Source of the DNA: Candidatus Moraniibacteriota bacterium
GTDB lineage: Bacteria > Patescibacteriota > Minisyncoccia > Moranbacterales > UBA1568
Direction of reading: 5' to 3'
Assembly: GCA_052034935.1 (NCBI GenBank)
Contig: JBPOIB010000001.1
Location: forward strand, 74,746 to 138,745
Length of the DNA stretch: 64,000 nt
Positions 1-64,000 of the stretch are shown here, in pieces; positions within the stretch are counted from its first letter, which is position 1, and the number at the start of each line of letters is the position of its first letter. A program made the position numbers and the translations under genes. Under the pieces are notes generated by a model. It was not told where the DNA came from. It worked only from the letters and a program-made list of their open reading frames with translations, and ran no database searches.

Positions 1-716
1 CCAGCCTCAAGGGCTACTGGTCATTCAATGGGACAGATATGTCTGGTACCACAGCCTATGACCGGAGTGGTTCTGGCAATCATGGAACACTGACCAACGG
101 ACCAACGAAAACTGTTGGCAAACTCGGCCAGGGATTGAATTTTGATGTGGTCGATGACTATGTCAATGCCGGGTCCTCAGCCTCACTCGATAACCTGCCC
201 GCGGTGACAGCGAGTTTGTGGATCAAACCAAATTCCTTTGGTGAGGGAAACACCTTTGGAAAATTGATTGGGAAAGACGGAAGTATAACTGCGGGAGCTT
301 GGCAATTGAGCCTACTCAATGGCGCTTCTTGTATTTCAGCTGGTACTCCGACCCAAACCGCATCATTCTTTTTCGCTCAGACTGGAGCAACTGGTAATCA
401 TAGACTCAGTCGTTGTAGTGCAGATAATAGTATTACGCTTAACGAATGGCAACACATTGCCGTGACCTGGGATGGCGCTACTACAGGAGCAAATAATACT
501 GGTGTGCGCCTCTATAAAAATGGGGTGGAAGTATCTTACACTACGACGAGTGCCGCCGGTGTAGATAGTTTGGGTTCTGACGCATCACTCGACCTCATCA
601 TTGGCAACCGCCCGGCCGGTGACCGGACATTTGATGGCAAGATTGATGAGGTCAGGCTATATAATCGAGTATTGTCTCCTGATGAGATTGCGGCGCTGTA
701 TAATCAATCGAGGTAG
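1..716 (+). CDS. LamG/concanavalin A-like lectin domain protein, C-terminal part (5' end outside the window)
   Basis: The frame is open from nt 3 (…LKGYWSFNGTDMSGT…). The C-terminal motif DLIIGNRPAGDRTFDGKIDEVRLYNRVLSPDEIAALY is typical of LamG/laminin-G-like jelly-roll domains. Stop codon at 714-716. Confidence 0.6.
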   Translation, partial: SLKGYWSFNGTDMSGTTAYDRSGSGNHGTLTNGPTKTVGKLGQGLNFDVVDDYVNAGSSASLDNLPAVTASLWIKPNSFGEGNTFGKLIGKDGSITAGAWQLSLLNGASCISAGTPTQTASFFFAQTGATGNHRLSRCSADNSITLNEWQHIAVTWDGATTGANNTGVRLYKNGVEVSYTTTSAAGVDSLGSDASLDLIIGNRPAGDRTFDGKIDEVRLYNRVLSPDEIAALYNQSR

Positions 717-726
717 CGAGATGAAT

Positions 727-821
727 CCCGTTAGAGATTGATGAAACAATAACCATGACTTAGGAATGGCATCAAAATGGAATAGGCAGGATGAGGTTAT
801 CAAATCTGTATCTCTAACGGG
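727..821. mobile_element. MITE-like palindromic-terminus element, copy A (95 bp)
   Basis: CCCGTTAGAGAT at 727-738 and its exact reverse complement ATCTCTAACGGG at 810-821 (12/12 bp). Both are flanked by the direct repeat ATGAAT (721-726 and 822-827). The internal 71 nt is related, in inverted orientation, to the element at 50425-50521. Confidence 0.5.
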
Positions 822-2402
822 ATGAATTACGAATTACTGAATGCTTTGCGTGGTTGGCGTGATGAACAGGCTCGGACTGAGGGCGTAGAGGGGTATCGCG
901 TCTTGAATAATGCGGCACTCGAGGAGCTCGCGCGGACGCTTCCGACGACGAAGGAGGGGCTTTGCGAAGTGAAGGGAATCAAGGACGCGAAGTATCGGAA
1001 ATACGGCAAGACATTGCTTGGTATGATTGCTTCGTTTACGGGCAAAGCGAACGGTACGACGGAGGGTGAGCAAGCGATAGCTGCTTTCGAACAGAGCCTG
1101 GTCGCGTCTCGAGAGAGCACTGCTGGCGAAGATCTAGAAAGTGTGCAGGCCGGTCCGGCGGAGCCGCTCTCGGTCTCGCAATTCCTCGACAGCCTCAATA
1201 TGGAGCTTTCCGGGATGGCTGCCCGGATCAAAGGCGAGGTGTCGAGTGTCGATGTCCGCGAACGGGTCGTGTATTTTAGTTTGAAAGATAGTCAGGATGA
1301 AAGCCTCATCAGTTGTCTTATTTTCCGCTACCAGTATGATGTCTCGGGCGTGAAGCTTGCGATCGGGGACGAGATCATCGTCGAGGGAGCACCGGATATC
1401 TACAAGCCGTCGGGCCGGCTCAGTCTGAAAGTCGGCATCATCGAGTATGCTGGTGAAGGTGAGCTGAAGAAAGCCTATGATGCGCTCTACAAGAAGCTCG
1501 AGTTGTCAGGTGCGTTTGCTCCCGAACGGAAACGACTTATTCCGGAATTTTCCGAGCGGATTGCGCTCATCACTTCCCGTGAAGGAGCAGCCATCGGGGA
1601 CTTCACGATGAATCTGGCTCGCTCTGGCATGCACGTCGATTTCTACCCGACCTTGGTCGAAGGAAAGAAAGCGGTGTTCGAGATCATCGAAGCAATCCGT
1701 TTCTTCAATCAGACACCGGAGCGGTATGATGCGCTCGTCATCATCCGCGGCGGTGGTAGTCTCGAGAGTTTACAGGCTTTCAATACCGAAGCGCTTGCGA
1801 ATGAAGTGCTCGGATCGGTGATTCCGGTTTTGGCGGGTATCGGCCATGAGCGCGATGTCTCGCTCGCAGCGCTCGCGGCCGACCATATGGTCTCGACCCC
1901 AACGGCGACGGCCCGCTATCTCTCGGTTTCGTGGGATGAGGCGCGCGCGAGTTTGGGCAAGCAAACGCTCGCTCTTGATCGGGTGGTGAGCGAATTTCAG
2001 GCTGAAATCGAAACTCGAATCCACAATGCCGAAGAAGCGATGCGGGACATGCTCTCGGCGCTTTCGCAAAAAGTAATCATGACACAGATGGCGTTTCGCG
2101 AAGCGGTGGCGCTTTTCCCAGGTCAGTGCCGTTCGCTTGGTGATCGGATCCAGAATGGTACCGCCTTGTGGAAAACGCATATCGAAGCGGCACTGTCGCG
2201 GAGTCGCGAGGACTTGCGGTCAGCCGGGGAGCGGCTGCGACAGTATGATCCGGTCCGCGTGCTCACGCTCGGGTATTCGATTGTCCGTAAAGAAGGTCGG
2301 ATTCTCCGAGGGAGCGGAGATGTCGCCGTCGGGGACCGTATCGATATACAACTCGGCTCGGGCAGGGTAGAATCGGAAGTAATCACCGTAACACAGTCCT
2401 AA
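822..2402 (+). CDS. xseA: Exodeoxyribonuclease VII large subunit with an N-terminal HRDC domain fused
   Basis: Residues ~5-70 (ELLNALRGWRDEQARTEGVEGYRVLNNAALEELARTLPTTKEGLCEVKGI...YGKTLLGMI) resemble the RecQ/RNase D HRDC fold. They are followed by an OB fold and an XseA catalytic core (ALITSREGAAIGDF..., IIRGGGSLESL..., AGIGHERDVSLAALAADH...). Confidence 0.85.
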   Translation: MNYELLNALRGWRDEQARTEGVEGYRVLNNAALEELARTLPTTKEGLCEVKGIKDAKYRKYGKTLLGMIASFTGKANGTTEGEQAIAAFEQSLVASRESTAGEDLESVQAGPAEPLSVSQFLDSLNMELSGMAARIKGEVSSVDVRERVVYFSLKDSQDESLISCLIFRYQYDVSGVKLAIGDEIIVEGAPDIYKPSGRLSLKVGIIEYAGEGELKKAYDALYKKLELSGAFAPERKRLIPEFSERIALITSREGAAIGDFTMNLARSGMHVDFYPTLVEGKKAVFEIIEAIRFFNQTPERYDALVIIRGGGSLESLQAFNTEALANEVLGSVIPVLAGIGHERDVSLAALAADHMVSTPTATARYLSVSWDEARASLGKQTLALDRVVSEFQAEIETRIHNAEEAMRDMLSALSQKVIMTQMAFREAVALFPGQCRSLGDRIQNGTALWKTHIEAALSRSREDLRSAGERLRQYDPVRVLTLGYSIVRKEGRILRGSGDVAVGDRIDIQLGSGRVESEVITVTQS

Positions 2403-2406
2403 ACGT

Positions 2407-2610
2407 ATGAAGAAAGAATCACTCGGCGAATCGCTCAAGAAACTGGAAGCTATCACGGCTTGGTTCGAGGGCCAGGAGGAAATCGATGTCGAAAAGGCAC
2501 TCGAAAAGGTGAAGGAGGGCGTATCGCTCATCAAAGCGAGCAAGGAACGGCTCCGGGAGGTGGAGAATGAGTTCGAGATCGTGAAGAAGGAGCTCGACAA
2601 GAGCGAATAG
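2407..2610 (+). CDS. xseB: Exodeoxyribonuclease VII small subunit
   Basis: A 67-aa helical protein (SLEKLEAITAWFEG...DVEKALEKVKEGVSLIKASKERL) lying 4 nt after xseA. Confidence 0.85.
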   Translation: MKKESLGESLKKLEAITAWFEGQEEIDVEKALEKVKEGVSLIKASKERLREVENEFEIVKKELDKSE

Positions 2611-2660
2611 ACCAAAGCCGGTGCTATACTGAAACAAGAAAACAAACAAAATTTTTTATC

Positions 2661-4361
2661 ATGCATCGGTTTTCAGGAGACATTTCTATCGTGCTCGGCG
2701 GCGCGGCCGGACAAGGCGTCCAGACCGTTGAGACGCTTCTGGTCCAAGTCCTGAAGCGCGAGGGCTATCATGTCTATGCATCGAAGGAATACATGTCGCG
2801 TATCCGCGGCGGAAGCAATTCGACTGAGATCCGTCTCACCTCGAAGAAACGGCGCGCGTATGTCGACCGGATCGACCTTTTGTTCGCGCTCGACAAAAAT
2901 GTCATCCCACATCTCGAACGCCGAACTTCCAAGGATACGATTGTCATCGGCGAGAAGGAAAAAGTTTGCGATACCGAATGCCGGGTAATCGATGTGCCCT
3001 TCACACGTTTCGCCAACGAGCTCGGCCACCCGATCTATACGAGCACGGTCGCGGTCGGTGTCGTTCTCGGGATGCTCAAGGCCGAAGAATCAGTCTTTCA
3101 TGATTACCTCCGGGAGCATTTCGCCCGGAAAGGCGAAGAAGTGGTCGCGAAGAATATCGAAGCCGCCAAAATGGGCTATGTTCATGGTACGCATATCTCT
3201 TTCCTCGAAGGCGTCGAGATTTCTATTCCTCGGAACCGCGATCCCGAAGAGACGCTCCTCATGGAGGGGATTGAAAGCGTCGGTCTCGGAACACTTGCGG
3301 CCGGTTGCAATTACATTAGCTCGTATCCGATGTCGCCGGGCACGGGCCTTTTGACGTTCCTCGCCGCCCATAAAAAAGAATTCGGCGTGGTCGTCGACCA
3401 GGCAGAGGATGAGATCGCCGCTATCAATCAGGGCCTCGGCGCCTGGTACGCCGGTGCTCGCGCGGTCGTGACGACTTCGGGCGGCGGCTTCGCGCTCATG
3501 GGTGAGGGCGTGAGTCTTGCTGGCATCATCGAAACTCCGGTCGTCGTCCATGTCGGGCAGCGTCCCGGCCCGGCGACAGGGCTCCCGACTAGGACCGAGC
3601 AGGCCGACCTCAATCTCGTCCTGTACGCCGGACACGGCGAATTCCCGCGCGCCATCTTTGCGCCGGGTACGCCTGAAGAGGCATATCATGCGATGACGCA
3701 GGCTTTTTATATCGCGGACAAATACCAGGTTCCGACGTTCGTCCTGACCGATCAATTCCTCCTCGATTCAGTGACGACGGTCGTGCCAAAGAACCTGAAG
3801 GCCGCTTCGGCCGAGCAGCATATCGTCGAAACGAAGGACGACTATGCCCGGTATGCGCTCGCGGAAGATGGTGTGTCGCCGCGCGGCGTCCCTGGTTTCG
3901 GCAAGGGACTTGTCGGCGTCGACTCGGATGAACACGATGTGATGGGTCATATCACGGAAAGCGCGGTCGTCCGGATGGAGCAGCATGGGAAGCGCCTCTC
4001 GAAGATCGAAGGTATCCGATCCGAAGCTCTCGCGCCAGCTATCGATGCACAGTCGAAAAAAGCCAAGACGCTCATCGTTACGTGGGGATCGAATCAGGGC
4101 GTTGTCGAGGAGGCACTCGATCTACTTCAGGACAAGGAACTCGGCCAAATCCATTTCGTCCAAGTCTATCCGCTCGATCCGAAAGGGGAGAAACTCTTCG
4201 CCAAAGCCGAGAAAATCGTCGTGGTGGAAAACAACGCTGTCGGACAGTTTGCCAATCTCCTTGAGCAGGAATACAAAATCACCGTCGCTGAGCGGATCCT
4301 GAAATGCGACGGCAATCCGTTTTCCGTCGAAGAGCTCGTCAAACGTTTCAAAAAACTATGA
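2661..4361 (+). CDS. 2-oxoacid:ferredoxin oxidoreductase, alpha subunit (gamma-alpha fused)
   Basis: An N-terminal gamma-like domain ([13 protein letters not shown]...) is followed by a KorA/PorA-type alpha domain. The stop codon overlaps the beta-subunit start (ATGA). Confidence 0.85.
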
Positions 4362-5215
4362 TCGACAAGAAACTCTACGATATGCCGCATGGCACGGACA
4401 TGGCCTGGTGTCCGGGCTGCGGCAATTTTCCAATCCTGAATATCATGAAGGGCGTACTCTCTGAAATGGATATCCATCCGACCGAGGTCGTCATCTGTTC
4501 GGGTATCGGCCAGGCCGCCAAGACGCCGCACTATCTCCGCGTCCATTACTTCAATGGGCTCCACGGGCGAGCCTTGCCGCCAGCCATCGCCATCAAAACA
4601 AGTAATCCGAAACTAACGGTCATCGCTGAAAGTGGTGATGGTGATACCTATGGCGAGGGCGGGAATCATTTTCTGCATACTATCCGTCGCAATCCAGACA
4701 TCACCAATATCGTCCATAACAACATGATTTACGGCCTCACGAAGGGTCAGGCCTCGCCGACTTCGGAGAAGGGGATGACGACGCCGGTTCAGACGGACGG
4801 GGTCATGCTCGAGCCATTCAATCCACTAGCGGTTGCTCTCGCGGCTGGAGCCACGTTCGTCGCGCGTGCCTTCTCGGGTGATATTCCGCAAGCCAAAGAA
4901 ATCGTGAAGATGGCCATCCAACACAAGGGTTATGCGCTCGTCGATGTCTTCCAGCCGTGTGTCGTTTTCAATAAGCAGAATACGTTTCAGTGGTTCAAGG
5001 AACATACCTATTATCTCGGGAGCGAGCATGATAAGCGCGACAAGGCGAAAGCGCTCGCTCTGGCGCTCGATACGAAGCGGATGGCGATGGGAGTGATTTA
5101 CCAAGAGACCGGACGACCGAGCTATGAGGAACTCGTTCGTGAAGGCAACGACCCGCTCTATGAGCGAAAGCTCGATCAGACGAAGCTCGATGCGCTCATT
5201 GAGAAGTACCGATAG
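4358..5215 (+). CDS. 2-oxoacid:ferredoxin oxidoreductase, beta subunit (TPP-binding)
   Basis: The sequence [32 protein letters not shown] matches the thiamine-PP binding beta subunit of the OFOR family. The ATG at 4358 overlaps the alpha-subunit stop. Confidence 0.85.
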
Positions 5216-5256
5216 AAAAAAACCACCCTTCGAACTTACCCAGGGTGGTTTTTTTT
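5216..5256. terminator. Bidirectional rho-independent terminator between convergent genes
   Basis: An A-run, then stem ACCACCCT (5222-5229) pairing with AGGGTGGT (5242-5249), then a T-run at 5249-5256. It lies between the + gene ending at 5215 and the - gene ending at 5259. Confidence 0.6.
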
Positions 5257-5258
5257 GG

Positions 5259-5609
5259 TTAGTCGAGGCCGAGTTGAATCTTGGCCTCAGGCGTCATTTT
5301 TTCAATGGTCCAGGGCGGGTCAAAGGTGAGAGCCGTCTCGACGTCCTCAATCGTGTCGAGTTCCATGACGCGATCCTCGATTTCTTTTTGGATCTGACCG
5401 AAGAGCGGACAACCCATGGTAGTGAGCGTCATGGTGATGATGCATTTCCCCTCCTTATCTACCGAAACGCCGTAAATCAAACCGAGCTCGACAATCGAGA
5501 TGCCGAGTTCAGGATCGAGCACGAGGTCGAGTTTCCCTCGCACCTGTTCCTCGATAGATTTTTTGAGATCAGCTTTTGGCATAGAGGAAGAAAAAGGGAG
5601 CCGGGACAT
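5259..5609 (-). CDS. DUF59 / MIP18-family Fe-S assembly protein (SufT-like)
   Basis: A ~116-aa protein (SIEEQVRGKLDLVLDPELGISIVELGLIY...MTLTTMGCPL) is the last gene of the suf operon. A GGGAG Shine-Dalgarno sequence precedes the ATG. Confidence 0.7.
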   Translation of the reverse strand: MSRLPFSSSMPKADLKKSIEEQVRGKLDLVLDPELGISIVELGLIYGVSVDKEGKCIITMTLTTMGCPLFGQIQKEIEDRVMELDTIEDVETALTFDPPWTIEKMTPEAKIQLGLD

Positions 5610-5636
5610 CCGACTCCCGAGAAGTGATGGATGTAA

Positions 5637-5906
5637 TTACTCTGGGAAAACCTGCTTACCGTTCTCATCCTTGATTCGGATGGCGGCGACCGGACAGCCG
5701 CGGGCAGCGTTCAGGATGGTTTCCTGGTCGTCCGCATCGACCGTCGAGAGGATGCCTGCCTTGCCGGCGTCATCGAGCGCGAAGGTATTTGGTGCCATCG
5801 CAGTGCAGGGGGCAGCCCCGATGCAGACACCGTGGTCAACTTCGACGGTCCAGCCGTTACTGAGGGTTACCGGACCGGCGGGTTTCGTTTCATCTTTCCA
5901 TGCCAT
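5637..5906 (-). CDS. Small ferredoxin (single [4Fe-4S]/[3Fe-4S] type)
   Basis: An 89-aa protein with a VDHGVCIGAAPC...RGCPVAAI cysteine pattern, sitting between sufU and the DUF59 gene. Confidence 0.75.
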   Translation of the reverse strand: MAWKDETKPAGPVTLSNGWTVEVDHGVCIGAAPCTAMAPNTFALDDAGKAGILSTVDADDQETILNAARGCPVAAIRIKDENGKQVFPE

Positions 5907-5915
5907 AAGATGTAG

Positions 5916-6034
5916 AGCTTTTAAAATTTAGCGTATTTCTTCGTTACAAACTCTGGTGCTCGCCGTCGTATAAAAAATACGACTTACTCCGCCCCTCGTC
6001 TGTTCCTCGAACTCCGCCTAAATTTTTAAAAGCT
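5916..6034. repeat. AT-rich inverted repeats inside the suf operon (internal promoter/operator or attenuator candidate)
   Basis: AGCTTTTAAAATTTA (5916-5930) and TAAATTTTTAAAAGCT (6019-6034) are inverse complements with one indel. A nested pair CGTATTT / AAATACG lies between them. The whole region is the 135-nt gap between sufU and the ferredoxin gene. Confidence 0.4.
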
Positions 6035-6041
6035 TGATTAG

Positions 6042-6416
6042 TTATTTATCTAAAACTTTGCTGGTGAGGGTTTTCTTCAGCGTCTCGAGCGAGAGGAGGC
6101 CGCATTTCAGCCGGGCCGGGGAAAGCGCGACTCCGAGGAGCTCGAGTACAGCTTTCGGTTCGAGCGAGCGCGCCGTTTCGACTGTCTTGCCTTTGACGTA
6201 CTCGGTCAGAAGCGAGGCGGAAGCCTGGGAAATCGCGCAGCCGGAACCGGAAAACCTCACATCCGAAATAGTACCATTTTGGACGGCGATGTCCATGGAA
6301 AGCGAGTCACCGCAGGTTGGATTCTTGGCTTCTGCGTGATTGGTCGGTTGTTCGAGTGAGCCAAAATTCCGCGGGGTGCGGTAGTGGTCGAGGATTTGGT
6401 CCTGGTAGAGACTCAT
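6042..6416 (-). CDS. sufU: SufU/IscU-like Fe-S cluster scaffold (sulfur acceptor for SufS)
   Basis: MSLYQDQILDHYRTPRNFG...NPTCGDSL...SGSGCAISQASAS is an SufU-type NifU-like N-domain. The ORF track begins at an upstream TTG (6440); the ATG at 6416 is preferred. Confidence 0.8.
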   Translation of the reverse strand: MSLYQDQILDHYRTPRNFGSLEQPTNHAEAKNPTCGDSLSMDIAVQNGTISDVRFSGSGCAISQASASLLTEYVKGKTVETARSLEPKAVLELLGVALSPARLKCGLLSLETLKKTLTSKVLDK

Positions 6417-6420
6417 AGGG

Positions 6421-7647
6421 TTAGACGGTAAAGCGTTCAAGGGCGGCTTTTAGCGCGTCGATGAATCGATTGATATCGTCGTTCGTCGTGTAGACCGAGA
6501 AGCTGAGACGGGTTGTCGCCGGGAGCAAAAGTGAACGGTGGAGCGGTGCGGCGCAGTGTTCGCCGGCCCGGACACAGACCTCTTTTTCGCCGAGGATCTC
6601 AGCGATATCGTGCGGATGCATACCCTCGAGAGTAAAGGAAAGGATGCTTGGCCTCTTCTTAGCATCTTCCGTACCGAGGATATGAATCTTTTCGCCGAAG
6701 CTTGTCTTCAGACGGTCAATCGCATACAGAGCGATGAGTTCTTCATGGGCGTGGATATTTTCGACGCCGAGTGTCTTTACATATTGGATTGCCGCCGCGA
6801 GGCCGATGGCGCCAGCGATATTCGGCGTTCCGGCCTCGAGATTTTCCGGGAGCGCCTTGTATATGGTTTCTGAACTGCAGGCATCGAGGACCGTGCCGCC
6901 GCCGACATTTATCGGGCGAAGCTGTTCGAGTGCGGACGGTTTTCCCGTGAGGACGCCGATGCCGGTCGGACCGAAGAGCTTGTGTCCCGAGAAGACGAGG
7001 TAGTCAGCGTTCCAATTCTGGAGGTCGACAATCATGTGTCCCACCGCTTGGCAGGCGTCGACAAGGATGAGGGTCCTTGGGTTTTTTCTGCGGATCGCTG
7101 AGATAAGTTCTTTGACTGGGTTTATCACGCCGAAAACATTCGAGACGGCAGAAAAGGCCACGACCGCTGTTTCGCCGTCGATGAGCGAGACGAGATGCTC
7201 TGGGTCAATCTGACCGCTGGTATCGAAGTGTGCGATCCGAAGCTCGGCACCGCTACGATGTGCGAGTTCTTTCCAGGGAAGGAAATTCGAATGGTGCTCG
7301 AGCTCCGTAACAACGAGGTTCTTCTCTGAATCGACCGTATGTCCAAGGCCGAGCGCGACCTGATTGATGCCATGGGTCGCATTCGCGGTGAAGACGACCG
7401 TCTCCTTGCTTTCAACATTCAAAAACTTTGAGACGGTTTCCCGGGCTTCATCAAAAGCCGCGGTCGCGCTCGCCGCAAGCGGGTAGAGACCGCGGCCAAC
7501 ATTGGCCGAATACTCGAAGTAGTAGCGGTTCATCGCCTCGATGACGGCTTTCGGCTTGAGCGCCGTCGCCGCCGAATCGAGATAAACCAGTCTAGGATTC
7601 GACTCAAAAATAGGAAAGTCCCGACGAATAGTTTTTGGATCGAGCAT
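6421..7647 (-). CDS. sufS: Cysteine desulfurase SufS (class II aminotransferase V)
   Basis: IRRDFPIF...VYLDSAATALKP...HK (PLP lysine)...RAGEHCA. The start is taken at MLDPKTIRRDFP (ATG 7647). Confidence 0.9.
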   Translation of the reverse strand: MLDPKTIRRDFPIFESNPRLVYLDSAATALKPKAVIEAMNRYYFEYSANVGRGLYPLAASATAAFDEARETVSKFLNVESKETVVFTANATHGINQVALGLGHTVDSEKNLVVTELEHHSNFLPWKELAHRSGAELRIAHFDTSGQIDPEHLVSLIDGETAVVAFSAVSNVFGVINPVKELISAIRRKNPRTLILVDACQAVGHMIVDLQNWNADYLVFSGHKLFGPTGIGVLTGKPSALEQLRPINVGGGTVLDACSSETIYKALPENLEAGTPNIAGAIGLAAAIQYVKTLGVENIHAHEELIALYAIDRLKTSFGEKIHILGTEDAKKRPSILSFTLEGMHPHDIAEILGEKEVCVRAGEHCAAPLHRSLLLPATTRLSFSVYTTNDDINRFIDALKAALERFTV

Positions 7648-7651
7648 AAGC

Positions 7652-8242
7652 TTAATCAGTGAGGGTATCGAGAAGAATATGAAAGGCTTCAGTTCTGACA
7701 CCGAGTCTTTCTATTCGTTCCATCGCTTCCTGAAAAAATCCTGACACGAGTAGGTTTCGGGCGGCGGCTTTCGGCAATCCGCGTGATTCGGCAAAAAAGA
7801 GAGCTTCGTCGTTCAGGGGAGCGGTTGTTGCAGCGTGATGGCATTTGACATCATGCGCGAGGATTTCCAGAGCGGGCCGAGCCTGGGATCTGGCAAGAGG
7901 AGAGAGAAGAAGGGTACGGCTTTCCTGCGAGGCATCGGAGCGGTGAGCGTCTTTGTCGATGATAATCGCTCCGTCATAAGTGAACGAAGCAGTGCCACCG
8001 AGCGCTGCTTTTACCAGTGCGGAAGAAACCGTGTCGGGCGCAAGATGTTTCTGCACGAGATCAAGCGATTGTCTCGAGTCGCCAGTGCCAGTATAGAAAG
8101 CGAAAACATGTGCCGCCGCGCCGTGGCTAGCCAGTTCAATCGTGATTTTCCCGGTCCGATTGAGCAGGAAGAAAACTATGTTCTCGCTTTCTTCGAGTCG
8201 GTAGACGGTTTGGGTTTCGCTGGAAATATCGCGGTAGCGCAT
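7652..8242 (-). CDS. sufD: SufD-like Fe-S assembly protein (short form, C-terminal domain only)
   Basis: A 196-aa protein between sufB and sufS with SufB/D-family C-terminal helices (LFFAESRGLPKAAARNLLVSGFF). Confidence 0.65.
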   Translation of the reverse strand: MRYRDISSETQTVYRLEESENIVFFLLNRTGKITIELASHGAAAHVFAFYTGTGDSRQSLDLVQKHLAPDTVSSALVKAALGGTASFTYDGAIIIDKDAHRSDASQESRTLLLSPLARSQARPALEILAHDVKCHHAATTAPLNDEALFFAESRGLPKAAARNLLVSGFFQEAMERIERLGVRTEAFHILLDTLTD

Positions 8243-8248
8243 AGGTGT

Positions 8249-9658
8249 TTAGCCGATCGAGCCTTTCATTTCGAGATTGATGAGACGATTGAGTTCGATC
8301 GAGTACTCGAGTGGGATTTCCTTTACGACGGGATCGATGAAGCCGTTGACGAGAAGCCCCTCCGCATCGCCTTGGCTGATACCGCGCGAAGTGAGGTAGA
8401 ACAGCTTTTCCTCGCCGATGCGCTCGACGGTCGCCTCGTGCTCGATGGTGGCGGTTTCTTCATTGATGCGCATCGTCGGATAGGTGTCCGAGCGTGACTC
8501 TCCATCGAGGAGGAGGGCATCACAGACGACAGAGGCTTTCGCATTGGTCGCGCCGTTTGCAATATGGACCAAGCCGCGGTAGGAAGTGCGCCCACCGTCT
8601 TTGGAAATCGATTTCGAGATGACACGCGAAGTGGTGTCGGGCGCGAGATGAACCATCTTGGCGCCGGCGTCTTGATGTTGACCTTTCCCGGCGTAGGCAA
8701 TCGAGAGAACCTCCCCACGCGCACCTCGGCCAGCGAGATAGACCGCTGGGTACTTCATCGTGACGCCCGAGCCGATATTGCAGTCAATCCACTCCATGAT
8801 AGCGTTTTCTTCGGCCCGGGCGCGCTTGGTGACGAGGTTGTAGATATTCTTGGACCAGTTCTGGACCGTCGTGTACCGGACGCGAGCGCCCTTCTTCACG
8901 AAGATCTCAACGACGGCCGAGTGGAGCGAGCTCGCGCGGTAAATCGGGGCAGTGCAACCTTCGATATAGTGGACCGAACTCCCTTCTTCGGCGATGATAA
9001 GCGTCCGTTCGAATTGCCCGAAGCTTTCGGCATTGATGCGGAAGTAGGCCTGCAGAGGGAGATCAACTTTGACTCCTTTCGGAACATAGACGAATGAACC
9101 ACCACTCCAGACAGCAGAGTTGAGCGCGGCGAATTTGTTATCATTCGGCGGGATGAGCGTGCCGAAGTATTCTTTGATGATGTCCGGATATTTCTTCACC
9201 GCCGTATCCATGTCGCAGAAGATGACACCGAGCTTGGTTAATTCCTTGTGGACGCTTTCGTAGACGACTTCGGATTCATACTGGGCCGAGACTCCAGCAA
9301 GGAAATTCTTTTCGGCTTCGGGGACACCAATCTTGTCGTAGGTGTCTTTGATTTCCTTCGGCAGATCTTCCCAGGTCTGTGACTGTTCGGAGGTGGCCTT
9401 CAGATAGTAAGTGATCTTTTCGAAGTCGATGCCGGAGAGATCAGCGCCCCAATCGGGCATCGGCTTGTCGAGAAAAGTCTGGTAGCTTTTCAAGCGAAAA
9501 TCGCGCATCCATTTCCCCTCGCCTTTGACACCCGAGATTTCCGCGACCGTCGCCGCATCCAAACCAGCGCTCGTCTTGTGAACGGAGCGCTCTGGCATGG
9601 AGAAACCGTACTGATAGTCTCCGAGGTCGATATTCTTTTGATCCGTTTTCCGAGCCAT
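8249..9658 (-). CDS. sufB: Fe-S cluster assembly protein SufB
   Basis: A 469-aa protein with the classic SufB core (…YTTVQNWS…GRGARGEVLSIAYAGKGQHQDAGAKM…). Confidence 0.9.
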   Translation of the reverse strand: MARKTDQKNIDLGDYQYGFSMPERSVHKTSAGLDAATVAEISGVKGEGKWMRDFRLKSYQTFLDKPMPDWGADLSGIDFEKITYYLKATSEQSQTWEDLPKEIKDTYDKIGVPEAEKNFLAGVSAQYESEVVYESVHKELTKLGVIFCDMDTAVKKYPDIIKEYFGTLIPPNDNKFAALNSAVWSGGSFVYVPKGVKVDLPLQAYFRINAESFGQFERTLIIAEEGSSVHYIEGCTAPIYRASSLHSAVVEIFVKKGARVRYTTVQNWSKNIYNLVTKRARAEENAIMEWIDCNIGSGVTMKYPAVYLAGRGARGEVLSIAYAGKGQHQDAGAKMVHLAPDTTSRVISKSISKDGGRTSYRGLVHIANGATNAKASVVCDALLLDGESRSDTYPTMRINEETATIEHEATVERIGEEKLFYLTSRGISQGDAEGLLVNGFIDPVVKEIPLEYSIELNRLINLEMKGSIG

Positions 9659-9739
9659 GGTTGTGACTATTCATTTTCTTTCTTCAAACCGGTGAGGAGT
9701 ACCTCAGCAGTTTTCAGTAAAGAAAATCGTATACTCTTT

Positions 9740-10456
9740 TTAAGTAATGCTCTCAAATCCTTTTTCCTCGATTCGTCTCGCCAGGGCGGCCTTGCCGGTC
9801 TTCACGAGCTGCCCGTCGCGCAGTACGAGGACTTCATCGGGTGCGATCGCTTTCAGGAGCCGGGTTGAGTGAGTGATGAAGACGAGCGTTGTTTCTTTTG
9901 GGAGATGTTTGGCGAGGAATTTGGTAATCGTTTTCAGCGCATCGACGTCGACGCCGGTGTCGATTTCGTCGAAGAGCGCGAAGCGAGGAGAAAGAAGAAC
10001 AGCCTGGAGGGCTTCCAGCTTTTTCTTTTCACCACCAGAAAATCCGGCATTGAGTGAGCGTTTGAGGAGTTCGTCTTTGATTTGGAGCTCAACTGCGTAT
10101 TCAGCGACCAGTTTATGGAGCGCGACCGGTGCAATCTTTTTCTCGAGCGCGAGGCGGAGAAGTTCGAAGACGGTGACGCCGGCGAGTTCCATCGGAGTTT
10201 GGAAAGAAAGGAAAACGCCAAGCCGGGCACGTTCATCCGGTGCAAGGTTTTTCAGATTCTTGTTTCCGAGGAGTACTTTGCTTGAACGGGAGAGGGTATA
10301 TTTTGGATGGCCCATGATGGCACTCGCCAAGGTGGACTTGCCGGACCCATTCGGACCCATGAGGGCATACGTTTTTCCTGGTTTGAAATCAAAAGAAAAA
10401 TCACGCAGAATTTTCTTGTCTTCGACGGAAACGGAGAGGTTCTTGACGGAGAGCAT
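9740..10456 (-). CDS. sufC: Fe-S cluster assembly ATPase SufC
   Basis: Walker A GPNGSGKST, ABC signature LSGGEKKK, and the short length typical of SufC. Confidence 0.9.
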   Translation of the reverse strand: MLSVKNLSVSVEDKKILRDFSFDFKPGKTYALMGPNGSGKSTLASAIMGHPKYTLSRSSKVLLGNKNLKNLAPDERARLGVFLSFQTPMELAGVTVFELLRLALEKKIAPVALHKLVAEYAVELQIKDELLKRSLNAGFSGGEKKKLEALQAVLLSPRFALFDEIDTGVDVDALKTITKFLAKHLPKETTLVFITHSTRLLKAIAPDEVLVLRDGQLVKTGKAALARRIEEKGFESIT

Positions 10457-10458
10457 AA

Positions 10459-10863
10459 TTAGCGGGCGTTATGGGACAATCGTTCGAGCGAGATATCGGA
10501 AAGTGTTTCTTCGATTTTTTCTTCGAGCGTACGCCACACCTGATTGGTCTGGCAGTGACTGACTTGGAGGCAGGGGAGCGTGCCTTTGACGGGAGGAAGA
10601 AACATTTCGATCGGACCATCGAGGACGCGGAGAATGTCCCAGGCACTCGTATCCGTAGCTGATCGGGCGAGTGTATAGCCGCCAGCGACACCTTTGGTTG
10701 CTTCGACAATTCCTCCTTTGCGCAGGGTCTGGAGGATCTTTTCGAGGTAATCCTCAGGCAGGTGCTCGCTCTCGGCTAGGGCGTGAATCGAGAGCGCTCT
10801 GCCGGCCTGAGCGAGAGCGATGGTCGCTCGGAGGCCGTAATAGGCTTTTTTTGATACTTTCAT
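10459..10863 (-). CDS. Rrf2-family transcriptional regulator (IscR/SufR-like), first gene of the suf operon
   Basis: A winged-helix N-terminus MKVSKKAYYGLRATIALAQ...SIHALAESEHLPEDYLEKILQTLRKGGIV. Two Cys (CLQVSHC) plus a distal one resemble the Rrf2 cluster ligands. The start is taken at ATG 10863. Confidence 0.8.
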   Translation of the reverse strand: MKVSKKAYYGLRATIALAQAGRALSIHALAESEHLPEDYLEKILQTLRKGGIVEATKGVAGGYTLARSATDTSAWDILRVLDGPIEMFLPPVKGTLPCLQVSHCQTNQVWRTLEEKIEETLSDISLERLSHNAR

Positions 10864-10867
10864 AATG

Positions 10868-10884
10868 CGGACTAATTCAGTCCG
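10868..10884. promoter_or_regulatory. Inverted repeat CGGACT-aattc-AGTCCG immediately upstream of the Rrf2 start codon (candidate autoregulatory operator)
   Basis: A 6-bp perfect arm pair with a 5-nt spacer in the divergent rrf2/dus intergenic region. A TTGATT-N17-TAGCAT promoter-like sequence for dus follows. Confidence 0.3.
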
Positions 10885-10938
10885 ATATAGAATACCAGTC
10901 TTGATTGGGCCTGTCAATCTTGGTAGCATGGGAAAACT

Positions 10939-11949
10939 ATGGAAACACCCTTTCTCGGATTCTGGGAGAAACTTCCCCGGCCATTCTTTGTTTTAGCCCC
11001 ATTGGCCAATATTACGGACTATAGTTTCCGGCAGTTCATGACGCGCTACCAAAAGCCGGATGTGCTCTGGACTGAGTTCGTGGCAGCGGATGGATTGGTG
11101 CATCCCAAGGGTCGTGAAGCGCTTATCCGAGACCTCCGTTTTGATGACAATGAGCGGCCGATCGTGGCACAGCTCTTTACCAGCCGTCCAGAAAACATGT
11201 TCGAGGCGGCGAAGCTCGTGAAGGAGCTTGGGTTCGACGGAATCGATATCAATATGGGTTGTCCCGACAAGAACGTAATGAAGCAAGGCGCGGGGGCGGC
11301 TTGCATGAAGGATCCGGAACTGGCACAAAAAGTGATTTTGGCAGCGATGGCTGGCGTTCGGGCGGATGGTAAAGAACCGATTCCTATCTCGGTGAAAACG
11401 CGGCTTGGATTCAATCAGGATGACCTGGAAATGTGGCTGCCGAAAATCCTTGAGACGAAACCGGCGGCTATCACGCTTCATCTCCGGACCAAGAAAGAGA
11501 TGTCACTTGTCCCGGCGCATTGGGAGCGAATGACGCGCGCTGTCGAAATCGCGCGCGGCAGTGGCACGCTCATCCTGGGTAATGGCGATGTGAAGACAGT
11601 GGCTGAAGGCCGGCAGAAATGCGCTGAGACCGGCTGCGATGGCATCATGATCGGCCGAGGGGTATTCGGAAATCCGTGGGTATTCGACGAAACAAAAACA
11701 TCGGTAACCGTTCGGGAGCGTCTCGAAGCGGTCCTCTTGTTAACGGAAATTTTTGTTTCGACTTGGGGCGAGACGAAGAGCTTTGAACTGCTCAAAAAAC
11801 ACTTCCAAGCCTACATCGTCGGCTTTCCCGGCGCGCGGGAGCTGCGGGCTGCGTTGATGCTCTCGCATGACGGTGTGGCCGTACGGACAGTTGTTGAACA
11901 ATTTCTCGCATCGCATACTGGGCGTTCAAACGAAGTGATTCCTTTATAA
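10939..11949 (+). CDS. dus: tRNA-dihydrouridine synthase
   Basis: A FMN TIM-barrel with LAPLANITDYSFRQF, IVAQLF, GIDINMGCPDKNV, ITLHLRTK. Confidence 0.85.
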   Translation: METPFLGFWEKLPRPFFVLAPLANITDYSFRQFMTRYQKPDVLWTEFVAADGLVHPKGREALIRDLRFDDNERPIVAQLFTSRPENMFEAAKLVKELGFDGIDINMGCPDKNVMKQGAGAACMKDPELAQKVILAAMAGVRADGKEPIPISVKTRLGFNQDDLEMWLPKILETKPAAITLHLRTKKEMSLVPAHWERMTRAVEIARGSGTLILGNGDVKTVAEGRQKCAETGCDGIMIGRGVFGNPWVFDETKTSVTVRERLEAVLLLTEIFVSTWGETKSFELLKKHFQAYIVGFPGARELRAALMLSHDGVAVRTVVEQFLASHTGRSNEVIPL

Positions 11950-12007
11950 GAAAAAAACGCCCCCGATGCATGCGATGCACCGAGGGACGATGGAGGCCGT
12001 ACTTGGC

Positions 12008-13084
12008 CTAGCTGCGAGGGAGACACTTCCAAGGAATCTCTTGGCCGGCGCGAAGCGGCGTGAGCCGGGCGTCACCGAACGCGATGTCCGCCGGCAGTGG
12101 CCAGGAGTTTCGGACGAGCTGGACCAAGTCCGTATTCTTGGGGAGGCCGTAGAAGTCCGGGCCATGGAAACTCGCGAAGCCCTCGAGCACTTCGAGAGCG
12201 CCGGCCGCCTCGAATGCTTCCGCGTAGAGCTCGAGTGCTGAGAGGGCGGTGAAACAACCGGCATGGCCGCCGGTATGTTCTTTCAGATGCGCGGCATGGG
12301 GCGCTGAGTCGGTCCCGAGGAAGAAGCGGTCGCTGCCCGAAGTGACCGCACGGACAAGGGCCAGCCGATGGTGCTCGCTCTTCAGGACAGGTAGGCAGTA
12401 GAAGTGCGGCTGTAGTCCGCCGGTGAAGAGCGCATTCCGGCTGTAGAGAAGGTGCTGTGGCGTCACGGTCGCGGCCGTGAAGGGGTCGTTCGCACCGATC
12501 ACGTAGGCTGCGCCTTCGGCCGTAGTCACATGCTCGAGCACGATCCTGAGTCCAGGGAAGTCACGGCGGAGCGGGATGAGCACGTCTTCGATGAAGCGTG
12601 CTTCGCGGTCGAAGATGTCGACTGCGGGATCGGTCACTTCGCCGTGAACGCAGAGGACGAGACCCTCGCGCTCCATTGCTTCGAGCATGGGATAGATCTT
12701 CCGGATGTCGGTTACGCCGGCCTGACTGTTGGTGGTTGCGCCGGCCGGGTAGTACTTGCAGGCGACGATGAGGCCGCTTCCCTTGGCACGCCGCATCTCT
12801 TCGGGAGAGGTTTCATCCGTGAGGTAGAGCGTCATGAGCGGCGTGAAGTACACGCGCTCCCAGTCGAGCGCCGCCATGATGCGGGCGTGGTAGGTCATCG
12901 CCTCTTCGGTCGTCCGTACGGGCGGCTTCAGGTTAGGCATGACGATGGCGCGGTTGAATTGCCGCGCGCTGTAGCCGGCGACCGTTTTCAGAGCATCGCC
13001 ATCGCGGAGATGGAGGTGCCAGTCGTCGGGACGCACCATGACGATGTTCCTGGGCGTGCCGTTCTCTTCATACTGGATCTGCAT
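12008..13084 (-). CDS. pyrC: Dihydroorotase, class II (E. coli-type)
   Basis: PDDWHLHLRDG near the N-terminus, ~358 aa, and an AAAGGAG Shine-Dalgarno before the ATG. The local GC is ~64%. Confidence 0.85.
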   Translation of the reverse strand: MQIQYEENGTPRNIVMVRPDDWHLHLRDGDALKTVAGYSARQFNRAIVMPNLKPPVRTTEEAMTYHARIMAALDWERVYFTPLMTLYLTDETSPEEMRRAKGSGLIVACKYYPAGATTNSQAGVTDIRKIYPMLEAMEREGLVLCVHGEVTDPAVDIFDREARFIEDVLIPLRRDFPGLRIVLEHVTTAEGAAYVIGANDPFTAATVTPQHLLYSRNALFTGGLQPHFYCLPVLKSEHHRLALVRAVTSGSDRFFLGTDSAPHAAHLKEHTGGHAGCFTALSALELYAEAFEAAGALEVLEGFASFHGPDFYGLPKNTDLVQLVRNSWPLPADIAFGDARLTPLRAGQEIPWKCLPRS

Positions 13085-13126
13085 ATCATGCTCCTTTCGA
13101 GCGTTGGAAAAACCGGAAGGTCAAGC

Positions 13127-14125
13127 TTAGGCGAGATGCTTCTGCAGCCGTTCACTGTCGTTCACGAGGTCCATGAAGAACCGCGGTCCTTGGCGATACC
13201 AGGCTGGTCCGGAAGTGCACTGGACAGCCCGAGCGCCGACATCGAGGTAGTCAGCAGCATCGTCACCCGTGAGAATGCCGCCGCAGCCGATGAGATCGAT
13301 CTTGCTCCAGGGCGGGAGCTGCTCGAGCGTTCGTTTGATCAAGCCGATTGAAATCGGCTTCAGGATCGGTCCCGAGAGCCCGGCCCGGCCGTCGAAGGGT
13401 GTCGTTACTGGCGCACCATCCGATCTGAGCACGCGGCAATTGGCGAGCGTGTTGCTGAAGACGATCGCGCGCACGAACGGGTAACGATCGATGAGTCTGA
13501 CCATCGTCTCGACGAAACCCTCCGGCACTACTGGGACATTGGTGAAGTCGATGCCGGGGTGGGCCTGCGAGAGTGCATCGCGTTCGGATGCGGTGATGTA
13601 GGGCGAGAGCTTGATCCAGATCGGCTTCGTGAGCTGGCCGCCGCGGTGGAGCTTTTCCAGGGCGACGAGCGTCGCTTGAGCGTTCTCGCAGCTGTAGGCA
13701 TCGGGGACCTTTCCGGTATTGCCGCAGCCCCAGTTCACTTCGATGGCCGTGATACTGTCCCGGCGGTTGGCGAGCCAAACGCACATCGCGTATTCATCGG
13801 CTGAGAAAGCGGCGATGCTCGCAATGGTCGGCCGGTCGACCGGGACAGTGTCGAAGCGCTCGAGCGATTCTTCAATGCCCGGGTTCGGCATTCCGAACGA
13901 GTTGAGTCCGATTCCGTGTTCGCGAAAATCCGTCCAGTCGTCCGGCCATTGCACAACGCCATCGTTCTGAGGGCGTTCATGCTGGGTGAACGAACCGGCG
14001 ATGACCGCACCGAGCGAAACGTCACTTCGCAGGTACGGGATGAGATGACGTGGGTCCTTGCAGACGCCGGCACCAAGGATGATGGGGAGGGAAAGCGTCA
14101 GTCCGCCCACCGAGTAGGTTTCCAT
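13127..14125 (-). CDS. pyrD: Dihydroorotate dehydrogenase, class 1-like (Cys active-site base)
   Basis: IEVNWGCGNTGK matches the class-1 DHOD motif (L. lactis NLSCPNVPGK), and GCGGILTGDDAADYLDVGARAVQ matches its C-terminal FMN site. The start is placed at the ATG preceded by AAAGGAG (the track ORF begins at an upstream alternative start). Confidence 0.75.
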   Translation of the reverse strand: METYSVGGLTLSLPIILGAGVCKDPRHLIPYLRSDVSLGAVIAGSFTQHERPQNDGVVQWPDDWTDFREHGIGLNSFGMPNPGIEESLERFDTVPVDRPTIASIAAFSADEYAMCVWLANRRDSITAIEVNWGCGNTGKVPDAYSCENAQATLVALEKLHRGGQLTKPIWIKLSPYITASERDALSQAHPGIDFTNVPVVPEGFVETMVRLIDRYPFVRAIVFSNTLANCRVLRSDGAPVTTPFDGRAGLSGPILKPISIGLIKRTLEQLPPWSKIDLIGCGGILTGDDAADYLDVGARAVQCTSGPAWYRQGPRFFMDLVNDSERLQKHLA

Positions 14126-14345
14126 GGTCAACTCCTTTCGGGGTTTGGTTGTCAAAGGTCGAAACCCTCGGGAATCGAGGATTGGCGGCATTCTACCAGC
14201 TGGAATCGGACTGTCAATCAATGTGGAACGGGCATTTTCGGCCAGCATCTTTACAATCAGTGAGCGTTGCGGTAGGCTCGAGGCGTTCCTAAAGACCCGG
14301 GGAAATACCCCGGATTTGTTCTTACCCAAACGAAAGGACGAGGTC

Positions 14346-15620
14346 ATGGATACCACCGAAGTCGGCCTCGTGCTTGAAGTACGGACCACTGAAACGATTC
14401 GGCCCGAAGTGAAAGATCGGGCGAAAGAAATGCTGGCTGCTGTTTTGACGAAGGCCGGCATGACGGGCTGCTGGCGCTATGACATCCTCATGAGCGAATA
14501 TCGAGCCCTGCCGGATCCATCGCTGTATCGGATGTCGGCAGCGCTTTTGGGCGATACCAAGAGCATGCTCCATATCGCTGTTCGCTCCAGTCTCATGCCC
14601 GGCGGAGCCGTCGCTGGCATTTTGCGCCAGACGGGATTCGTCGATTTTCAGGGACTGCTCAATCGTCTCTTGCCGGCCATCGATGATGGCAACCGGTCCA
14701 ATTGGCAGCCGACTGTCGTCCGAGAAGAGCGGACATCGATGGCACCGAGGGGATTGGCCGATATCGAGGCCGAGCTCGAGAAAGAGCGAATGCAGCCGCA
14801 AGGCTCTCCGATCCGGTCGCTTCCGTTTGTAGATGGCACCGGCCGCGTGATGAGAAACGAGGATGCTCATCGGAGAATGCGGGCCATTCCGCCAAGAAAT
14901 CCGGTTCGCTCTTCGGAGCCGCATGACGTTCGTACGCCCGTGCTTCCAGCTTGGCCACCGCCTAGTCGCTTGGCTTGTCAAGACGGACCGACCTGCGGGA
15001 TGGCTGTTGAAAGAGTCGACCGGGCGATACCGGCGGCAGTATCGCCGCCTGCCTTGCATCAGAATGTCCCGAACGGGATAGAAGGAGAGACAAGCATGTC
15101 TTCATTCGACGACGAGCAACGGCTCGAACGATTTCTCATCGCAGCGGTCCGCGGTACCGCGGACGGCGTTTTTTCCGGCAAAGCGGTCACGCCGGTGGTG
15201 AAGGAGGTTTTTCCGGAGCGCTCCGGCAAAGGGCTGGTCGGGGGGCTGTTCTTCAGGCTGGAAGGTCTGAAGTGGATTACCCGCTTCGCTCCGGGGCAAT
15301 ACCAGCTGGAACGACTGTTTCTGGATGCACATCAGGAAGAGCTGGGGCATGTCAAGCTCTCGCCACGTCCGGCATTGCCGCACGCCAAACCGAAGCCGCG
15401 GAAAGCGGCCGGTAAGCCGTCGGCTGTTTCGGCAGAGCCGGCAATGTCTTCGCCGGGCACTTTCGAGGACTGGGTCAAGTCGCTCGCAGAAGAGCGTTTG
15501 GTTTTGACTGAGGCAGTAACGAGAGCAAGGGGAGCGCTCGCCGCTTTCGATGAGCGCTATCGAATCGCGCTCGGTCCGCTGCATGAACAGCTCTATCCCG
15601 TTCCGCCCGAAGCCGGCTGA
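14346..15620 (+). CDS. Hypothetical protein (no recognisable domain; Pro/Arg-rich central region)
   Basis: A 424-aa ORF in high-GC DNA. AAAGGACGAGG lies 3 nt before the ATG, and GC3-rich codon usage is consistent with coding. No motif was recognised. Confidence 0.45.
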   Translation: MDTTEVGLVLEVRTTETIRPEVKDRAKEMLAAVLTKAGMTGCWRYDILMSEYRALPDPSLYRMSAALLGDTKSMLHIAVRSSLMPGGAVAGILRQTGFVDFQGLLNRLLPAIDDGNRSNWQPTVVREERTSMAPRGLADIEAELEKERMQPQGSPIRSLPFVDGTGRVMRNEDAHRRMRAIPPRNPVRSSEPHDVRTPVLPAWPPPSRLACQDGPTCGMAVERVDRAIPAAVSPPALHQNVPNGIEGETSMSSFDDEQRLERFLIAAVRGTADGVFSGKAVTPVVKEVFPERSGKGLVGGLFFRLEGLKWITRFAPGQYQLERLFLDAHQEELGHVKLSPRPALPHAKPKPRKAAGKPSAVSAEPAMSSPGTFEDWVKSLAEERLVLTEAVTRARGALAAFDERYRIALGPLHEQLYPVPPEAG

Positions 15621-15704
15621 ATCTGGTCGCCTGTTCTCATCCCGTGTCGTAGCAAGAGCTGCGGCACGGTTTTTTTGTCGAATCTTGCGAGTTTTGGGGA
15701 GTCG

Positions 15705-15734
15705 TTGAAGGAGATTTGTCGCCCGTGATATACT
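15705..15734 (+). promoter_or_regulatory. Sigma70-like promoter TTGAAG-N18-TATACT (TG-extended) upstream of the small ORF/ftsB
   Basis: A TTGAAG box, then TGATATACT ending 18 nt before the ATG at 15752. A T-run terminator-like sequence lies upstream at ~15672. Confidence 0.35.
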
Positions 15735-15751
15735 AGCTGAGGAAGAAATCT

Positions 15752-15862
15752 ATGAGTTTTAAGTCGCGCCACAAGAAGATTTATTATGTCTGGGTCGTCA
15801 TTTCGGCCTTGGTCGCGCTTTCTATGGTGCTCTTTCTCATCGCGCCGTTATTCATGTACTAG
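15752..15862 (+). CDS. Small (36 aa) single-TM membrane protein
   Basis: MSFKSRHKKIYYVWVVISALVALSMVLFLIAPLFMY. A GAGGAAG Shine-Dalgarno lies 7 nt upstream, and a promoter is present. It shares the MSF(K/R)S N-terminus with the downstream FtsB-like gene. It is too short for the ORF track. Confidence 0.35.
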   Translation: MSFKSRHKKIYYVWVVISALVALSMVLFLIAPLFMY

Positions 15863-15871
15863 GTCTGGCGT

Positions 15872-16264
15872 ATGAGCTTCCGATCCCTGTGGACCCGCCT
15901 GGGACTGGTCGTCCTCATCGGTATCGGCATCGCCGCCGGTTGGGCGAGCTTCGGCCAATATGAGCGAAGCGTCCGGATCCAGGCCGAAATCGATACGCTG
16001 CGCCGCGAAGCTGAGCGTATCGAGCGGGAAAACGCAACGCTCTCGGAGAAAATCCAGTTCTTTGCTTCGCCCGACTTCAAGGAAAGCGAGGCAAAAGAGA
16101 AGCTCGGGCTGCGCCGCCAGGAGGAGAAGGTAGTGGCAATCGAAGGTGATCTGCGGCTCCCTCCGAAAGAAGGTATCGAAAGAGTTGACGATGGGAATAC
16201 GGCTCATATGGTTGCTTGGGATGTGCCCAATTATGAGAAGTGGTGGAAGCTTTTTTCGAAATGA
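15872..16264 (+). CDS. ftsB: Septum formation initiator family protein (FtsB/DivIC-like)
   Basis: An N-terminal TM helix, then a coiled coil (IQAEIDTLRREAERIERENATLSEKIQFFASPDF…EAKEKLGL) characteristic of FtsB/DivIC. Confidence 0.7.
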   Translation: MSFRSLWTRLGLVVLIGIGIAAGWASFGQYERSVRIQAEIDTLRREAERIERENATLSEKIQFFASPDFKESEAKEKLGLRRQEEKVVAIEGDLRLPPKEGIERVDDGNTAHMVAWDVPNYEKWWKLFSK

Positions 16265-16288
16265 TCCGTATAATGTAAGAGTGATTCT

Positions 16289-17341
16289 ATGGAGATTCAA
16301 CTGCCGATAAAACCATTCCGTCCTCAGTGGCCCCGGCTCGTGGCGGCTTTGGTTGGATTTCTGTTCCTTCTGATACTTGGTGTCTTGGTCCTCGTCTATA
16401 AATTTCCGGATACGGCTTTCGGTCGGATTTTTGTTGCTCGCTTTCCGTTTCCGGTCATCATGATCGGCCAAGGGGTGGCAGTGACGACCAGTGGTCTTGC
16501 CGAGAACCGTAAGGCACTGCAGAATTTTTATGAATCGCAAGATTTTTCCCAGATCGGCATGCGTGTCGATTTTTCGACAGATGATGGGAAGAAGCGGCTG
16601 AAGCTCAAAGAAAAAGACCTGGTGAATAAGATGCTCGAAGACCGGGTGATCCGGATGCTGGCGGAAGATCGGGGAATCAGCGTGACAGCCGAGGCGGTCG
16701 CTGAAGCGACGACCGTGAAGATGGAAGAGCTCGGAACGACAGACAGGGTCGAACAATCACTCGCCCGTTTGTATGGCTGGACCATCGCCGATTTTCAGGA
16801 GGAGATCGTCCGTCCAGCGATGTATGAGGAGGCGCTCTACGCCGAATATGCCAAGGAAGTTGATCAGACGAAACCGAAAGAAAAAATTGGCCTGGCGGAA
16901 AAGGCTCTGAAGGAAAAGAAACCGTTTGTCGATGTCGTCCGGATGTATTCTGAAGGAGAGACAAGTGAAACTGGTGGAGACCTTGGCTGGTACGTTCTCG
17001 AGGATCTCGTTCCGGAACTGCGCAGTGCCGTAGACAACGCAGCTCTGAAGGTAGCGACGGGAGTAATTGAAAGCGATCTCGGCTACCATATCATGTTCGT
17101 GGAAGAGACGAGGGTCGAGAATGATGTTCGCTCATACCATTTGAAGCAGGTATTCACTCGAAAAGTGAGCTTTGTCGATTGGTTGTCGGAAAAGATGAGG
17201 AACCTGCCGATCAGCGTTTTATCGCGCGAGTATGAGTGGAATGCTGATGAGGCCCGGATTGAATTTCGTACCGAAACAATGAAACAGTTCGAGCGTCAGG
17301 TCCGTGAAAATTTAGAGAGTGATCCGACGCTGATTTTCTAG
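16289..17341 (+). CDS. Membrane-anchored peptidyl-prolyl cis-trans isomerase, parvulin type (PrsA/SurA-like)
   Basis: An N-terminal TM helix and a chaperone-like region, then a PpiC domain (GGDLGWY…LGYHIMFVEE). Confidence 0.75.
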   Translation: MEIQLPIKPFRPQWPRLVAALVGFLFLLILGVLVLVYKFPDTAFGRIFVARFPFPVIMIGQGVAVTTSGLAENRKALQNFYESQDFSQIGMRVDFSTDDGKKRLKLKEKDLVNKMLEDRVIRMLAEDRGISVTAEAVAEATTVKMEELGTTDRVEQSLARLYGWTIADFQEEIVRPAMYEEALYAEYAKEVDQTKPKEKIGLAEKALKEKKPFVDVVRMYSEGETSETGGDLGWYVLEDLVPELRSAVDNAALKVATGVIESDLGYHIMFVEETRVENDVRSYHLKQVFTRKVSFVDWLSEKMRNLPISVLSREYEWNADEARIEFRTETMKQFERQVRENLESDPTLIF

Positions 17342-17371
17342 CAGTATAATCTCCACTAACTGTCAAAAGCT

Positions 17372-18664
17372 ATGGAAGACCAAAATTTTTCGTCCCCGAA
17401 AACAGCTGACTCGCTGGTGGTACCGCCCGTGGTGATGAATCGTGAAAAGGAACCGGTTACTCCTCGTCCCCGAACACCCTGGGCGACAGTGCTCCTCGTA
17501 GCCTTTCTTTTTGGGCTTGTGGGCGGATATGTCGCCAAGCTCGATACAGCCTCACCTCTCGCTAAGCTTTTCAAAGCGGCAGATCCTACGGTATCTGACG
17601 AAGAAAAAGAACGTCGACCGGTCGCTATCGAGGACCAATCGGTTGTCGGTGTGGTGGAGAGTGCATCACCGGCAGTAGTGAGTATCGTCATTTCCAAAGA
17701 TGTTCCCAGAATGCGCGGCTTTTCCCGGTCACCGTTCGGTTTTCCGTTCTTCTTCAATCAGGATCAGGGGAACGGTGGCGAGGAATCGACCCGGCAAACA
17801 GTAGGTCACGGATCCGGGTTTTTCGTGAGCGCCGATGGCTACATCGTCACGAATAAGCATGTTGTCTCCGACCAGAATGCCGAGTATACGGTGATCACAA
17901 GTGATGAGAAGGAGTTGCCGGCGACCGTACTCGCCCTCGACCCGGTCAATGACGTTGCAATCATCAAGGTGAACGGAGACAATTTTCCAGCCCTGAATCT
18001 GGGGGATTCGGATCAACTCCGGGTCGGAGAAACGGCGATTGCGATTGGTAATCCGCTCGGCGAATTCGCTAACTCTGTTTCGCGCGGGATTATCTCCGGC
18101 CTGAAGCGGCAGGTAACAGCCGGCGTCTCATTCGGCCAGGAGGAAGTCTTGCGGGACATTATCCAGACCGATGCCGCCATCAATCCAGGAAATTCCGGCG
18201 GACCGCTTTTGGCGCTTTCTGGTGAGGTTGTCGGCATCAATGTCGCTGTCGCTCAGGGCGCGGAAAATATCGGTTTTGCAATTCCGGTGAATCAGATCAA
18301 ACGGGCAGTGAAGGAGGTCCGGGAAACCGGAAAAATCGCGGTGCCGTATATCGGAGTGCGCTACGTACTCTTGAATGAGGAGATCGCACGCGAAGCGGGA
18401 CTCGCGGTCAGTTATGGAGCACTGATCCAGCGCGGAGAGCGACTGACTGATTTCGCAGTTATTCCAGGATCGCCGGCGGACAAAGCGGGGCTCATGGAGA
18501 ACGACATTATTCTCGATATTGACGGAGAAAAAATCGATAGCGATCATCCGTTGGCGAACATTATCAGCACGAAGCGGGTCGGCGATACAGTCAAATTACG
18601 CATTTCTCATAAGGGCGAAGAAAAAGAGGTCGCGGTGAAGCTCGAGGAGCGGAGTCAGCAGTAG
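17372..18664 (+). CDS. htrA: HtrA/DegP-family serine protease with PDZ domain
   Basis: Catalytic motifs TNKHVV, D, GNSGGPL, and a C-terminal PDZ (GSPADKAGLMENDIILDIDGEKI). Confidence 0.85.
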   Translation: MEDQNFSSPKTADSLVVPPVVMNREKEPVTPRPRTPWATVLLVAFLFGLVGGYVAKLDTASPLAKLFKAADPTVSDEEKERRPVAIEDQSVVGVVESASPAVVSIVISKDVPRMRGFSRSPFGFPFFFNQDQGNGGEESTRQTVGHGSGFFVSADGYIVTNKHVVSDQNAEYTVITSDEKELPATVLALDPVNDVAIIKVNGDNFPALNLGDSDQLRVGETAIAIGNPLGEFANSVSRGIISGLKRQVTAGVSFGQEEVLRDIIQTDAAINPGNSGGPLLALSGEVVGINVAVAQGAENIGFAIPVNQIKRAVKEVRETGKIAVPYIGVRYVLLNEEIAREAGLAVSYGALIQRGERLTDFAVIPGSPADKAGLMENDIILDIDGEKIDSDHPLANIISTKRVGDTVKLRISHKGEEKEVAVKLEERSQQ

Positions 18665-18760
18665 CGTACCCGGTACCCCTGAGTGAGGAAGACGGTCCTT
18701 GGCACAACCACTGATTTTCGTTAGGATGCAGTCACTTGTTCTGGTTGTCTCGATTATCAG

Positions 18761-19546
18761 GTGCGGATACGTTTCCGCTCAGCTCTCGCTATGATTTTTC
18801 ACTTCACTGTTTTCCTGTTCTCAGCGCTCTTTTTCGGGATGCTCTCGTTTCTTCTCCGTGACCCAATTATCCCATCCTGGACTTGGTACGGACTGACGAC
18901 GTTTGTTTTCACGACGCTTTCGATGGCCGCTTCCCGCCAGTTGACGGGCAAATGGTATCCGGCCTTCCTTCCGAGTGTCGTCTCATTCAGTGCCCTTCTC
19001 CTCCTGTCGCTCATCGATATCGAGTTCGAGCAGAATGCTTTTGTCTGGGTCGCAACTTTGCTTTTCTACAGCTCTCTTCTCGGCATCTATCGGCTGAAGA
19101 TTATTCCTGAAGATGAAACTGCTCGGGCGCTCCTCAATACCGCTGCACTCGCCAGTCTCTTCTTCACCTATGCGGCCGCGTATGGTCTCTATCTCAATTA
19201 CACGGTTCCGATTTCGCTGCTCATGTTTGTTTTCTTTCTTGCGACCGCTATTGTTGCCTTTCAGACGCTTTTTTGGGCCGGTAGGGATGATGTCCGTTCC
19301 GTGTTCCTCTCGGCCGTTGCACTCGGCACTGTTATCGGAGAACTCATCTGGATTGTCCATTTCTGGCCGTTCGGCTATCTAACGGTCGGTGCAGTCATGC
19401 TCGTCTTCTTCTACGGTCTGTGGCGCTACGCCCTCGATCTTCTCCGTCACACAGCAACACTCCGACGCACCATCTTTGAAAGCGCGATACTCCTGATCCT
19501 CATTGCCATCCTCGTTGCAACATCGCCTTGGCGTATGCGGGCATAA
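18761..19546 (+). CDS. Polytopic membrane protein, unknown function
   Basis: A 261-aa protein with ~8 predicted hydrophobic helices and no recognisable motif. Confidence 0.55.
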   Translation: MRIRFRSALAMIFHFTVFLFSALFFGMLSFLLRDPIIPSWTWYGLTTFVFTTLSMAASRQLTGKWYPAFLPSVVSFSALLLLSLIDIEFEQNAFVWVATLLFYSSLLGIYRLKIIPEDETARALLNTAALASLFFTYAAAYGLYLNYTVPISLLMFVFFLATAIVAFQTLFWAGRDDVRSVFLSAVALGTVIGELIWIVHFWPFGYLTVGAVMLVFFYGLWRYALDLLRHTATLRRTIFESAILLILIAILVATSPWRMRA

Positions 19547-19596
19547 GGAGCATTGCCGAAACGGGGAAAGTATGTTAGAAACCGTCTAGGCTTATT

Positions 19597-20772
19597 ATGG
19601 AAATTTCCGCTGTGATCAAAAAAACTATCCGTACCATCCTCTCGTTGACTATCGCAGCAGTTGTAGCCGGTGTTTCTGGCGCCTTTGCCTATACGGTGCT
19701 GTTTCCTCAGCTCACTGTTTGGCCGTGGACAGAGCGCTTTTCTTGGCCCGCTCCGATCAAAAATACGACCACGGTTATCGAGCGTACCGAACAGATACTT
19801 CTTTCCCCCGAAGAGGGCATAGAGCGGTTTATCACGGCTCCACGCACTGCGGTCGTGAGTGTAGTTGCCTTTCCAGAGGTGCAAAATGCGCGAGCTCTCT
19901 CCTCTTCCGGAGCGGCTAAAAGCGTCATTCCAGGCCTGCTCATCACGAATGACGGGCTGGTTGCCACGTATAGTGCAGAAAAACCGCCGGTTGAAAATCG
20001 CCGGTTCAGTGTGTTTTTTTCGGATGGTCAGAGCTCTGATGCGACATTCATCGGGTTTGATACGGTTAGGAACATCGCTTACTATCGAACGGCGCGTTCC
20101 GATACGCCCTCGATCGCCTTTACGAATTCGGCCGATATCAAGCCGGGCCGGCGCTTCATTGCGATTGCTAGGAATGCGAACGGAGACGGTGAAAAAGTTG
20201 CGGCCGGCGTGATTAGTGAATATGCACGCACGTTCAATCTTTCGGGGAAAACGGTTGCATCAACCGATAAATGGGAAGGCGTTTTCTTTCTTGATCGAGA
20301 GATAGACCCGGCTTTTTCTGGTGGAGCAGTAGTGGCGATGAATGGTGAATTGATTGGCCTTATCGGCATGACAGTGCTTGACGGGGAGGAGCGTGTTTTT
20401 GTGCTTCCGGCGAACGCCCTGCGGCAATCGTTCGAACGTGTGGTGGAACGGCCTGATGACGCCTCTCGACAGGATTTTGGTGCCTACTACCTACCTTTGA
20501 CGCCAGCGACGGCGCGAGTGCTTGGTCTTGTCCGTGATCGCGGCGCCTACATCTATACCCCCTCTGAAAAAAACAGTCTAGCTGTTATTTCTGGCTCGCT
20601 TGCTGAACGGATGGGCGTCCGGTACGGAGACATCATTATCTCCGTAAATGGTACCGAGATTGATCTCGATCGGCCGTTCTCGGTTGCGCTCGATAGCGTT
20701 GCGACCGGCGGTGAAGTGGTGCTTGCGGCTGATCGGGGAGGAAAGAGAATTGAACTTCGCGGAGTGCGCTAG
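19597..20772 (+). CDS. HtrA-like protein with PDZ domain, probably catalytically degenerate
   Basis: An N-terminal TM helix and a trypsin-fold-like region in which the His box reads ITNDGLV and the Ser box reads FSGGAV, instead of TNxHV / GNSGGP. The C-terminal PDZ is intact (GDIIISVNGTEI). Confidence 0.6.
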   Translation: MEISAVIKKTIRTILSLTIAAVVAGVSGAFAYTVLFPQLTVWPWTERFSWPAPIKNTTTVIERTEQILLSPEEGIERFITAPRTAVVSVVAFPEVQNARALSSSGAAKSVIPGLLITNDGLVATYSAEKPPVENRRFSVFFSDGQSSDATFIGFDTVRNIAYYRTARSDTPSIAFTNSADIKPGRRFIAIARNANGDGEKVAAGVISEYARTFNLSGKTVASTDKWEGVFFLDREIDPAFSGGAVVAMNGELIGLIGMTVLDGEERVFVLPANALRQSFERVVERPDDASRQDFGAYYLPLTPATARVLGLVRDRGAYIYTPSEKNSLAVISGSLAERMGVRYGDIIISVNGTEIDLDRPFSVALDSVATGGEVVLAADRGGKRIELRGVR

Positions 20773-20876
20773 TTGTAGTTATGTGGCAAAGAGTTATAAA
20801 AGGCTTGAAGAGGCCTTTTTTTCTTTGACACTGGTCGAGAGAGTCCGTACAATGAAGGAAATTACTGCCCTGTCAT

Positions 20877-22133
20877 ATGCGACAATCATCACTTTTTACG
20901 AAGACTTTGAAGACTGCGCCGGCCGACGAAGTGAGTCGCAATGCGTCGCTGCTCATCCGCGCCGGCTATGTCCATAAGGAGATGGCAGGCGTCTATAGCT
21001 ACTTGACGCTGGGACTCCGGACGCTCGAGAAAATCATCTGTATCATCCGGGAAGAGATGAATGTGGCTGGTGGCAATGAGATTCTCATGCCGGCGCTCCA
21101 GGACAAGCAACTCTGGCAGAAAACGGACCGCTGGGACGACACCAAGGTTGATAACTGGTTCAAGACCGAGTTCAAGTCCGGTGGCGAAACTGGCCTCGGC
21201 ATCACGCATGAAGAGCCGGTGACGAATATGATGCGCGGCCATATCGCTTCGTATCGTGACTTGCCGAAGTCCGTCTACCAATTTCAAACGAAGTTTCGAA
21301 ATGAGCTCCGAGCCAAGAGCGGTATCATGCGCGGAAAAGAGTTTCTCATGAAAGATCTCTACACCTTTGATCGCAGTGATGAAGAGCATCAGAAATCGTA
21401 TGTCCGGGTGCGCGAGGCCTATTTCCGAGTCTTCGATCGGCTTGGAATCGGTGAACGAACACATGTGACGTTCGCTTCGGGTGGAATTTTCAGCCGGTTT
21501 TCCGAAGAGTTCCAGACGGTTTCTGATGCGGGCGAAGATGTCATCTATGTCCACGAACAGAAAGGCATCGCGCTCAACAAGGAAGTCATGACCGATGACG
21601 TACTCACCGAGCTTGCTGTCGAACGCAAGGATCTGGTGGAGCGAAAATCGATTGAGGTGGGGAATATTTTCCATCTTGGAACGAAGTTTTCCGAACCGCT
21701 CGGTCTGACGTATAAAGACGAGTCGGGTGAATCACATCCAGTGGTGATGGGCTGCTACGGTATCGGCCCAACTCGGCTCCTTGGTACTATCGTCGAAGTA
21801 CTGGCGGACGAAAAAGGCTTGGTCTGGCCGAAATCAATTGCGCCATTCCAAGTCCACCTGCTCTCGCTCGGGGCAGACGAAAAGGCAGCTGAGATTTATA
21901 CCCTCTTAACGAAGGCGGGGATTGAAGTTTTGTATGACGATCGGGATATGCGTGCCGGCGAGAAATTCGCCGAATCGGATTTGCTTGGGATTCCATACCG
22001 CGTTGTTGTTGGTAGGCGTTCGGTCGAGAGCGGCGAAGCAGAAGTGAAATTGCGGACCGGGGAGCGGACAGATACTATCGCGTTTGAAAAGCTTATTGAT
22101 TATTTCCATACCGCGTATGTCAAAGGCGAATAG
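20877..22133 (+). CDS. proS: Prolyl-tRNA synthetase, short bacterial-type form lacking the INS editing domain
   Basis: Class II motifs (FRNELRAKSGIMRGKEF, GCYGIGPTRL) with a C-terminal anticodon-binding domain. At 418 aa it is much shorter than ~570-aa bacterial ProRS. Confidence 0.85.
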   Translation: MRQSSLFTKTLKTAPADEVSRNASLLIRAGYVHKEMAGVYSYLTLGLRTLEKIICIIREEMNVAGGNEILMPALQDKQLWQKTDRWDDTKVDNWFKTEFKSGGETGLGITHEEPVTNMMRGHIASYRDLPKSVYQFQTKFRNELRAKSGIMRGKEFLMKDLYTFDRSDEEHQKSYVRVREAYFRVFDRLGIGERTHVTFASGGIFSRFSEEFQTVSDAGEDVIYVHEQKGIALNKEVMTDDVLTELAVERKDLVERKSIEVGNIFHLGTKFSEPLGLTYKDESGESHPVVMGCYGIGPTRLLGTIVEVLADEKGLVWPKSIAPFQVHLLSLGADEKAAEIYTLLTKAGIEVLYDDRDMRAGEKFAESDLLGIPYRVVVGRRSVESGEAEVKLRTGERTDTIAFEKLIDYFHTAYVKGE

Positions 22134-22839
22134 TGTTGCAGTGAAGAAGGGTGAGCGGATTATTATCTCGCTCGGCGGCTCGCTTTTAGTTCCGGAGTCG
22201 ATTGACGACGTGTTTGTCGCGAATTTCAAGAAGTTCATCATTGCGCACATCAAGAAGGGGTATCGTTTTATTCTAGTGACGGGTGGCGGACGGACGGCGC
22301 GCAAGTATATTGAATCGGCCGCGACAGTGACGAAGATCAATGATGAGGATCGTGACTGGCTAGGCATTCACGCGACCCGCATGAATGCACATCTTGTTCG
22401 GACGATTTTCCGCGAATATGCCCATCCGCGGATTAACACGAATCCACATGATTTGGAGGATTTTTACTCAGCACCGGAGCCGATTCTGGTCGCCGCTGGC
22501 TGGCGTCCGGGGTTTTCGACGGACTTTGATGCGGTTGTACTCGGGAAATACCTCGGAGTGAAGCGTATCGTGAACCTCTCCAATATCGAGCGTGTCTATG
22601 ACAAGGATCCTCGCCATAATAGCGACGCGAAGCCGTTCGATCGGTTGACGTGGAAGGAATTCCGAAAAATCGTCGGCAAGAAATGGAATCCGGGCATGAA
22701 TGTCCCATTCGATCCGATTGCTTCAGCGATGGCTGACGAAGAAGGGATGGAGGTCGCAATCATGAACGGTGGCGACCTTGGCAATGTGACGGGGTATATT
22801 GCTGGAAAAAAATTCGTCGGTACACTTATCCGGAACTAG
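22117..22839 (+). CDS. pyrH: UMP kinase
   Basis: An amino-acid-kinase fold with IISLGGSLL, ILVTGGGRTARKY. The start is chosen at MSKAN and overlaps the proS end by 17 nt. The alternative is a later GTG. Confidence 0.75.
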   Translation: MSKANSVAVKKGERIIISLGGSLLVPESIDDVFVANFKKFIIAHIKKGYRFILVTGGGRTARKYIESAATVTKINDEDRDWLGIHATRMNAHLVRTIFREYAHPRINTNPHDLEDFYSAPEPILVAAGWRPGFSTDFDAVVLGKYLGVKRIVNLSNIERVYDKDPRHNSDAKPFDRLTWKEFRKIVGKKWNPGMNVPFDPIASAMADEEGMEVAIMNGGDLGNVTGYIAGKKFVGTLIRN

Positions 22840-22840
22840 T

Positions 22841-23800
22841 ATGGGTGTCGAGAAAGTCCTTACCGCCCTGCCGCATGGATTCTGCGCTGGTGTCGCGCGG
22901 GCGGTGAAGGCAGTCGAAGATACGATTGAGTTTTTCGGCGCTCCCGTCTATGTCAAACACGAAATCGTCCATAACGTTCATGTTGTAGAAACGCTTGCTA
23001 AGAAAGGCGCGATAACGGTCGAAACATTGAGCGAAGTTCCAGAGGGGGCGGTGGTAGTCTTCTCCGCCCATGGATCACCACGCGTTCACTATGATGAGGC
23101 GAAGGAACGAGGCATCCATCTCATCGACGCGACCTGTCCCCTCGTGACGAAAGTCCATCTCGAAGTAGTCCGTTTTATCAAGGAAGGGTATTCCGTCATT
23201 TATATCGGGCATAAAGGGCATATTGAGGGAGTCGGAGTGCTCGGCGAAGCACCCGGGACGTTGATTCCGATAGTTGAGTCCGTTGGTGATGTCATGGCGC
23301 TTGATTTGCCAGTGGCTGAAAAAATGGTCTATCTTACTCAGACGACTCTTTCGGTCGACGAAACAAGGGAGGTTATTGCCGCATTGAAGCAGAAGTACCC
23401 TGGTATTAGTGCTCCTCCGCTGGAGGATATCTGTTATGCGACTACCAATCGCCAAGAAGCGGTGAAAGCGCTCGCGAGGGTGACGCCGGTCGTCATTGTG
23501 GTCGGTTCGAAAGCTTCCTCGAATTCGAATCGACTGCGCGAGACAGCTGAGCAGTCGGGTGCGCGTGCTTATCTCGTTGATGATGCGTCTGAAATACAGC
23601 CAGAGTGGCTTAGAGGGGTCTCGGTAGTCGGCGTGACCGGCGGAGCGAGCGCTCCCGAAGATCGGATTCAAGGTGTCATCCAGTACTTTGTTGAACGAGG
23701 TGCCGTAGCGGAACTCTTTTCGGTCAAGGAGGAAAAGATGTTTTTTGCTGAGCCGGTAGAACTCATGCGTATCCGACGCGAGCGGTCATCTCACGTATGA
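22841..23800 (+). CDS. ispH: 4-hydroxy-3-methylbut-2-enyl diphosphate reductase
   Basis: PHGFCAGVARAV, SAHGSP, ATCPLVTKVH, and HKGHIEG match conserved IspH/LytB residues including the three Cys ligands. Confidence 0.85.
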   Translation: MGVEKVLTALPHGFCAGVARAVKAVEDTIEFFGAPVYVKHEIVHNVHVVETLAKKGAITVETLSEVPEGAVVVFSAHGSPRVHYDEAKERGIHLIDATCPLVTKVHLEVVRFIKEGYSVIYIGHKGHIEGVGVLGEAPGTLIPIVESVGDVMALDLPVAEKMVYLTQTTLSVDETREVIAALKQKYPGISAPPLEDICYATTNRQEAVKALARVTPVVIVVGSKASSNSNRLRETAEQSGARAYLVDDASEIQPEWLRGVSVVGVTGGASAPEDRIQGVIQYFVERGAVAELFSVKEEKMFFAEPVELMRIRRERSSHV

Positions 23801-24915
23801 AACTCGCTCTCCAAGTGAGTGATCTCGACCATGCTCGCATCGACGGGACACGCGTCTATGTCCGCGAACTTTTGAAACGCTTTGGGCCTCTTTCGCCGGG
23901 AACGGAGTTTTTCCTCTATCATCAGACCAGGTTTAATCCGGCTCTTGCTCCTCCAACGACCGTGAATTATACCGAACGCGTGGTTCCGTTTCCTCTCGCC
24001 TGGATGCAGACGAGGTTTGCTTGGGAAATGTGGCGAACCCTTCCGGAAAAACTCTTTTTGCCGATTCAGGCCGCGCCGTTCATACTTCCTGCCTCGATCG
24101 ATGTCACCATAACCATCCATGATCTCGCTTTCAAGCATTTTCCGGAAACGTTTCCGAAAAAACATCTGTGGAAACTGAACTTCATGCTCGATACGGCTGT
24201 TCGTCAGGCAAATCGGCTCATCGCGGTCTCGGAATCGACGAAGCGGGATCTCCTCGAGTTTTTTCCAACGCTCGATGAGAAAAAAATTCGAGTCATCCAC
24301 CATGGTCTCGATGCCAATTTTTTCGCCCAGGAACTGTCCAAGAGCGAGCTTTCAGAAACACTCCGCCCCTGGGGTCTCCAGCCGAAATCATACGTTCTCT
24401 ATGTCGGGGCGCTCCAGCCAAGAAAGAATTTAGCTCGTTTGATGCAGGCGTTTGAACAGGTAAAAGCGACGTATCCTGAAATGAAGCTCGTGCTCGCTGG
24501 CGAACCGGCCTGGTTGGCAGATAGTATTCTCACGGTCAGAGAAAAGAGCCCGTATCGAACGGATATCGTTCTGACAGGGAGGGTTGACTCCAACAGACTT
24601 CGCGCGCTGTACCGGGGCGCCCGGGTCTTTGCTTTCCCCTCGCTTTATGAAGGCTTCGGTTTGCCGCTCCTTGAAGCGTTTGCCTCTGGCGTGCCGGTGC
24701 TGACAACTGACAATTCGAGTTTGCGCGAAGTAGCGGGTGAAGGAGCGCTTTATGCGGAAGCTACGGATAGTACCGATATAGCTGAAAAACTTGGCCGACT
24801 TTGGTCAGATGATACGCTCCGGAAGATACTTCAGGAAAAAGGAAACCAGGAGCTTCAACGTTTCTCATGGGATAAGACTGCCCGCGAGACTCTCGATTAC
24901 ATTCTGAATTCCTGA
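23797..24915 (+). CDS. Glycosyltransferase family 1 (GT4-type)
   Basis: The C-terminal Glycos_transf_1 core (YVGALQPRKN…FAFPSLYEGFGLPLLEAFASGVPVLTTDNSSLREVAG). The start overlaps the ispH stop (ATGA). Confidence 0.8.
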   Translation: MKLALQVSDLDHARIDGTRVYVRELLKRFGPLSPGTEFFLYHQTRFNPALAPPTTVNYTERVVPFPLAWMQTRFAWEMWRTLPEKLFLPIQAAPFILPASIDVTITIHDLAFKHFPETFPKKHLWKLNFMLDTAVRQANRLIAVSESTKRDLLEFFPTLDEKKIRVIHHGLDANFFAQELSKSELSETLRPWGLQPKSYVLYVGALQPRKNLARLMQAFEQVKATYPEMKLVLAGEPAWLADSILTVREKSPYRTDIVLTGRVDSNRLRALYRGARVFAFPSLYEGFGLPLLEAFASGVPVLTTDNSSLREVAGEGALYAEATDSTDIAEKLGRLWSDDTLRKILQEKGNQELQRFSWDKTARETLDYILNS

Positions 24916-25323
24916 TTATTTCACCTCGGAATTTCTGAGAAAAAGCCAGGCGATGATGAGATACCCTCCAGTGGAGAGCGGAATACTCCACCAGGGAAAA
25001 CGATAATGAGCGATTATTATCGTACCGACGACGAAAAGACCAGTCATCCAGATAAGACGAGTGGGTGCTGTCTTCTCTGAATCAGTCTCCGGTAAACTTC
25101 TCCGTAAGCGAGCGAGCAGCGCCGTGAGGGTGATGAGGAAGACGCTAAATTTGACGAGCGAAAGGCGTGCGGTGACGAAGGTCGGGAGGAGCACTTCAAG
25201 GGCGTAGAGTCCGGCAAAGATGATCCAGCCGAGGAGGACGGCATCGAAAAGAAGGTTGGCAAAAATAGCAAGGCTACCGTTTTTTTTCGTGCGTTCGAGG
25301 AGTCCGTCCAGTGGAGATGTCAT
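24916..25323 (-). CDS. Small 4-TM membrane protein (possibly GtrA-like)
   Basis: A 135-aa protein with four hydrophobic segments, adjacent to glycosyltransferases. The family assignment is weak. Confidence 0.4.
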   Translation of the reverse strand: MTSPLDGLLERTKKNGSLAIFANLLFDAVLLGWIIFAGLYALEVLLPTFVTARLSLVKFSVFLITLTALLARLRRSLPETDSEKTAPTRLIWMTGLFVVGTIIIAHYRFPWWSIPLSTGGYLIIAWLFLRNSEVK

Positions 25324-25333
25324 AAGATAGCTG

Positions 25334-26488
25334 TTATTTCAGTCCGAATCGAGTAAGTAGCCGGTCCTTTACCTTCGCGAGGAGTATTGCTCCATTTTCG
25401 GCATCGAGGCGTGTGTCGAATGCGAGTGTAAGCGTCGAGATATCGATGGCGACATCATTTCCCGAGAGGGTTACTTCATAGTCTGATCCAACCGAACCAG
25501 CGAGGGATTTGAGGTCGATGGTGCAATCGAGGGTGCGTGGGAGGAGACCGGCCTTGGCTGAGCAGGCCGCCTCGAGAGAGGTATCGGGCGCAGTAGTGAC
25601 GATCGGATGAGTTTTTGAGAGGAGGAAATCAAGGTAGTCGCCGGAGTTTAGGGGGCGGCGAAAACCGGATTCGATGAGGAAATACTCGCCAGTGTCTTGG
25701 TTTTGGAAAAGCGTTCCGTCGGGATGCGGCGCTCCCATGAGAAAAATCCGGCCGCGCTTATAGATGCCGAGATCCTCCTCGTTTCCTGGAATGACGTCTT
25801 CAAAGCGGTAACCGAGCGCGAGAAATATTTCGGCGCTCCCGATCGGCCGCATATCACGCTCGCTTGTGATAAGAAAGATGCCGTCGGCGAACGAGACGAG
25901 ACTGCCGACACGGAAGCCGATGAATTCATTGGACACAGGGTGCTGCGCGCGCCATTCAGGACTTTCGATCCGGGCGGCGGCCATCGGGAAACGCGAAAGG
26001 AAGGCGGTTTCGCTGACGAACGGATAGAGCTGATCCCCCGAAAGCTGGTAGTAGGTGTCTTCAATACGGAAGAGTGAGGTCATGTCAGGGCGTTCGACGG
26101 GCGCGCCAAGTGGAAAGAGATAGGCTCGGTAGTTTTTTCGAATGACCACGTCGATAGAGGTAGGGGTCGCGGATCGCTTCTCAAGGTCAATGCCGACCGA
26201 AAGGACAGAGAAATCACCGAGTGGGCTCGTATTCGCGACCAGCTTTTCTGAGGGATTGATTTTTCCGTTCGTCTTGACTGAATCGTCGGTTCCGCGCGGA
26301 TCAAAGATCTGATTCTTGCTTGATTTCGGGTTCCGGAAATCGAAACCGGTCGTGATCGTCGGAAAAAGAAAGCTGTAAGCGAGCGCTCCACCAGAAAGAA
26401 ACAGAACAATAAAGAGCATAATGCGGAGCCGGACGTAGAGGGGCTGTAGTGCGTCGGGAATTGGCGTAAAGGGCGGGTGCATGATCAT
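25334..26488 (-). CDS. Membrane-anchored hypothetical protein
   Basis: A 384-aa protein with one N-terminal TM helix, no recognisable motif, and co-orientation with the GT-C gene. Confidence 0.5.
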   Translation of the reverse strand: MIMHPPFTPIPDALQPLYVRLRIMLFIVLFLSGGALAYSFLFPTITTGFDFRNPKSSKNQIFDPRGTDDSVKTNGKINPSEKLVANTSPLGDFSVLSVGIDLEKRSATPTSIDVVIRKNYRAYLFPLGAPVERPDMTSLFRIEDTYYQLSGDQLYPFVSETAFLSRFPMAAARIESPEWRAQHPVSNEFIGFRVGSLVSFADGIFLITSERDMRPIGSAEIFLALGYRFEDVIPGNEEDLGIYKRGRIFLMGAPHPDGTLFQNQDTGEYFLIESGFRRPLNSGDYLDFLLSKTHPIVTTAPDTSLEAACSAKAGLLPRTLDCTIDLKSLAGSVGSDYEVTLSGNDVAIDISTLTLAFDTRLDAENGAILLAKVKDRLLTRFGLK

Positions 26489-26496
26489 GGATGGTC

Positions 26497-28242
26497 TTAC
26501 TCGGTGATTCGGAAGAGAAGCGCGTCGCTCGTTACCTCAAGCTTTTCCGGCGCAGCATACGGGGCCTTTGCGCTGAGAGCGGAGAAAGAGAAAGAGATGG
26601 TCTGGATAGGGAGGAGTCGATCACCGAAAGCGCCATAATAGCGTCCGAGAGAATCTTCAGCCGCGAGGAGATAGGTGCGGTCGAACTGCGATCGATCGAG
26701 CCGGGCGTAGTCTTCGGGATTGAAGAAATAAACGGCGTTCTTTCCAGAGAGAGAGGAAAGCGGTCCCGCGATGAGCGCGAAGGGATCACCGGATGCGCCA
26801 CGGTCAATCAGAATAAGATCGCGCTCAGTGAAAAGCGCCGCCAGATACTCTGCCTGAGCGAGAAGGCCTCGCTGTTCTCTTGTCTGAATGGCCTGAAGAG
26901 CGGGATAACACTGGAAGGCGAAGAGGATGGTAAAAACAGCGGGAATGACACGGCTTCTCCAGGTATGAGCAGACTGTGCGGCAAGCCCCTCGATGAGGCA
27001 GATAGTCGCGAGGAGAAAGAGTGGAAAGAGTGTGAAGGCGTAGCGTCGGAGGAGCCAGGGATGGTCATCAGAGATATGTCCGTTGATGAGGTAGAGGAAC
27101 GTCGGTGCGGCGATGAGAACGGGTATAAGGAGAGTGAAGCGGCGTTTCATGATGCCGAAGAGGAGCGAGGCGATGCCGAGAATGAAAATAGGGAAGAGGC
27201 CGTAAGAGAAAAGAATCGGACCGAGCGCGGGATCGGAGCTGCTCCCGGCTGCCGCCGTTCCGCTCAGTTCCTGCCAGTACTTGAGCGCCGCTTTGCCGAT
27301 CATGGTGTAGAAGGGCAGGTTCATGAAAAGGTCACGGAGAAAGAGGAGGATGAAGAAAAGCAGTGTCGGGATCACCCAGTGTTTGGGGAGCGCGAAGAGA
27401 TGGGAACGCAGATGAGGTCGCCAGATGAGCAGGAAGAAGGTGATAGCGGCAATGACGAATCCTTCAATCCGTGTCAGGGCGAAGAGAAAGGCTGTAAGAA
27501 TGACGAGCGGGAGAAAGCGAGTATCATTATCACGATCGAGTTTTGTCAGGGCGCCGGCGAGGACGAGATAGAGAAGCAGGGCGAGGTTTTCGGTGAGGGC
27601 GAGCTCGGTAAGCCAGATCGTAATGAATGATGTCGCAAAGAGTCCGGTCCCGTAGAACGCGGAGCGGCGGGACACGAAGAGACAAAGAAGCTCAAAAAAC
27701 GACCAGCCGGAAAGAACGAAGAGAAAAGCGTTTCCGACGAGGAGCCCGTGGATGCCGAACCAGCTGACGAAGAGTGCGAGGTAGCTGGTGTAGCCGAGCG
27801 GAAACTGTGTGATGAGCGCGCCTGATTCCGTATAGGAAAACCCAGGGAAATTGAGCGCTCGTCCGGGTCCGTAGATGTCGAAAAAAACATCCGATGCCGC
27901 GCTTCGGAAAGCGAGCTCATGATTCTCTGCGAGTTCTACGGCAGCGAGACCGATCGAGCCCTGGTCACGGCCGGTGAAGATGCTCGGTTCGGCTCGGAAT
28001 GCGATGATGAATGCAAGGAATGCGAGGCTCGCGAGTAAAAGAAGGCGGCCGTGGTCTTTGGACCGGAAAAGTGCAGTGATGGCTATGCTAGTGGCTCCGA
28101 AAAAGAGGATGAGCGCGAGCGATGCGAAGAGCGGGGAAAACCAACCGAAGAGAGCAAGCGTGAGAGCAAGCATGAGAGCAAGCACAAAACCGGAGAGTGC
28201 GGTCAGCCATGGCGTCCGCAAGAAGGCGGGGAGGAAGTTCAT
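26497..28242 (-). CDS. GT-C superfamily glycosyltransferase (PMT/ArnT-like, ~15 TM)
   Basis: A 581-aa polytopic membrane protein. The first-loop DQGSIGLAAVELAE region and overall topology resemble GT39/GT83 enzymes. Confidence 0.55.
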   Translation of the reverse strand: MNFLPAFLRTPWLTALSGFVLALMLALTLALFGWFSPLFASLALILFFGATSIAITALFRSKDHGRLLLLASLAFLAFIIAFRAEPSIFTGRDQGSIGLAAVELAENHELAFRSAASDVFFDIYGPGRALNFPGFSYTESGALITQFPLGYTSYLALFVSWFGIHGLLVGNAFLFVLSGWSFFELLCLFVSRRSAFYGTGLFATSFITIWLTELALTENLALLLYLVLAGALTKLDRDNDTRFLPLVILTAFLFALTRIEGFVIAAITFFLLIWRPHLRSHLFALPKHWVIPTLLFFILLFLRDLFMNLPFYTMIGKAALKYWQELSGTAAAGSSSDPALGPILFSYGLFPIFILGIASLLFGIMKRRFTLLIPVLIAAPTFLYLINGHISDDHPWLLRRYAFTLFPLFLLATICLIEGLAAQSAHTWRSRVIPAVFTILFAFQCYPALQAIQTREQRGLLAQAEYLAALFTERDLILIDRGASGDPFALIAGPLSSLSGKNAVYFFNPEDYARLDRSQFDRTYLLAAEDSLGRYYGAFGDRLLPIQTISFSFSALSAKAPYAAPEKLEVTSDALLFRITE

Positions 28243-28308
28243 AGTGGCTCTATTATACGCAAAATCAGGTCCGGCTTCAATTTACCAAAGACTCTCAAAG
28301 GCGGTACA

Positions 28309-30786
28309 ATGAAAGAAATACAAAAAGACTGCTCCATGGGCTTTTTTTTCTGGTACTACACGAAAGGGATCGCGGGCATCGCGCATATCGCGCGCGGCTA
28401 TGTTCGCTATGTCTGGCATCGTTTCAATATCGCCGGTCTTTTTCGGACGCTCCTCTCCCCCTGGCATCGCGATGTGAGTTTCCAGACCTGGCGCGGCTTC
28501 CATCCGATCCTTGCGGCGGAAGCGCTCATCAATAACCTCGTGACACGGATACTGGGCGGTGTCATGCGTCTTGCTGTCATCGCTTTCGGTCTGGGCATGA
28601 TGCTTCTCGTTGGTGCGTTGGTACTGGTGCTCTCCGGATTCGCGTTTGTCGCGCCGATCCTTCTCGTCGGAGGTAGCTTCGTGCTTGGTCTCATCCTCGG
28701 AACCGTCTTCGGGATTGCTCTTTTTATCGCCGCGGCGGTCGTTATCTTGGTCGGCGTTCTCGCGTGGCACGAATCGGAACGCAATTCCAAAGACTATACG
28801 CTTGAGCCCGAGCATGCGCCTTGGCGTGACCGGGCGCTTCTCCGACTCGGAATTCCGCCCAAGGAAGTATCGGCCGAAAATATCGCTACGCTTGAGAACC
28901 GGGAAGCATTCCTCACTTCGCGTCGGATCGCGCCCGAGCTTTTCGACCAGGCTTGGGAAGTTGAGCGACAGCGCTATCTCGAAAAAGAGCAGGTAGAACG
29001 CTTCTGGGATTGGGGGCAGCTGAAGAAAGCACCGCGGATTGGTAAGTACTGGTCATATGCTTACACACCGCACCTTGACCATTACGTCATCGATCTCTCC
29101 GAGGGCGATAACTCTAACTATCGCGGTCAGCAGGCGATCGGCCGGGAGAAGACCATCGAGATGCTCGTCCTCACGCTGACTCGCCCGACGGATAACAGCG
29201 CTCTTCTCGTCGGCGATCCCGGTATCGGCAAGCGCACTATCGTGCATGCCCTGGCCGAGCGGATCCGCGAAAACCAGTTTACACACCCTGCGCTCGATGA
29301 AGCGCGCTTCGTCATTTTCGATCTCGGCCAGGTCATCTCGGATGCTCGGAGCCAGGGAACGGACCCGAAGGGTCTCCTCCGTGATCTCCTGAATCAGGTG
29401 GTGTACGCCGGAAATGTCGTCCTCATCATTGAGGGCATCGATATGTTTCTCGATCCGAGCAATGACATGGCGGTCGGGGATGTCCTCAATGACTATCTCT
29501 CTCTCCCGACGTGCCGTATCATCGGGCTGATGACGGGTGAAGCGTATCATACGCTCGGCCAGCGGCAGATTCCCGCGCTCAAGTACTTCGAAACTGTTCA
29601 GGTGCTGGAGCCAACGCGCGAAGACACGATTCGCATCCTGCTCGATACGTTCAAGACGCTTGAGAAAAACCGGCCGGTCTTCACGCTCCAAGCGCTCCAT
29701 GGAATCGTCGAGGGCGCCGAGCGCTACAATTGGGAAATGCCATTTCCGGAGCGGGCGATTGACCTCGCTCAGGAAGTACTCGTCTATTGGGAGAAGCATC
29801 CTGAATTGCCGTTCATCGAGCGAACGATTGTCGAGGACTTCCTTGAGGAAAAATCGGGGATTCCGATGGGAGAGGCGAGCGAGGAAGAGCGCGAGAAACT
29901 TCTCAATCTCGAGTCCCTCCTCCATGAGCGGGTCATCGGTCAGGCGCTCGCCATCAAGCAGATGTCGGAGGCATTCCGGAAAGCACGCTCAGGACTCGGC
30001 AATGACAAGAAGCCGATCGGGTCCTTCCTTTTCCTCGGTCCAACCGGTGTCGGCAAGACGGAGACCGCGAAAGCACTCGCCGCCGTCTATTTCGGTGACG
30101 AGGACCGGATGGTGCGGCTTGATATGAGCGAATTCCAGACACCCCAGTCCATCGATGAGCTCATCGGATCGGCTGAAATGAATGTCCAGGGTCGGATGAC
30201 GACACTCATGAAAGAACACCCGTACTCGATCCTACTCCTTGACGAGCTTGAGAAAGCGTACCCTCGCGCCCTTGACCTTTTCCTTCAGATCCTTGATGAG
30301 GGCTATGTGACGGACGGCTTCGGTCACAAGGTGAATTTCCGGAACGCTATCATCATCGCGACCTCGAATGCGGGTGCTGATATCATCCATGCAGCGACGG
30401 CGGAGGGTCGGTCGATGGTCGATGTTGAGGACGAGCTCATGAGCACGATCATCTCGAAGGGGCTTTTTCGCCCGGAATTCCTCAACCGCTTCGACGGCGT
30501 GATTCTGTTCAATTCGCTTACGGCTGAAGAAATGGAACAGGTCACCGCGCTTAAGCTTCAGGCGTTCGCTGACAAGCTCTACACGGAGAAGAAAATCCAT
30601 CTCTCGTTCACGCCGGAAGCAATCCGTGCGGTTGTAGCGAACGGCTATGAACGCGAGTACGGCGCCCGCTCGATCAATCGCTACATTGCCGATGTCGTGG
30701 AGGATACGATCGTGAAACAGCTTCTCCAGGGTACATTGGTCGAAGGTGCAGAGGTCACCTTCACCGAGGCGGATCTGGCCGAATAG
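28309..30786 (+). CDS. Membrane-anchored Clp/Hsp100-family double AAA+ protein (degenerate D1, canonical D2)
   Basis: The N-terminal ~190 aa carries ~4 TM helices in place of a Clp N-domain. D1 reads IGREKTIEMLVLTLTRPTDNSALLVGDPGIGKRT (Walker A degenerate, K-R-T) with a Walker B-like LIIEGID. D2 is canonical: VIGQALAIKQ…GPTGVGKTETAKALA, LLLDELEKA, sensor ATSNAG. No ClpB M-domain and no IGF/L loop were seen. The start was moved to ATG 28309 (Shine-Dalgarno AAAGG), because the track ORF start overlaps the convergent GT-C gene. Confidence 0.8.
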   Translation: MKEIQKDCSMGFFFWYYTKGIAGIAHIARGYVRYVWHRFNIAGLFRTLLSPWHRDVSFQTWRGFHPILAAEALINNLVTRILGGVMRLAVIAFGLGMMLLVGALVLVLSGFAFVAPILLVGGSFVLGLILGTVFGIALFIAAAVVILVGVLAWHESERNSKDYTLEPEHAPWRDRALLRLGIPPKEVSAENIATLENREAFLTSRRIAPELFDQAWEVERQRYLEKEQVERFWDWGQLKKAPRIGKYWSYAYTPHLDHYVIDLSEGDNSNYRGQQAIGREKTIEMLVLTLTRPTDNSALLVGDPGIGKRTIVHALAERIRENQFTHPALDEARFVIFDLGQVISDARSQGTDPKGLLRDLLNQVVYAGNVVLIIEGIDMFLDPSNDMAVGDVLNDYLSLPTCRIIGLMTGEAYHTLGQRQIPALKYFETVQVLEPTREDTIRILLDTFKTLEKNRPVFTLQALHGIVEGAERYNWEMPFPERAIDLAQEVLVYWEKHPELPFIERTIVEDFLEEKSGIPMGEASEEEREKLLNLESLLHERVIGQALAIKQMSEAFRKARSGLGNDKKPIGSFLFLGPTGVGKTETAKALAAVYFGDEDRMVRLDMSEFQTPQSIDELIGSAEMNVQGRMTTLMKEHPYSILLLDELEKAYPRALDLFLQILDEGYVTDGFGHKVNFRNAIIIATSNAGADIIHAATAEGRSMVDVEDELMSTIISKGLFRPEFLNRFDGVILFNSLTAEEMEQVTALKLQAFADKLYTEKKIHLSFTPEAIRAVVANGYEREYGARSINRYIADVVEDTIVKQLLQGTLVEGAEVTFTEADLAE

Positions 30787-30888
30787 TCCAGTGGTTGCCG
30801 GATCGGCCCGGTACCGGACCTGTTTTGAAAACTAATGGTACGCTGGTACGTAGTAGGTAGAGAAGGTAGCTAAAAATAAAAAAAACAT

Positions 30889-32343
30889 ATGCGCACCGAA
30901 GGTTCACATAAGGCACTAGCGTTTGCGGTCGGGACATTCATGCTGTTCGGGGGTTATTTTGCCTACGCCTCCTATCTCTCGGGGATTCCCAGTACCTTGC
31001 CGTTTATTCAGACCATCTCAGCCAAGGATGGTGAGGATGACAGTAACGATGAGGAGGAAGATGACAATGAGGACGAAGAGAAGGAACAAGAGAAGGCTGA
31101 GAAAGAAAAGGAAAAGGCAGCGGAAAAGAAGAAAAAAGAAGATGAGAAAAAACGAGAGGCTGCCAAGAAGGCCGCTGAACGGTCTTACAAATCTTCGAAT
31201 TCTGGTTCAGGAAGCGGTGTGAAGCTTCGCAGCGACGGAACAGTCGACGATGACTCTTTTGAGGATGAGTCGGAAGATGATGACTATGTGAATGGCGTGA
31301 AGGTCCGTGGTGATGGCAGTGTCGATGATGATGCCGAAGAGAACGAGGTCGGGGATGATCGAATGGAACAGCGTTCGGGCAAGGATGAGCGCGAAGCCAT
31401 GTACAAGGACCGGGAGAAGACGCTCGAGCGTGTGAATGAGAAGATTGCTCAGGCCGAAGAGAAGATACTGGAAAAGCAGGCCGAGGGCGTCGATGTGACG
31501 GCAGCCCTGGCCGAGCTCGAGAAGGCAAAGGCAAAAGTTGCCGGTATTGAATCCGCTTTTGCGACCGGAGCGGTTGTGGATATCAAATCCCTCGTGAAAG
31601 AAGTGGAGCGTCTCGCGCATTTCTCTCGTGGCAAAGTACTGAAGGCTTCGGAGGATGTCGCAAAAGATGTCGCGAAGGTCGCGAAGCGCATCGCTCAGAC
31701 CAAAGAGAAGATTGCTTATCTCAAAGCAATGGGCGGCGATGCGACCAGCTATGAATCGAGCCTGTCGGAGGCAGAATCCGCCTTTGCTGACGCGAAGTCG
31801 AAAATCGCCCTCGGAGGCAGCGACCTCCTCGCGGGCCTGACGTCCTTGGAGATTGTTGAGCGGCGGGTGAAGTCGATCAAGAATTCAGTCGAAGGAGCAT
31901 TGCTCGCTCTCGGAGTTTCCGACGAGGATGAGTTCGAGACCGAGCATGATGAGGATGTCGAGGATGCCTCGGATGATCTCGTCGAACTGGCGGAAGCCGA
32001 TGAGGACCATCTCTCGCTCAAGAATCTCGCCAAGACCCATAAGGAAGAGGCAATCAAAGTCTCTGGTCTCGTCTCTCGGCTCGATGACCGCAGCCGAATC
32101 GTCCGTGGCCTTGTTGGAAACGATTCCGATATCCTGAACGAGCTCCAGAACGAAGTAGCTATTAATGAAGCGCGGATAGCGGCGATGCAGACGGCGGTGG
32201 CCGAGATCGAGGATCAGGACCTGTCTGAACTCATAAATGAGAAGATTGGCGATCTCAAATCTGAGAACGCGAAGCTCGCGAACTTCATTAGTTCTCAGTC
32301 TCTCGAAACCGGAGTCTTTGGCTGGTTCTTCAAATTGTTTTAA
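30889..32343 (+). CDS. Membrane-anchored acidic low-complexity / coiled-coil protein
   Basis: An N-terminal TM, then a D/E/K-rich tract (DGEDDSNDEEEDDNEDEEKEQEKAEKEKEK…) encoded by a purine-rich repeat at ~31020-31160. Two VK(L/V)R(S/G)DG(T/S)VDDD repeats follow, then long heptad-like helices, and a C-terminal GVFGWFFKLF. Confidence 0.6.
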   Translation: MRTEGSHKALAFAVGTFMLFGGYFAYASYLSGIPSTLPFIQTISAKDGEDDSNDEEEDDNEDEEKEQEKAEKEKEKAAEKKKKEDEKKREAAKKAAERSYKSSNSGSGSGVKLRSDGTVDDDSFEDESEDDDYVNGVKVRGDGSVDDDAEENEVGDDRMEQRSGKDEREAMYKDREKTLERVNEKIAQAEEKILEKQAEGVDVTAALAELEKAKAKVAGIESAFATGAVVDIKSLVKEVERLAHFSRGKVLKASEDVAKDVAKVAKRIAQTKEKIAYLKAMGGDATSYESSLSEAESAFADAKSKIALGGSDLLAGLTSLEIVERRVKSIKNSVEGALLALGVSDEDEFETEHDEDVEDASDDLVELAEADEDHLSLKNLAKTHKEEAIKVSGLVSRLDDRSRIVRGLVGNDSDILNELQNEVAINEARIAAMQTAVAEIEDQDLSELINEKIGDLKSENAKLANFISSQSLETGVFGWFFKLF

Positions 32344-32371
32344 AAGAAACAATACTAGAGTGGAAATTAGG

Positions 32372-32394
32372 GGCCCGGATTTTCCGGGCTTTTG
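32372..32394 (+). terminator. Rho-independent terminator
   Basis: GCCCGG-attt-CCGGGC followed by TTTT, after the acidic protein gene. Confidence 0.55.
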
Positions 32395-32451
32395 ATTTAT
32401 AGTAAATTGTTTAAATCTGCTAGAATAAAAAAGCACTATTTTTGAAAAAAT

Positions 32452-32913
32452 ATGAAATTTGTTCAGGTTAGCGTCGGAAAAAAACAAAAAATAGTCATCA
32501 GTCTGTTCGTCATAATACTGATAGTAGTTTTTGCTCTGGTGATAAAGAGAGTCTACGTTGATCGTGATTATCTTTTGATAAATGAGGTTGTGTGCGATCC
32601 CGGTACGGAGACGTGTTTCAAGCGGCTGTGTGAAGAATGCGAGGCGGAAGGCGAAGAATATGAGTTTTATAAAAAACAGTTCGTTTCTGCAAAGAATGTT
32701 TCGATGTGTAACCCGAGCCAAGAAGAATGCTCAGAGCTTATATGTGCTGAAACCGAGGGCTGTCAGGAACAATACTGCGACGAGACAAATGTTCCAGAGG
32801 GCGAGGAGTGTTCTAGTGCCGAAGATGCTTCCTCTGAAGACGAACCGTCTGATACCGAGGGAGAGGTAGATGAGGAAGGTGTCGTTGAATCTCCAGAGAA
32901 TGAAGGAGCTTAA
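32452..32913 (+). CDS. Small membrane-anchored Cys-rich, poly-acidic protein
   Basis: A 153-aa protein with an N-terminal TM, then 10 Cys in a D/E-rich ectodomain (CDPGTETCFKRLCEECEAEGEE…CAETEGCQEQYC…), and an acidic tail EGEVDEEGVVESPENEGA. The gene is ~38% GC, far below its surroundings. Its stop codon lies 3 nt before the ATP-grasp start. Confidence 0.55.
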   Translation: MKFVQVSVGKKQKIVISLFVIILIVVFALVIKRVYVDRDYLLINEVVCDPGTETCFKRLCEECEAEGEEYEFYKKQFVSAKNVSMCNPSQEECSELICAETEGCQEQYCDETNVPEGEECSSAEDASSEDEPSDTEGEVDEEGVVESPENEGA

Positions 32914-32916
32914 TCT

Positions 32917-34212
32917 ATGCGCGTACTGTTCATCTCCCGAGAGCTTGGGGCCTCTGAACTTGTGCTCAAATTGAAGGCCGAGGGCTGTGAAGTGAAGCTC
33001 TACATACAGGACGAGGCGGTTTCAGACTGTCTAGAGGGGATGATTTCAAAGGTAGATGACTGGAAATCAGAGCTTCCTTGGGTCGGAAAAGATGGACTTC
33101 TCGTTTTTGATGATATCGGTTTCGGCGATGACCAATCCAGACTGAGGAAAGAAGGCTATCGGGTTGTTGGCGGAAGTGCTGGCGGCGACCAGATTGAAAT
33201 AAATCGACTGGTTGGAAAGCAGGTGCTCGAAGCGAGTAGTATGCTGGTATTACCAGCTCATACCTTTTCTCATCCCTCTGAAGCGAAAAAATTTCTCCTC
33301 GCGCACGCCGATTCTCGGTGGGTAGTAAAGGTGAACAATGGACATGTGAGCTCCCTCTGTTATATTGGGCAGCTTCAGGATCAGAGCGACCTCCTCGGCA
33401 TTCTCGATTTGTATGAGGAACGAGGGATAAAAGATGTCTACCTCCAGCAGCGTGCGGAAGGAGTGGAGGTAGGGGTGGGCCGCTACTTCAATGGCAACGA
33501 CTGGGTTGGTCCGATTGAGATGAATGTAGAGCACAAATCTCTGATGTCTGGGAATGTCGGACCGAAGACCGCAGAGATGGGAACACTCATGTGGTACGAC
33601 GCTGATGAGAGTAATCCGCTTTTCCTCGCGACACTCTCCCGGCTCAAAAAGCATCTGTCGGACATCGATTTTCGAGGAGATGTCGATATAAATTGTATCG
33701 TAAATGGCGATGGCGTCTGGCCTCTTGAGTTTACGGCGCGATTCGGTAATCCTGCGACGGCACTTCAGATTGAGCTGCACGACTCTCCCTGGGGAGAATT
33801 CTTGTCTGCTATTGCTGACGGGAAGCAGTATGATCTCAAATATAAAAAAGGGTTCGGAATAACAGTCACGCTCGCCGTGCCTCCTTACCCATATTGCTTC
33901 GAGCTTGATTCAGCTGAGACGTCCAAGGGTTTGCCGGTGGCATTCACGAGATTCGTCGCCTCGGAAGAACTCGTTCATTACGGTTTCGAAGAGGTTAGCA
34001 CCGACAGTAAAGGTCGGCTATATATCTCCGGAAGCCGGGGGTGTGTCGCTCATATTTCTGGCCACGGAAAGACTATCGAGTTGGCTCGTAAGGGAGCGTA
34101 TGATCGGGTGAAAAACCTGATTGTCCCAAAATCATTCTATCGAACGGATATTGGTCTGGAGTTCATCGAGCATGACTGCGATAGGCTCAAGCAGTGGGGA
34201 TGGTTAAAATAA
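32917..34212 (+). CDS. PurD-family ATP-grasp ligase, divergent (lacks canonical N-terminal GGGGREHA loop)
   Basis: EFTARFGNPATA… and the C-terminal DIGLEFIE align with PurD EFNCRFGDPETQ… / DIGWRAIE. The ATP-grasp core is present (VVKVNNGHVSS…). The N-terminus (RVLFISRELGASELVLKLKAEGCEV) is not PurD-like. Confidence 0.65.
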   Translation: MRVLFISRELGASELVLKLKAEGCEVKLYIQDEAVSDCLEGMISKVDDWKSELPWVGKDGLLVFDDIGFGDDQSRLRKEGYRVVGGSAGGDQIEINRLVGKQVLEASSMLVLPAHTFSHPSEAKKFLLAHADSRWVVKVNNGHVSSLCYIGQLQDQSDLLGILDLYEERGIKDVYLQQRAEGVEVGVGRYFNGNDWVGPIEMNVEHKSLMSGNVGPKTAEMGTLMWYDADESNPLFLATLSRLKKHLSDIDFRGDVDINCIVNGDGVWPLEFTARFGNPATALQIELHDSPWGEFLSAIADGKQYDLKYKKGFGITVTLAVPPYPYCFELDSAETSKGLPVAFTRFVASEELVHYGFEEVSTDSKGRLYISGSRGCVAHISGHGKTIELARKGAYDRVKNLIVPKSFYRTDIGLEFIEHDCDRLKQWGWLK

Positions 34213-34221
34213 AAGGACCCT

Positions 34222-35184
34222 ATGATTGAATATCATCAATGGCTGCTTGTGGCTTTCATCGCGCCGACGCTCTGGGCCATCACGAATATCATTGATGTAT
34301 ATTTTGTCGAGTCGATATACCGTGACGAGTATGATGGAGCGATCATCTCCGGTCTCTTCCAGATTCTTCCGTGGATTTTTGTGCCGATTGGCCTTATTTC
34401 ATTCGCGCTCTCTGAGTATCAGGCAACCCCACTTTTCTTTGCCGGGTTCTTCTATATTACCGCTCTCTTCTTCTTCTTTCGCTGCTTGTTCAGACAAAAC
34501 GACGCTTCCCTCATCCAGATCCTCTGGAATCTGAATGTCCCGCTCACTCTCTTCGCCAGCTGGCTTTTGTGGCAATCGCCGCTCCACCCTGTACAGTACG
34601 TCGGCTGTGCGCTTGTATTTCTGGGAGTTTGCGCGCTGACAATAAAGGGCCAAGTACCGTTCGCTATGATTCGGTCCGTCGCCCTTCCGGTCTCTGGCGC
34701 CATTGTGTTCCTCACACTCAGTATGCTGCTTTCTGGATATGGCTACGATCGTAGCACCGGCAATTTCTTTGGTTCGTACCTTCTCTTTTCACTTGGTTCT
34801 TTCGCTGCCGCCATTGGGCTGACGCTTATCCGAATGCTGTCCCGGAGATCATCACAGGAGGCGCATACTGTTGCTCATCTCGCTAGGCTTTCCTCAAAGT
34901 ACTTCATCGTTTTTTTTCTAGCTGAGCTTTTGGCGCTCTTCGGCACGATTGCTTCTCAGCGGGCACTTGATTTGAGTCCCTCAGTCGGTCTTGTGGCGAC
35001 CATAGAAAGTTTGACCCCGGCGATCATTATTCTCCTCAGTATTATCCTGGCTCTGACCATGAAAGTATTCCGGCCAGACGATGCTCGATGGGGTAAGCTC
35101 CTTCAGGAACAGACATTCGGGATGAAGGCCAAAATCATTTCCACGGTTATTATTGCTGTAGGTATCTACTGTATTGCCCGCTAG
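34222..35184 (+). CDS. 10-TM membrane protein, DMT/EamA-like transporter (putative)
   Basis: Two 5-TM halves typical of the drug/metabolite transporter superfamily. No other motif was seen. Confidence 0.45.
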   Translation: MIEYHQWLLVAFIAPTLWAITNIIDVYFVESIYRDEYDGAIISGLFQILPWIFVPIGLISFALSEYQATPLFFAGFFYITALFFFFRCLFRQNDASLIQILWNLNVPLTLFASWLLWQSPLHPVQYVGCALVFLGVCALTIKGQVPFAMIRSVALPVSGAIVFLTLSMLLSGYGYDRSTGNFFGSYLLFSLGSFAAAIGLTLIRMLSRRSSQEAHTVAHLARLSSKYFIVFFLAELLALFGTIASQRALDLSPSVGLVATIESLTPAIIILLSIILALTMKVFRPDDARWGKLLQEQTFGMKAKIISTVIIAVGIYCIAR

Positions 35185-35211
35185 AGGGTAAAATCTGTTA
35201 AAATATAAAGT

Positions 35212-36879
35212 ATGTTCTGCACCGATATCCCATCTCCAATTGCTCTTATTTTTTCGAGCAGCACGCCCACCTTGCTGTACTATTCGCATCTCCCGGTCAT
35301 TTTCACAGCGCTTATTGTGGGGTTGCTTGTCTACTCGAAGAATAAGAGCCTTGAGAGCAGACTTCTCCTGGCCTTGGTTTCACTCTTTTCTCTCTGGAAT
35401 TTTATCGACTTGATAAATTGGACGAACATCGACAGTCGGATAATCATGGTTTCTTGGACATTCATGAATTTTGTCTTCGTCCTCATCCCGGCGGTGGCCC
35501 TGTATTTTTCGTACGTCTTTCTTGAAAAGAAGGAGCCCCCGCTCTTCTTTTTTTTGGCGGGTATCATCCCGTTCTTCCCATTTGCATTTCTTTTACCAAC
35601 GAGTCTAAATCTGATCGGATTTGACCTGTCGATTTGTGAAGCGGTAGACGGTGAATTCAACTTCTACTTCCATCTTCTTCAGGCATTTTATTTCGCCTGG
35701 CTTATAGCCTTTCTGGTTTACCAGTGCATTAAGAACTGGCGGAACAATAGAAAACCAGTCATCCTCTTTTCATCGGGAATAGCCTTCTTTATCTCGAGTT
35801 TCTATGCAGGGAATCTTGTCGCGGATCTTCTGGACACATGGGAATTCGAGCAGTATGGTCTTTTCGGAATGCTTGTCTTTCTCACACTCCTCGTGATTAT
35901 GATTGTCAAATATGAGGCGTTCAATATCAAGATACTTGCGGCCCAGGCGCTCATGGGGGGATTCATCGTCCTGATTGGAGCTGAATATTTCTTTGTCTCT
36001 TCGACGACTGGTCTTGTTTTGACGACGATAACCTTTTTGCTAGCTGTTGTCTTTGCCTATTTCCTCATTCGTTCAGTGCGGCTCGAGATAGCACGCAAAG
36101 AGCAGTTGCAGGATATTGCCAACCGACTCTCCGTAGCTAATGCGGAACTGCATCGGCTCGATACAGCCAAGAGCGAGTTCATCTCAATCGCATCGCATCA
36201 ACTGCGGACGCCGCTGACTGCAATCAAGGGATTTGTTTCTCTTCTTCTCGAAGGAGCGTACGGCAAACTCGAGCCACCGGTTGCTGATACGCTCAACAAA
36301 GTCTACCTTGCCAATGCTCGCCTTATGAATCTGGTTGAGAATCTCCTCAATATTTCGCGAATCGAAGCGGGTCGCATTCAGTATCAGTTTGTGCCGACGC
36401 GGGTCGAAGAGCTCCTCGAGGAGCTTCGGGATATTTTCCAGTTGGCGGCCCACGAAAAAGGCATCACGCTTCAAATAGCTGTTCCGGAAAAGCCGCTTCC
36501 AATTCTCTCTCTCGACAGCGCTAAAATTCGCGAGGTTATCTCGAACGTAATTGACAATGCAATCAAGTACACCGAAACAGGTTCGGTCACCGTTGTTTCG
36601 GAACTCGTAGGGGAGAAAGTGATTATCACTGTTGCTGATACTGGGGTTGGTATCGATCCGGATGATTTACCGCACCTATTCCAAAAATTTGAACGTGGCA
36701 AGAATGCTGCCCAGATCAATGTCTCGAGCACTGGTCTCGGACTCTATGTCGGCAAGAACTTCATCGAGGCGCACGGCGGGACGATTCGGGCCGAGTCGGC
36801 TGGAAAGGGAAAGGGCTCCCGGTTTATCCTGGAGTTCCCGCTTCAGACGCTGAAGCTTGAAAAGAAGGCTCTGGGCTGA
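35212..36879 (+). CDS. Sensor histidine kinase with N-terminal multi-TM (7TM-like) sensor domain
   Basis: ~8 TM helices, then a HisKA H-box (EFISIASHQLRTPLTAIKG) and HATPase_c N/G boxes (NVIDNAIKYT, DTGVGID, GTGLGLYV). Confidence 0.85.
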   Translation: MFCTDIPSPIALIFSSSTPTLLYYSHLPVIFTALIVGLLVYSKNKSLESRLLLALVSLFSLWNFIDLINWTNIDSRIIMVSWTFMNFVFVLIPAVALYFSYVFLEKKEPPLFFFLAGIIPFFPFAFLLPTSLNLIGFDLSICEAVDGEFNFYFHLLQAFYFAWLIAFLVYQCIKNWRNNRKPVILFSSGIAFFISSFYAGNLVADLLDTWEFEQYGLFGMLVFLTLLVIMIVKYEAFNIKILAAQALMGGFIVLIGAEYFFVSSTTGLVLTTITFLLAVVFAYFLIRSVRLEIARKEQLQDIANRLSVANAELHRLDTAKSEFISIASHQLRTPLTAIKGFVSLLLEGAYGKLEPPVADTLNKVYLANARLMNLVENLLNISRIEAGRIQYQFVPTRVEELLEELRDIFQLAAHEKGITLQIAVPEKPLPILSLDSAKIREVISNVIDNAIKYTETGSVTVVSELVGEKVIITVADTGVGIDPDDLPHLFQKFERGKNAAQINVSSTGLGLYVGKNFIEAHGGTIRAESAGKGKGSRFILEFPLQTLKLEKKALG

Positions 36880-36919
36880 TACGCTCTAGACTGGCAGTTT
36901 CGAACTAATAACCATTGCT

Positions 36920-37753
36920 ATGCAAAGAATACTCCTTGTTGAAGATGATCCGTTCATTTCTGAGATTTACACAAAAAAGCTCGGATCATCAGGATTCGAG
37001 GTGATACCGGCGTTGACCGGCCGGGATGCGTTGAAGAAAATACAGGAAACGCCGTTCGACCTCGTCATGCTCGACATGGTTTTGCCGGAGCTCTCCGGTA
37101 TGGAGATTCTGCGCGAACTCCGGACGAATAAGGACTACGATGCGAATCTCAAAGTCGTCGTTTTCAGCAATCTCTCGGGACCTCAGGAGCGTCAGGATGC
37201 GGTTTCCGCTGGTGCGAACGGATTTATCTCAAAGACGGACTTCACCCCATCTGAAGTCGTCGTCGAGGTGAGGCGTTATCTCGAGCAGTTCGCTTCTCAA
37301 GCGAAAAACGCGGACCGAATCATTATCGAACCAAAGAGAGAGGTATCTTCGGTACCGACGGAGGAACAGACATCGAAGCGTATCCTCCTTATCGAAGATG
37401 AACCGGTGTTCATCGAGATGTTCGGCAAGGCATTGACGGACGCGGGATATACCGTTGTGACCGAGCGAAACGGTCAGAACGGGCTGGATCGGGCCAGGAC
37501 AGGAGAATTTGATCTCATCGTAACGGACCACCTCCTTCCGGTGGTGTCCGGCAAGGAGATTATTCAGGCTCTCCGAGGTGATGAAGCGTTCAAGTTTCTC
37601 CCTATCTTTCTTCTGACGGCCTCTCTGGAAGAGGAAGAGGTGAAAGATCTTCAGGCTTCGGGGGCGGTCAATCGTTCCTTCCTGAAGACTCAGGTGACAC
37701 CGAGCGAGCTTGCAGCAACAGTAGATTCATTTTTTTCCGGGCAAGCTTCCTAA
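36920..37753 (+). CDS. Response regulator with two tandem receiver domains and no output domain
   Basis: REC1 (ILLVEDDPF…DLVMLDMVLPELSG) and REC2 (ILLIEDEPVF…DLIVTDHLLPVVSG), each with an acceptor Asp and a conserved Lys. There is no DNA-binding or enzymatic domain. Confidence 0.8.
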   Translation: MQRILLVEDDPFISEIYTKKLGSSGFEVIPALTGRDALKKIQETPFDLVMLDMVLPELSGMEILRELRTNKDYDANLKVVVFSNLSGPQERQDAVSAGANGFISKTDFTPSEVVVEVRRYLEQFASQAKNADRIIIEPKREVSSVPTEEQTSKRILLIEDEPVFIEMFGKALTDAGYTVVTERNGQNGLDRARTGEFDLIVTDHLLPVVSGKEIIQALRGDEAFKFLPIFLLTASLEEEEVKDLQASGAVNRSFLKTQVTPSELAATVDSFFSGQAS

Positions 37754-37773
37754 ATATCTTGATTCGAATACAT

Positions 37774-39102
37774 ATGCAAGAACGAACGCTCGTGAGCGAA
37801 GCGGTTGGTAAGACGGGGGAGGTAATCGGGCTTTCCGGCTGGATTTCCGTTCGTCGCGACCATGGAAAGCTTATTTTCTTCGAACTGCGTGATCGGAGTG
37901 GCTCAGTGCAACTCGTTGTGACGCCGGAAAAAGCTGAAGTTATCGAAGCGGCCAAAGACGTACGGGTAGAGTACGCAGTTGCGGTATCCGGACTTGTCAA
38001 AGCCCGGCCAGCGAAAAAGGGTGCTGAGGTGGTACGTGCCACGGATCAGATCGAAATCGAAGTGATGGCCATATCGACCTTGAGCAAACCAACGGAAGAT
38101 CTCCCAATTGACGTCTCTTCACCGGAAATGAATCTCCAGTTGGAAACACTGCTTACCAATCGGACGGTCGCGCTCCGTAATCCGAAAATCCAGGCAATCT
38201 TCGGGATTTACAGCGCACTTCTCGAGGGGTACGCCGATTTCATGCGAAGCGAAGGCTTCCGGGAGATCAAGACGCCGAAAATCCTCTCAGCAGCAACTGA
38301 AGGTGGCGCAAACTTCTTCAAGATCAAATATTTCGATCGTGACGCCTATCTTGCCCAAAGTCCCCAATTTTACAAACAGGCCGGCATGAGCGCTTTTGAA
38401 CGTGTTTTCGAGATCGGGAGCGTTTTTCGGGCGGAGCCGAGCTATACGACTCGTCATGTGACTGAGTTCACCGGGCTCGACGCGGAAATGGGCTTCATCG
38501 ACAGTATGGAAGACGTCATGGCGATGCTCGAAAAAACAATGCATCATGTGATGCAGCATATCGGTGCGCGCTGTCAGCCGGAGCTCGCTTTGTACGGTGC
38601 GACGATCCCGGAACCGGTTGCGATTCCGCGCATCCGACTTTCCGAAGCGTTCGAGATTCTGAAGCAAGAATATGGTAAAGAATTAGAGGAGGGTGATATC
38701 GACAGCGAGGGAGAGCGGATGATTGGGGAATATGTGAAGGAGAAGTATCACTCGGATTTCGTCTTCCTGACCCACTATCCGACGGCTACTCGCGCGTTCT
38801 ATAGCTTGCCCAGTCCGGAAAACTCAAAGCTCTGTGAATCGTATGATCTCGTTTTCCGTGGTGTTGAGATTGCTTCAGGTGCACAGCGCGTCCATGACTA
38901 TGTTCAGTTGAGGGAGATTATCGAAGGACGTGGACTCGATCCGGAAGCCTTCAAGGACTATCTCGATATCTTCAAATATGGCGCTCCGCCGCATGGCGGC
39001 TGGGGTCTCGGAAGCGAGCGCATCGTCCAGAAGCTGCTTGGTCTCGCTTCTATTAAAGAAGCGATTCTCTACCCGCGCGATGTGAAGCGGCTCACCCCCT
39101 AG
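37774..39102 (+). CDS. aspS: Aspartyl-tRNA synthetase, archaeal/eukaryotic-type (class IIb, ~440 aa)
   Basis: An OB-fold N-domain and motif 2 FRAEPSYTTRHVTEFTGLDAEMGF, which is closer to archaeal AspRS (…D.EM.F) than to AsnRS. Motif 3 is GGWGLGSERI. The start is at ATG 37774; the track ORF starts at an upstream TTG. Confidence 0.75.
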   Translation: MQERTLVSEAVGKTGEVIGLSGWISVRRDHGKLIFFELRDRSGSVQLVVTPEKAEVIEAAKDVRVEYAVAVSGLVKARPAKKGAEVVRATDQIEIEVMAISTLSKPTEDLPIDVSSPEMNLQLETLLTNRTVALRNPKIQAIFGIYSALLEGYADFMRSEGFREIKTPKILSAATEGGANFFKIKYFDRDAYLAQSPQFYKQAGMSAFERVFEIGSVFRAEPSYTTRHVTEFTGLDAEMGFIDSMEDVMAMLEKTMHHVMQHIGARCQPELALYGATIPEPVAIPRIRLSEAFEILKQEYGKELEEGDIDSEGERMIGEYVKEKYHSDFVFLTHYPTATRAFYSLPSPENSKLCESYDLVFRGVEIASGAQRVHDYVQLREIIEGRGLDPEAFKDYLDIFKYGAPPHGGWGLGSERIVQKLLGLASIKEAILYPRDVKRLTP

Positions 39103-39168
39103 AGTTCGCTTGAGCCGGGAGGTAATTTCAGCTATGATAGGGGAATCCTTTTAGACCCCTTTTTTGCT

Positions 39169-40254
39169 ATGCCTGCATCCTGGACTCTCTTTTTGAAAAA
39201 CCTGTATGGCCGGTTTTTTGGGAATTTGACCCAGGATATCGGAATTGATCTCGGAACGGCGAATACACTGGTCTATGTCCGTGGCCGAGGCATTGTCATT
39301 AATGAGCCATCCGTTGTTGCTATCAATCAGCGGACCGGACAGATTCTTGCAATCGGCCGGGAGGCAAAAAAGATGGTTGGCAAGACGCCGGGTCATATCG
39401 TCGCAATTCGGCCCCTTGTCGATGGTGTCGTTTCGGATTTCGAGATCACTCAGCAGATGCTCCGCTACTTCATCGGCAAGGTGACGGAAGGAAGCTTCAA
39501 GTTTCTCCGTCGCCCTCGCGTGCTTATCGGTATCCCGTCAGGCGTGACGGAAGTAGAAAAGCGCGCCGTGATCGAAGCGGCGATGAATGCCGGTGCTCGT
39601 CAGGCTTTCCTTATCGATGAGCCGATGGCGGCGGCGATTGGCGGCCGGCTACCGGTTATCGATGCGGCCGGTAACATGGTCGTCGATATCGGTGGCGGAA
39701 CGACCGAAATAGCAGTGATCTCTCTCGGCGGCGTCGTCATCGCGCGCAGCCTCCGGATCGCGGGCGATGAAATGAATGAAGACATCATCCGGTATTCTCG
39801 TGATGAGTTCAATCTGCTCGTTGGTGAACGGACAGCCGAAGACGTCAAGATCGCGATCGGTAGTGCCTTTCCTCTGAAAGAGCGTCTCCAGTATTCGATC
39901 CGTGGGCGTGACCTTGTTTCAGGTCTGCCGAAAGAGGTTGTCATCACGGATGAGCATGTCCGCGAGGCACTTTCGCGCTCGATCCGTATTATCGTGAATA
40001 ATATCAAAACACTCATCGAGGAAACTCCACCCGAACTTATTTCCGATATCATGCAGCGTGGCATAGTCATCTCGGGCGGCGGCAGTCTCATCCGCGGCCT
40101 CGACAGGCTTATTGCCAGTCAGACGGGGATTCCAGTGAAACTGGTTGATGATCCGTTAACTGCCGTGGTCCGAGGTACCGGCATCGTGCTCGATGACATG
40201 GACACGCTCAAGGATGTCTTGATCGAGGACGAGCGGGGCGGACCGTTAAAGTAA
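39169..40254 (+). CDS. mreB: Rod shape-determining protein MreB
   Basis: Actin-fold motifs (DIGIDLGTANTLVYV, DIGGGTTEIAVIS, VISGGGSLIRGLD) with a ~20-aa N-terminal extension. Confidence 0.9.
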   Translation: MPASWTLFLKNLYGRFFGNLTQDIGIDLGTANTLVYVRGRGIVINEPSVVAINQRTGQILAIGREAKKMVGKTPGHIVAIRPLVDGVVSDFEITQQMLRYFIGKVTEGSFKFLRRPRVLIGIPSGVTEVEKRAVIEAAMNAGARQAFLIDEPMAAAIGGRLPVIDAAGNMVVDIGGGTTEIAVISLGGVVIARSLRIAGDEMNEDIIRYSRDEFNLLVGERTAEDVKIAIGSAFPLKERLQYSIRGRDLVSGLPKEVVITDEHVREALSRSIRIIVNNIKTLIEETPPELISDIMQRGIVISGGGSLIRGLDRLIASQTGIPVKLVDDPLTAVVRGTGIVLDDMDTLKDVLIEDERGGPLK

Positions 40255-40261
40255 TATATCC

Positions 40262-41083
40262 ATGAGAAGGGAAGAATCTTTTTTCCGCAGAAACAGCGTC
40301 CGGGCGGTGGGAGCGGTGTTTTTTATCTGGGTGATTGCTCTCATTCTTCCGGAGAGCATAACGAAAAGCCTGAAGCATATCATCGCTCCAATCGCGGCTC
40401 CAATCGAGGGTGTTATGGCCTGGACCGCATTCGAAATCCGTGACCTATCATCTTTTCTTTCTTCGATTGGCGACCTGAAGCGTGAGAACGAGCGTCTGGA
40501 AACGGAGCGGTTAGTTCTTTCTCAAAATAACGGCCGTCTCCGTGAGCTTGAGGAAGAAAATCGTTTGCTCCGCGAAGCGCTTCGTCTCCCTCTTGATACG
40601 GAGCTCGCGGCCATACCGGCCGAAGTCATCGGCCGCGATCTGAATGGTGTCTCGATGAGCCTGATACTCAATCGAGGCAGTGTTGATGGTGTCGAGATGG
40701 GGATGGCGGTCGTGGTTGGAACCGGAAACTTAATCGGACGTATCGTCGCGGTGCATCTGACGAGCGCGGAGGTCCGTCTTTTGTCACATGCCGAGAGTAC
40801 GGTCGCAGCCCGGATTGCCGGTTCCTCGATCCAAGGAGTGATTCGTGGCGACCACGGCCTCGGTCTTGTCTTTGATATGGCGCTTTCGGGGGAGGCACTT
40901 GAGCCCGGGGCGCCACTCATCACTTCGGGTCTGGGTGATGCTTTGCCGAAAGGTCTCGTCATCGGAGAAATCCGGGAAGTCCGTCCATCGGCCGACCGGC
41001 TTTTTCAGCAGGCGACGGTGGCCGTACCGGTTGCCTTCAGTGATGTCCGCTACGCTTCCATCATCAAACGCTCTTCACCATGA
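40262..41083 (+). CDS. mreC: Rod shape-determining protein MreC
   Basis: An N-terminal TM, a coiled coil, and a beta-rich C-terminus, immediately downstream of mreB. Confidence 0.8.
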   Translation: MRREESFFRRNSVRAVGAVFFIWVIALILPESITKSLKHIIAPIAAPIEGVMAWTAFEIRDLSSFLSSIGDLKRENERLETERLVLSQNNGRLRELEEENRLLREALRLPLDTELAAIPAEVIGRDLNGVSMSLILNRGSVDGVEMGMAVVVGTGNLIGRIVAVHLTSAEVRLLSHAESTVAARIAGSSIQGVIRGDHGLGLVFDMALSGEALEPGAPLITSGLGDALPKGLVIGEIREVRPSADRLFQQATVAVPVAFSDVRYASIIKRSSP

Positions 41084-41586
41084 GTATTTTCGTCCAACGT
41101 TCGGCGCTTTTTCTTGTCCTTGCTGTCTTCCAGTACTCATTCCTCGATATTCTGTGGCCGTCGTTTCCTGCTCCGGCTGCCATGATTGCTCTCATTGTGT
41201 CGCAGGTTTTTCTGAACGGTTTCGAGAAGGGCGGCCTCTGGTCGCTTTTTGCCGTCGGACTTTTTCTTCTTCTTGGTCAGAGCGATCATATTTTCGTTCT
41301 GTTTGGAGTCCTTATCGCCTACGGGACGGGCTTTCTCTCTCGCCGACTGGTCATCGAGCGTCCGGTCCAGACGAGCTTTCTCCTCGCCTGCACGAGCGCC
41401 GGATTCGCTGCAACGTATATAATTGTGATAGTCTTGTTTTTCCAACATCCGCTGGTAGTGTGGTCACTCTTCGGAAATATTCTTCAGACTCTTTTTGTCT
41501 TCCCGGTCATTTTCTTTATTCTAACAACATGGGAAAGATATGTGAGGGAAAGCGCAATGTCTGAATTCCGCGGGCTGCGGACCTGA
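41080..41586 (+). CDS. mreD: Rod shape-determining protein MreD (polytopic membrane)
   Basis: A 168-aa hydrophobic protein overlapping the mreC stop. Position and size fit MreD. Confidence 0.65.
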   Translation: MSIFVQRSALFLVLAVFQYSFLDILWPSFPAPAAMIALIVSQVFLNGFEKGGLWSLFAVGLFLLLGQSDHIFVLFGVLIAYGTGFLSRRLVIERPVQTSFLLACTSAGFAATYIIVIVLFFQHPLVVWSLFGNILQTLFVFPVIFFILTTWERYVRESAMSEFRGLRT

Positions 41587-41591
41587 AATCT

Positions 41592-43460
41592 ATGTTTTTC
41601 TCTCGTAATACCCGCCGTCAATATGACGCGACAGAAATCGATGATGCTGTTCTGACGCTGTCTCGGCCGGAGGCAGCACGCATCGAATGGGCGCTTCAGA
41701 GGTCGCCGGTCCGATTCTTTTTCTTTGCTGCCTGCTTTGGCCTGCTTCTTCTCGGCGGACGACTCGTCTATCTCAATGTCCTGAAGGGCGGATACTATGG
41801 AGAGATAGCAGCGCGCAATAGTCTTCGATCGATCATCCTGGCTGCTCCGCGCGGCATCATCTTCGACCGTTTTGGTGAACCGCTCGTGAAGAATACGCCC
41901 AGTCTGGATGGTTTGGTGATTCCGGCCTCATTGCCGCAGGACCCCGCGCTTCGTGATCAGGTGCTCTCGCTCGCGGAAAGTATTTTTCAGCCAGAGACCG
42001 GAGCATGGCGCGAAGCGGTCCTCCAGCAGGATTTTCGACCGGGCGAGGCGCTTATTATCCGCCAGGATATTTCTCAGGAACAAGCAATCATCTACTACAG
42101 CCAGGCGAATGCTCTTCCCGGAATTGGGCTTCAGAAATCAGCGCGCCGTGAGTATATCAACGGCCCGATGTTCGCGCACGTGCTCGGATACGAAGGTAAA
42201 ATCAGGAAGGAGGAGCTTGATGAGAATCCGGACTATCTTTTTACTGATTCGATCGGTAAACAGGGAGTAGAGCGTTCGTACGAATCACTGCTCCGCGGAA
42301 CACATGGGCGCGAGATAGTCGAAGTGGATTCGCTCGGAAGAATCCAGAAGGAGCTCGGCATTGTTCCGCCGAAACCGGGTCAGGATATCTCGCTCACTCT
42401 CGACAAGGGTCTTTCAGAAAAGATTTACACGACGCTCGCTGACTGGTTTGTGGCAAATGATCTGAAGGCGGGGGCTGCAATCGCGCTTGATCCGCGCTCA
42501 GGCGCAATCCGGGCACTCATCTCCTATCCGAGCTACGATAATAATCTCTTTTCAGGCGGCATCGAGCAGTCGGCCTACGCGAAGCTTATCACTGACGAGA
42601 AAAGACCGCTCTTCAATCGGGCGATCGGGGGCGAGTATCCGCCTGGGTCGACTATCAAGCCGGTATTGGCTGCCGCCGCGCTCGCCGAGGGAGTGGTAAC
42701 ACCGGAGACAGTCATCGAGAGCCGGGGTGGAATCAGTGTCGGCCAATCATTCTTCGGCGACTGGAAAGCGCATGGCTTCACTGATCTGCGCCGGGCAATC
42801 GCGGTCTCGAGTGATGTCTACTTTTACTCGATTGGCGGCGGTTATGGCGGGATTCGAGGACTTGGTATGGAGCGGATGAAACGTTATGAAGAATACTTCG
42901 GTTATGGGCGGAAAACTGGCATCGATCTGCCGAGCGAAGCGGACGGTCTCTTGCCGGATCCGGAATGGAAGCGTCAGAAAATCGGTGAGCGTTGGTATAT
43001 CGGTGACGACTATAATGCTTCAATCGGGCAGGGATACGTCACCGCAACACCGCTCCAGATCCTGAATTCGATTGCGACAATCGCCAATGGCGGGACACGC
43101 TACACGCCTCATGTCCGAGCGTCATCTGATACGAGCGATCCGGACTTCCCGAAAGAAAGTGTTGCTGTCCCCGCAGATATCCTTCGCGTCGTCCGGGAAG
43201 GGATGCGTGAAACAGTGACCGAAGGGACAGCTCAGTCGCTTCAATCTCTGCCGGTCGCGGTAGCTGGAAAGACGGGGACGGCACAGTACGGTGGTAAAGA
43301 AAATACGCATGGCTGGTTCGTCTCCTTCGCGCCCTATGAGAACCCGGAGCTGGCGCTCATTGTTCTTGTCGAGGGTCAGGAAAAAGACAGTACCTATCAT
43401 GCAGTCCCGATTACGCAGGCGATCTATGAGTGGTACTTCAATCGTGAAAAAAAGCTTTAG
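41592..43460 (+). CDS. mrdA: Penicillin-binding protein 2 (elongasome transpeptidase)
   Basis: A PBP dimerisation domain, then transpeptidase motifs STIKP, SSD(V), and KTGTA. It follows mreD. Confidence 0.85.
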   Translation: MFFSRNTRRQYDATEIDDAVLTLSRPEAARIEWALQRSPVRFFFFAACFGLLLLGGRLVYLNVLKGGYYGEIAARNSLRSIILAAPRGIIFDRFGEPLVKNTPSLDGLVIPASLPQDPALRDQVLSLAESIFQPETGAWREAVLQQDFRPGEALIIRQDISQEQAIIYYSQANALPGIGLQKSARREYINGPMFAHVLGYEGKIRKEELDENPDYLFTDSIGKQGVERSYESLLRGTHGREIVEVDSLGRIQKELGIVPPKPGQDISLTLDKGLSEKIYTTLADWFVANDLKAGAAIALDPRSGAIRALISYPSYDNNLFSGGIEQSAYAKLITDEKRPLFNRAIGGEYPPGSTIKPVLAAAALAEGVVTPETVIESRGGISVGQSFFGDWKAHGFTDLRRAIAVSSDVYFYSIGGGYGGIRGLGMERMKRYEEYFGYGRKTGIDLPSEADGLLPDPEWKRQKIGERWYIGDDYNASIGQGYVTATPLQILNSIATIANGGTRYTPHVRASSDTSDPDFPKESVAVPADILRVVREGMRETVTEGTAQSLQSLPVAVAGKTGTAQYGGKENTHGWFVSFAPYENPELALIVLVEGQEKDSTYHAVPITQAIYEWYFNREKKL

Positions 43461-43480
43461 CTAAGCCAGAAAATCAAGAG

Positions 43481-43509
43481 TTGACAGTGGCTGATAGCTG
43501 TAGTAGGAT
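43481..43509 (+). promoter_or_regulatory. Sigma70-like promoter TTGACA-N17-TAGGAT for greA
   Basis: A consensus -35 at 43481-86 and a -10 at 43504-09, ~60 nt upstream of the greA ATG. Confidence 0.4.
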
Positions 43510-43569
43510 GGGTGGCATCGTGTGACTCTGAAAGAAATAAAAAGTCCAATCCACTAGAAGTTTGAAACT

Positions 43570-44025
43570 ATGTCCCGAATATTCACTGAAGAAGGTCTGA
43601 AGAAGCTTGAGCAAGAACTTGAAGACCGTAAGACACGTGTCCGTCAGGAGATCGCGCATTCGATTAAAGAAGCTAAAGAACAGGGCGACCTCTCGGAGAA
43701 CGCCGAGTACACTGAGGCGAAGCGTCACCAGAATGAGAATGAGACTCGGATTGCCGAGGTTGAAGCCTTGATCAAGGAATCGGTGGTCGCTGTCCCGCAC
43801 AAGAAATCATCCAAAGTCCAGGTCGGCTCGAAGGTTTCAGTGAAGGTGCAGAGCAAGGAGATGGAGTTCGAGATTGTCGGCGCGAACGAGGTTGACCCGT
43901 CGAACGGAAAGATTTCGAGCGAGTCGCCGCTTGGCAAGGAATTCATGGGCAAAGAGAAGGGCGAGACCGTGACGGTCGCTGCTCCGGCTGGACACATCAA
44001 ATACGAGATTCTCTCGGTGAAATAA
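43570..44025 (+). CDS. greA: Transcription elongation factor GreA
   Basis: The N-terminal coiled-coil signature GDLSENAEY is followed by an FKBP-like C-domain. Confidence 0.85.
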   Translation: MSRIFTEEGLKKLEQELEDRKTRVRQEIAHSIKEAKEQGDLSENAEYTEAKRHQNENETRIAEVEALIKESVVAVPHKKSSKVQVGSKVSVKVQSKEMEFEIVGANEVDPSNGKISSESPLGKEFMGKEKGETVTVAAPAGHIKYEILSVK

Positions 44026-44049
44026 TCAAGGTTGTCCTTGTCTCTTCTT

Positions 44050-44072
44050 CCGCCCGAAAGGGCGGTTTTTCT
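44050..44072 (+). terminator. Rho-independent terminator after greA
   Basis: CCGCCC-gaaa-GGGCGG followed by TTTTT. Confidence 0.65.
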
Positions 44073-44101
44073 TTCTTTGACGCTTGCTTTGAGCCAAAAA
44101 A

Positions 44102-45601
44102 ATGGGTAGAGTGGACTATATGCGCGAAGATATTCTTGCTGTAAAACATGAGAAATTAGCCAAGCTGGTTTCAGCGGCCGGCACCGCTTACCCTGAAAAA
44201 GCATTCCGGACTCATACGAACCAGGAAGTACTTGAACGTTTCGACGAATTCAATGGTACCGCCACACAGGTTTCTGTGGTTGGTCGCTTGCGATCACTCC
44301 GAACGATGGGTAAGATTGCTTTTTGTCATGTCGAGGACGGGAGTGGAAAAATACAGGGATTTTTCTCGCAGGAAATGCTTGCCCCGGTTGATGTGCCACA
44401 AGATAAGGACACATTTACCCTTTTTAAAGAAACCGTGGAACTCGGAGATTTCATCTCAATGACGGGCACGGTGTTTCTGACGAAACAGAACGAGAAAAGC
44501 ATCCGTGTCGAGAATTGGCAGATGCTTTCGAAATCGCTCCTTCCGCTCCCGACCGAGTTCTATGGCCTGAAGGATGAAGAGGAGCTGCTTCGTCGACGTT
44601 ATCTGGATCTGGTGATGAATCCGGAGATCCGCGAGCTTTTTGTGAAGAAAAACGCGTTCTGGCAGACGGTGCGTGGCTTTCTCGCGAAGCGGAATTTCCT
44701 CGAAGTGCAGACACCGGTGCTTGAACATGTACCGGGTGGAGCGGAGGCGGAACCGTTCATTACGCATCATCATGCCCTTGATCAGGATTTCTACCTGCGC
44801 ATCTCGCTCGAACTCCCGCTGAAGCGGCTCCTCGTGGGTGGTTATGAACGCGTGTTCGAAATCGGCCGTGTTTTCCGAAACGAAGGTATCGACCGTGAAC
44901 ATCTCCAGGAATTTGACCACATTGAGTTCTACAGCGCCTACACCGATTTTGAGACCGGCTGTGCCATGGTCGAGGAGCTCTATCGAGAAATCGTCCGAGC
45001 GGTGGCTGGAGACGGACTGACAACGACCCATGAAGGCGAGACACTCGATTGGTCCAAGCCGTTTCCGCGCGTCGATTACTTCGAAGCGTTCCAGAAAGAA
45101 ACCGGACTCGATCTGTCGGAAGATATTTCGGTCGAGATACTTCGCGCCAAAGCGGACGAGCTCCATATCAAATATGAGGAATCAGCCGGTAAAGGCCGGC
45201 TCATCGACACCATCTACAAGAAGACGGTTCGTCAGAAATTGATTCAGCCCTGCATCCTAGTCGGCCACCCAGTCGAGGTATCGCCCTTGGCGAAGCTTGA
45301 TCCGGCGAATTCTCGCCGTACGCTTCGTATGCAGCCGATTGCAGGGCGAAGTGAACTGGGTAATGGTTTCGCCGAGCTCAATGATCCGATTGACCAACGA
45401 TCTCGTTTTGAGGCGCAAATGAAGCTGCGTGAGGCGGGTGACGGTGAAGCCCAGATGCTTGATGAAGATTTTCTCGAGGCGCTCGAGTATGGGATGCCGC
45501 CAGCCTTCGGCTTTGGAATGAGCGAACGACTCTTTGCCGTGCTCATGAACAAAAGCGTTCGGGAGACGGTCATCTTCCCACCAATGAAGGAAAAAGGGTA
45601 G
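44102..45601 (+). CDS. lysS: Lysyl-tRNA synthetase, class II
   Basis: An OB anticodon-binding domain and class IIb motifs (FRNEGID…, GGLGIGIDR-like GFGMSERL). Confidence 0.9.
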   Translation: MGRVDYMREDILAVKHEKLAKLVSAAGTAYPEKAFRTHTNQEVLERFDEFNGTATQVSVVGRLRSLRTMGKIAFCHVEDGSGKIQGFFSQEMLAPVDVPQDKDTFTLFKETVELGDFISMTGTVFLTKQNEKSIRVENWQMLSKSLLPLPTEFYGLKDEEELLRRRYLDLVMNPEIRELFVKKNAFWQTVRGFLAKRNFLEVQTPVLEHVPGGAEAEPFITHHHALDQDFYLRISLELPLKRLLVGGYERVFEIGRVFRNEGIDREHLQEFDHIEFYSAYTDFETGCAMVEELYREIVRAVAGDGLTTTHEGETLDWSKPFPRVDYFEAFQKETGLDLSEDISVEILRAKADELHIKYEESAGKGRLIDTIYKKTVRQKLIQPCILVGHPVEVSPLAKLDPANSRRTLRMQPIAGRSELGNGFAELNDPIDQRSRFEAQMKLREAGDGEAQMLDEDFLEALEYGMPPAFGFGMSERLFAVLMNKSVRETVIFPPMKEKG

Positions 45602-45669
45602 ACAGCTGCTCGGGAAAACGCTAGATTGAGAGCGGTCCGGTGCTTTCTGGCGGAGGGAGACGAAAATTT

Positions 45670-45746
45670 GGTCGCATAGTTCAGTTGGTTAGAACGTTCG
45701 ATTCACATTCGAAAGGTCCCTGGTTCGAGTCCAGGTGCGACCACCA
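45670..45746 (+). tRNA. tRNA-Val (anticodon CAC), CCA encoded
   Basis: A cloverleaf read by hand: acceptor GGTCGCA/TGCGACC, D-arm GTTC/GAAC, anticodon stem TTCGA/TCGAA with loop TTCACAT, and T-arm CCTGG-TTCGAGT-CCAGG. Confidence 0.85.
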
Positions 45747-45762
45747 AATATATTTCTTGAGT

Positions 45763-47088
45763 ATGCTCGACATCGGATTCATTCGGGACAACGAAGCGGC
45801 CATTCGTTCGGCAATCATGAACAAGAATCTCTCGCTGGATCTTGACCATCTGATTGCTGTAGACAAAGAGCGGCGCGAGCTCCTCCAAAAGATGGAGGAG
45901 TTGAAGTCGCTCAAGAATGACATCAATACTCTCATCCAATCAGCTGCCTCGCCGGAGGAACGGGCGGAAGTGATCGCGAAAGGGAAGGAGATTAAAGCTG
46001 CGCTCGAGGTGGTGGAGCCGGACTGGCGGCGAGTCAAGGCGGAATTCGATGTCCTCATGGCGGCAGTGCCCAATATCGTCTCTCCGGATACGCCGATTGG
46101 CAAAAGCGATGCGGAAAACAAGGAGGTGCTCGTTTCAGGTAATAAGCCGTCTTTTCCGTTCGCTCCGAAAACACATATCGAAATCGGCCATGACCTGGAC
46201 ATCCTTGACCTTGAGCGGGGTGCGAAGGTTGGCGGCTACAGAGGTTATTATGTGAAGAATGAGGGCGTTCTTCTCGTCATGGGACTCATGATGTATGCAC
46301 TCCAGAAGCTTGCCGCCAGAGGCTATCAGCCGATGATTCCACCGACTCTGGTCAAAGGGTTTCCACTTTTCGGCTCCGGCTATTTCAAGGGTCTCGACTA
46401 CGATCAGTCAATCGATGAAGTCTATGAAGTGGCGTCCGCTGACAAAGAGAGTGACGGCAGCATCTCGAAAGAACAGAAGTTCCTTGTTGGTACTGCCGAA
46501 CCATCGCTTCTTGCCTACTATAGCGACGAGGTGCTCGACGAGTCTGTCCTCCCGCTCCGGCTGGCGGGTTTCAGTCAGTGCTACCGTAGTGAGATTGGCT
46601 CTTATGGCAAGGATACCAAGGGGATGTACCGCGTCCATGAATTCATGAAGGTGGAGCAGGTTGTCATCGCGCCGGCCGATATCGCGCTCGCCGATTCACT
46701 CCAGGAAGAGATGATCGGCCTGTCCGAAGAGATGCATCAAGAGCTTGGGTTACCATATCGCAAGATCCAGATCTGCACTGGCGATATGAGCGCGGGGAAA
46801 TATCGTGCGTTCGATCTGGAGGCGTGGATGCCGGGAATGAACCGCTATGGTGAAACTGGCTCAGCCTCGAACTTCCTTGATTGGCAGGCCCGTCGGCTCA
46901 ATGTGAAGTATACTGAGGGAAGAACAGGTGAGAAGCGCTACGTGTATATGCTCAACAATACAGCACTTCCGACGCCGCGTGTCCTTATTGCCATTCTTGA
47001 AAATAATCAGGAGAGCGATGGGAGTGTTCGGGTACCGGAAGTTTTGCGGCCATTCGTGGGCAAGGATCGGATTCAGAAAAAAGGATAG
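45763..47088 (+). CDS. serS: Seryl-tRNA synthetase
   Basis: An N-terminal coiled-coil arm and class II core (RSEIGSYGKDTKGMYRVHEF, GETGSASN). The start is at ATG 45763; the upstream part of the track ORF runs through the tRNA. Confidence 0.9.
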   Translation: MLDIGFIRDNEAAIRSAIMNKNLSLDLDHLIAVDKERRELLQKMEELKSLKNDINTLIQSAASPEERAEVIAKGKEIKAALEVVEPDWRRVKAEFDVLMAAVPNIVSPDTPIGKSDAENKEVLVSGNKPSFPFAPKTHIEIGHDLDILDLERGAKVGGYRGYYVKNEGVLLVMGLMMYALQKLAARGYQPMIPPTLVKGFPLFGSGYFKGLDYDQSIDEVYEVASADKESDGSISKEQKFLVGTAEPSLLAYYSDEVLDESVLPLRLAGFSQCYRSEIGSYGKDTKGMYRVHEFMKVEQVVIAPADIALADSLQEEMIGLSEEMHQELGLPYRKIQICTGDMSAGKYRAFDLEAWMPGMNRYGETGSASNFLDWQARRLNVKYTEGRTGEKRYVYMLNNTALPTPRVLIAILENNQESDGSVRVPEVLRPFVGKDRIQKKG

Positions 47089-47153
47089 GTGGCATTGACC
47101 GGAAGGGTGGTTTTGGTACAATGCCTAAAGTTTTGATTTTGCCGGAAAAATTT

Positions 47154-47226
47154 GGGTGCGTAGCTCAGTCGGTAGAGCAGTGGCCTTTTAAGCCAACGGT
47201 CGAGGGTTCGATTCCCCCCGCACCCA
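47154..47226 (+). tRNA. tRNA-Lys (anticodon UUU), no encoded CCA
   Basis: Acceptor GGGTGCG/CGCACCC, D-arm GCTC/GAGC, anticodon loop CTTTTAA, and T-loop TTCGATT. There is one G-A at pair 27-43 and one A-C in the T-stem. Confidence 0.75.
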
Positions 47227-47236
47227 CAAAACGAAA

Positions 47237-47262
47237 AGTCCCCGCTCGGGGATTTTTGTTTT
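47237..47262 (+). terminator. Rho-independent terminator after tRNA-Lys
   Basis: GTCCCC-gctc-GGGGAT followed by TTTTTGTTTT. Confidence 0.55.
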
Positions 47263-47380
47263 GGGTAGGAGGAAGCCAACTGATTGGCTTCCGGGGGGTG
47301 GGGGGGCAGAAATCTGGCCACGTCGGTGGATAGATTATCTGTGACCGATTCCCACTGCCCCTACCAAAGAATGTTTTAGA

Positions 47381-47409
47381 AACGCCCCCCTCGGGCGTTT
47401 TCTGTTTTT
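47381..47409 (+). terminator. Second rho-independent terminator-like hairpin
   Basis: ACGCCC-ccctc-GGGCGT followed by TTTCTGTTTTT. With the previous terminator it brackets a ~120-nt structured GC-rich segment. Confidence 0.5.
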
Positions 47410-47446
47410 CAGGTCATGGTATAATCAGGGAGAAATCTTTCCACCT

Positions 47447-48625
47447 ATGTTGCGAAAAATAACGCACCTTACCTTGCTTCCCGCTACTCTTCTCATGCTC
47501 TCGGGCTGCAGTCTGAAACCACCGATTGTTGGAAATACCCCAGCGAATCCCGATCAAGATCCCAATGCCTTTAGTGCTACGGTTGAACCGGGGAGTATCT
47601 GGCGCTCCGATGATGGCGGTAAGTCATTCGCCCCAAAGGTATATGTCGATGAGAAGCGCAAGGTAACGAAGGCAGACGTTCTCAATATCTCCTTTCTTCT
47701 TCGGGAGGATGAAGAAACGCGAACTCAGACGGCCGAAATCCGTCGCGTCCCGGACATCTATGTCGGTACGATTGATGACATGATTTTCAAGACAGTTGAT
47801 GGTGCCGAAGTCTGGGAGCCAGTCAACTTTCCTCCGCAAAAAGTCTATAGCTTTGTCGCCTCCAAGCGGAGCGTCGATCGGATGTATGCAACCGGAGCGG
47901 TTGCGGGAAGAGGAAAAATATTTCGCACCATTGACGGTGGCGAGACATGGAAGGATGTTTACAGCGAACCAGGGGCTGGTACAACTATCGTCTCGTTGGC
48001 AGAGCATCCGATGGACATCAATCTCCTCTACGCTGGAACGAGTGCTGGGACGGTGGTCCTGAGTCGTGACGGCGGAGAAACCTGGAAGAATGTCGGAACA
48101 GCAGTAAACGGACCGATTACCGGTATTGTCTTCGATGCCAAAGAAAAGAACATAGTGTACCTCCTTGCCTTCAATTCGAAGATCTACACGACGTCAGACG
48201 CCGGTGATACCTGGAAAGACCTCGATACGCTGCGGACCGAAGAGAAGAAAAAAAATCCTGATTCTGCAGCGAAACCAGTTGTCGCGATGCAGGCCATCAA
48301 TATCCTCGTCGCTGATCCCTATATCTCAGGCACGATTTATGCTGGCACGAAAACGGGAATCTTCCGAAGCCGCGATTTCGGGATCAACTTTGAAAGGATG
48401 AATATCATCGAGAGCGCGGAGAAGTTCCCCATTCGGGCGCTCGCCATCAATCCGAAGAATTCGAATGAAATCGTTTTTGTTGCTGGCCGGACATTTTATA
48501 AGTCCATGAATGGCGGAGATACCTGGTCGGTTGAGCTCCTCTCTGTCGACCGAGAAGTCTCCGTCCTCACCTATGATCCGCTCTATCCAGAAGTACTGTA
48601 TCTCGGACTCCGTAAACTGAAATAA
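47447..48625 (+). CDS. Lipoprotein with BNR/Asp-box-like beta-propeller repeats (Ycf48/sortilin-like)
   Basis: A lipobox LLMLSGC. A repeated S/D-x-DGG-x-(S/T)-W motif occurs at least 6 times (DGGKSF, DGAEVW, DGGETW x2, DAGDTW, NGGDTW). Confidence 0.7.
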   Translation: MLRKITHLTLLPATLLMLSGCSLKPPIVGNTPANPDQDPNAFSATVEPGSIWRSDDGGKSFAPKVYVDEKRKVTKADVLNISFLLREDEETRTQTAEIRRVPDIYVGTIDDMIFKTVDGAEVWEPVNFPPQKVYSFVASKRSVDRMYATGAVAGRGKIFRTIDGGETWKDVYSEPGAGTTIVSLAEHPMDINLLYAGTSAGTVVLSRDGGETWKNVGTAVNGPITGIVFDAKEKNIVYLLAFNSKIYTTSDAGDTWKDLDTLRTEEKKKNPDSAAKPVVAMQAINILVADPYISGTIYAGTKTGIFRSRDFGINFERMNIIESAEKFPIRALAINPKNSNEIVFVAGRTFYKSMNGGDTWSVELLSVDREVSVLTYDPLYPEVLYLGLRKLK

Positions 48626-48642
48626 TCTCTCCTAAAAGTCAT

Positions 48643-49200
48643 ATGACCAAAGACATCATTGAAAGCAAGAAAGAGTCCTTCCTGAAAGCGGTCACTCATT
48701 TCACCGAGGAAGCGGGGACGCTTCGGACCGGTCGGGCGAACCCGGGCATTGTCGAAGGGCTGCTCGTTGACTACTACAATGCAAAGACTCCACTCATTCA
48801 GATGGCGAGTATTTCCGTGCCGGAACCGCGCCAGATCGTTATCTCTCCCTGGGACAAGGGTGTGCTTTCTCAAATTGAGGCAGCTGTCCGCGAATCCGAC
48901 CTCGGCCTCAATCCGGTGAACGATGGCTCGGTGGTTCGGATCACCCTGCCAGCCTTGACGGAAGAGCGGCGCCGGGAGTTGGTGAAGACACTCAATAGTC
49001 GGGCGGAAGAAGCTCGAATTTCCATTCGCACGATTCGAGAAGAAGCCTGGAAAGAGATTCAGGAGGCCGAAAAGGAGGGGCTCATCAGCGAGGATGATAG
49101 ATTTCGCGGCAAGGATGAGCTTCAGAAAGTGATTGATGAATATAACGGACAACTGGAGACAATCCGAGAGAAAAAAGAGGCGGAAATAATGACGGTATAA
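48643..49200 (+). CDS. frr: Ribosome recycling factor
   Basis: A 185-aa protein with the conserved RRF core (RTGRANPGIVEGLLVDYYN…RITLPALTEERRRELVK). Confidence 0.9.
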   Translation: MTKDIIESKKESFLKAVTHFTEEAGTLRTGRANPGIVEGLLVDYYNAKTPLIQMASISVPEPRQIVISPWDKGVLSQIEAAVRESDLGLNPVNDGSVVRITLPALTEERRRELVKTLNSRAEEARISIRTIREEAWKEIQEAEKEGLISEDDRFRGKDELQKVIDEYNGQLETIREKKEAEIMTV

Positions 49201-49223
49201 ATAAACACATCGCTTGATCGCTT

Positions 49224-50366
49224 ATGCTCACGATTCTCATTTTCGTTTTGGTCCTGGGAGTACTCGTCTTTGTTCACGAGCTCGGTCACTTTGCCGTCGC
49301 TCGCTTTCACGGCATCAAGGCGGATGAATTCGGTTTCGGCTTTCCGCCCCGGATTTTCGGTGTCGTCAAAGACGAAACGACCGGAAAGTATCATTTCGTG
49401 AGAGGGAATGCTGATGTCGCGAGCGAGAATACGGTCTACTCGCTCAACTGGATACCGCTCGGCGGCTTCGTCAAAATCAAAGGCGAGGACCGGAATGCGG
49501 CGGCCGGCGCTGACAGCTTTGCGGAACGCAGCGCTTGGACGAGGATCAAGGTGCTCGGGGCTGGTGTTTTCATGAATTTCCTCCTGGCCTGGCTCCTTTT
49601 CTCGGTCGTGCTCATGCTTGGATTCCCAGAGCAGGTCGATCCGGAGAGGAGTGGACAGTACGGACCGACGAGCATCCAGATTCTCCAGGTTCAGCCGGAG
49701 ACTCCAGCGGATGAAATGGGTCTCAAGGCCGGAGATGTGCTGCTTCAGCTTGACCGTACGCCGGTCGTCACCCTTGATGGCGTTTCGAGCTACATTCGCG
49801 AACATCGCGGACAATCGATTGCGATCGAAGTACGGCGTGGCGACGAGATCGTGACGCTTTCCGCGACGCCGCGAGTGTCTGCACCCGAAGGCGAGGGTGC
49901 ACTCGGCATCAGCTTCTCCGAGACGGCCATCGTCAGCTATCCGTGGTACCAGGCGATCCGACTCGGCTTCGAGCAGACCTATGTGAAGACGGCGGAGATC
50001 CTTGGTGCGCTCGGCGGTATGGTGGCGAGTGTCTTCACCGGAGCGAAAACCCAGGTTGATATCGCCGGACCGGTCGGCATCGTTAACCTGACGAAAGACA
50101 TGAGTGACCTCGGAATCACCTATCTCCTCTATTTCGCCGCCATCCTCTCGATCAACCTCGGCATCATCAATATCCTCCCGATCCCGGCGCTCGACGGCGG
50201 GCGCATCCTCTTTGTTCTGATCGAGAAAATCAAGGGTTCGCCGGTCTCGACGAGAGTGGAAGGATATGTGCACCAGATCGGATTCATCCTCCTCATTATC
50301 CTCATGGTTCTGGTTACCTTGAATGACATTATCCGGCTCGATTTTTGGAGCCGCTTTACCAGCTGA
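49224..50366 (+). CDS. rseP: Site-2 protease RseP (M50 zinc metalloprotease with PDZ)
   Basis: HELGHF zinc motif, a PDZ domain (GLKAGDVLLQLDRTPV), and the LDGG motif in the C-terminal TM region. Confidence 0.85.
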   Translation: MLTILIFVLVLGVLVFVHELGHFAVARFHGIKADEFGFGFPPRIFGVVKDETTGKYHFVRGNADVASENTVYSLNWIPLGGFVKIKGEDRNAAAGADSFAERSAWTRIKVLGAGVFMNFLLAWLLFSVVLMLGFPEQVDPERSGQYGPTSIQILQVQPETPADEMGLKAGDVLLQLDRTPVVTLDGVSSYIREHRGQSIAIEVRRGDEIVTLSATPRVSAPEGEGALGISFSETAIVSYPWYQAIRLGFEQTYVKTAEILGALGGMVASVFTGAKTQVDIAGPVGIVNLTKDMSDLGITYLLYFAAILSINLGIINILPIPALDGGRILFVLIEKIKGSPVSTRVEGYVHQIGFILLIILMVLVTLNDIIRLDFWSRFTS

Positions 50367-50424
50367 AAACCGCTTCGACGTGGGATGATTGCTCCAGGTG
50401 GAGGCAGAGAAGAGCCCTATTGAC

Positions 50425-50521
50425 CCCGTTAGAGATAACGTGGGTTTTTCATGCGAAACGCCCTGCCGATAATGCCTGAGATGAAGCGTTTTCGATGCCT
50501 AATAACCGAATCTCTAACGGG
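50425..50521. mobile_element. MITE-like palindromic-terminus element, copy B (97 bp, inverted relative to copy A)
   Basis: CCCGTTAGAGAT at 50425-50436 and ATCTCTAACGGG at 50510-50521. It is flanked by TTGAC (50420-24) and G+TTGAC (50522-27); the right flank forms the -35 box of the downstream promoter. The interior shares GGCATC(G)AAAA / CCTGCC blocks with copy A in reverse orientation. Confidence 0.5.
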
Positions 50522-50522
50522 G

Positions 50523-50551
50523 TTGACAAAAAGCTCTTTTTTTGCTAGTAT
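50523..50551 (+). promoter_or_regulatory. Sigma70 consensus-like promoter TTGACA-N17-TAGTAT
   Basis: TTGACA at 50523-28 and TAGTAT at 50546-51, 30 nt upstream of the wzz-like ATG. The same TTGACAAAAG…TAGTAT architecture recurs at 54516 and 63733. Confidence 0.5.
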
Positions 50552-50581
50552 TCAACGTTACTTCATTATTACTCAAAGGCT

Positions 50582-51211
50582 ATGCCGATGAACAATGTTT
50601 TGGCTCTACTGTGGGGAAAAAAGGGGAGTGTCTTCCTTTTTGGTGTCTTCGTGTCCGCTGCGGTCTTCTTCGTTGAGACAGCGGTATCGCCGCGTTACGC
50701 TGTGCGAACCGACTTCATGGTGGTACAATCATCTGGCTCTCAGGACTTCTATACGCTTTTCAAATCGTCCGAATACCTGAGCAAGGTCCTTTCCGAATCG
50801 CTCTATAGCGAGCGCTTCATCAACGCCGTCATTGAGACGGGCAAGGTGAGCGCACAGGGATTCTTGCCGACCAATAAGAAAGACCGGCTCACTGCTTGGC
50901 GCTCGATGGTCGCGGTCGAAAAGAATATCGAACTCGGCATGCTTGCCGTGACCGTGAAGTCCGATACCGAGAAAGAGGCGTCGAAGACGATGGACGCGAT
51001 TTCGGATGTTCTCATTAACCGCAACAAAGAATTCCGCGGCGGCGATGAGAAGGCGATCGAGATCCGCATCCTCTCCGGTCCGATCAGCGACCGTAATCCG
51101 AACCCGAAAGACCTACTTGTACTCGCTCTCGCAGGGTTCATCGCCGGCGCTTTCATCCGCTCCGCCTGGATCGCGGTGAAAGTCATCGATACTTCAGCGA
51201 AACGAGGATAA
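50582..51211 (+). CDS. Wzz/chain-length-determinant-like protein (two TM, short periplasmic domain)
   Basis: An N-terminal TM followed by SPRYAVRTDFMVV (the P-x-Y-x-A…V pattern of Wzz N-termini), and a C-terminal TM (LLVLALAGFIAGAFI). Confidence 0.55.
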   Translation: MPMNNVLALLWGKKGSVFLFGVFVSAAVFFVETAVSPRYAVRTDFMVVQSSGSQDFYTLFKSSEYLSKVLSESLYSERFINAVIETGKVSAQGFLPTNKKDRLTAWRSMVAVEKNIELGMLAVTVKSDTEKEASKTMDAISDVLINRNKEFRGGDEKAIEIRILSGPISDRNPNPKDLLVLALAGFIAGAFIRSAWIAVKVIDTSAKRG

Positions 51212-51349
51212 TATTTCTGGAGAAAGAGGGGGCTCTCGCCTCCTCTGGACCATCTCTCTCGAGAACGAGGGGGTTGTTCCAGAGGATAGCGTCGAAAAAG
51301 TTCGTTCAAAACTTACTGCTTACAATCAATCAACACAAGGAGTCTTAGC

Positions 51350-52210
51350 ATGCGATTCACATCGCTCGCTCTCATGTCAGTCCTGACGGTGCTCGTTGGC
51401 TGTTCGTCACTTCCCCGCGATAGCGGCTTCGAAGTGCGGACGGTTGAAGCGACCGGCCGCCAGGAGCCGTGGCAGAACCGCGCGCTCAACCGCAGCGTGT
51501 TCGCCAAGAACGGCATCGCAGTGGTCTACGTCGCACTGCCGCAGCCGCTCCCGGAAAAGTGGAAGAAAGAATTCGTCGACACCGCCCGAACCTACGAGGT
51601 CCGGGAGGGACGGCGGAAAGTCTCGAAGTCGCTGGTCCGGGAAGTATTTCGCGCCGTCGCGACCTATGGTCCGAACGAGGTATCGATCTATGACGCCGTC
51701 GTCGATCGGGACAAGGGCTTCATGGTCCTCATCCCGGTTTCCGATCGGCGCCGGATTGAAGGGAAGTCCCTCCATATCTTGTCTTCGGACGGGAAGTGGG
51801 GGATGACGACCCTCGGTGTCATGCTCGAGTTCGAGAAGGGGTTCGCCCCGGACCGGATTCTCGCCACACCGAGCTCGCTCGTGACCCAAGTGATCCATCT
51901 TGATCCGGAAGGCGACGAGAATGCGAGGCGCATGCTTGATCGTCTGGTCAAGTCTTTCCCCGAGCCGTTCTGGTTCCGGGGCAAGGCCGAAGCCTACATC
52001 GGCAAAAGCGATGTGGTCACCGTCATCGCCGAATTCACTTCGGTCGACAGTGCAGCCGATCGGCTGATCTCGTGTACGAGCCTCAAGCTCGGACCGAATA
52101 CCGTCGCGGCACTCCCTCTCGTCGCGACACTCTATGCCTACCAGGCCGTGAGCGCGCTGACCAAGGAAGACTGCTACCAACCGATCCGTCTCCCGGATGC
52201 CCCGACATAA
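51350..52210 (+). CDS. Lipoprotein, unknown function
   Basis: A signal peptide with lipobox LVGCSS, 286 aa, and an AAGGAG Shine-Dalgarno. GC rises to ~62% from here. Confidence 0.55.
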   Translation: MRFTSLALMSVLTVLVGCSSLPRDSGFEVRTVEATGRQEPWQNRALNRSVFAKNGIAVVYVALPQPLPEKWKKEFVDTARTYEVREGRRKVSKSLVREVFRAVATYGPNEVSIYDAVVDRDKGFMVLIPVSDRRRIEGKSLHILSSDGKWGMTTLGVMLEFEKGFAPDRILATPSSLVTQVIHLDPEGDENARRMLDRLVKSFPEPFWFRGKAEAYIGKSDVVTVIAEFTSVDSAADRLISCTSLKLGPNTVAALPLVATLYAYQAVSALTKEDCYQPIRLPDAPT

Positions 52211-52374
52211 GGGCAGCCGGATCCGAGTCGGAGCGATCTGTAAAGAAAGGAGCTCATCCGTGAGCGACCCATCCGTTTTGAAACCGTCCAGGGATCAAGC
52301 GTGGGTCGCTCATATCGACCCACCTTTGTTCCTGGGTTTACCAAATGAACCTATGGCTGAAGGAGGCCGAAATC

Positions 52375-54354
52375 ATGACTGACTCTGTCCAATCCGGCGC
52401 TCCTAAAAGCGTCCAAACCCACGCGACGAGCGATCGTCCGTGGTACTTCCATCCTGTCGCAATCATCATCACTGCCGTCCTCATCGCCATCGTGGCAAGC
52501 TTCCTCACCTTCACCCCTCAGGGTGCGGCGTGGATGAAGTCCCTCCGGGCTTCGGGTACGGCTGTTCCGATGGCTGTGGCTCCCGCTGCTTCGGCTGCCG
52601 AGACGGCTGCCAGCGCTGCTGCCCAGGCTGAACCGCAACCGGCGGCAGCTGACGCAGCGACCGAACCCAAGACCTACACGGTCGAAAAGGACGACTGGCT
52701 CTCGCTGGTTTTCCCGAACGACTGGAAGTCTGTCTGCGAACTGAACCGCGACATCCTGAAGAAGGGTTGCGGTCACATCGTCGAGGGCCAGGTGCTGAAG
52801 CTCCCCGAAGGCGTCCAAGCCACGGAAAAGAGCGCCCGCGCCAGGAAGCCCCAAGGCAAAAAGGTCGTCAAGACCGAAAAGCCCCAGGCTTCGCGTGCGG
52901 TTCTGCCGAAGACAAACGCTGCAGGCGAAATCCTGTACGCGAGAGTCGGCGCGGCACCCCTGAACGGCTGCGGCAAGCGCGACATCGCTGATATCAGCAA
53001 GGAAGCATGGAATGTGCTCGGCCTGTCGGAAGACGACCAAGCTTACCTCGTGCTGAATGCTGACCTGAAGTACGGTCCGCGCATCAATGCCACGGCCCAT
53101 TCCGGCATCGTGCAGCTCGTGCCCGACATGCGTCTCGATCAGGTCACCTTCTGCCGCAAGGGCAAGGTGGTCGCGATCGGTCCCATGCGCACGGCCTGGA
53201 ATCAGGATACGGCGGTCTACGGCGAACGGTTCGTGCTTCCTTCCGGCAAGTTGCTGGTGTGGATGCGCAACTGCTTCAATTGGGTCATCCTCCCCGAGGA
53301 GAAGAAGGCACTTCCTGTGCCCCCTCCTCTCCCCGAGGAGCCCCCGATCGAGCCGCTGCCGCCCGAACTACCTGTCTCAGTGCCACTGCCTGTGGTCCCG
53401 CCGCCGACCGTCGCCGAAGCCCCCAAAGGCCTGTGCGATTGGATCGACATGGCTGGCGCCCTCGGCCAGCACCATGTCCCTCGTCAGAACGGGGACAAGG
53501 CAAGCTCTGACTTCCTCACCTTCGTCTTGGACTGCCAACAGCGCCTCGAAAGCAATGATGGTTCCTGGGGCATCGGTGGGAAGGCTGAATACTCTGCCTG
53601 GCATGGGACTGCCAACCGTGGTGTCGGCAAGTACGAAGGCTGGAACTACAAGGCGATGGTTTCGTACCGCCAGATTATGGACGAAGGGTACGACTGGGGT
53701 GTGGCCGCCGGCGTCGGGCATCAGCGCGAGCGCTACCATCAGGACAAGTACGCTTCTCGAAGCGACTATGACCTGGTGACCGTCTCGCTGGTCCATAACG
53801 ACTACCGTCGCCGCATGGCCGGTGAGACCTGGGACGTGGAACGCCAGTATTACGGCGGCATCACGATCCCGATCGCATCGGAGCTCAGCCACACGTGGAA
53901 CGGCGAGAAGATCGCCGACACGTCCGGTATGGGTCGCCTCAAGTTCGGCGTCCAAGCTGGCGCCCGCTGGTGGTTCTACGAGTCCCAAGATCTGCCGTTC
54001 CTGCCGTATCTCGAAGGCGGACTGTTCGTCCAGCATCCGACGAGCGCGTCGGGCAATGCCATGATCGGTATCGCTGATCCGGCCCGCATCTGTGGCATCG
54101 GCATCGGCATCGACCAGGACTTCCAGAACGGCGGCAACCCCGTCGGTGCCTGGGGATGGAACTGCGACCCCTTCCAGGGTGCTCGTGTCGTCCGCTCCAA
54201 GTACCGCAAGCATCAGGTCATTACCGATGCAGCGAGGAGGGGCGTCACGATCGAGGAGAAGGACGGGTATATCCAGAGCATCCGCTTTGGACCAGAATGG
54301 CTCAAGACGCAAGGTCTGACCATCGTGCCCGCTCCCGATTCGAGTAAGCAGTAA
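52375..54354 (+). CDS. Membrane-anchored LysM-domain protein with Pro-rich linker and large uncharacterised C-terminal domain
   Basis: GAAGGAGG Shine-Dalgarno 7 nt before ATG 52375. A TM helix, then LysM (YTVEKDDWLSLVFPN…GHIVEGQVLKLP), a linker PVPPPLPEEPPIEPLPPELPVSVPLPVVPPP, and a ~320-aa Trp/Gly-rich domain of unknown fold. Confidence 0.6.
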   Translation: MTDSVQSGAPKSVQTHATSDRPWYFHPVAIIITAVLIAIVASFLTFTPQGAAWMKSLRASGTAVPMAVAPAASAAETAASAAAQAEPQPAAADAATEPKTYTVEKDDWLSLVFPNDWKSVCELNRDILKKGCGHIVEGQVLKLPEGVQATEKSARARKPQGKKVVKTEKPQASRAVLPKTNAAGEILYARVGAAPLNGCGKRDIADISKEAWNVLGLSEDDQAYLVLNADLKYGPRINATAHSGIVQLVPDMRLDQVTFCRKGKVVAIGPMRTAWNQDTAVYGERFVLPSGKLLVWMRNCFNWVILPEEKKALPVPPPLPEEPPIEPLPPELPVSVPLPVVPPPTVAEAPKGLCDWIDMAGALGQHHVPRQNGDKASSDFLTFVLDCQQRLESNDGSWGIGGKAEYSAWHGTANRGVGKYEGWNYKAMVSYRQIMDEGYDWGVAAGVGHQRERYHQDKYASRSDYDLVTVSLVHNDYRRRMAGETWDVERQYYGGITIPIASELSHTWNGEKIADTSGMGRLKFGVQAGARWWFYESQDLPFLPYLEGGLFVQHPTSASGNAMIGIADPARICGIGIGIDQDFQNGGNPVGAWGWNCDPFQGARVVRSKYRKHQVITDAARRGVTIEEKDGYIQSIRFGPEWLKTQGLTIVPAPDSSKQ

Positions 54355-54382
54355 GTCCACAAGTCGGGGGAGTTCCCTCGTA

Positions 54383-54420
54383 GGGGCGGCGTCGATCACA
54401 CTCGATGCCGCCCTTTTTCT
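54383..54420 (+). terminator. Rho-independent terminator
   Basis: A 12-bp stem GGGCGGCGTCGA / TCGATGCCGCCC with loop TCACAC, followed by TTTTT. Confidence 0.6.
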
Positions 54421-54515
54421 TTTTCCGTCGCAGTAAGGTGGACAAGAGTAAAAAAAGCCGATTGCAGCAGTCATTTTGAGGCTCATGAAAGCCATTTTTT
54501 TATACTGATACGGGC

Positions 54516-54544
54516 TTGACAAAAGCCAGTTTTTGCTCTAGTAT
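54516..54544 (+). promoter_or_regulatory. Promoter TTGACA-N17-TAGTAT
   Basis: TTGACAAAAGCC…TAGTAT, ~85 nt upstream of the ATG at 54628. A strong hairpin (CCGGCATTTCCC-ggat-GGGAAATGGCG, 54563-54590) lies in the 5'UTR. Confidence 0.5.
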
Positions 54545-54627
54545 GTAGGGTCATCTTCCTTGTCCGGCATTTCCCGGATGGGAAATGGCGAACCTCTTTA
54601 CCAACCAGCCTTGAAAGGGCGTACACC

Positions 54628-55344
54628 ATGAAGACCTCCGTCTCCATCCTGATGGCTTTCGCCATCGCCATCCTGCCGGGTCTCGCGCTCGCGCAGGCCA
54701 AGCCCACCGTCGCCGTCGATGGCAACACCGATGCCGTGGGCAAGCTGCTTCCGACCGGTGGCACCAGCATGACCGCCACCTCCGACGGCAAGACCACGAC
54801 CCTGACCTTGCGCCAGCTGTACGCCTTCGGCGAAGCCGGCCTCGGCAAGGGCGAGAACGGCGCCAAGAAGAAGCTCGACATGGAGCAGGGCACCGCGTAC
54901 ATGCTGCGGGCCAATTCCCGCGACTGGCGCGGCGGCCGGACCGCGGCAAGCGTCAAGCTCGACGACGACAAGGGTGCGGTCATCCTGGCCAAGGGTGTGA
55001 TCACCGACAACACGGTGACGTTCACGTTCCCGAGCGGCCGCGCGAAGCCGGGCGATCCGTTCGACTGCAAGAGCACCAATTTCCTGGTGCAGCCCAAGAG
55101 CGGCAACCGTGCCGATCGTGCCTGGCTCGGCCACCCCGGCTGGGCCGCCGCCAACACGGCGCCGAACATCGGCGACTACATGGTCCTCGCGGGTGACGAT
55201 GCCCGTTTCCCGGCGACCGCGCTCTGCTATGACGCGAACGGCAAGCTGGTGCCGCTGACCCCGGCCATGCGCGCCGAGCTCTCGAAGATCATCAACAAGC
55301 CCGAAGGCGCCGACAAGGCGACCCGGGTGGCCGCGGACAACTGA
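54628..55344 (+). CDS. Secreted protein, unknown function
   Basis: A signal peptide (MKTSVSILMAFAIAILPGLALAQA), 238 aa, no known motif. High-GC codon usage. Confidence 0.6.
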   Translation: MKTSVSILMAFAIAILPGLALAQAKPTVAVDGNTDAVGKLLPTGGTSMTATSDGKTTTLTLRQLYAFGEAGLGKGENGAKKKLDMEQGTAYMLRANSRDWRGGRTAASVKLDDDKGAVILAKGVITDNTVTFTFPSGRAKPGDPFDCKSTNFLVQPKSGNRADRAWLGHPGWAAANTAPNIGDYMVLAGDDARFPATALCYDANGKLVPLTPAMRAELSKIINKPEGADKATRVAADN

Positions 55345-55367
55345 CCTGCAAGCCTGCCGCAAGCCCG

Positions 55368-55412
55368 AAGGGCTCCCAACCGAACGCAACACGTTCACCG
55401 GGAGCCCTTTTT
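55368..55412 (+). terminator. Rho-independent terminator (long loop)
   Basis: AAGGGCTCCC … GGGAGCCCTT followed by TTTTT. Confidence 0.5.
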
Positions 55413-55439
55413 CATACCTAAAAATAGCGTTTTCATTCA

Positions 55440-55468
55440 TTGACAAGAAAGACTTTTTATAGTATCAT
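55440..55468 (+). promoter_or_regulatory. Promoter TTGACA-N17-TATCAT
   Basis: TTGACAAGAAAG…TAGTATCAT, ~105 nt upstream of ATG 55573. Confidence 0.45.
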
Positions 55469-55572
55469 GGGGAGTCAATTCCGGGCTTGAATAAAGCCTG
55501 GCATTGGCAGGTTTTTCAAGTCCCTTCCCATCTAGTCTGATTTATTTTCAGGCCACAACTCAGGAGTTTGCC

Positions 55573-56118
55573 ATGCAAGCCACACGTCCCTTTTTCTCGT
55601 TCCGCATCGCCTGCGCCGTACTGCTTCTCATCGGCGTCGCGTTCCTTGCGAACCCGGCCCGTGCGGAGACCGTCAAGGTCGAAGGCAATGCGCCCACCCC
55701 GACCATCGTGAGCATCGTGGCCAAGGGTGCCGGCCAAGGTGAAGTCACCATCACCGGTGTCCAGTTGAAGTCCAGCCTGTCCTACTGCCTCATCGGCGTG
55801 GGGCGCGGCAACTGGTACGGCACTGCGACCAAGGTCCAGCTCGAGAAGATCGGCTGCGCCAAGGCCGTCAGCGGTTCGGTAACCGTGCCGATCCGTCTCG
55901 ATGCCAAGCGCTACGAAGCGAACGGCAGCGTCATCGGCTACATCCCGATCGTGACCGACGCGAACGGCGTCATCATCGATTGGCCGCAGAAGCCCGTCGG
56001 TGCTCTCACGTTCGAGCGCACGAGCGGCAAGCCGGATGAGGCCATCGCCGTCTTCTGGGCGACGAACGGCCAACCAAAGCTCGCCACGGCCGAACAAGCC
56101 ATGACCATCAACGACTAA
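55573..56118 (+). CDS. Secreted protein, unknown function
   Basis: A signal peptide ending ANPARA, 181 aa, and an AGGAG Shine-Dalgarno. The start was moved to ATG 55573 from the upstream alternative in the track. Confidence 0.6.
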   Translation: MQATRPFFSFRIACAVLLLIGVAFLANPARAETVKVEGNAPTPTIVSIVAKGAGQGEVTITGVQLKSSLSYCLIGVGRGNWYGTATKVQLEKIGCAKAVSGSVTVPIRLDAKRYEANGSVIGYIPIVTDANGVIIDWPQKPVGALTFERTSGKPDEAIAVFWATNGQPKLATAEQAMTIND

Positions 56119-56127
56119 GGAGAACGC

Positions 56128-56877
56128 ATGTTCCATCGACTCATCGGAGCGCTCCTTGCGCTCCTTGTCTCGGGCTTCGTCTGGTCCGCGCCCTGTGCAC
56201 CGGGCTTGCCTGAGCGCCTCATCCCAGAGGCGGGGAAGGAGGGCACCGCCTTCTTTGCGAGCGAGACCATCAAGGACGAGTACCAGAATCCGGCCTGGAT
56301 GGCCAGGCAGAAGTTCGACCGTCTGGTTGGCATGTGGAACGCCGTGACGGTGTACCCCTGCGACCGCGGCCGGCCGGCGACGATCGAGTTCCACTCGTTC
56401 GAGATCGTCCGGCTCGACAAGACGACTGGCCGTCTCGTGCCCGAGCTCACCCTCGTGTTCGATGGTTCCACTGGCTCGTCGTTCGACGACATCAGCCAAT
56501 GGAAACGCGCCCCCGAATGGTGGGTGAACGGCCGGGCTGATCGCGAGCCTTCGGTCGTCAGCGTGAAAAGCGGCGTGTTCCGGGTCGACCTGAAGTCGGT
56601 GCCCGACAACATCGTCCACATGTGGACGAGCCGCATCGCTGCCAAAGCTGGCGAGATCTACGGTATCCGGGCGAAGGTCCGGATCGCCGGCGATGCCCGC
56701 TTGCAGGTCGCCATGGATTACTGGAAGGGCTTCGAAAGCCCCGAAGGAAGGCCCTGGAAGCCGGCTTGTGAAGGCATGGCCAACTGCGAAGCTTGGCTCG
56801 GCGACTGGTACGGCGATACCGGTGGCAAGTTCGTCACTGTCGTCTCGCCGCGGTCACTCCTCGGCAAGTCCTACTAG
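56128..56877 (+). CDS. Secreted protein, paralog A of a tandem pair
   Basis: A signal peptide and AAGGAG Shine-Dalgarno. It shares TAFFA(S/T)ETI…EYQ, LVGM(W/L)NAVTVYPCDRG, GDARLQ…MDYW(K/R)G, and C(E/Q)AWL…GDT.GKFVT blocks with 57051-57818. Confidence 0.65.
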   Translation: MFHRLIGALLALLVSGFVWSAPCAPGLPERLIPEAGKEGTAFFASETIKDEYQNPAWMARQKFDRLVGMWNAVTVYPCDRGRPATIEFHSFEIVRLDKTTGRLVPELTLVFDGSTGSSFDDISQWKRAPEWWVNGRADREPSVVSVKSGVFRVDLKSVPDNIVHMWTSRIAAKAGEIYGIRAKVRIAGDARLQVAMDYWKGFESPEGRPWKPACEGMANCEAWLGDWYGDTGGKFVTVVSPRSLLGKSY

Positions 56878-56895
56878 CAGCAATGCTGCTCTCTC

Positions 56896-56935
56896 GGCCC
56901 CAATGGATTTACAATCCGGCGGGGCCTGTTTTTTT
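56896..56935 (+). terminator. Rho-independent terminator
   Basis: GGCCCC …19 nt… GGGGCC followed by TGTTTTTTT. Confidence 0.5.
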
Positions 56936-57050
56936 ATCCGCTCATACCCTTGACAAAATATAAAATAAGGAGCATTATATAAAGTCATTTTCCAGACACT
57001 TCCGTTTGGAAGTGACGCCCTTTCAGCCCCTTACCAATAGGAGTTCCGCC

Positions 57051-57818
57051 ATGAAGGCAATCTGGAAATCATTTTTCGCTTTCGTTTTCGTCCTGTCCGG
57101 CCTGAGCCCGGCCATGTCCCAGACCCTGTCTGGCGTCTGCCCAGCACCGGTGCCGACCGCGAGTCCGACCATCCCGCAAGGCGTGGCGACTGGCGACACG
57201 GCCTTCTTCGCGACCGAGACGATCGCGCCGGAGTATCAGCCGCCCTCGAACATGTACAACCAGGGCTTCAACTACCTGGTGGGCATGCTGAATGCGGTGA
57301 CGGTCTATCCGTGCGATCGCGGCAAGGCAGCCAAGATCGAACTGAACAGCCTGCGCGTCATCCAGCGTGATTTCGTTGGCGTCGAAACGGTGGTGCAGCA
57401 CGTCACCTTCGGCCGCGGCTGGCAGAAGCCCAACAGTCTGGTCTACAAGACCTTTTACCGCGAACCGGGCTGGTTCACGAGCGGTGCGCCCGAAGCGCAG
57501 CCGACGCTCGCCTCGATCGCGCAGCAGACCTACGCCGTCGACCTGCGGTCCATCCCGAAGGGTATCTTCCATGCCTGGACGAATCCGCGGACGCCGGCCA
57601 TACCCGGCTATGCCTATTTCGTCGAAGTGGTGGTCCGGGTGACGGGTGATGCGCGCCTGCAGCTCGGCATGGACTACTGGCGCGGCAGCGACTCGGACTA
57701 CACCGGCTGGACGCCCGGCTGCACCGGTTCGAACAACTGCCAAGCGTGGCTGTCGAACTGGCTCGGCGACACGAAAGGCAAGTTCGTGACCTGGCGGGCG
57801 CCGTCGATGGCCTTCTGA
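57051..57818 (+). CDS. Secreted protein, paralog B of a tandem pair
   Basis: A signal peptide (MKAIWKSFFAFVFVLSGLSPAMSQ) and an AGGAG Shine-Dalgarno. It is a paralog of 56128-56877, and has its own promoter-like TTGACA at 56950. Confidence 0.65.
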   Translation: MKAIWKSFFAFVFVLSGLSPAMSQTLSGVCPAPVPTASPTIPQGVATGDTAFFATETIAPEYQPPSNMYNQGFNYLVGMLNAVTVYPCDRGKAAKIELNSLRVIQRDFVGVETVVQHVTFGRGWQKPNSLVYKTFYREPGWFTSGAPEAQPTLASIAQQTYAVDLRSIPKGIFHAWTNPRTPAIPGYAYFVEVVVRVTGDARLQLGMDYWRGSDSDYTGWTPGCTGSNNCQAWLSNWLGDTKGKFVTWRAPSMAF

Positions 57819-57861
57819 CGACTCCTGCGAGATTCCATTCTCGCGTACTCGCCTGATGACA

Positions 57862-57900
57862 AGCCTCACTTTTCGCAACCACGAAGGGTGAGGCTGTTTT
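57862..57900. terminator. Bidirectional terminator between convergent genes
   Basis: AGCCTCAC …18 nt… GTGAGGCT followed by a T-run. It sits between the + gene ending 57818 and the - gene ending 57905. Confidence 0.5.
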
Positions 57901-57904
57901 ATTT

Positions 57905-59299
57905 CTAGTAAGAATCCTGCAGCTCGCGGGGGAGCGAGTGATGGAAGAGGGCGAGGAAACCGCCGACGACGATCGCGAGGATCCACTGGACCGGGGTATT
58001 CTTGAAGACATTGTCGGAGAGGCTTGCGATGACGAGGGTCGCGAGGAGGAGTAGGAGAAGGACTGCCATGTTCTTCAGGCTGTGGCTCGGGGAAAGGCGC
58101 TTCACCTGGATGATCGGAAAGGCGAAAGTGACGAGATAGAGCACAAGGACACCGAGACCGACCAGGCCGCCTTCGACATAGAACTTCACGAAATCGTTGT
58201 GGGACTCGTTCGAGCCGAAACGTTCGCCCCGCAGCTGCTCGGAGGAGATGCGAAAGGTGTCGAGGCCGCTGCCGTAGCGGACTCGCTCTTCAAGTTGGGT
58301 CTTCAAGATCATGTCGTGCCAGAGGTTTTGCCGCCAGACGATCGATGAGTCGGCCGTCGGATTGAGCGCTTCGACGACGCGCTCCTTCACGGCCGGAACG
58401 AAAGCGGTGAGCACGATCGGGAGCAGGATGAGCGGCAGGAGGAGAAAACGAAAGCGCCAAAGCGCGAGGAGGAGTAGGAAGACAAAGAGCGCGACCCACG
58501 CGATGCGCGCGAACGTGAGGAGGAGCGTGAAGAGGACGAGGCTGATATAGAGGAGCGTGAGGAGTCGCGCACCGTCTTTCCGGGCGTAGACGATCCCGTA
58601 GATGGTCGCGACGGCGGCCACGGTGAAGAGGTAGAGACTGAAGACATTCGGATGGCTGAAGGTGCCGAAGATGCGGAGAGCGGAAACGTTCTCGTCGGAG
58701 AGTCCGATGCCGAAGGCGAACTGGTAGAGTCCGAAGGTAATCGGGATGAGACTTGAAATGAAGATCGCCATGAGAAGCCGCCGGTAATCGCGGTAGCGCT
58801 CCACACTCGCATAGGCGATGAAGCCGACGACGAAGAGGTCGAAGATGCGAAGCGCTTCCTGAGCCGTGCTCGACGGTGAGATCGAATAGACGAGGGTGCC
58901 GAGACCCCAGGTGATGACGAGGCCGTAGGGGACGACGAGCGCATAGCGGGTGAGCGCGCGGGCGTGGAGGAGGATGAAGACGATGCCGAAGCCGGCGATG
59001 CCGAGGCCGAGGAGCTGGGAAAGCGAGAGCGACAGTCCGAAGAGATCGAGCGCGAGGTATTGGGACGAATAATCGAGCGACATGCGGACCACGATGAGCG
59101 TCATGAGGAGCGCGAGCGGATTCCGGAAGAGCGCGACAATCCCGGCGATGCCCGCCATGAGCGCGACCGGGAGGAGAAGTGAGACTTTGGCGAAAACCGC
59201 GAGGAGTGCGAAAAGCGAGAATAAGGCGAGTGAAACGAGATAGGCGCGCGGGTCGGCCCAGATCGGTGTCTCTTTCAGCGCGGAAAGCTCGGGATTCAT
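57905..59299 (-). CDS. O-antigen ligase / Wzy_C-family polytopic membrane protein
   Basis: ~12 TM helices, with RIFGTFSHPNVFSLYLF matching the Wzy_C motif R..G.....H.N..S.YL. Confidence 0.7.
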   Translation of the reverse strand: MNPELSALKETPIWADPRAYLVSLALFSLFALLAVFAKVSLLLPVALMAGIAGIVALFRNPLALLMTLIVVRMSLDYSSQYLALDLFGLSLSLSQLLGLGIAGFGIVFILLHARALTRYALVVPYGLVITWGLGTLVYSISPSSTAQEALRIFDLFVVGFIAYASVERYRDYRRLLMAIFISSLIPITFGLYQFAFGIGLSDENVSALRIFGTFSHPNVFSLYLFTVAAVATIYGIVYARKDGARLLTLLYISLVLFTLLLTFARIAWVALFVFLLLLALWRFRFLLLPLILLPIVLTAFVPAVKERVVEALNPTADSSIVWRQNLWHDMILKTQLEERVRYGSGLDTFRISSEQLRGERFGSNESHNDFVKFYVEGGLVGLGVLVLYLVTFAFPIIQVKRLSPSHSLKNMAVLLLLLLATLVIASLSDNVFKNTPVQWILAIVVGGFLALFHHSLPRELQDSY

Positions 59300-59958
59300 G
59301 ATGGTTTTTTCCAGACAAGCGTATACGTCATCGCGAGCCCGAAAAAGCGGTTTGGGATGAGCTTGAAGTTGTCGATACCGGCTTCTTTGGCGAGGGCGGA
59401 GAGTTCCGGACCGGTGAGGAGTCTCATATAGTCGCCGGCAGCCCAGCCTTTGCCGAGCCTCGTCGCGACCCAGTCGAAACCAGCTTTCGGAAGCAGGATG
59501 TGAAGGAGTGGAATCCGGGTGTGGATCTCGATCGGGAAATGCCGGTTCGGCATGGTGAGATAACCGCGCTTTCCCACGCGGTAGAGCTCAGTAACGAAAG
59601 CAAGCTGCTGGTCGCGTTCGCCGACGTGCTCGATGACGGCGTTCGAGTAGGCGATGTCAAACTGATTATCGGTGAACGGTAGTTTTGTCCCGTCGGCCGA
59701 AACTGCCGTGACCGACGGGTAGCGATCCTGGAATGCACTGAGATCAGATTCGATCGCGACGGCGGTGATATTTTCCGGATGCGTGTAGTGTTGCTCAAGG
59801 TAGTTATCGGACGGCGAGTATTCGGTGACGTTCACGCCAACATCGACAATCCGGTCATCTGGGCCCGGAGTCATGAGAGCGAGAAATTGAGCCCATTTCT
59901 TGGTGCGGCTTTTTTCCGAGACGGATGCGGCGAGCGCTTCGATCAATGGGAGGGGCAT
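59296..59958 (-). CDS. Class I SAM-dependent methyltransferase
   Basis: IVDVGVNV (motif I-like) …FDIAYSNAVIEHV (motif II/III). The stop overlaps the ligase start (ATGA). The start is uncertain: ATG 59958 is chosen, with upstream alternatives to 60021. Confidence 0.65.
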   Translation of the reverse strand: MPLPLIEALAASVSEKSRTKKWAQFLALMTPGPDDRIVDVGVNVTEYSPSDNYLEQHYTHPENITAVAIESDLSAFQDRYPSVTAVSADGTKLPFTDNQFDIAYSNAVIEHVGERDQQLAFVTELYRVGKRGYLTMPNRHFPIEIHTRIPLLHILLPKAGFDWVATRLGKGWAAGDYMRLLTGPELSALAKEAGIDNFKLIPNRFFGLAMTYTLVWKKPS

Positions 59959-59998
59959 AGGGTAGGAAGAATCAAAAGGATTCAGTATACTGCATGAT

Positions 59999-61210
59999 AT
60001 GCGCGTGCTTCTCATCAACAAGTTCCACTACCTGAAAGGCGGGGCGGAACGGGCATATTTCGACACTGCCCATATTTTAACAGAAAACGGCCATGAGGTC
60101 GCTTTCTTTGCCATGAAGCATCCGGAGAATCTCACGACCCCGTGGCAGCGGTTTTTTGTCTCGCAGGTTGACTACCATGACGAGCGCGCGGGACTCTGGA
60201 CCAAACTCCGAGCTGCGGCGCATATCATTTGGAACTTCGAAGCGGCCCGGAATCTCGAAGCACTCATTCTCGAGTGGAAGCCCGATGTCGCCCATCTGCA
60301 CAATATCTATCATCAGCTCTCACCCTCGATTCTCTGGACGCTGCGGAAGCATAAGGTGCGGGTCGTCATGACGCTTCACGACTACAAGCTCATCTCGCCG
60401 AACTATAGTCTTCTGGTGCGCGGCAAGGTCTGGGATTCGACGAGTGGTGTCTGGGCGATTTTCGATCAGGCGGTCCAGAATTCGACGTTGAAAAGCGCGA
60501 TTTGCGCTTTCGAAAAATGGATTCACGGGTTTCTTCGAAGCTACAGTAAGGTTGACATGTATCTCGCGCCGAGCCGTTTCCTCATCGAGCGTTTCCGCCA
60601 GGCGGGCTTTCATCATCCGATTAAGCATATCGTCCAGCCGATCCGCCCCTTTCCACCAGAGCCGGAGTATCAGGAGGGCGGCTACTTTCTCTATTTAGGA
60701 CGCCTCGCCGAAGAGAAAGGCGTAGCGACGCTTATTGAAGCTGCGTGGGAGCTTCAGAATGAGGTGAAGATAAAAATCGTCGGGAACGGCCCGGATGAGG
60801 CGAAGCTGCGGGCTTTAGCTAAAGGACTCGGTAATATCGAGTTCCTCGGCTACAAGACTGGAGAGGAGTGGGAAGCGGTGCTCCGTGGCGCCCGCGCCCT
60901 TGTCTTACCCTCACTTTGGTATGAGAACATGCCCTATGTCATCCTCGAGGCACTGTCGCGCGGCAAGCCCGTCATCGCCTCGCGCATGGGCGGCATCCCG
61001 GAGCGGGTTATCGAGGGCGTGAGCGGCTGGCTTTTCGAAGCGGGCAATTCCAACGATCTCGTCCGGGCGATACGGAAGCTGATGCTGTTTCCGTCGCCGG
61101 AGAAACTTTCCGAGACGTGCTATAAAAGTGTTTCGGATGCTCGGCCGGAGAGCTATTATGAAGAATTGATGAAAGTCTACTCGGGTCCGCGCATTGATCC
61201 GCCCCTGTAA
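59999..61210 (+). CDS. Glycosyltransferase family 1 (GT4-type)
   Basis: An N-terminal GT4 fold, and C-terminal YLGRLAEEKG…LPSLWYENMPYVILEALSRGKPVIASRMGGIPE. Confidence 0.8.
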   Translation: MRVLLINKFHYLKGGAERAYFDTAHILTENGHEVAFFAMKHPENLTTPWQRFFVSQVDYHDERAGLWTKLRAAAHIIWNFEAARNLEALILEWKPDVAHLHNIYHQLSPSILWTLRKHKVRVVMTLHDYKLISPNYSLLVRGKVWDSTSGVWAIFDQAVQNSTLKSAICAFEKWIHGFLRSYSKVDMYLAPSRFLIERFRQAGFHHPIKHIVQPIRPFPPEPEYQEGGYFLYLGRLAEEKGVATLIEAAWELQNEVKIKIVGNGPDEAKLRALAKGLGNIEFLGYKTGEEWEAVLRGARALVLPSLWYENMPYVILEALSRGKPVIASRMGGIPERVIEGVSGWLFEAGNSNDLVRAIRKLMLFPSPEKLSETCYKSVSDARPESYYEELMKVYSGPRIDPPL

Positions 61211-61294
61211 GGGTCACTTATCGACCCTTGCAATTTTCTATAATTCGTGCTATACTTTTAGACGTGTCAAATTTTTGTTCCTTAGGAGTTGATT

Positions 61295-61501
61295 TTGAGT
61301 GAAAAAAGGCATTACCGTAACCGGTATCCTGAGCTTGAGGCGGATGCAAAACACCGCCGTTCGTTGCGTCGCATCAGCTGGGGCGCAGCAATCATCTGCG
61401 TCGCGCTCGTTGGTGCGTGCATCTGGATTGTCCTCGCAGCCCAGAGTGAATCAATCACCGTCGAGGATCCCTTTCCAACCGGGAATGTGTGGAGCAGATA
61501 A
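61295..61501 (+). CDS. Small single-TM protein (TTG start), hypothetical
   Basis: An AGGAG Shine-Dalgarno 6 nt before TTG. 68 aa, with a basic N-terminus then a TM helix (AAIICVALVGACIWIVLAA). Confidence 0.3.
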   Translation: MSEKRHYRNRYPELEADAKHRRSLRRISWGAAIICVALVGACIWIVLAAQSESITVEDPFPTGNVWSR

Positions 61502-61514
61502 GTCTGCAAAGAGT

Positions 61515-61556
61515 AGGGCCCGAATGCAAACGCGTTCGGGCCCTCAAAATTTTTTA
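61515..61556. terminator. Bidirectional rho-independent terminator
   Basis: A 10-bp stem AGGGCCCGAA / TTCGGGCCCT with a 10-nt loop, flanked by an A/T run. It lies between convergent genes. Confidence 0.65.
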
Positions 61557-61576
61557 TACGAAGGAGTGGCGGGACT

Positions 61577-63688
61577 TCAATTCTCCGCGATACGAAGGCG
61601 CGAATCGAGAATGCGGAAATCATTGCGGTCGGGGAAGGCAAGGAGCGGATTGATGTCGAGTTCTTCAATCTCCGGAAACTCGATGGCAATTTGCGAGAGA
61701 CGGGCGATGTATTCTTTGAGCCGTTCCAGATCGATCGGGTCGCTGCCGCGCGCACCGAGGAGAAGTGGTAAGCTTTTGAGCTCACCGAGCATCTCATCGA
61801 TGTCCGACGGCAGAAGCGGTGCGAAACGCATCGCGACATCCTTGAAAGTTTCGACGTAAATGCCGCCGAGGCCAACGACGACGAGCGTGCCGAGGCCCGG
61901 CTCCTTCTTCAATCCGAGGAGGAGCTCTCGCCCTCCGGTCTTGGCCATCTCAGCGATGGTTGCCCCCTCAATGCGAGCGTCGGGAACATTGGCCTGTACG
62001 GTCGCGATGAGGTGTTCGAAGGCTTGATCGGCTTCATCCGGATCGATACCGAGGAGTACGCCACCGACGTCAGATTTGTGGATGATATCGGGCGATGCGA
62101 TCTTCAGGACCACCGGAGTACCGAGGGATTCGGCGAAATGCCGCGCCTCTTCGGCGGTTGTCACGAGCGCGCTTTTCAAGAAGGGGAAATCGGCGCATTT
62201 GAGGAATTCGGCCGCCTGGTATTCGCCGAGCGAGAATTGTTTTTTTGACCGGACCTCAGTCAGGATCGCCTTTGCTTTTTCAATCTCCATCGGAAAGCTG
62301 GTAGGCGACTCGCTTTTCGCTTCGCGTTTCATCCGGGCGAAACGAGCGAGAGTCCCGAGCGCCCGCGCACCGCTTTCGGGATAGAGTAGGTTCGGAATCC
62401 GACCTTGTTGGAGGATCCGCTGGCCCTTGCCGACGAGCCGGTCGCCGGAAAACACAGTCACGATCGGGAGCGCGGGGTATTTCTTCCGGAGCCGCAGAAT
62501 CGCTTCGGCTGTTTTTTCCGCCTCGGTCATGGTCTGCGGCGTGAGGACAACGAGGATCATGTCGACCGAATCGTCACTGGCAACAACGCCAAGCGCCTGT
62601 TCGTAGCGCGCGGCGAGCGCATCGCCGAGGACATCGATCGGATTCAGGGTATTGGCGGCCGGAGGGAGGATCGCTTTGAGTGCTTCGACCGTCGCCGGAT
62701 CAAGCGAGGCGAGCGTGAGACCGCTCTCGATCGCGGCATCCGTCGCGAGGACGCCGAAGCCGCCCGCGTTCGTCACGATAGCCACTCGGTCGCCTTTCGG
62801 GAGCGGGTTCTGGTCCAAGACGAGGAGGAGCTCCATGAGCTCCTGGAAATTTCCGGCCCGGAACATCTTCGCCTGGCGGAACAGCGCATCATAGGCTGCA
62901 TCGCTCCCGGCCACTGCACCGGTGTGCGAGCTCGAGGCATGGGTTCCCGCTTCGGTCGTGCCGCTTTTCAAGGCGACGATTGGCTTCGATTTCTTTGCGC
63001 TGATATTGCTTCGGCCGAGCGTGATGAAGCCGGCGGCATCCAGGATGTTCTCGGTATACATGCCGATCGTCCGCGTATCCTCATCCTTGAAAAGATGCTC
63101 GAGGAGGCGCTTCTCATCAAGTACCGCTTTGTTGCCGATCGAGGCGAAGAGCGAGAAACCGAGTTTGTCCTGCGTGAGGTCGAGGAAAGCGCTCGTCAAA
63201 GCGCCGCTCTGCGAGAAGAACGCGATGCTGCCGGTTGCCGGAATCGACGAGGCGAAGGAGGCGTTGAGGTATTGGCTCGGATGGATGAAGCCGAGACAGT
63301 TCGGACCGAGGACGGAAATATTGAACTCTTCGGCGATTGATTGGATCTCGGCTTCGAGCGCCGCGCCGGCCGCGCCGCTTTCCTTGAAACCGGCCGAGAT
63401 GATGACGGCCGCGCGGACCATATGTTCGCCCGCCTCGCGGAGCACGGAGGGGACGATCTTGGCGGGGACGATGATGATCGCGAGCTCAGCCTTGCCCGGA
63501 ATGGCATCGAGGGACGGATAGCATGGCCGATCGAAGAGCTCATCGGTTTTCGGATTGATGAGAAAAACCTCGCCGGTGTAGTCGCTTTTAACGAGGTTCT
63601 TGGTGACGTCGTTGCCGACGGATCCCGGCGTCGTAGAGGCACCGATCACCGCGACCGAGCGGGGAGAGAAAAGGCTATGGAGAGACAT
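61577..63688 (-). CDS. Acetyl-CoA synthetase (ADP-forming), fused alpha-beta (NDP-forming acyl-CoA synthetase family)
   Basis: An N-terminal CoA-binding Rossmann domain (SVAVIGAS…PGSVG), a succinyl-CoA-synthetase-like His region (…GHTGAVAG…), and a C-terminal ATP-grasp. The start is at ATG 63688; the track ORF begins at an upstream GTG. Confidence 0.8.
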   Translation of the reverse strand: MSLHSLFSPRSVAVIGASTTPGSVGNDVTKNLVKSDYTGEVFLINPKTDELFDRPCYPSLDAIPGKAELAIIIVPAKIVPSVLREAGEHMVRAAVIISAGFKESGAAGAALEAEIQSIAEEFNISVLGPNCLGFIHPSQYLNASFASSIPATGSIAFFSQSGALTSAFLDLTQDKLGFSLFASIGNKAVLDEKRLLEHLFKDEDTRTIGMYTENILDAAGFITLGRSNISAKKSKPIVALKSGTTEAGTHASSSHTGAVAGSDAAYDALFRQAKMFRAGNFQELMELLLVLDQNPLPKGDRVAIVTNAGGFGVLATDAAIESGLTLASLDPATVEALKAILPPAANTLNPIDVLGDALAARYEQALGVVASDDSVDMILVVLTPQTMTEAEKTAEAILRLRKKYPALPIVTVFSGDRLVGKGQRILQQGRIPNLLYPESGARALGTLARFARMKREAKSESPTSFPMEIEKAKAILTEVRSKKQFSLGEYQAAEFLKCADFPFLKSALVTTAEEARHFAESLGTPVVLKIASPDIIHKSDVGGVLLGIDPDEADQAFEHLIATVQANVPDARIEGATIAEMAKTGGRELLLGLKKEPGLGTLVVVGLGGIYVETFKDVAMRFAPLLPSDIDEMLGELKSLPLLLGARGSDPIDLERLKEYIARLSQIAIEFPEIEELDINPLLAFPDRNDFRILDSRLRIAEN

Positions 63689-63732
63689 TTTTTGTGTTGG
63701 TTCACTTCCTAGTTTACCTGAGGCGGAGGCAA

Positions 63733-63761
63733 TTGACAAAAGCACCGCTCCCTGGTAGTAT
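63733..63761 (+). promoter_or_regulatory. Promoter TTGACA-N17-TAGTAT
   Basis: TTGACAAAAGCACC…TAGTAT, 40 nt upstream of ATG 63801. Confidence 0.5.
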
Positions 63762-63800
63762 CGTCAATCACGGTCAAACCGTTTAATGCTCAGAACACGT

Positions 63801-64000
63801 ATGAAAGAAACGCTCCTCCACCAGTGGAATACCTGGAAAAACGGCCTGCTCGCGCTCGGTCTTGTTCTCGCTGTCCTCGGTCCGGTTGTCGCTTTCGGCG
63901 GCTCGAAGGCGATCTATGTCGATAAGGATAATGACGGTTCGGAAGACGGTTCGCGCAACCACCCGTACCAGAGTATCGACAAGGCACTCCGCAAAGCCAA
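63801..64000 (+). CDS. Secreted protein, N-terminal fragment (3' end outside window); possible parallel beta-helix family
   Basis: A signal/TM segment (LLALGLVLAVLGPVVAF), then KAIYVDKDNDGSEDGSRNHPYQSIDKAL, which resembles the N-terminus of pectin-lyase-fold/DUF1565 proteins. Confidence 0.45.
   Translation, partial: MKETLLHQWNTWKNGLLALGLVLAVLGPVVAFGGSKAIYVDKDNDGSEDGSRNHPYQSIDKALRKA

Follow-up and report, generated by a model that had tools for sequence, protein, structure and literature searches.

A lineage-specific, fast-evolving candidate envelope module with a predicted LysM-barrel protein in Candidatus Moranbacteria

The genes for S-layer and other major surface proteins of monoderm bacteria are monocistronic and have strong promoters and terminators, long structured 5′ UTRs and strong codon bias. 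The sequences of these proteins diverge quickly between close relatives. Peptidoglycan-tethered barrels, such as OmpA and OmpM/SlpA, are abundant and fasten an overlying layer to the wall (PMC10628300, PMC9388160). The literature treats Patescibacteria (CPR) as monoderm (PMC8871954, PMC10160955), which leaves a barrel no known membrane to sit in. An outer-membrane-type barrel joined to a peptidoglycan-binding LysM domain is unexpected in bacteria that are thought to have no outer membrane. Such a protein is predicted in the 64-kb stretch of DNA analyzed here, the whole of which is called the window. We consider it probable, with clear reservations, that the interval encoding it is a vertically inherited, lineage-specific and fast-evolving envelope (surface) module of Candidatus Moranbacteria/Moraniibacteriota rather than an acquired island.

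The block comprises six signal-peptide genes (51350-57818), none of which has a Pfam or NCBIfam match at curated thresholds. All features are on the forward strand unless stated otherwise. The block is preceded by a Wzz-like (polysaccharide co-polymerase-like) gene (50582..51211), whose 209-aa product has a hydrophobic segment at each end, as read from the sequence. This protein is slowly evolving (76-84% identity among close relatives), has no match in Pfam and matches NCBIfam TIGR01006 weakly (E 2.8e-6, 26.9 bits vs. a cut-off of 296). The lipoprotein gene (51350..52210; 286 aa, lipobox LVGC, GC3 0.76) belongs to an unannotated lineage-specific family, with orthologues that are 56-72% identical in syntenic loci. 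The gene for the 659-aa LysM-barrel envelope protein (52375..54354) comes next and is followed by four genes for small secreted proteins with signal peptides. The first, p238 (54628..55344; 238 aa), shows the highest codon bias in the cluster (GC3 0.91) and carries a near-invariant WLGHPGW motif. It has no sequence relative in the PDB, and its family forms 22 clusters at 90% identity (0/22 annotated). The p181 gene (55573..56118; 181 aa, GC3 0.84) is the first in a bicistronic unit, and p249 (56128..56877; 249 aa), a predicted beta-sandwich protein with conserved cysteines, starts 9 nt past it. Its paralogue p255 (57051..57818; 39% identity) is missing from some relatives, e.g., L003. The right-hand border of the slot is a conserved Wzy_C / O-antigen-ligase-like membrane protein gene on the reverse strand (57905..59299; PF04932, E 1.9e-13), which is syntenic in all loci recovered.

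Perfect TTGACA-N16-18-TAnnnT sites occur 10 times on both strands of the whole window, and four of the 10 fall within 50.5-57 kb. The promoter-like site P1 (50523..50551; TTGACA-N17-TAGTAT with a TG extension) lies 5′ of the Wzz-like gene, and its position is kept in L003, L004 and L006. P2 (54516..54544; TTGACA-N17-TAGTAT) stands ahead of p238, with a 5′ UTR of ~77 nt and a conserved hairpin, CATTTCCC-GGAT-GGGAAATG (about 54564-54583). The position of P3 (55440..55468; TTGACA-N17-TATCAT) is kept in relatives, and L004 and L006 have TTGACA-N17-TATTAT where P4 (56950..56978; TTGACA-N17-CATTAT) sits in the window. TTGACA-N17 sites recur at the same four positions in relatives. The 5′ UTRs of the units measure 66-98 nt. 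In each of the terminators T1-T4, a stable hairpin precedes a U run: T1 (54382..54415; intrinsic, 14-bp stem, -35.9 kcal/mol, z -6.4), which is kept in L003 and L004, T2 (55367..55410; intrinsic, -27.9 kcal/mol, z -3.9), T3 (56896..56926; intrinsic, -21.9 kcal/mol, z -2.7) and T4 (57862..57895, unstranded, where the p255 and Wzy_C genes converge; -26.9 kcal/mol, z -5.2). The preliminary description had given every unit its own promoter and terminator. This holds for the three TTGACA-N17 promoters inside the block and the four terminators, but no separate promoter was found for the lipoprotein gene or the LysM gene. Both look co-transcribed with the Wzz-like gene from P1, which is the probable start of an operon of the Wzz-like, lipoprotein, leader and LysM-barrel genes, so the first transcription unit begins outside the interval that was originally delimited. 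The further proposal, that secreted or surface proteins are encoded in separately controlled units suited to high expression, gains support by inference.

A conserved leader ORF of 40 codons (52260..52382; MSDPxVxxxSRxQAWVAxIDPPxFL...) ends on a stop that overlaps the start codon of the LysM-barrel gene. In a conserved RNA structure, which has no Rfam match, the Shine-Dalgarno sequence of that gene (52359-52370) is base-paired with a stretch of the leader (52315-52327) that encodes I-D-P-P. Compensatory changes are found at only four pairs among nine related leader sequences, and the support comes mostly from invariant sequence. The leader peptide may gate translation of the barrel gene, with a putative DPP pause site that overlaps the anti-Shine-Dalgarno element. 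It has no signal or membrane segment and is therefore not an obvious secretion monitor.

The 659-aa protein begins with a hydrophobic helix, a candidate membrane anchor (residues 27-46), and a LysM region (~97-150). These are followed by a conserved alpha/beta middle domain (176-310), a proline-rich spacer (311-352), a predicted 12-stranded beta-barrel (353-598; nt 53431-54168) and a C-terminal helix and hairpin (599-659). The LysM score of this protein alone is below the Pfam threshold, but the family profile matches the PDB LysM of LytE (E 1.7e-6) and Kbp, and 45 of 81 relatives match Pfam LysM (PF01476). The AF2 model places a beta-alpha-alpha-beta unit at residues 100-142, in the LysM region. 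It gives the barrel a pLDDT of >90, and the modeled barrel is closed and antiparallel; its strands are even in number and its turns are short. An alternating hydrophobic/polar belt of 9-10 residues is found on nearly all barrel strands and is conserved in 47 sequences, with weaker alternation in the long strands 1-7 when averaged over the whole strand. This periodicity suggests that the hydrophobic barrel face points outward, and the C-terminal helix would be buried in the pore. No Omp85/POTRA protein was found among the proteins scanned, which came from the 64-kb window and the loci of ~20 kb. That four of the secreted proteins have no recognizable domains, as first described, is true by sequence; the predicted structures, however, show a protein with LysM and a 12-stranded barrel as well as beta-sandwich proteins.

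The block was originally described as GC-rich, and window bins and per-gene values confirm this. The window mean is 54.6%, the 1-kb bins that cover 51-59 kb reach 58-62%, and the six genes have a GC of 61-68% and a GC3 of 0.75-0.91, compared with a GC3 of 0.55-0.70 in neighboring genes. The original figure of 62-65% is roughly correct per gene and slightly too high for the region. The rise extends past the six genes in the window genome, as the Wzy_C gene has a GC3 of 0.81. Another GC-rich patch of the window lies at 12-14 kb. The codon shift is mainly toward C-ending codons and AAG. ATC rises from 0.61 to 0.94, AAC from 0.34 to 0.75, GGC from 0.38 to 0.66 and AAG from 0.53 to 0.89; GAG and CAG do not rise, and GCG and ACG are lower in the block of the window. 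The same pattern is seen in four relatives. The GC3 excess over the flanks also recurs across genomes of different background composition and tracks each background (L006: flanks 0.38-0.55, block 0.63-0.80; L004: flanks 0.57-0.68, block 0.75-0.93). G3 is likewise higher in L006 and L015. The composition is atypical for the host, but its offset is conserved in relatives and codon-specific, which points to selection on codon usage and not to foreign base composition. A rise of NNC and AAG with flat GAG and CAG is what would be expected for expression-linked bias. We infer that the six genes may be among the most strongly expressed of the cell, with the GC3 excess reflecting this bias; the block as a whole is probably highly expressed.

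The gene order RRF-RseP-Wzz-like-lipoprotein-LysM protein-small secreted proteins-Wzy_C-methyltransferase-GT4 is common to >15 independent loci (L003, the complete 1.217-Mb genome CP064975.1; L004, L006, L009, L011-L020, L022 and one JGI contig). In every relative recovered, the block occupies this fixed slot, between frr-rseP-wzz-like and wzy_C-methyltransferase-GT4, and LysM protein identity across the loci is 31-68%. The window MreB clusters at ≥90% identity with MreB of Candidatus Moranbacteria/Moraniibacteriota, the lineage of all homologues with a source name. When 1.84 billion representatives were searched exhaustively with an HMM, 87 of the best 150 matches listed reached E≤1e-30. The matches listed belong to the same family, most of them over the linker plus barrel, and every sampled member with a source name is from Moranbacteria. 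Among the relatives found, the block proteins are restricted to this lineage. These results bear on an ancient acquisition, in which a diderm donor would have supplied the ancestor of the clade with the barrel protein alone or with the entire block. Inheritance would have been vertical from then on, with the GC offset as a fossil. Such an origin would suit an outer-membrane-type barrel inside a phylum considered monoderm (PMC10160955), and 1/81 relatives touches Pfam OMP_b-brl (E 1e-4). Nevertheless, no donor-like family is present among the HMM matches listed, and a fossil should ameliorate over divergence to ~30-50% protein identity, whereas the offset tracks the genome background. We regard this origin as unlikely.

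Slightly less probable is a role in polysaccharide export. Here, a PCP / OPX-like / beta-barrel translocon made up of the Wzz-like protein, the lipoprotein and the barrel would export the polymer that the neighboring Wzy_C, methyltransferase and GT4 enzymes produce, with the small proteins as accessories. The apparent co-transcription of these three genes from P1 fits this role, as does the position of the block among Wzy_C, GT4 and beta-helix (NosD/Pel9A-like) genes, but the lipoprotein has no Poly_export/SLBB match and the Wzz-like assignment is weak. The barrel and the small proteins also diverge much faster than the flanking genes (identity among relatives: flanks 65-85%, middle domain 55-79%, barrel 24-45%). 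Export leaves unexplained both the fast evolution of the barrel beside slow glycan enzymes and the four putatively abundant, fast-evolving secreted proteins.

The GC3 excess could instead come from GC-biased gene conversion at an often-recombining locus that exchanges surface antigens, and not from expression. L016 and L014 are no more distant in their flanks than L003 and L004, yet their barrels and small proteins are strongly diverged; such a pattern would suit allelic exchange. The higher G3 of L006 and L015 is in line with conversion. Uniform conversion, however, should raise every G- and C-ending codon, whereas GAG/GAA and CAG/CAA are near-flat or falling beside the fall of GCG and ACG and the strong rise of NNC and AAG. 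As the explanation, conversion is improbable, but it could be an added contributor. The reading of the preliminary description, a recently acquired island or effector genes in "moron" cassettes of a phage-like kind, is not supported and is extremely improbable. The local GC increase of about 7-8 points and the modular promoter/terminator layout speak for it, but all >15 related loci have the block in the same slot and show the same offset in composition, with no variable presence; neither an integrase nor a transposase was found at the block, no repeats flank it and no tRNA adjoins it (the nearest tRNAs, at 45670 and 47154, are separated from it by three housekeeping genes); no relatives were found in 2.9 million viral contigs; the sole PHROG match is that of the LysM part to an endolysin family; and the codon shift is codon-specific. 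That description had set two outcomes against its island, a similar interval in all relatives and a genome-average GC near 62%; the same order and a GC3 excess were found in all relatives recovered, but the genome average is not 62%.

In the preferred reading, a vertically inherited envelope module, the N-terminal helix would hold the 659-aa protein in the cytoplasmic membrane and LysM would bind peptidoglycan. The proline-rich spacer would cross the wall and so set the hydrophobic-belted, 12-stranded barrel in a hydrophobic layer farther out. Judging from their shared location and co-varying types, the lipoprotein and the small, putatively abundant p238, p181, p249 and p255 may join the barrel or gather around it to build an outermost coat. 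Phages, hosts or grazers may exert the outside pressure under which this coat diversifies quickly.

In layout, codon bias and fast divergence, the block can be likened to the S-layer and major surface-protein genes of monoderms. Its proteins differ in that they are small (181-255 aa), carry neither SLH nor CWB2 nor any other known anchor, and are known here from genes, not from a lattice. The leader resembles leader-peptide attenuators (ErmCL, SecM, MifM, VemP and Pro-codon leaders, e.g., MgtL) in its short upstream ORF, conserved peptide and strong pause motif (DPP here). By analogy, a paused ribosome would mask a segment whose pairing partner, when left free, is the Shine-Dalgarno sequence downstream. 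The stalling is putative, and the leader has no sequence relation to these examples and no Rfam family.

The 659-aa protein has no match to the sequence models of the inverse autotransporters (type Ve: intimin, invasin, YeeJ; IAT_beta; Pfam). It starts with a long, uncleaved-looking membrane helix instead of a signal peptide, adds the conserved middle domain and the proline-rich spacer, and has only ~60 residues past the barrel in place of an Ig-like/lectin passenger; moreover, its lineage is considered to be without an outer membrane and BamA. The beta-domains of classical autotransporters (BrkA, Hbp, NalP, AIDA-I, EspP) share 5-12% sequence identity with it, and PF03797 gives no match. Their helix precedes the barrel, whereas here it follows, and their N-terminal part is a secreted passenger and not a wall-binding LysM. 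OmpA and OmpM/SlpA of diderm Terrabacteria use OmpA_C or SLH for wall binding and have 8 or 16-30 barrel strands, compared with LysM and 12 strands here, where there is an extra inner-membrane anchor and the lineage has no known outer membrane. Nevertheless, they are alike in combining a wall-binding domain and a membrane beta-barrel in one polypeptide.

Six plus-strand genes with signal peptides, bounded on one side by the Wzz-like gene and on the other by the convergent Wzy_C gene, form a block that is native and old, and it is most economically read as a highly expressed envelope module. The block starts with a lipoprotein gene (51350-52210, 286 aa, lipobox LVGC) and the gene of a 659-aa LysM protein (52375-54354; an independent gene call also uses the start at 52375). 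These are followed by the genes of four small secreted proteins, namely, p238 (54628-55344, 238 aa), p181 (55573-56118, 181 aa), p249 (56128-56877, 249 aa), and p255 (57051-57818, 255 aa). The identical 659-aa protein and the same neighbours occur on an independent Logan assembly, so the junctions of the block are not an assembly artefact. The preliminary description suggested that this block is a horizontally acquired high-GC island resembling phage "moron" cassettes. The GC rise is real: against a window mean of 54.6%, 1-kb bins across 51-59 kb reach 58-62%, and the six genes have 61-68% GC and a GC3 of 0.75-0.91 (neighbours, 0.55-0.70). In this genome, the Wzy_C gene also lies within the rise.

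The proposed horizontal origin did not survive comparison with related loci. The same slot is occupied in every locus fetched (L003, L004, L006, L009, L011-L020, L022, and one JGI contig), with LysM proteins that are 31-68% identical and with the conserved order BNR lipoprotein, RRF, RseP, Wzz-like protein, lipoprotein, LysM protein, two to four small secreted proteins, Wzy_C, methyltransferase, and GT4. Across the wzz...waaL interval, all relatives fetched carry the block, including its GC3 excess. No adjacent tRNA, flanking repeats, or mobility genes were found at the block, and scans of viral contigs with three block families gave no relatives. Elsewhere, the window carries ordinary core-genome content (exonuclease VII, PFOR, SufS/SufB, Dus, HtrA, ProRS, IspH, ClpB, MreBC, PBP2, AspRS, SerRS). 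Its MreB shares a 90%-identity cluster with MreB proteins of Moraniibacteriota, one of them from the complete 1.217-Mb genome CP064975.1 (L003). A homologue search returned about 50 proteins, and those named by organism are almost all Candidatus Moraniibacteriota. Recent horizontal transfer was rejected on the basis of the conserved slot, the codon-specific shift described below, and the lack of mobility hallmarks. An ancient acquisition from a diderm is retained as a less economical alternative.

Several features of the surrounding sequences deserve mention. The BNR/Ycf48-like beta-propeller lipoprotein (47447-48625) stands directly upstream, in the order BNR-RRF-RseP, in all related loci. 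The genes of tRNA-Val(CAC) (45670-45746) and tRNA-Lys(TTT) (47154-47227) lie on either side of the SerRS gene, and the true SerRS start must be further downstream since the ORF-finder ORF (45640-47088) runs over tRNA-Val. In L003, two Transposase_mut genes (19632-21914) are located a few kb downstream of GT4, and the acetyl-CoA synthetase (ADP-forming) neighbour present in the window is missing. In the 403-kb contig L012, frameshifts split RseP, the lipoprotein, and p238 (6148-7286, 8775-9600, 11926-12602); these are likely long-read assembly errors or decay. Some MAGs with a Moranbacteria-type locus (L009, L010, L011, L013, L015, L016, P0033) are labelled "uncultured Bdellovibrionales" or "Undibacterium sp.". 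The housekeeping proteins of L009, L010, L013, and L016 are about 80% identical to those of Moranbacteria; RseP identities of 60-66% place L011 and L015 further away. The labels are probably wrong and were set aside in view of this identity and the synteny shared with named Moranbacteria.

The base composition of the block is probably due to codon choice. Relatives with differing backgrounds keep the GC3 excess over the flanks: 0.63-0.80 versus 0.38-0.55 in L006 and 0.75-0.93 versus 0.57-0.68 in L004, with a similar excess in L009, L011, L013, and L017. In the window, the shift is mostly toward C-ending codons (C3 rises from 0.32 to 0.47-0.51, G3 only from 0.29 to 0.33). As fractions of their amino acids, ATC rises from 0.61 in the rest of the window to 0.94 in the block, TTC from 0.62 to 0.91, AAC from 0.34 to 0.75, TAC from 0.44 to 0.78, GGC from 0.38 to 0.66, and AAG from 0.53 to 0.89, while GCG and ACG are lower and GAG and CAG do not rise. 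The same asymmetry was found again in L003, L004, L006, and L015. GC-biased conversion is kept as a possible contributor, but in a uniform form it is disfavoured, as is a foreign composition, because either should raise every G- and C-ending codon. Selection for translating abundant proteins yields codon-specific patterns, and the codon usage suggests that it accounts for the GC3 excess. On this reading, modular promoters together with an abrupt local increase in GC3 can flag strongly expressed native surface genes, not foreign DNA. A second GC-rich patch on the minus strand (12008-14100, 60-64% GC, GC3 0.78) spans a dihydroorotase-like amidohydrolase gene and a dihydroorotate-dehydrogenase-like gene; in this genome, a better case for acquired DNA may be made for these pyrimidine synthesis genes.

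The translation-selection reading agrees with the conserved strong promoters, 5' UTRs of 66-98 nt, a hairpin in the p238 UTR, and strong terminators. Promoter-like TTGACA-N17 sites lie at 50523, 54516, 55440, and 56950; perfect sites of this type number ten in the whole window on both strands, four of them at the block, and the strong promoters are kept in relatives. All four terminators noticed earlier fold into stable hairpins followed by U runs. The idea that each unit has its own promoter holds for p238, p181-p249, and p255, but not for the lipoprotein and LysM genes, which apparently depend for their transcription on the Wzz-like gene's promoter. The transcription units thus appear to be Wzz-like gene/lipoprotein/leader/LysM protein, p238, p181-p249, and p255. 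A perfect 14-nt inverted repeat, with arms ACCCCGTTAGAGAT (50423-50436) and ATCTCTAACGGGGT (50510-50523) spaced by 73 nt, has an end coinciding with the -35 TTGACA of the Wzz-like promoter and could be the rseP terminator or an operator. The p238 5' UTR (about 77 nt, 54551-54627) contains the hairpin CATTTCCC-GGAT-GGGAAATG, kept in L003, L004, and L006, which, by analogy with S-layer and ompA transcripts, may act as a 5' stem-loop that stabilises the mRNA.

A conserved leader ORF (52260-52382, plus strand, 40 codons in the window) separates the lipoprotein gene from the LysM gene. It has 37-41 codons and its own Shine-Dalgarno sequence, is intact in ten loci, and encodes the consensus MSDPxVxxxSRxQAWVAxIDPPxFL; there is an overlap between its stop codon and the LysM-gene ATG. 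In the consensus fold of nine loci, the first four leader codons pair with the downstream UGGGUCGCUC, and those for I-D-P-P with the LysM gene's Shine-Dalgarno sequence. In this alignment, 98.6% of cells are paired, with compensatory changes in four pairs, versus at most 57% for slid controls. An Rfam scan of 50.3-58 kb, leader included, gave no match. The leader resembles a translational attenuator. The DPP motif ranks with the strongest EF-P-dependent pause signals, and it can be hypothesized that a ribosome paused there would mask the anti-Shine-Dalgarno element and make the LysM-gene start site accessible.

The slot is fixed, but its surface-exposed content turns over quickly. Between the window and closer relatives, flanking proteins are 65-85% identical and the lipoprotein and small proteins 45-65%; the LysM protein is itself uneven, with 55-79% identity in the middle domain and only 24-45% in the barrel. 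L016 and L014 have flanks as close as those of L003 and L004, yet their barrels are only 26-28% identical, and the pair of small secreted proteins encoded there is different; a third set occurs in L015. Profile comparison probabilities of 36-42% hint that the deviant proteins could be orthologues that have diverged to an extreme degree, not products of unrelated genes. Rapid turnover is typical for exposed envelope components. The earlier view that the four secreted proteins lack recognisable domains was upheld at sequence level: Pfam, NCBIfam, and PHROGs gave nothing for the six proteins (no Pfam/NCBIfam match at curated thresholds) except for LysM in the 659-aa protein. The p238 and p249 family profiles matched no PDB sequence, and the p238, p181, and p249 families are mutually unrelated in profile-profile comparison. 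In L006, tblastn finds an intact p249 orthologue (13827-14564), but the public gene call there is an opposite-strand ORF (14169-14561), a miscall due to the high GC3.

The AlphaFold2 model of the LysM protein, built on a 47-sequence alignment, is confident and multi-domain. It predicts a hydrophobic helix (residues 27-46), a LysM-like unit (about 100-142), an alpha/beta domain (180-306), a disordered proline-rich stretch (311-352), twelve long antiparallel strands (356-597, pLDDT >90), and a helix (599-621) with a hairpin (strands 624-629 and 632-638). The LysM identity was upheld by profile search against PDB (LytE, 1.7e-6; Kbp, 6.5e-6). Family-wide, nearly every barrel strand contains a 9-10-residue stretch in which hydrophobic residues alternate with small or polar ones, a pattern visible per position, the whole-strand hydrophobicity average being uninformative for long strands; it reads as the signature of a lipid-facing belt round a polar lumen. 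An exhaustive profile search of 1.84 billion representatives gave 87 proteins at E<=1e-30; among the matches listed, most align to the linker-plus-barrel region. Of 81 relatives chosen for matching that region, Pfam LysM is present in 45, and a single one gives a hit to OMP_b-brl, at 1e-4. The name-bearing sampled members are all Moranbacteria. No prior description of beta-barrels or porins in Patescibacteria or Moranbacteria was found in the literature; Patescibacteria are regarded as monoderm (PMC8871954, PMC10160955).

In the native envelope module, the anchor protein would reach from the cytoplasmic membrane through the wall by means of its LysM unit and proline spacer, its modelled barrel would sit in an outer hydrophobic layer, and the presumably abundant small proteins would make up or decorate the outermost coat. 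Alternatively, it might form a polysaccharide export translocon with the Wzz-like protein. The phylum is held to have lost the outer membrane. To our knowledge, the envelope of the candidate phyla radiation is almost unknown at the molecular level, and current schemes of diderm/monoderm evolution score the radiation as being without outer-membrane proteins. The LysM protein, conserved and by all appearances very strongly expressed, combines a membrane anchor, a wall-binding domain, and an outer-membrane-type barrel; it is a candidate builder of the outer layer seen on these ultra-small cells, a candidate for host contact, and a candidate target of phage and host selection.

The boldest reading, which is unlikely, is that of an abundant envelope-spanning protein with an outer-membrane-type 12-stranded barrel functional in a lipid layer, either the cell's own or that of a host. 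A new DPP-arrest leader peptide would control synthesis of the barrel, and the fast-evolving co-encoded small proteins would provide the contact surface. The barrel might be inserted in the membrane of an attached host cell as a wall-anchored uptake conduit. Otherwise, it might reside in a so far unrecognised outer lipid or toga-like layer of the cell's own, tethered through LysM, and OmpM and OmpA are then its proposed analogues.
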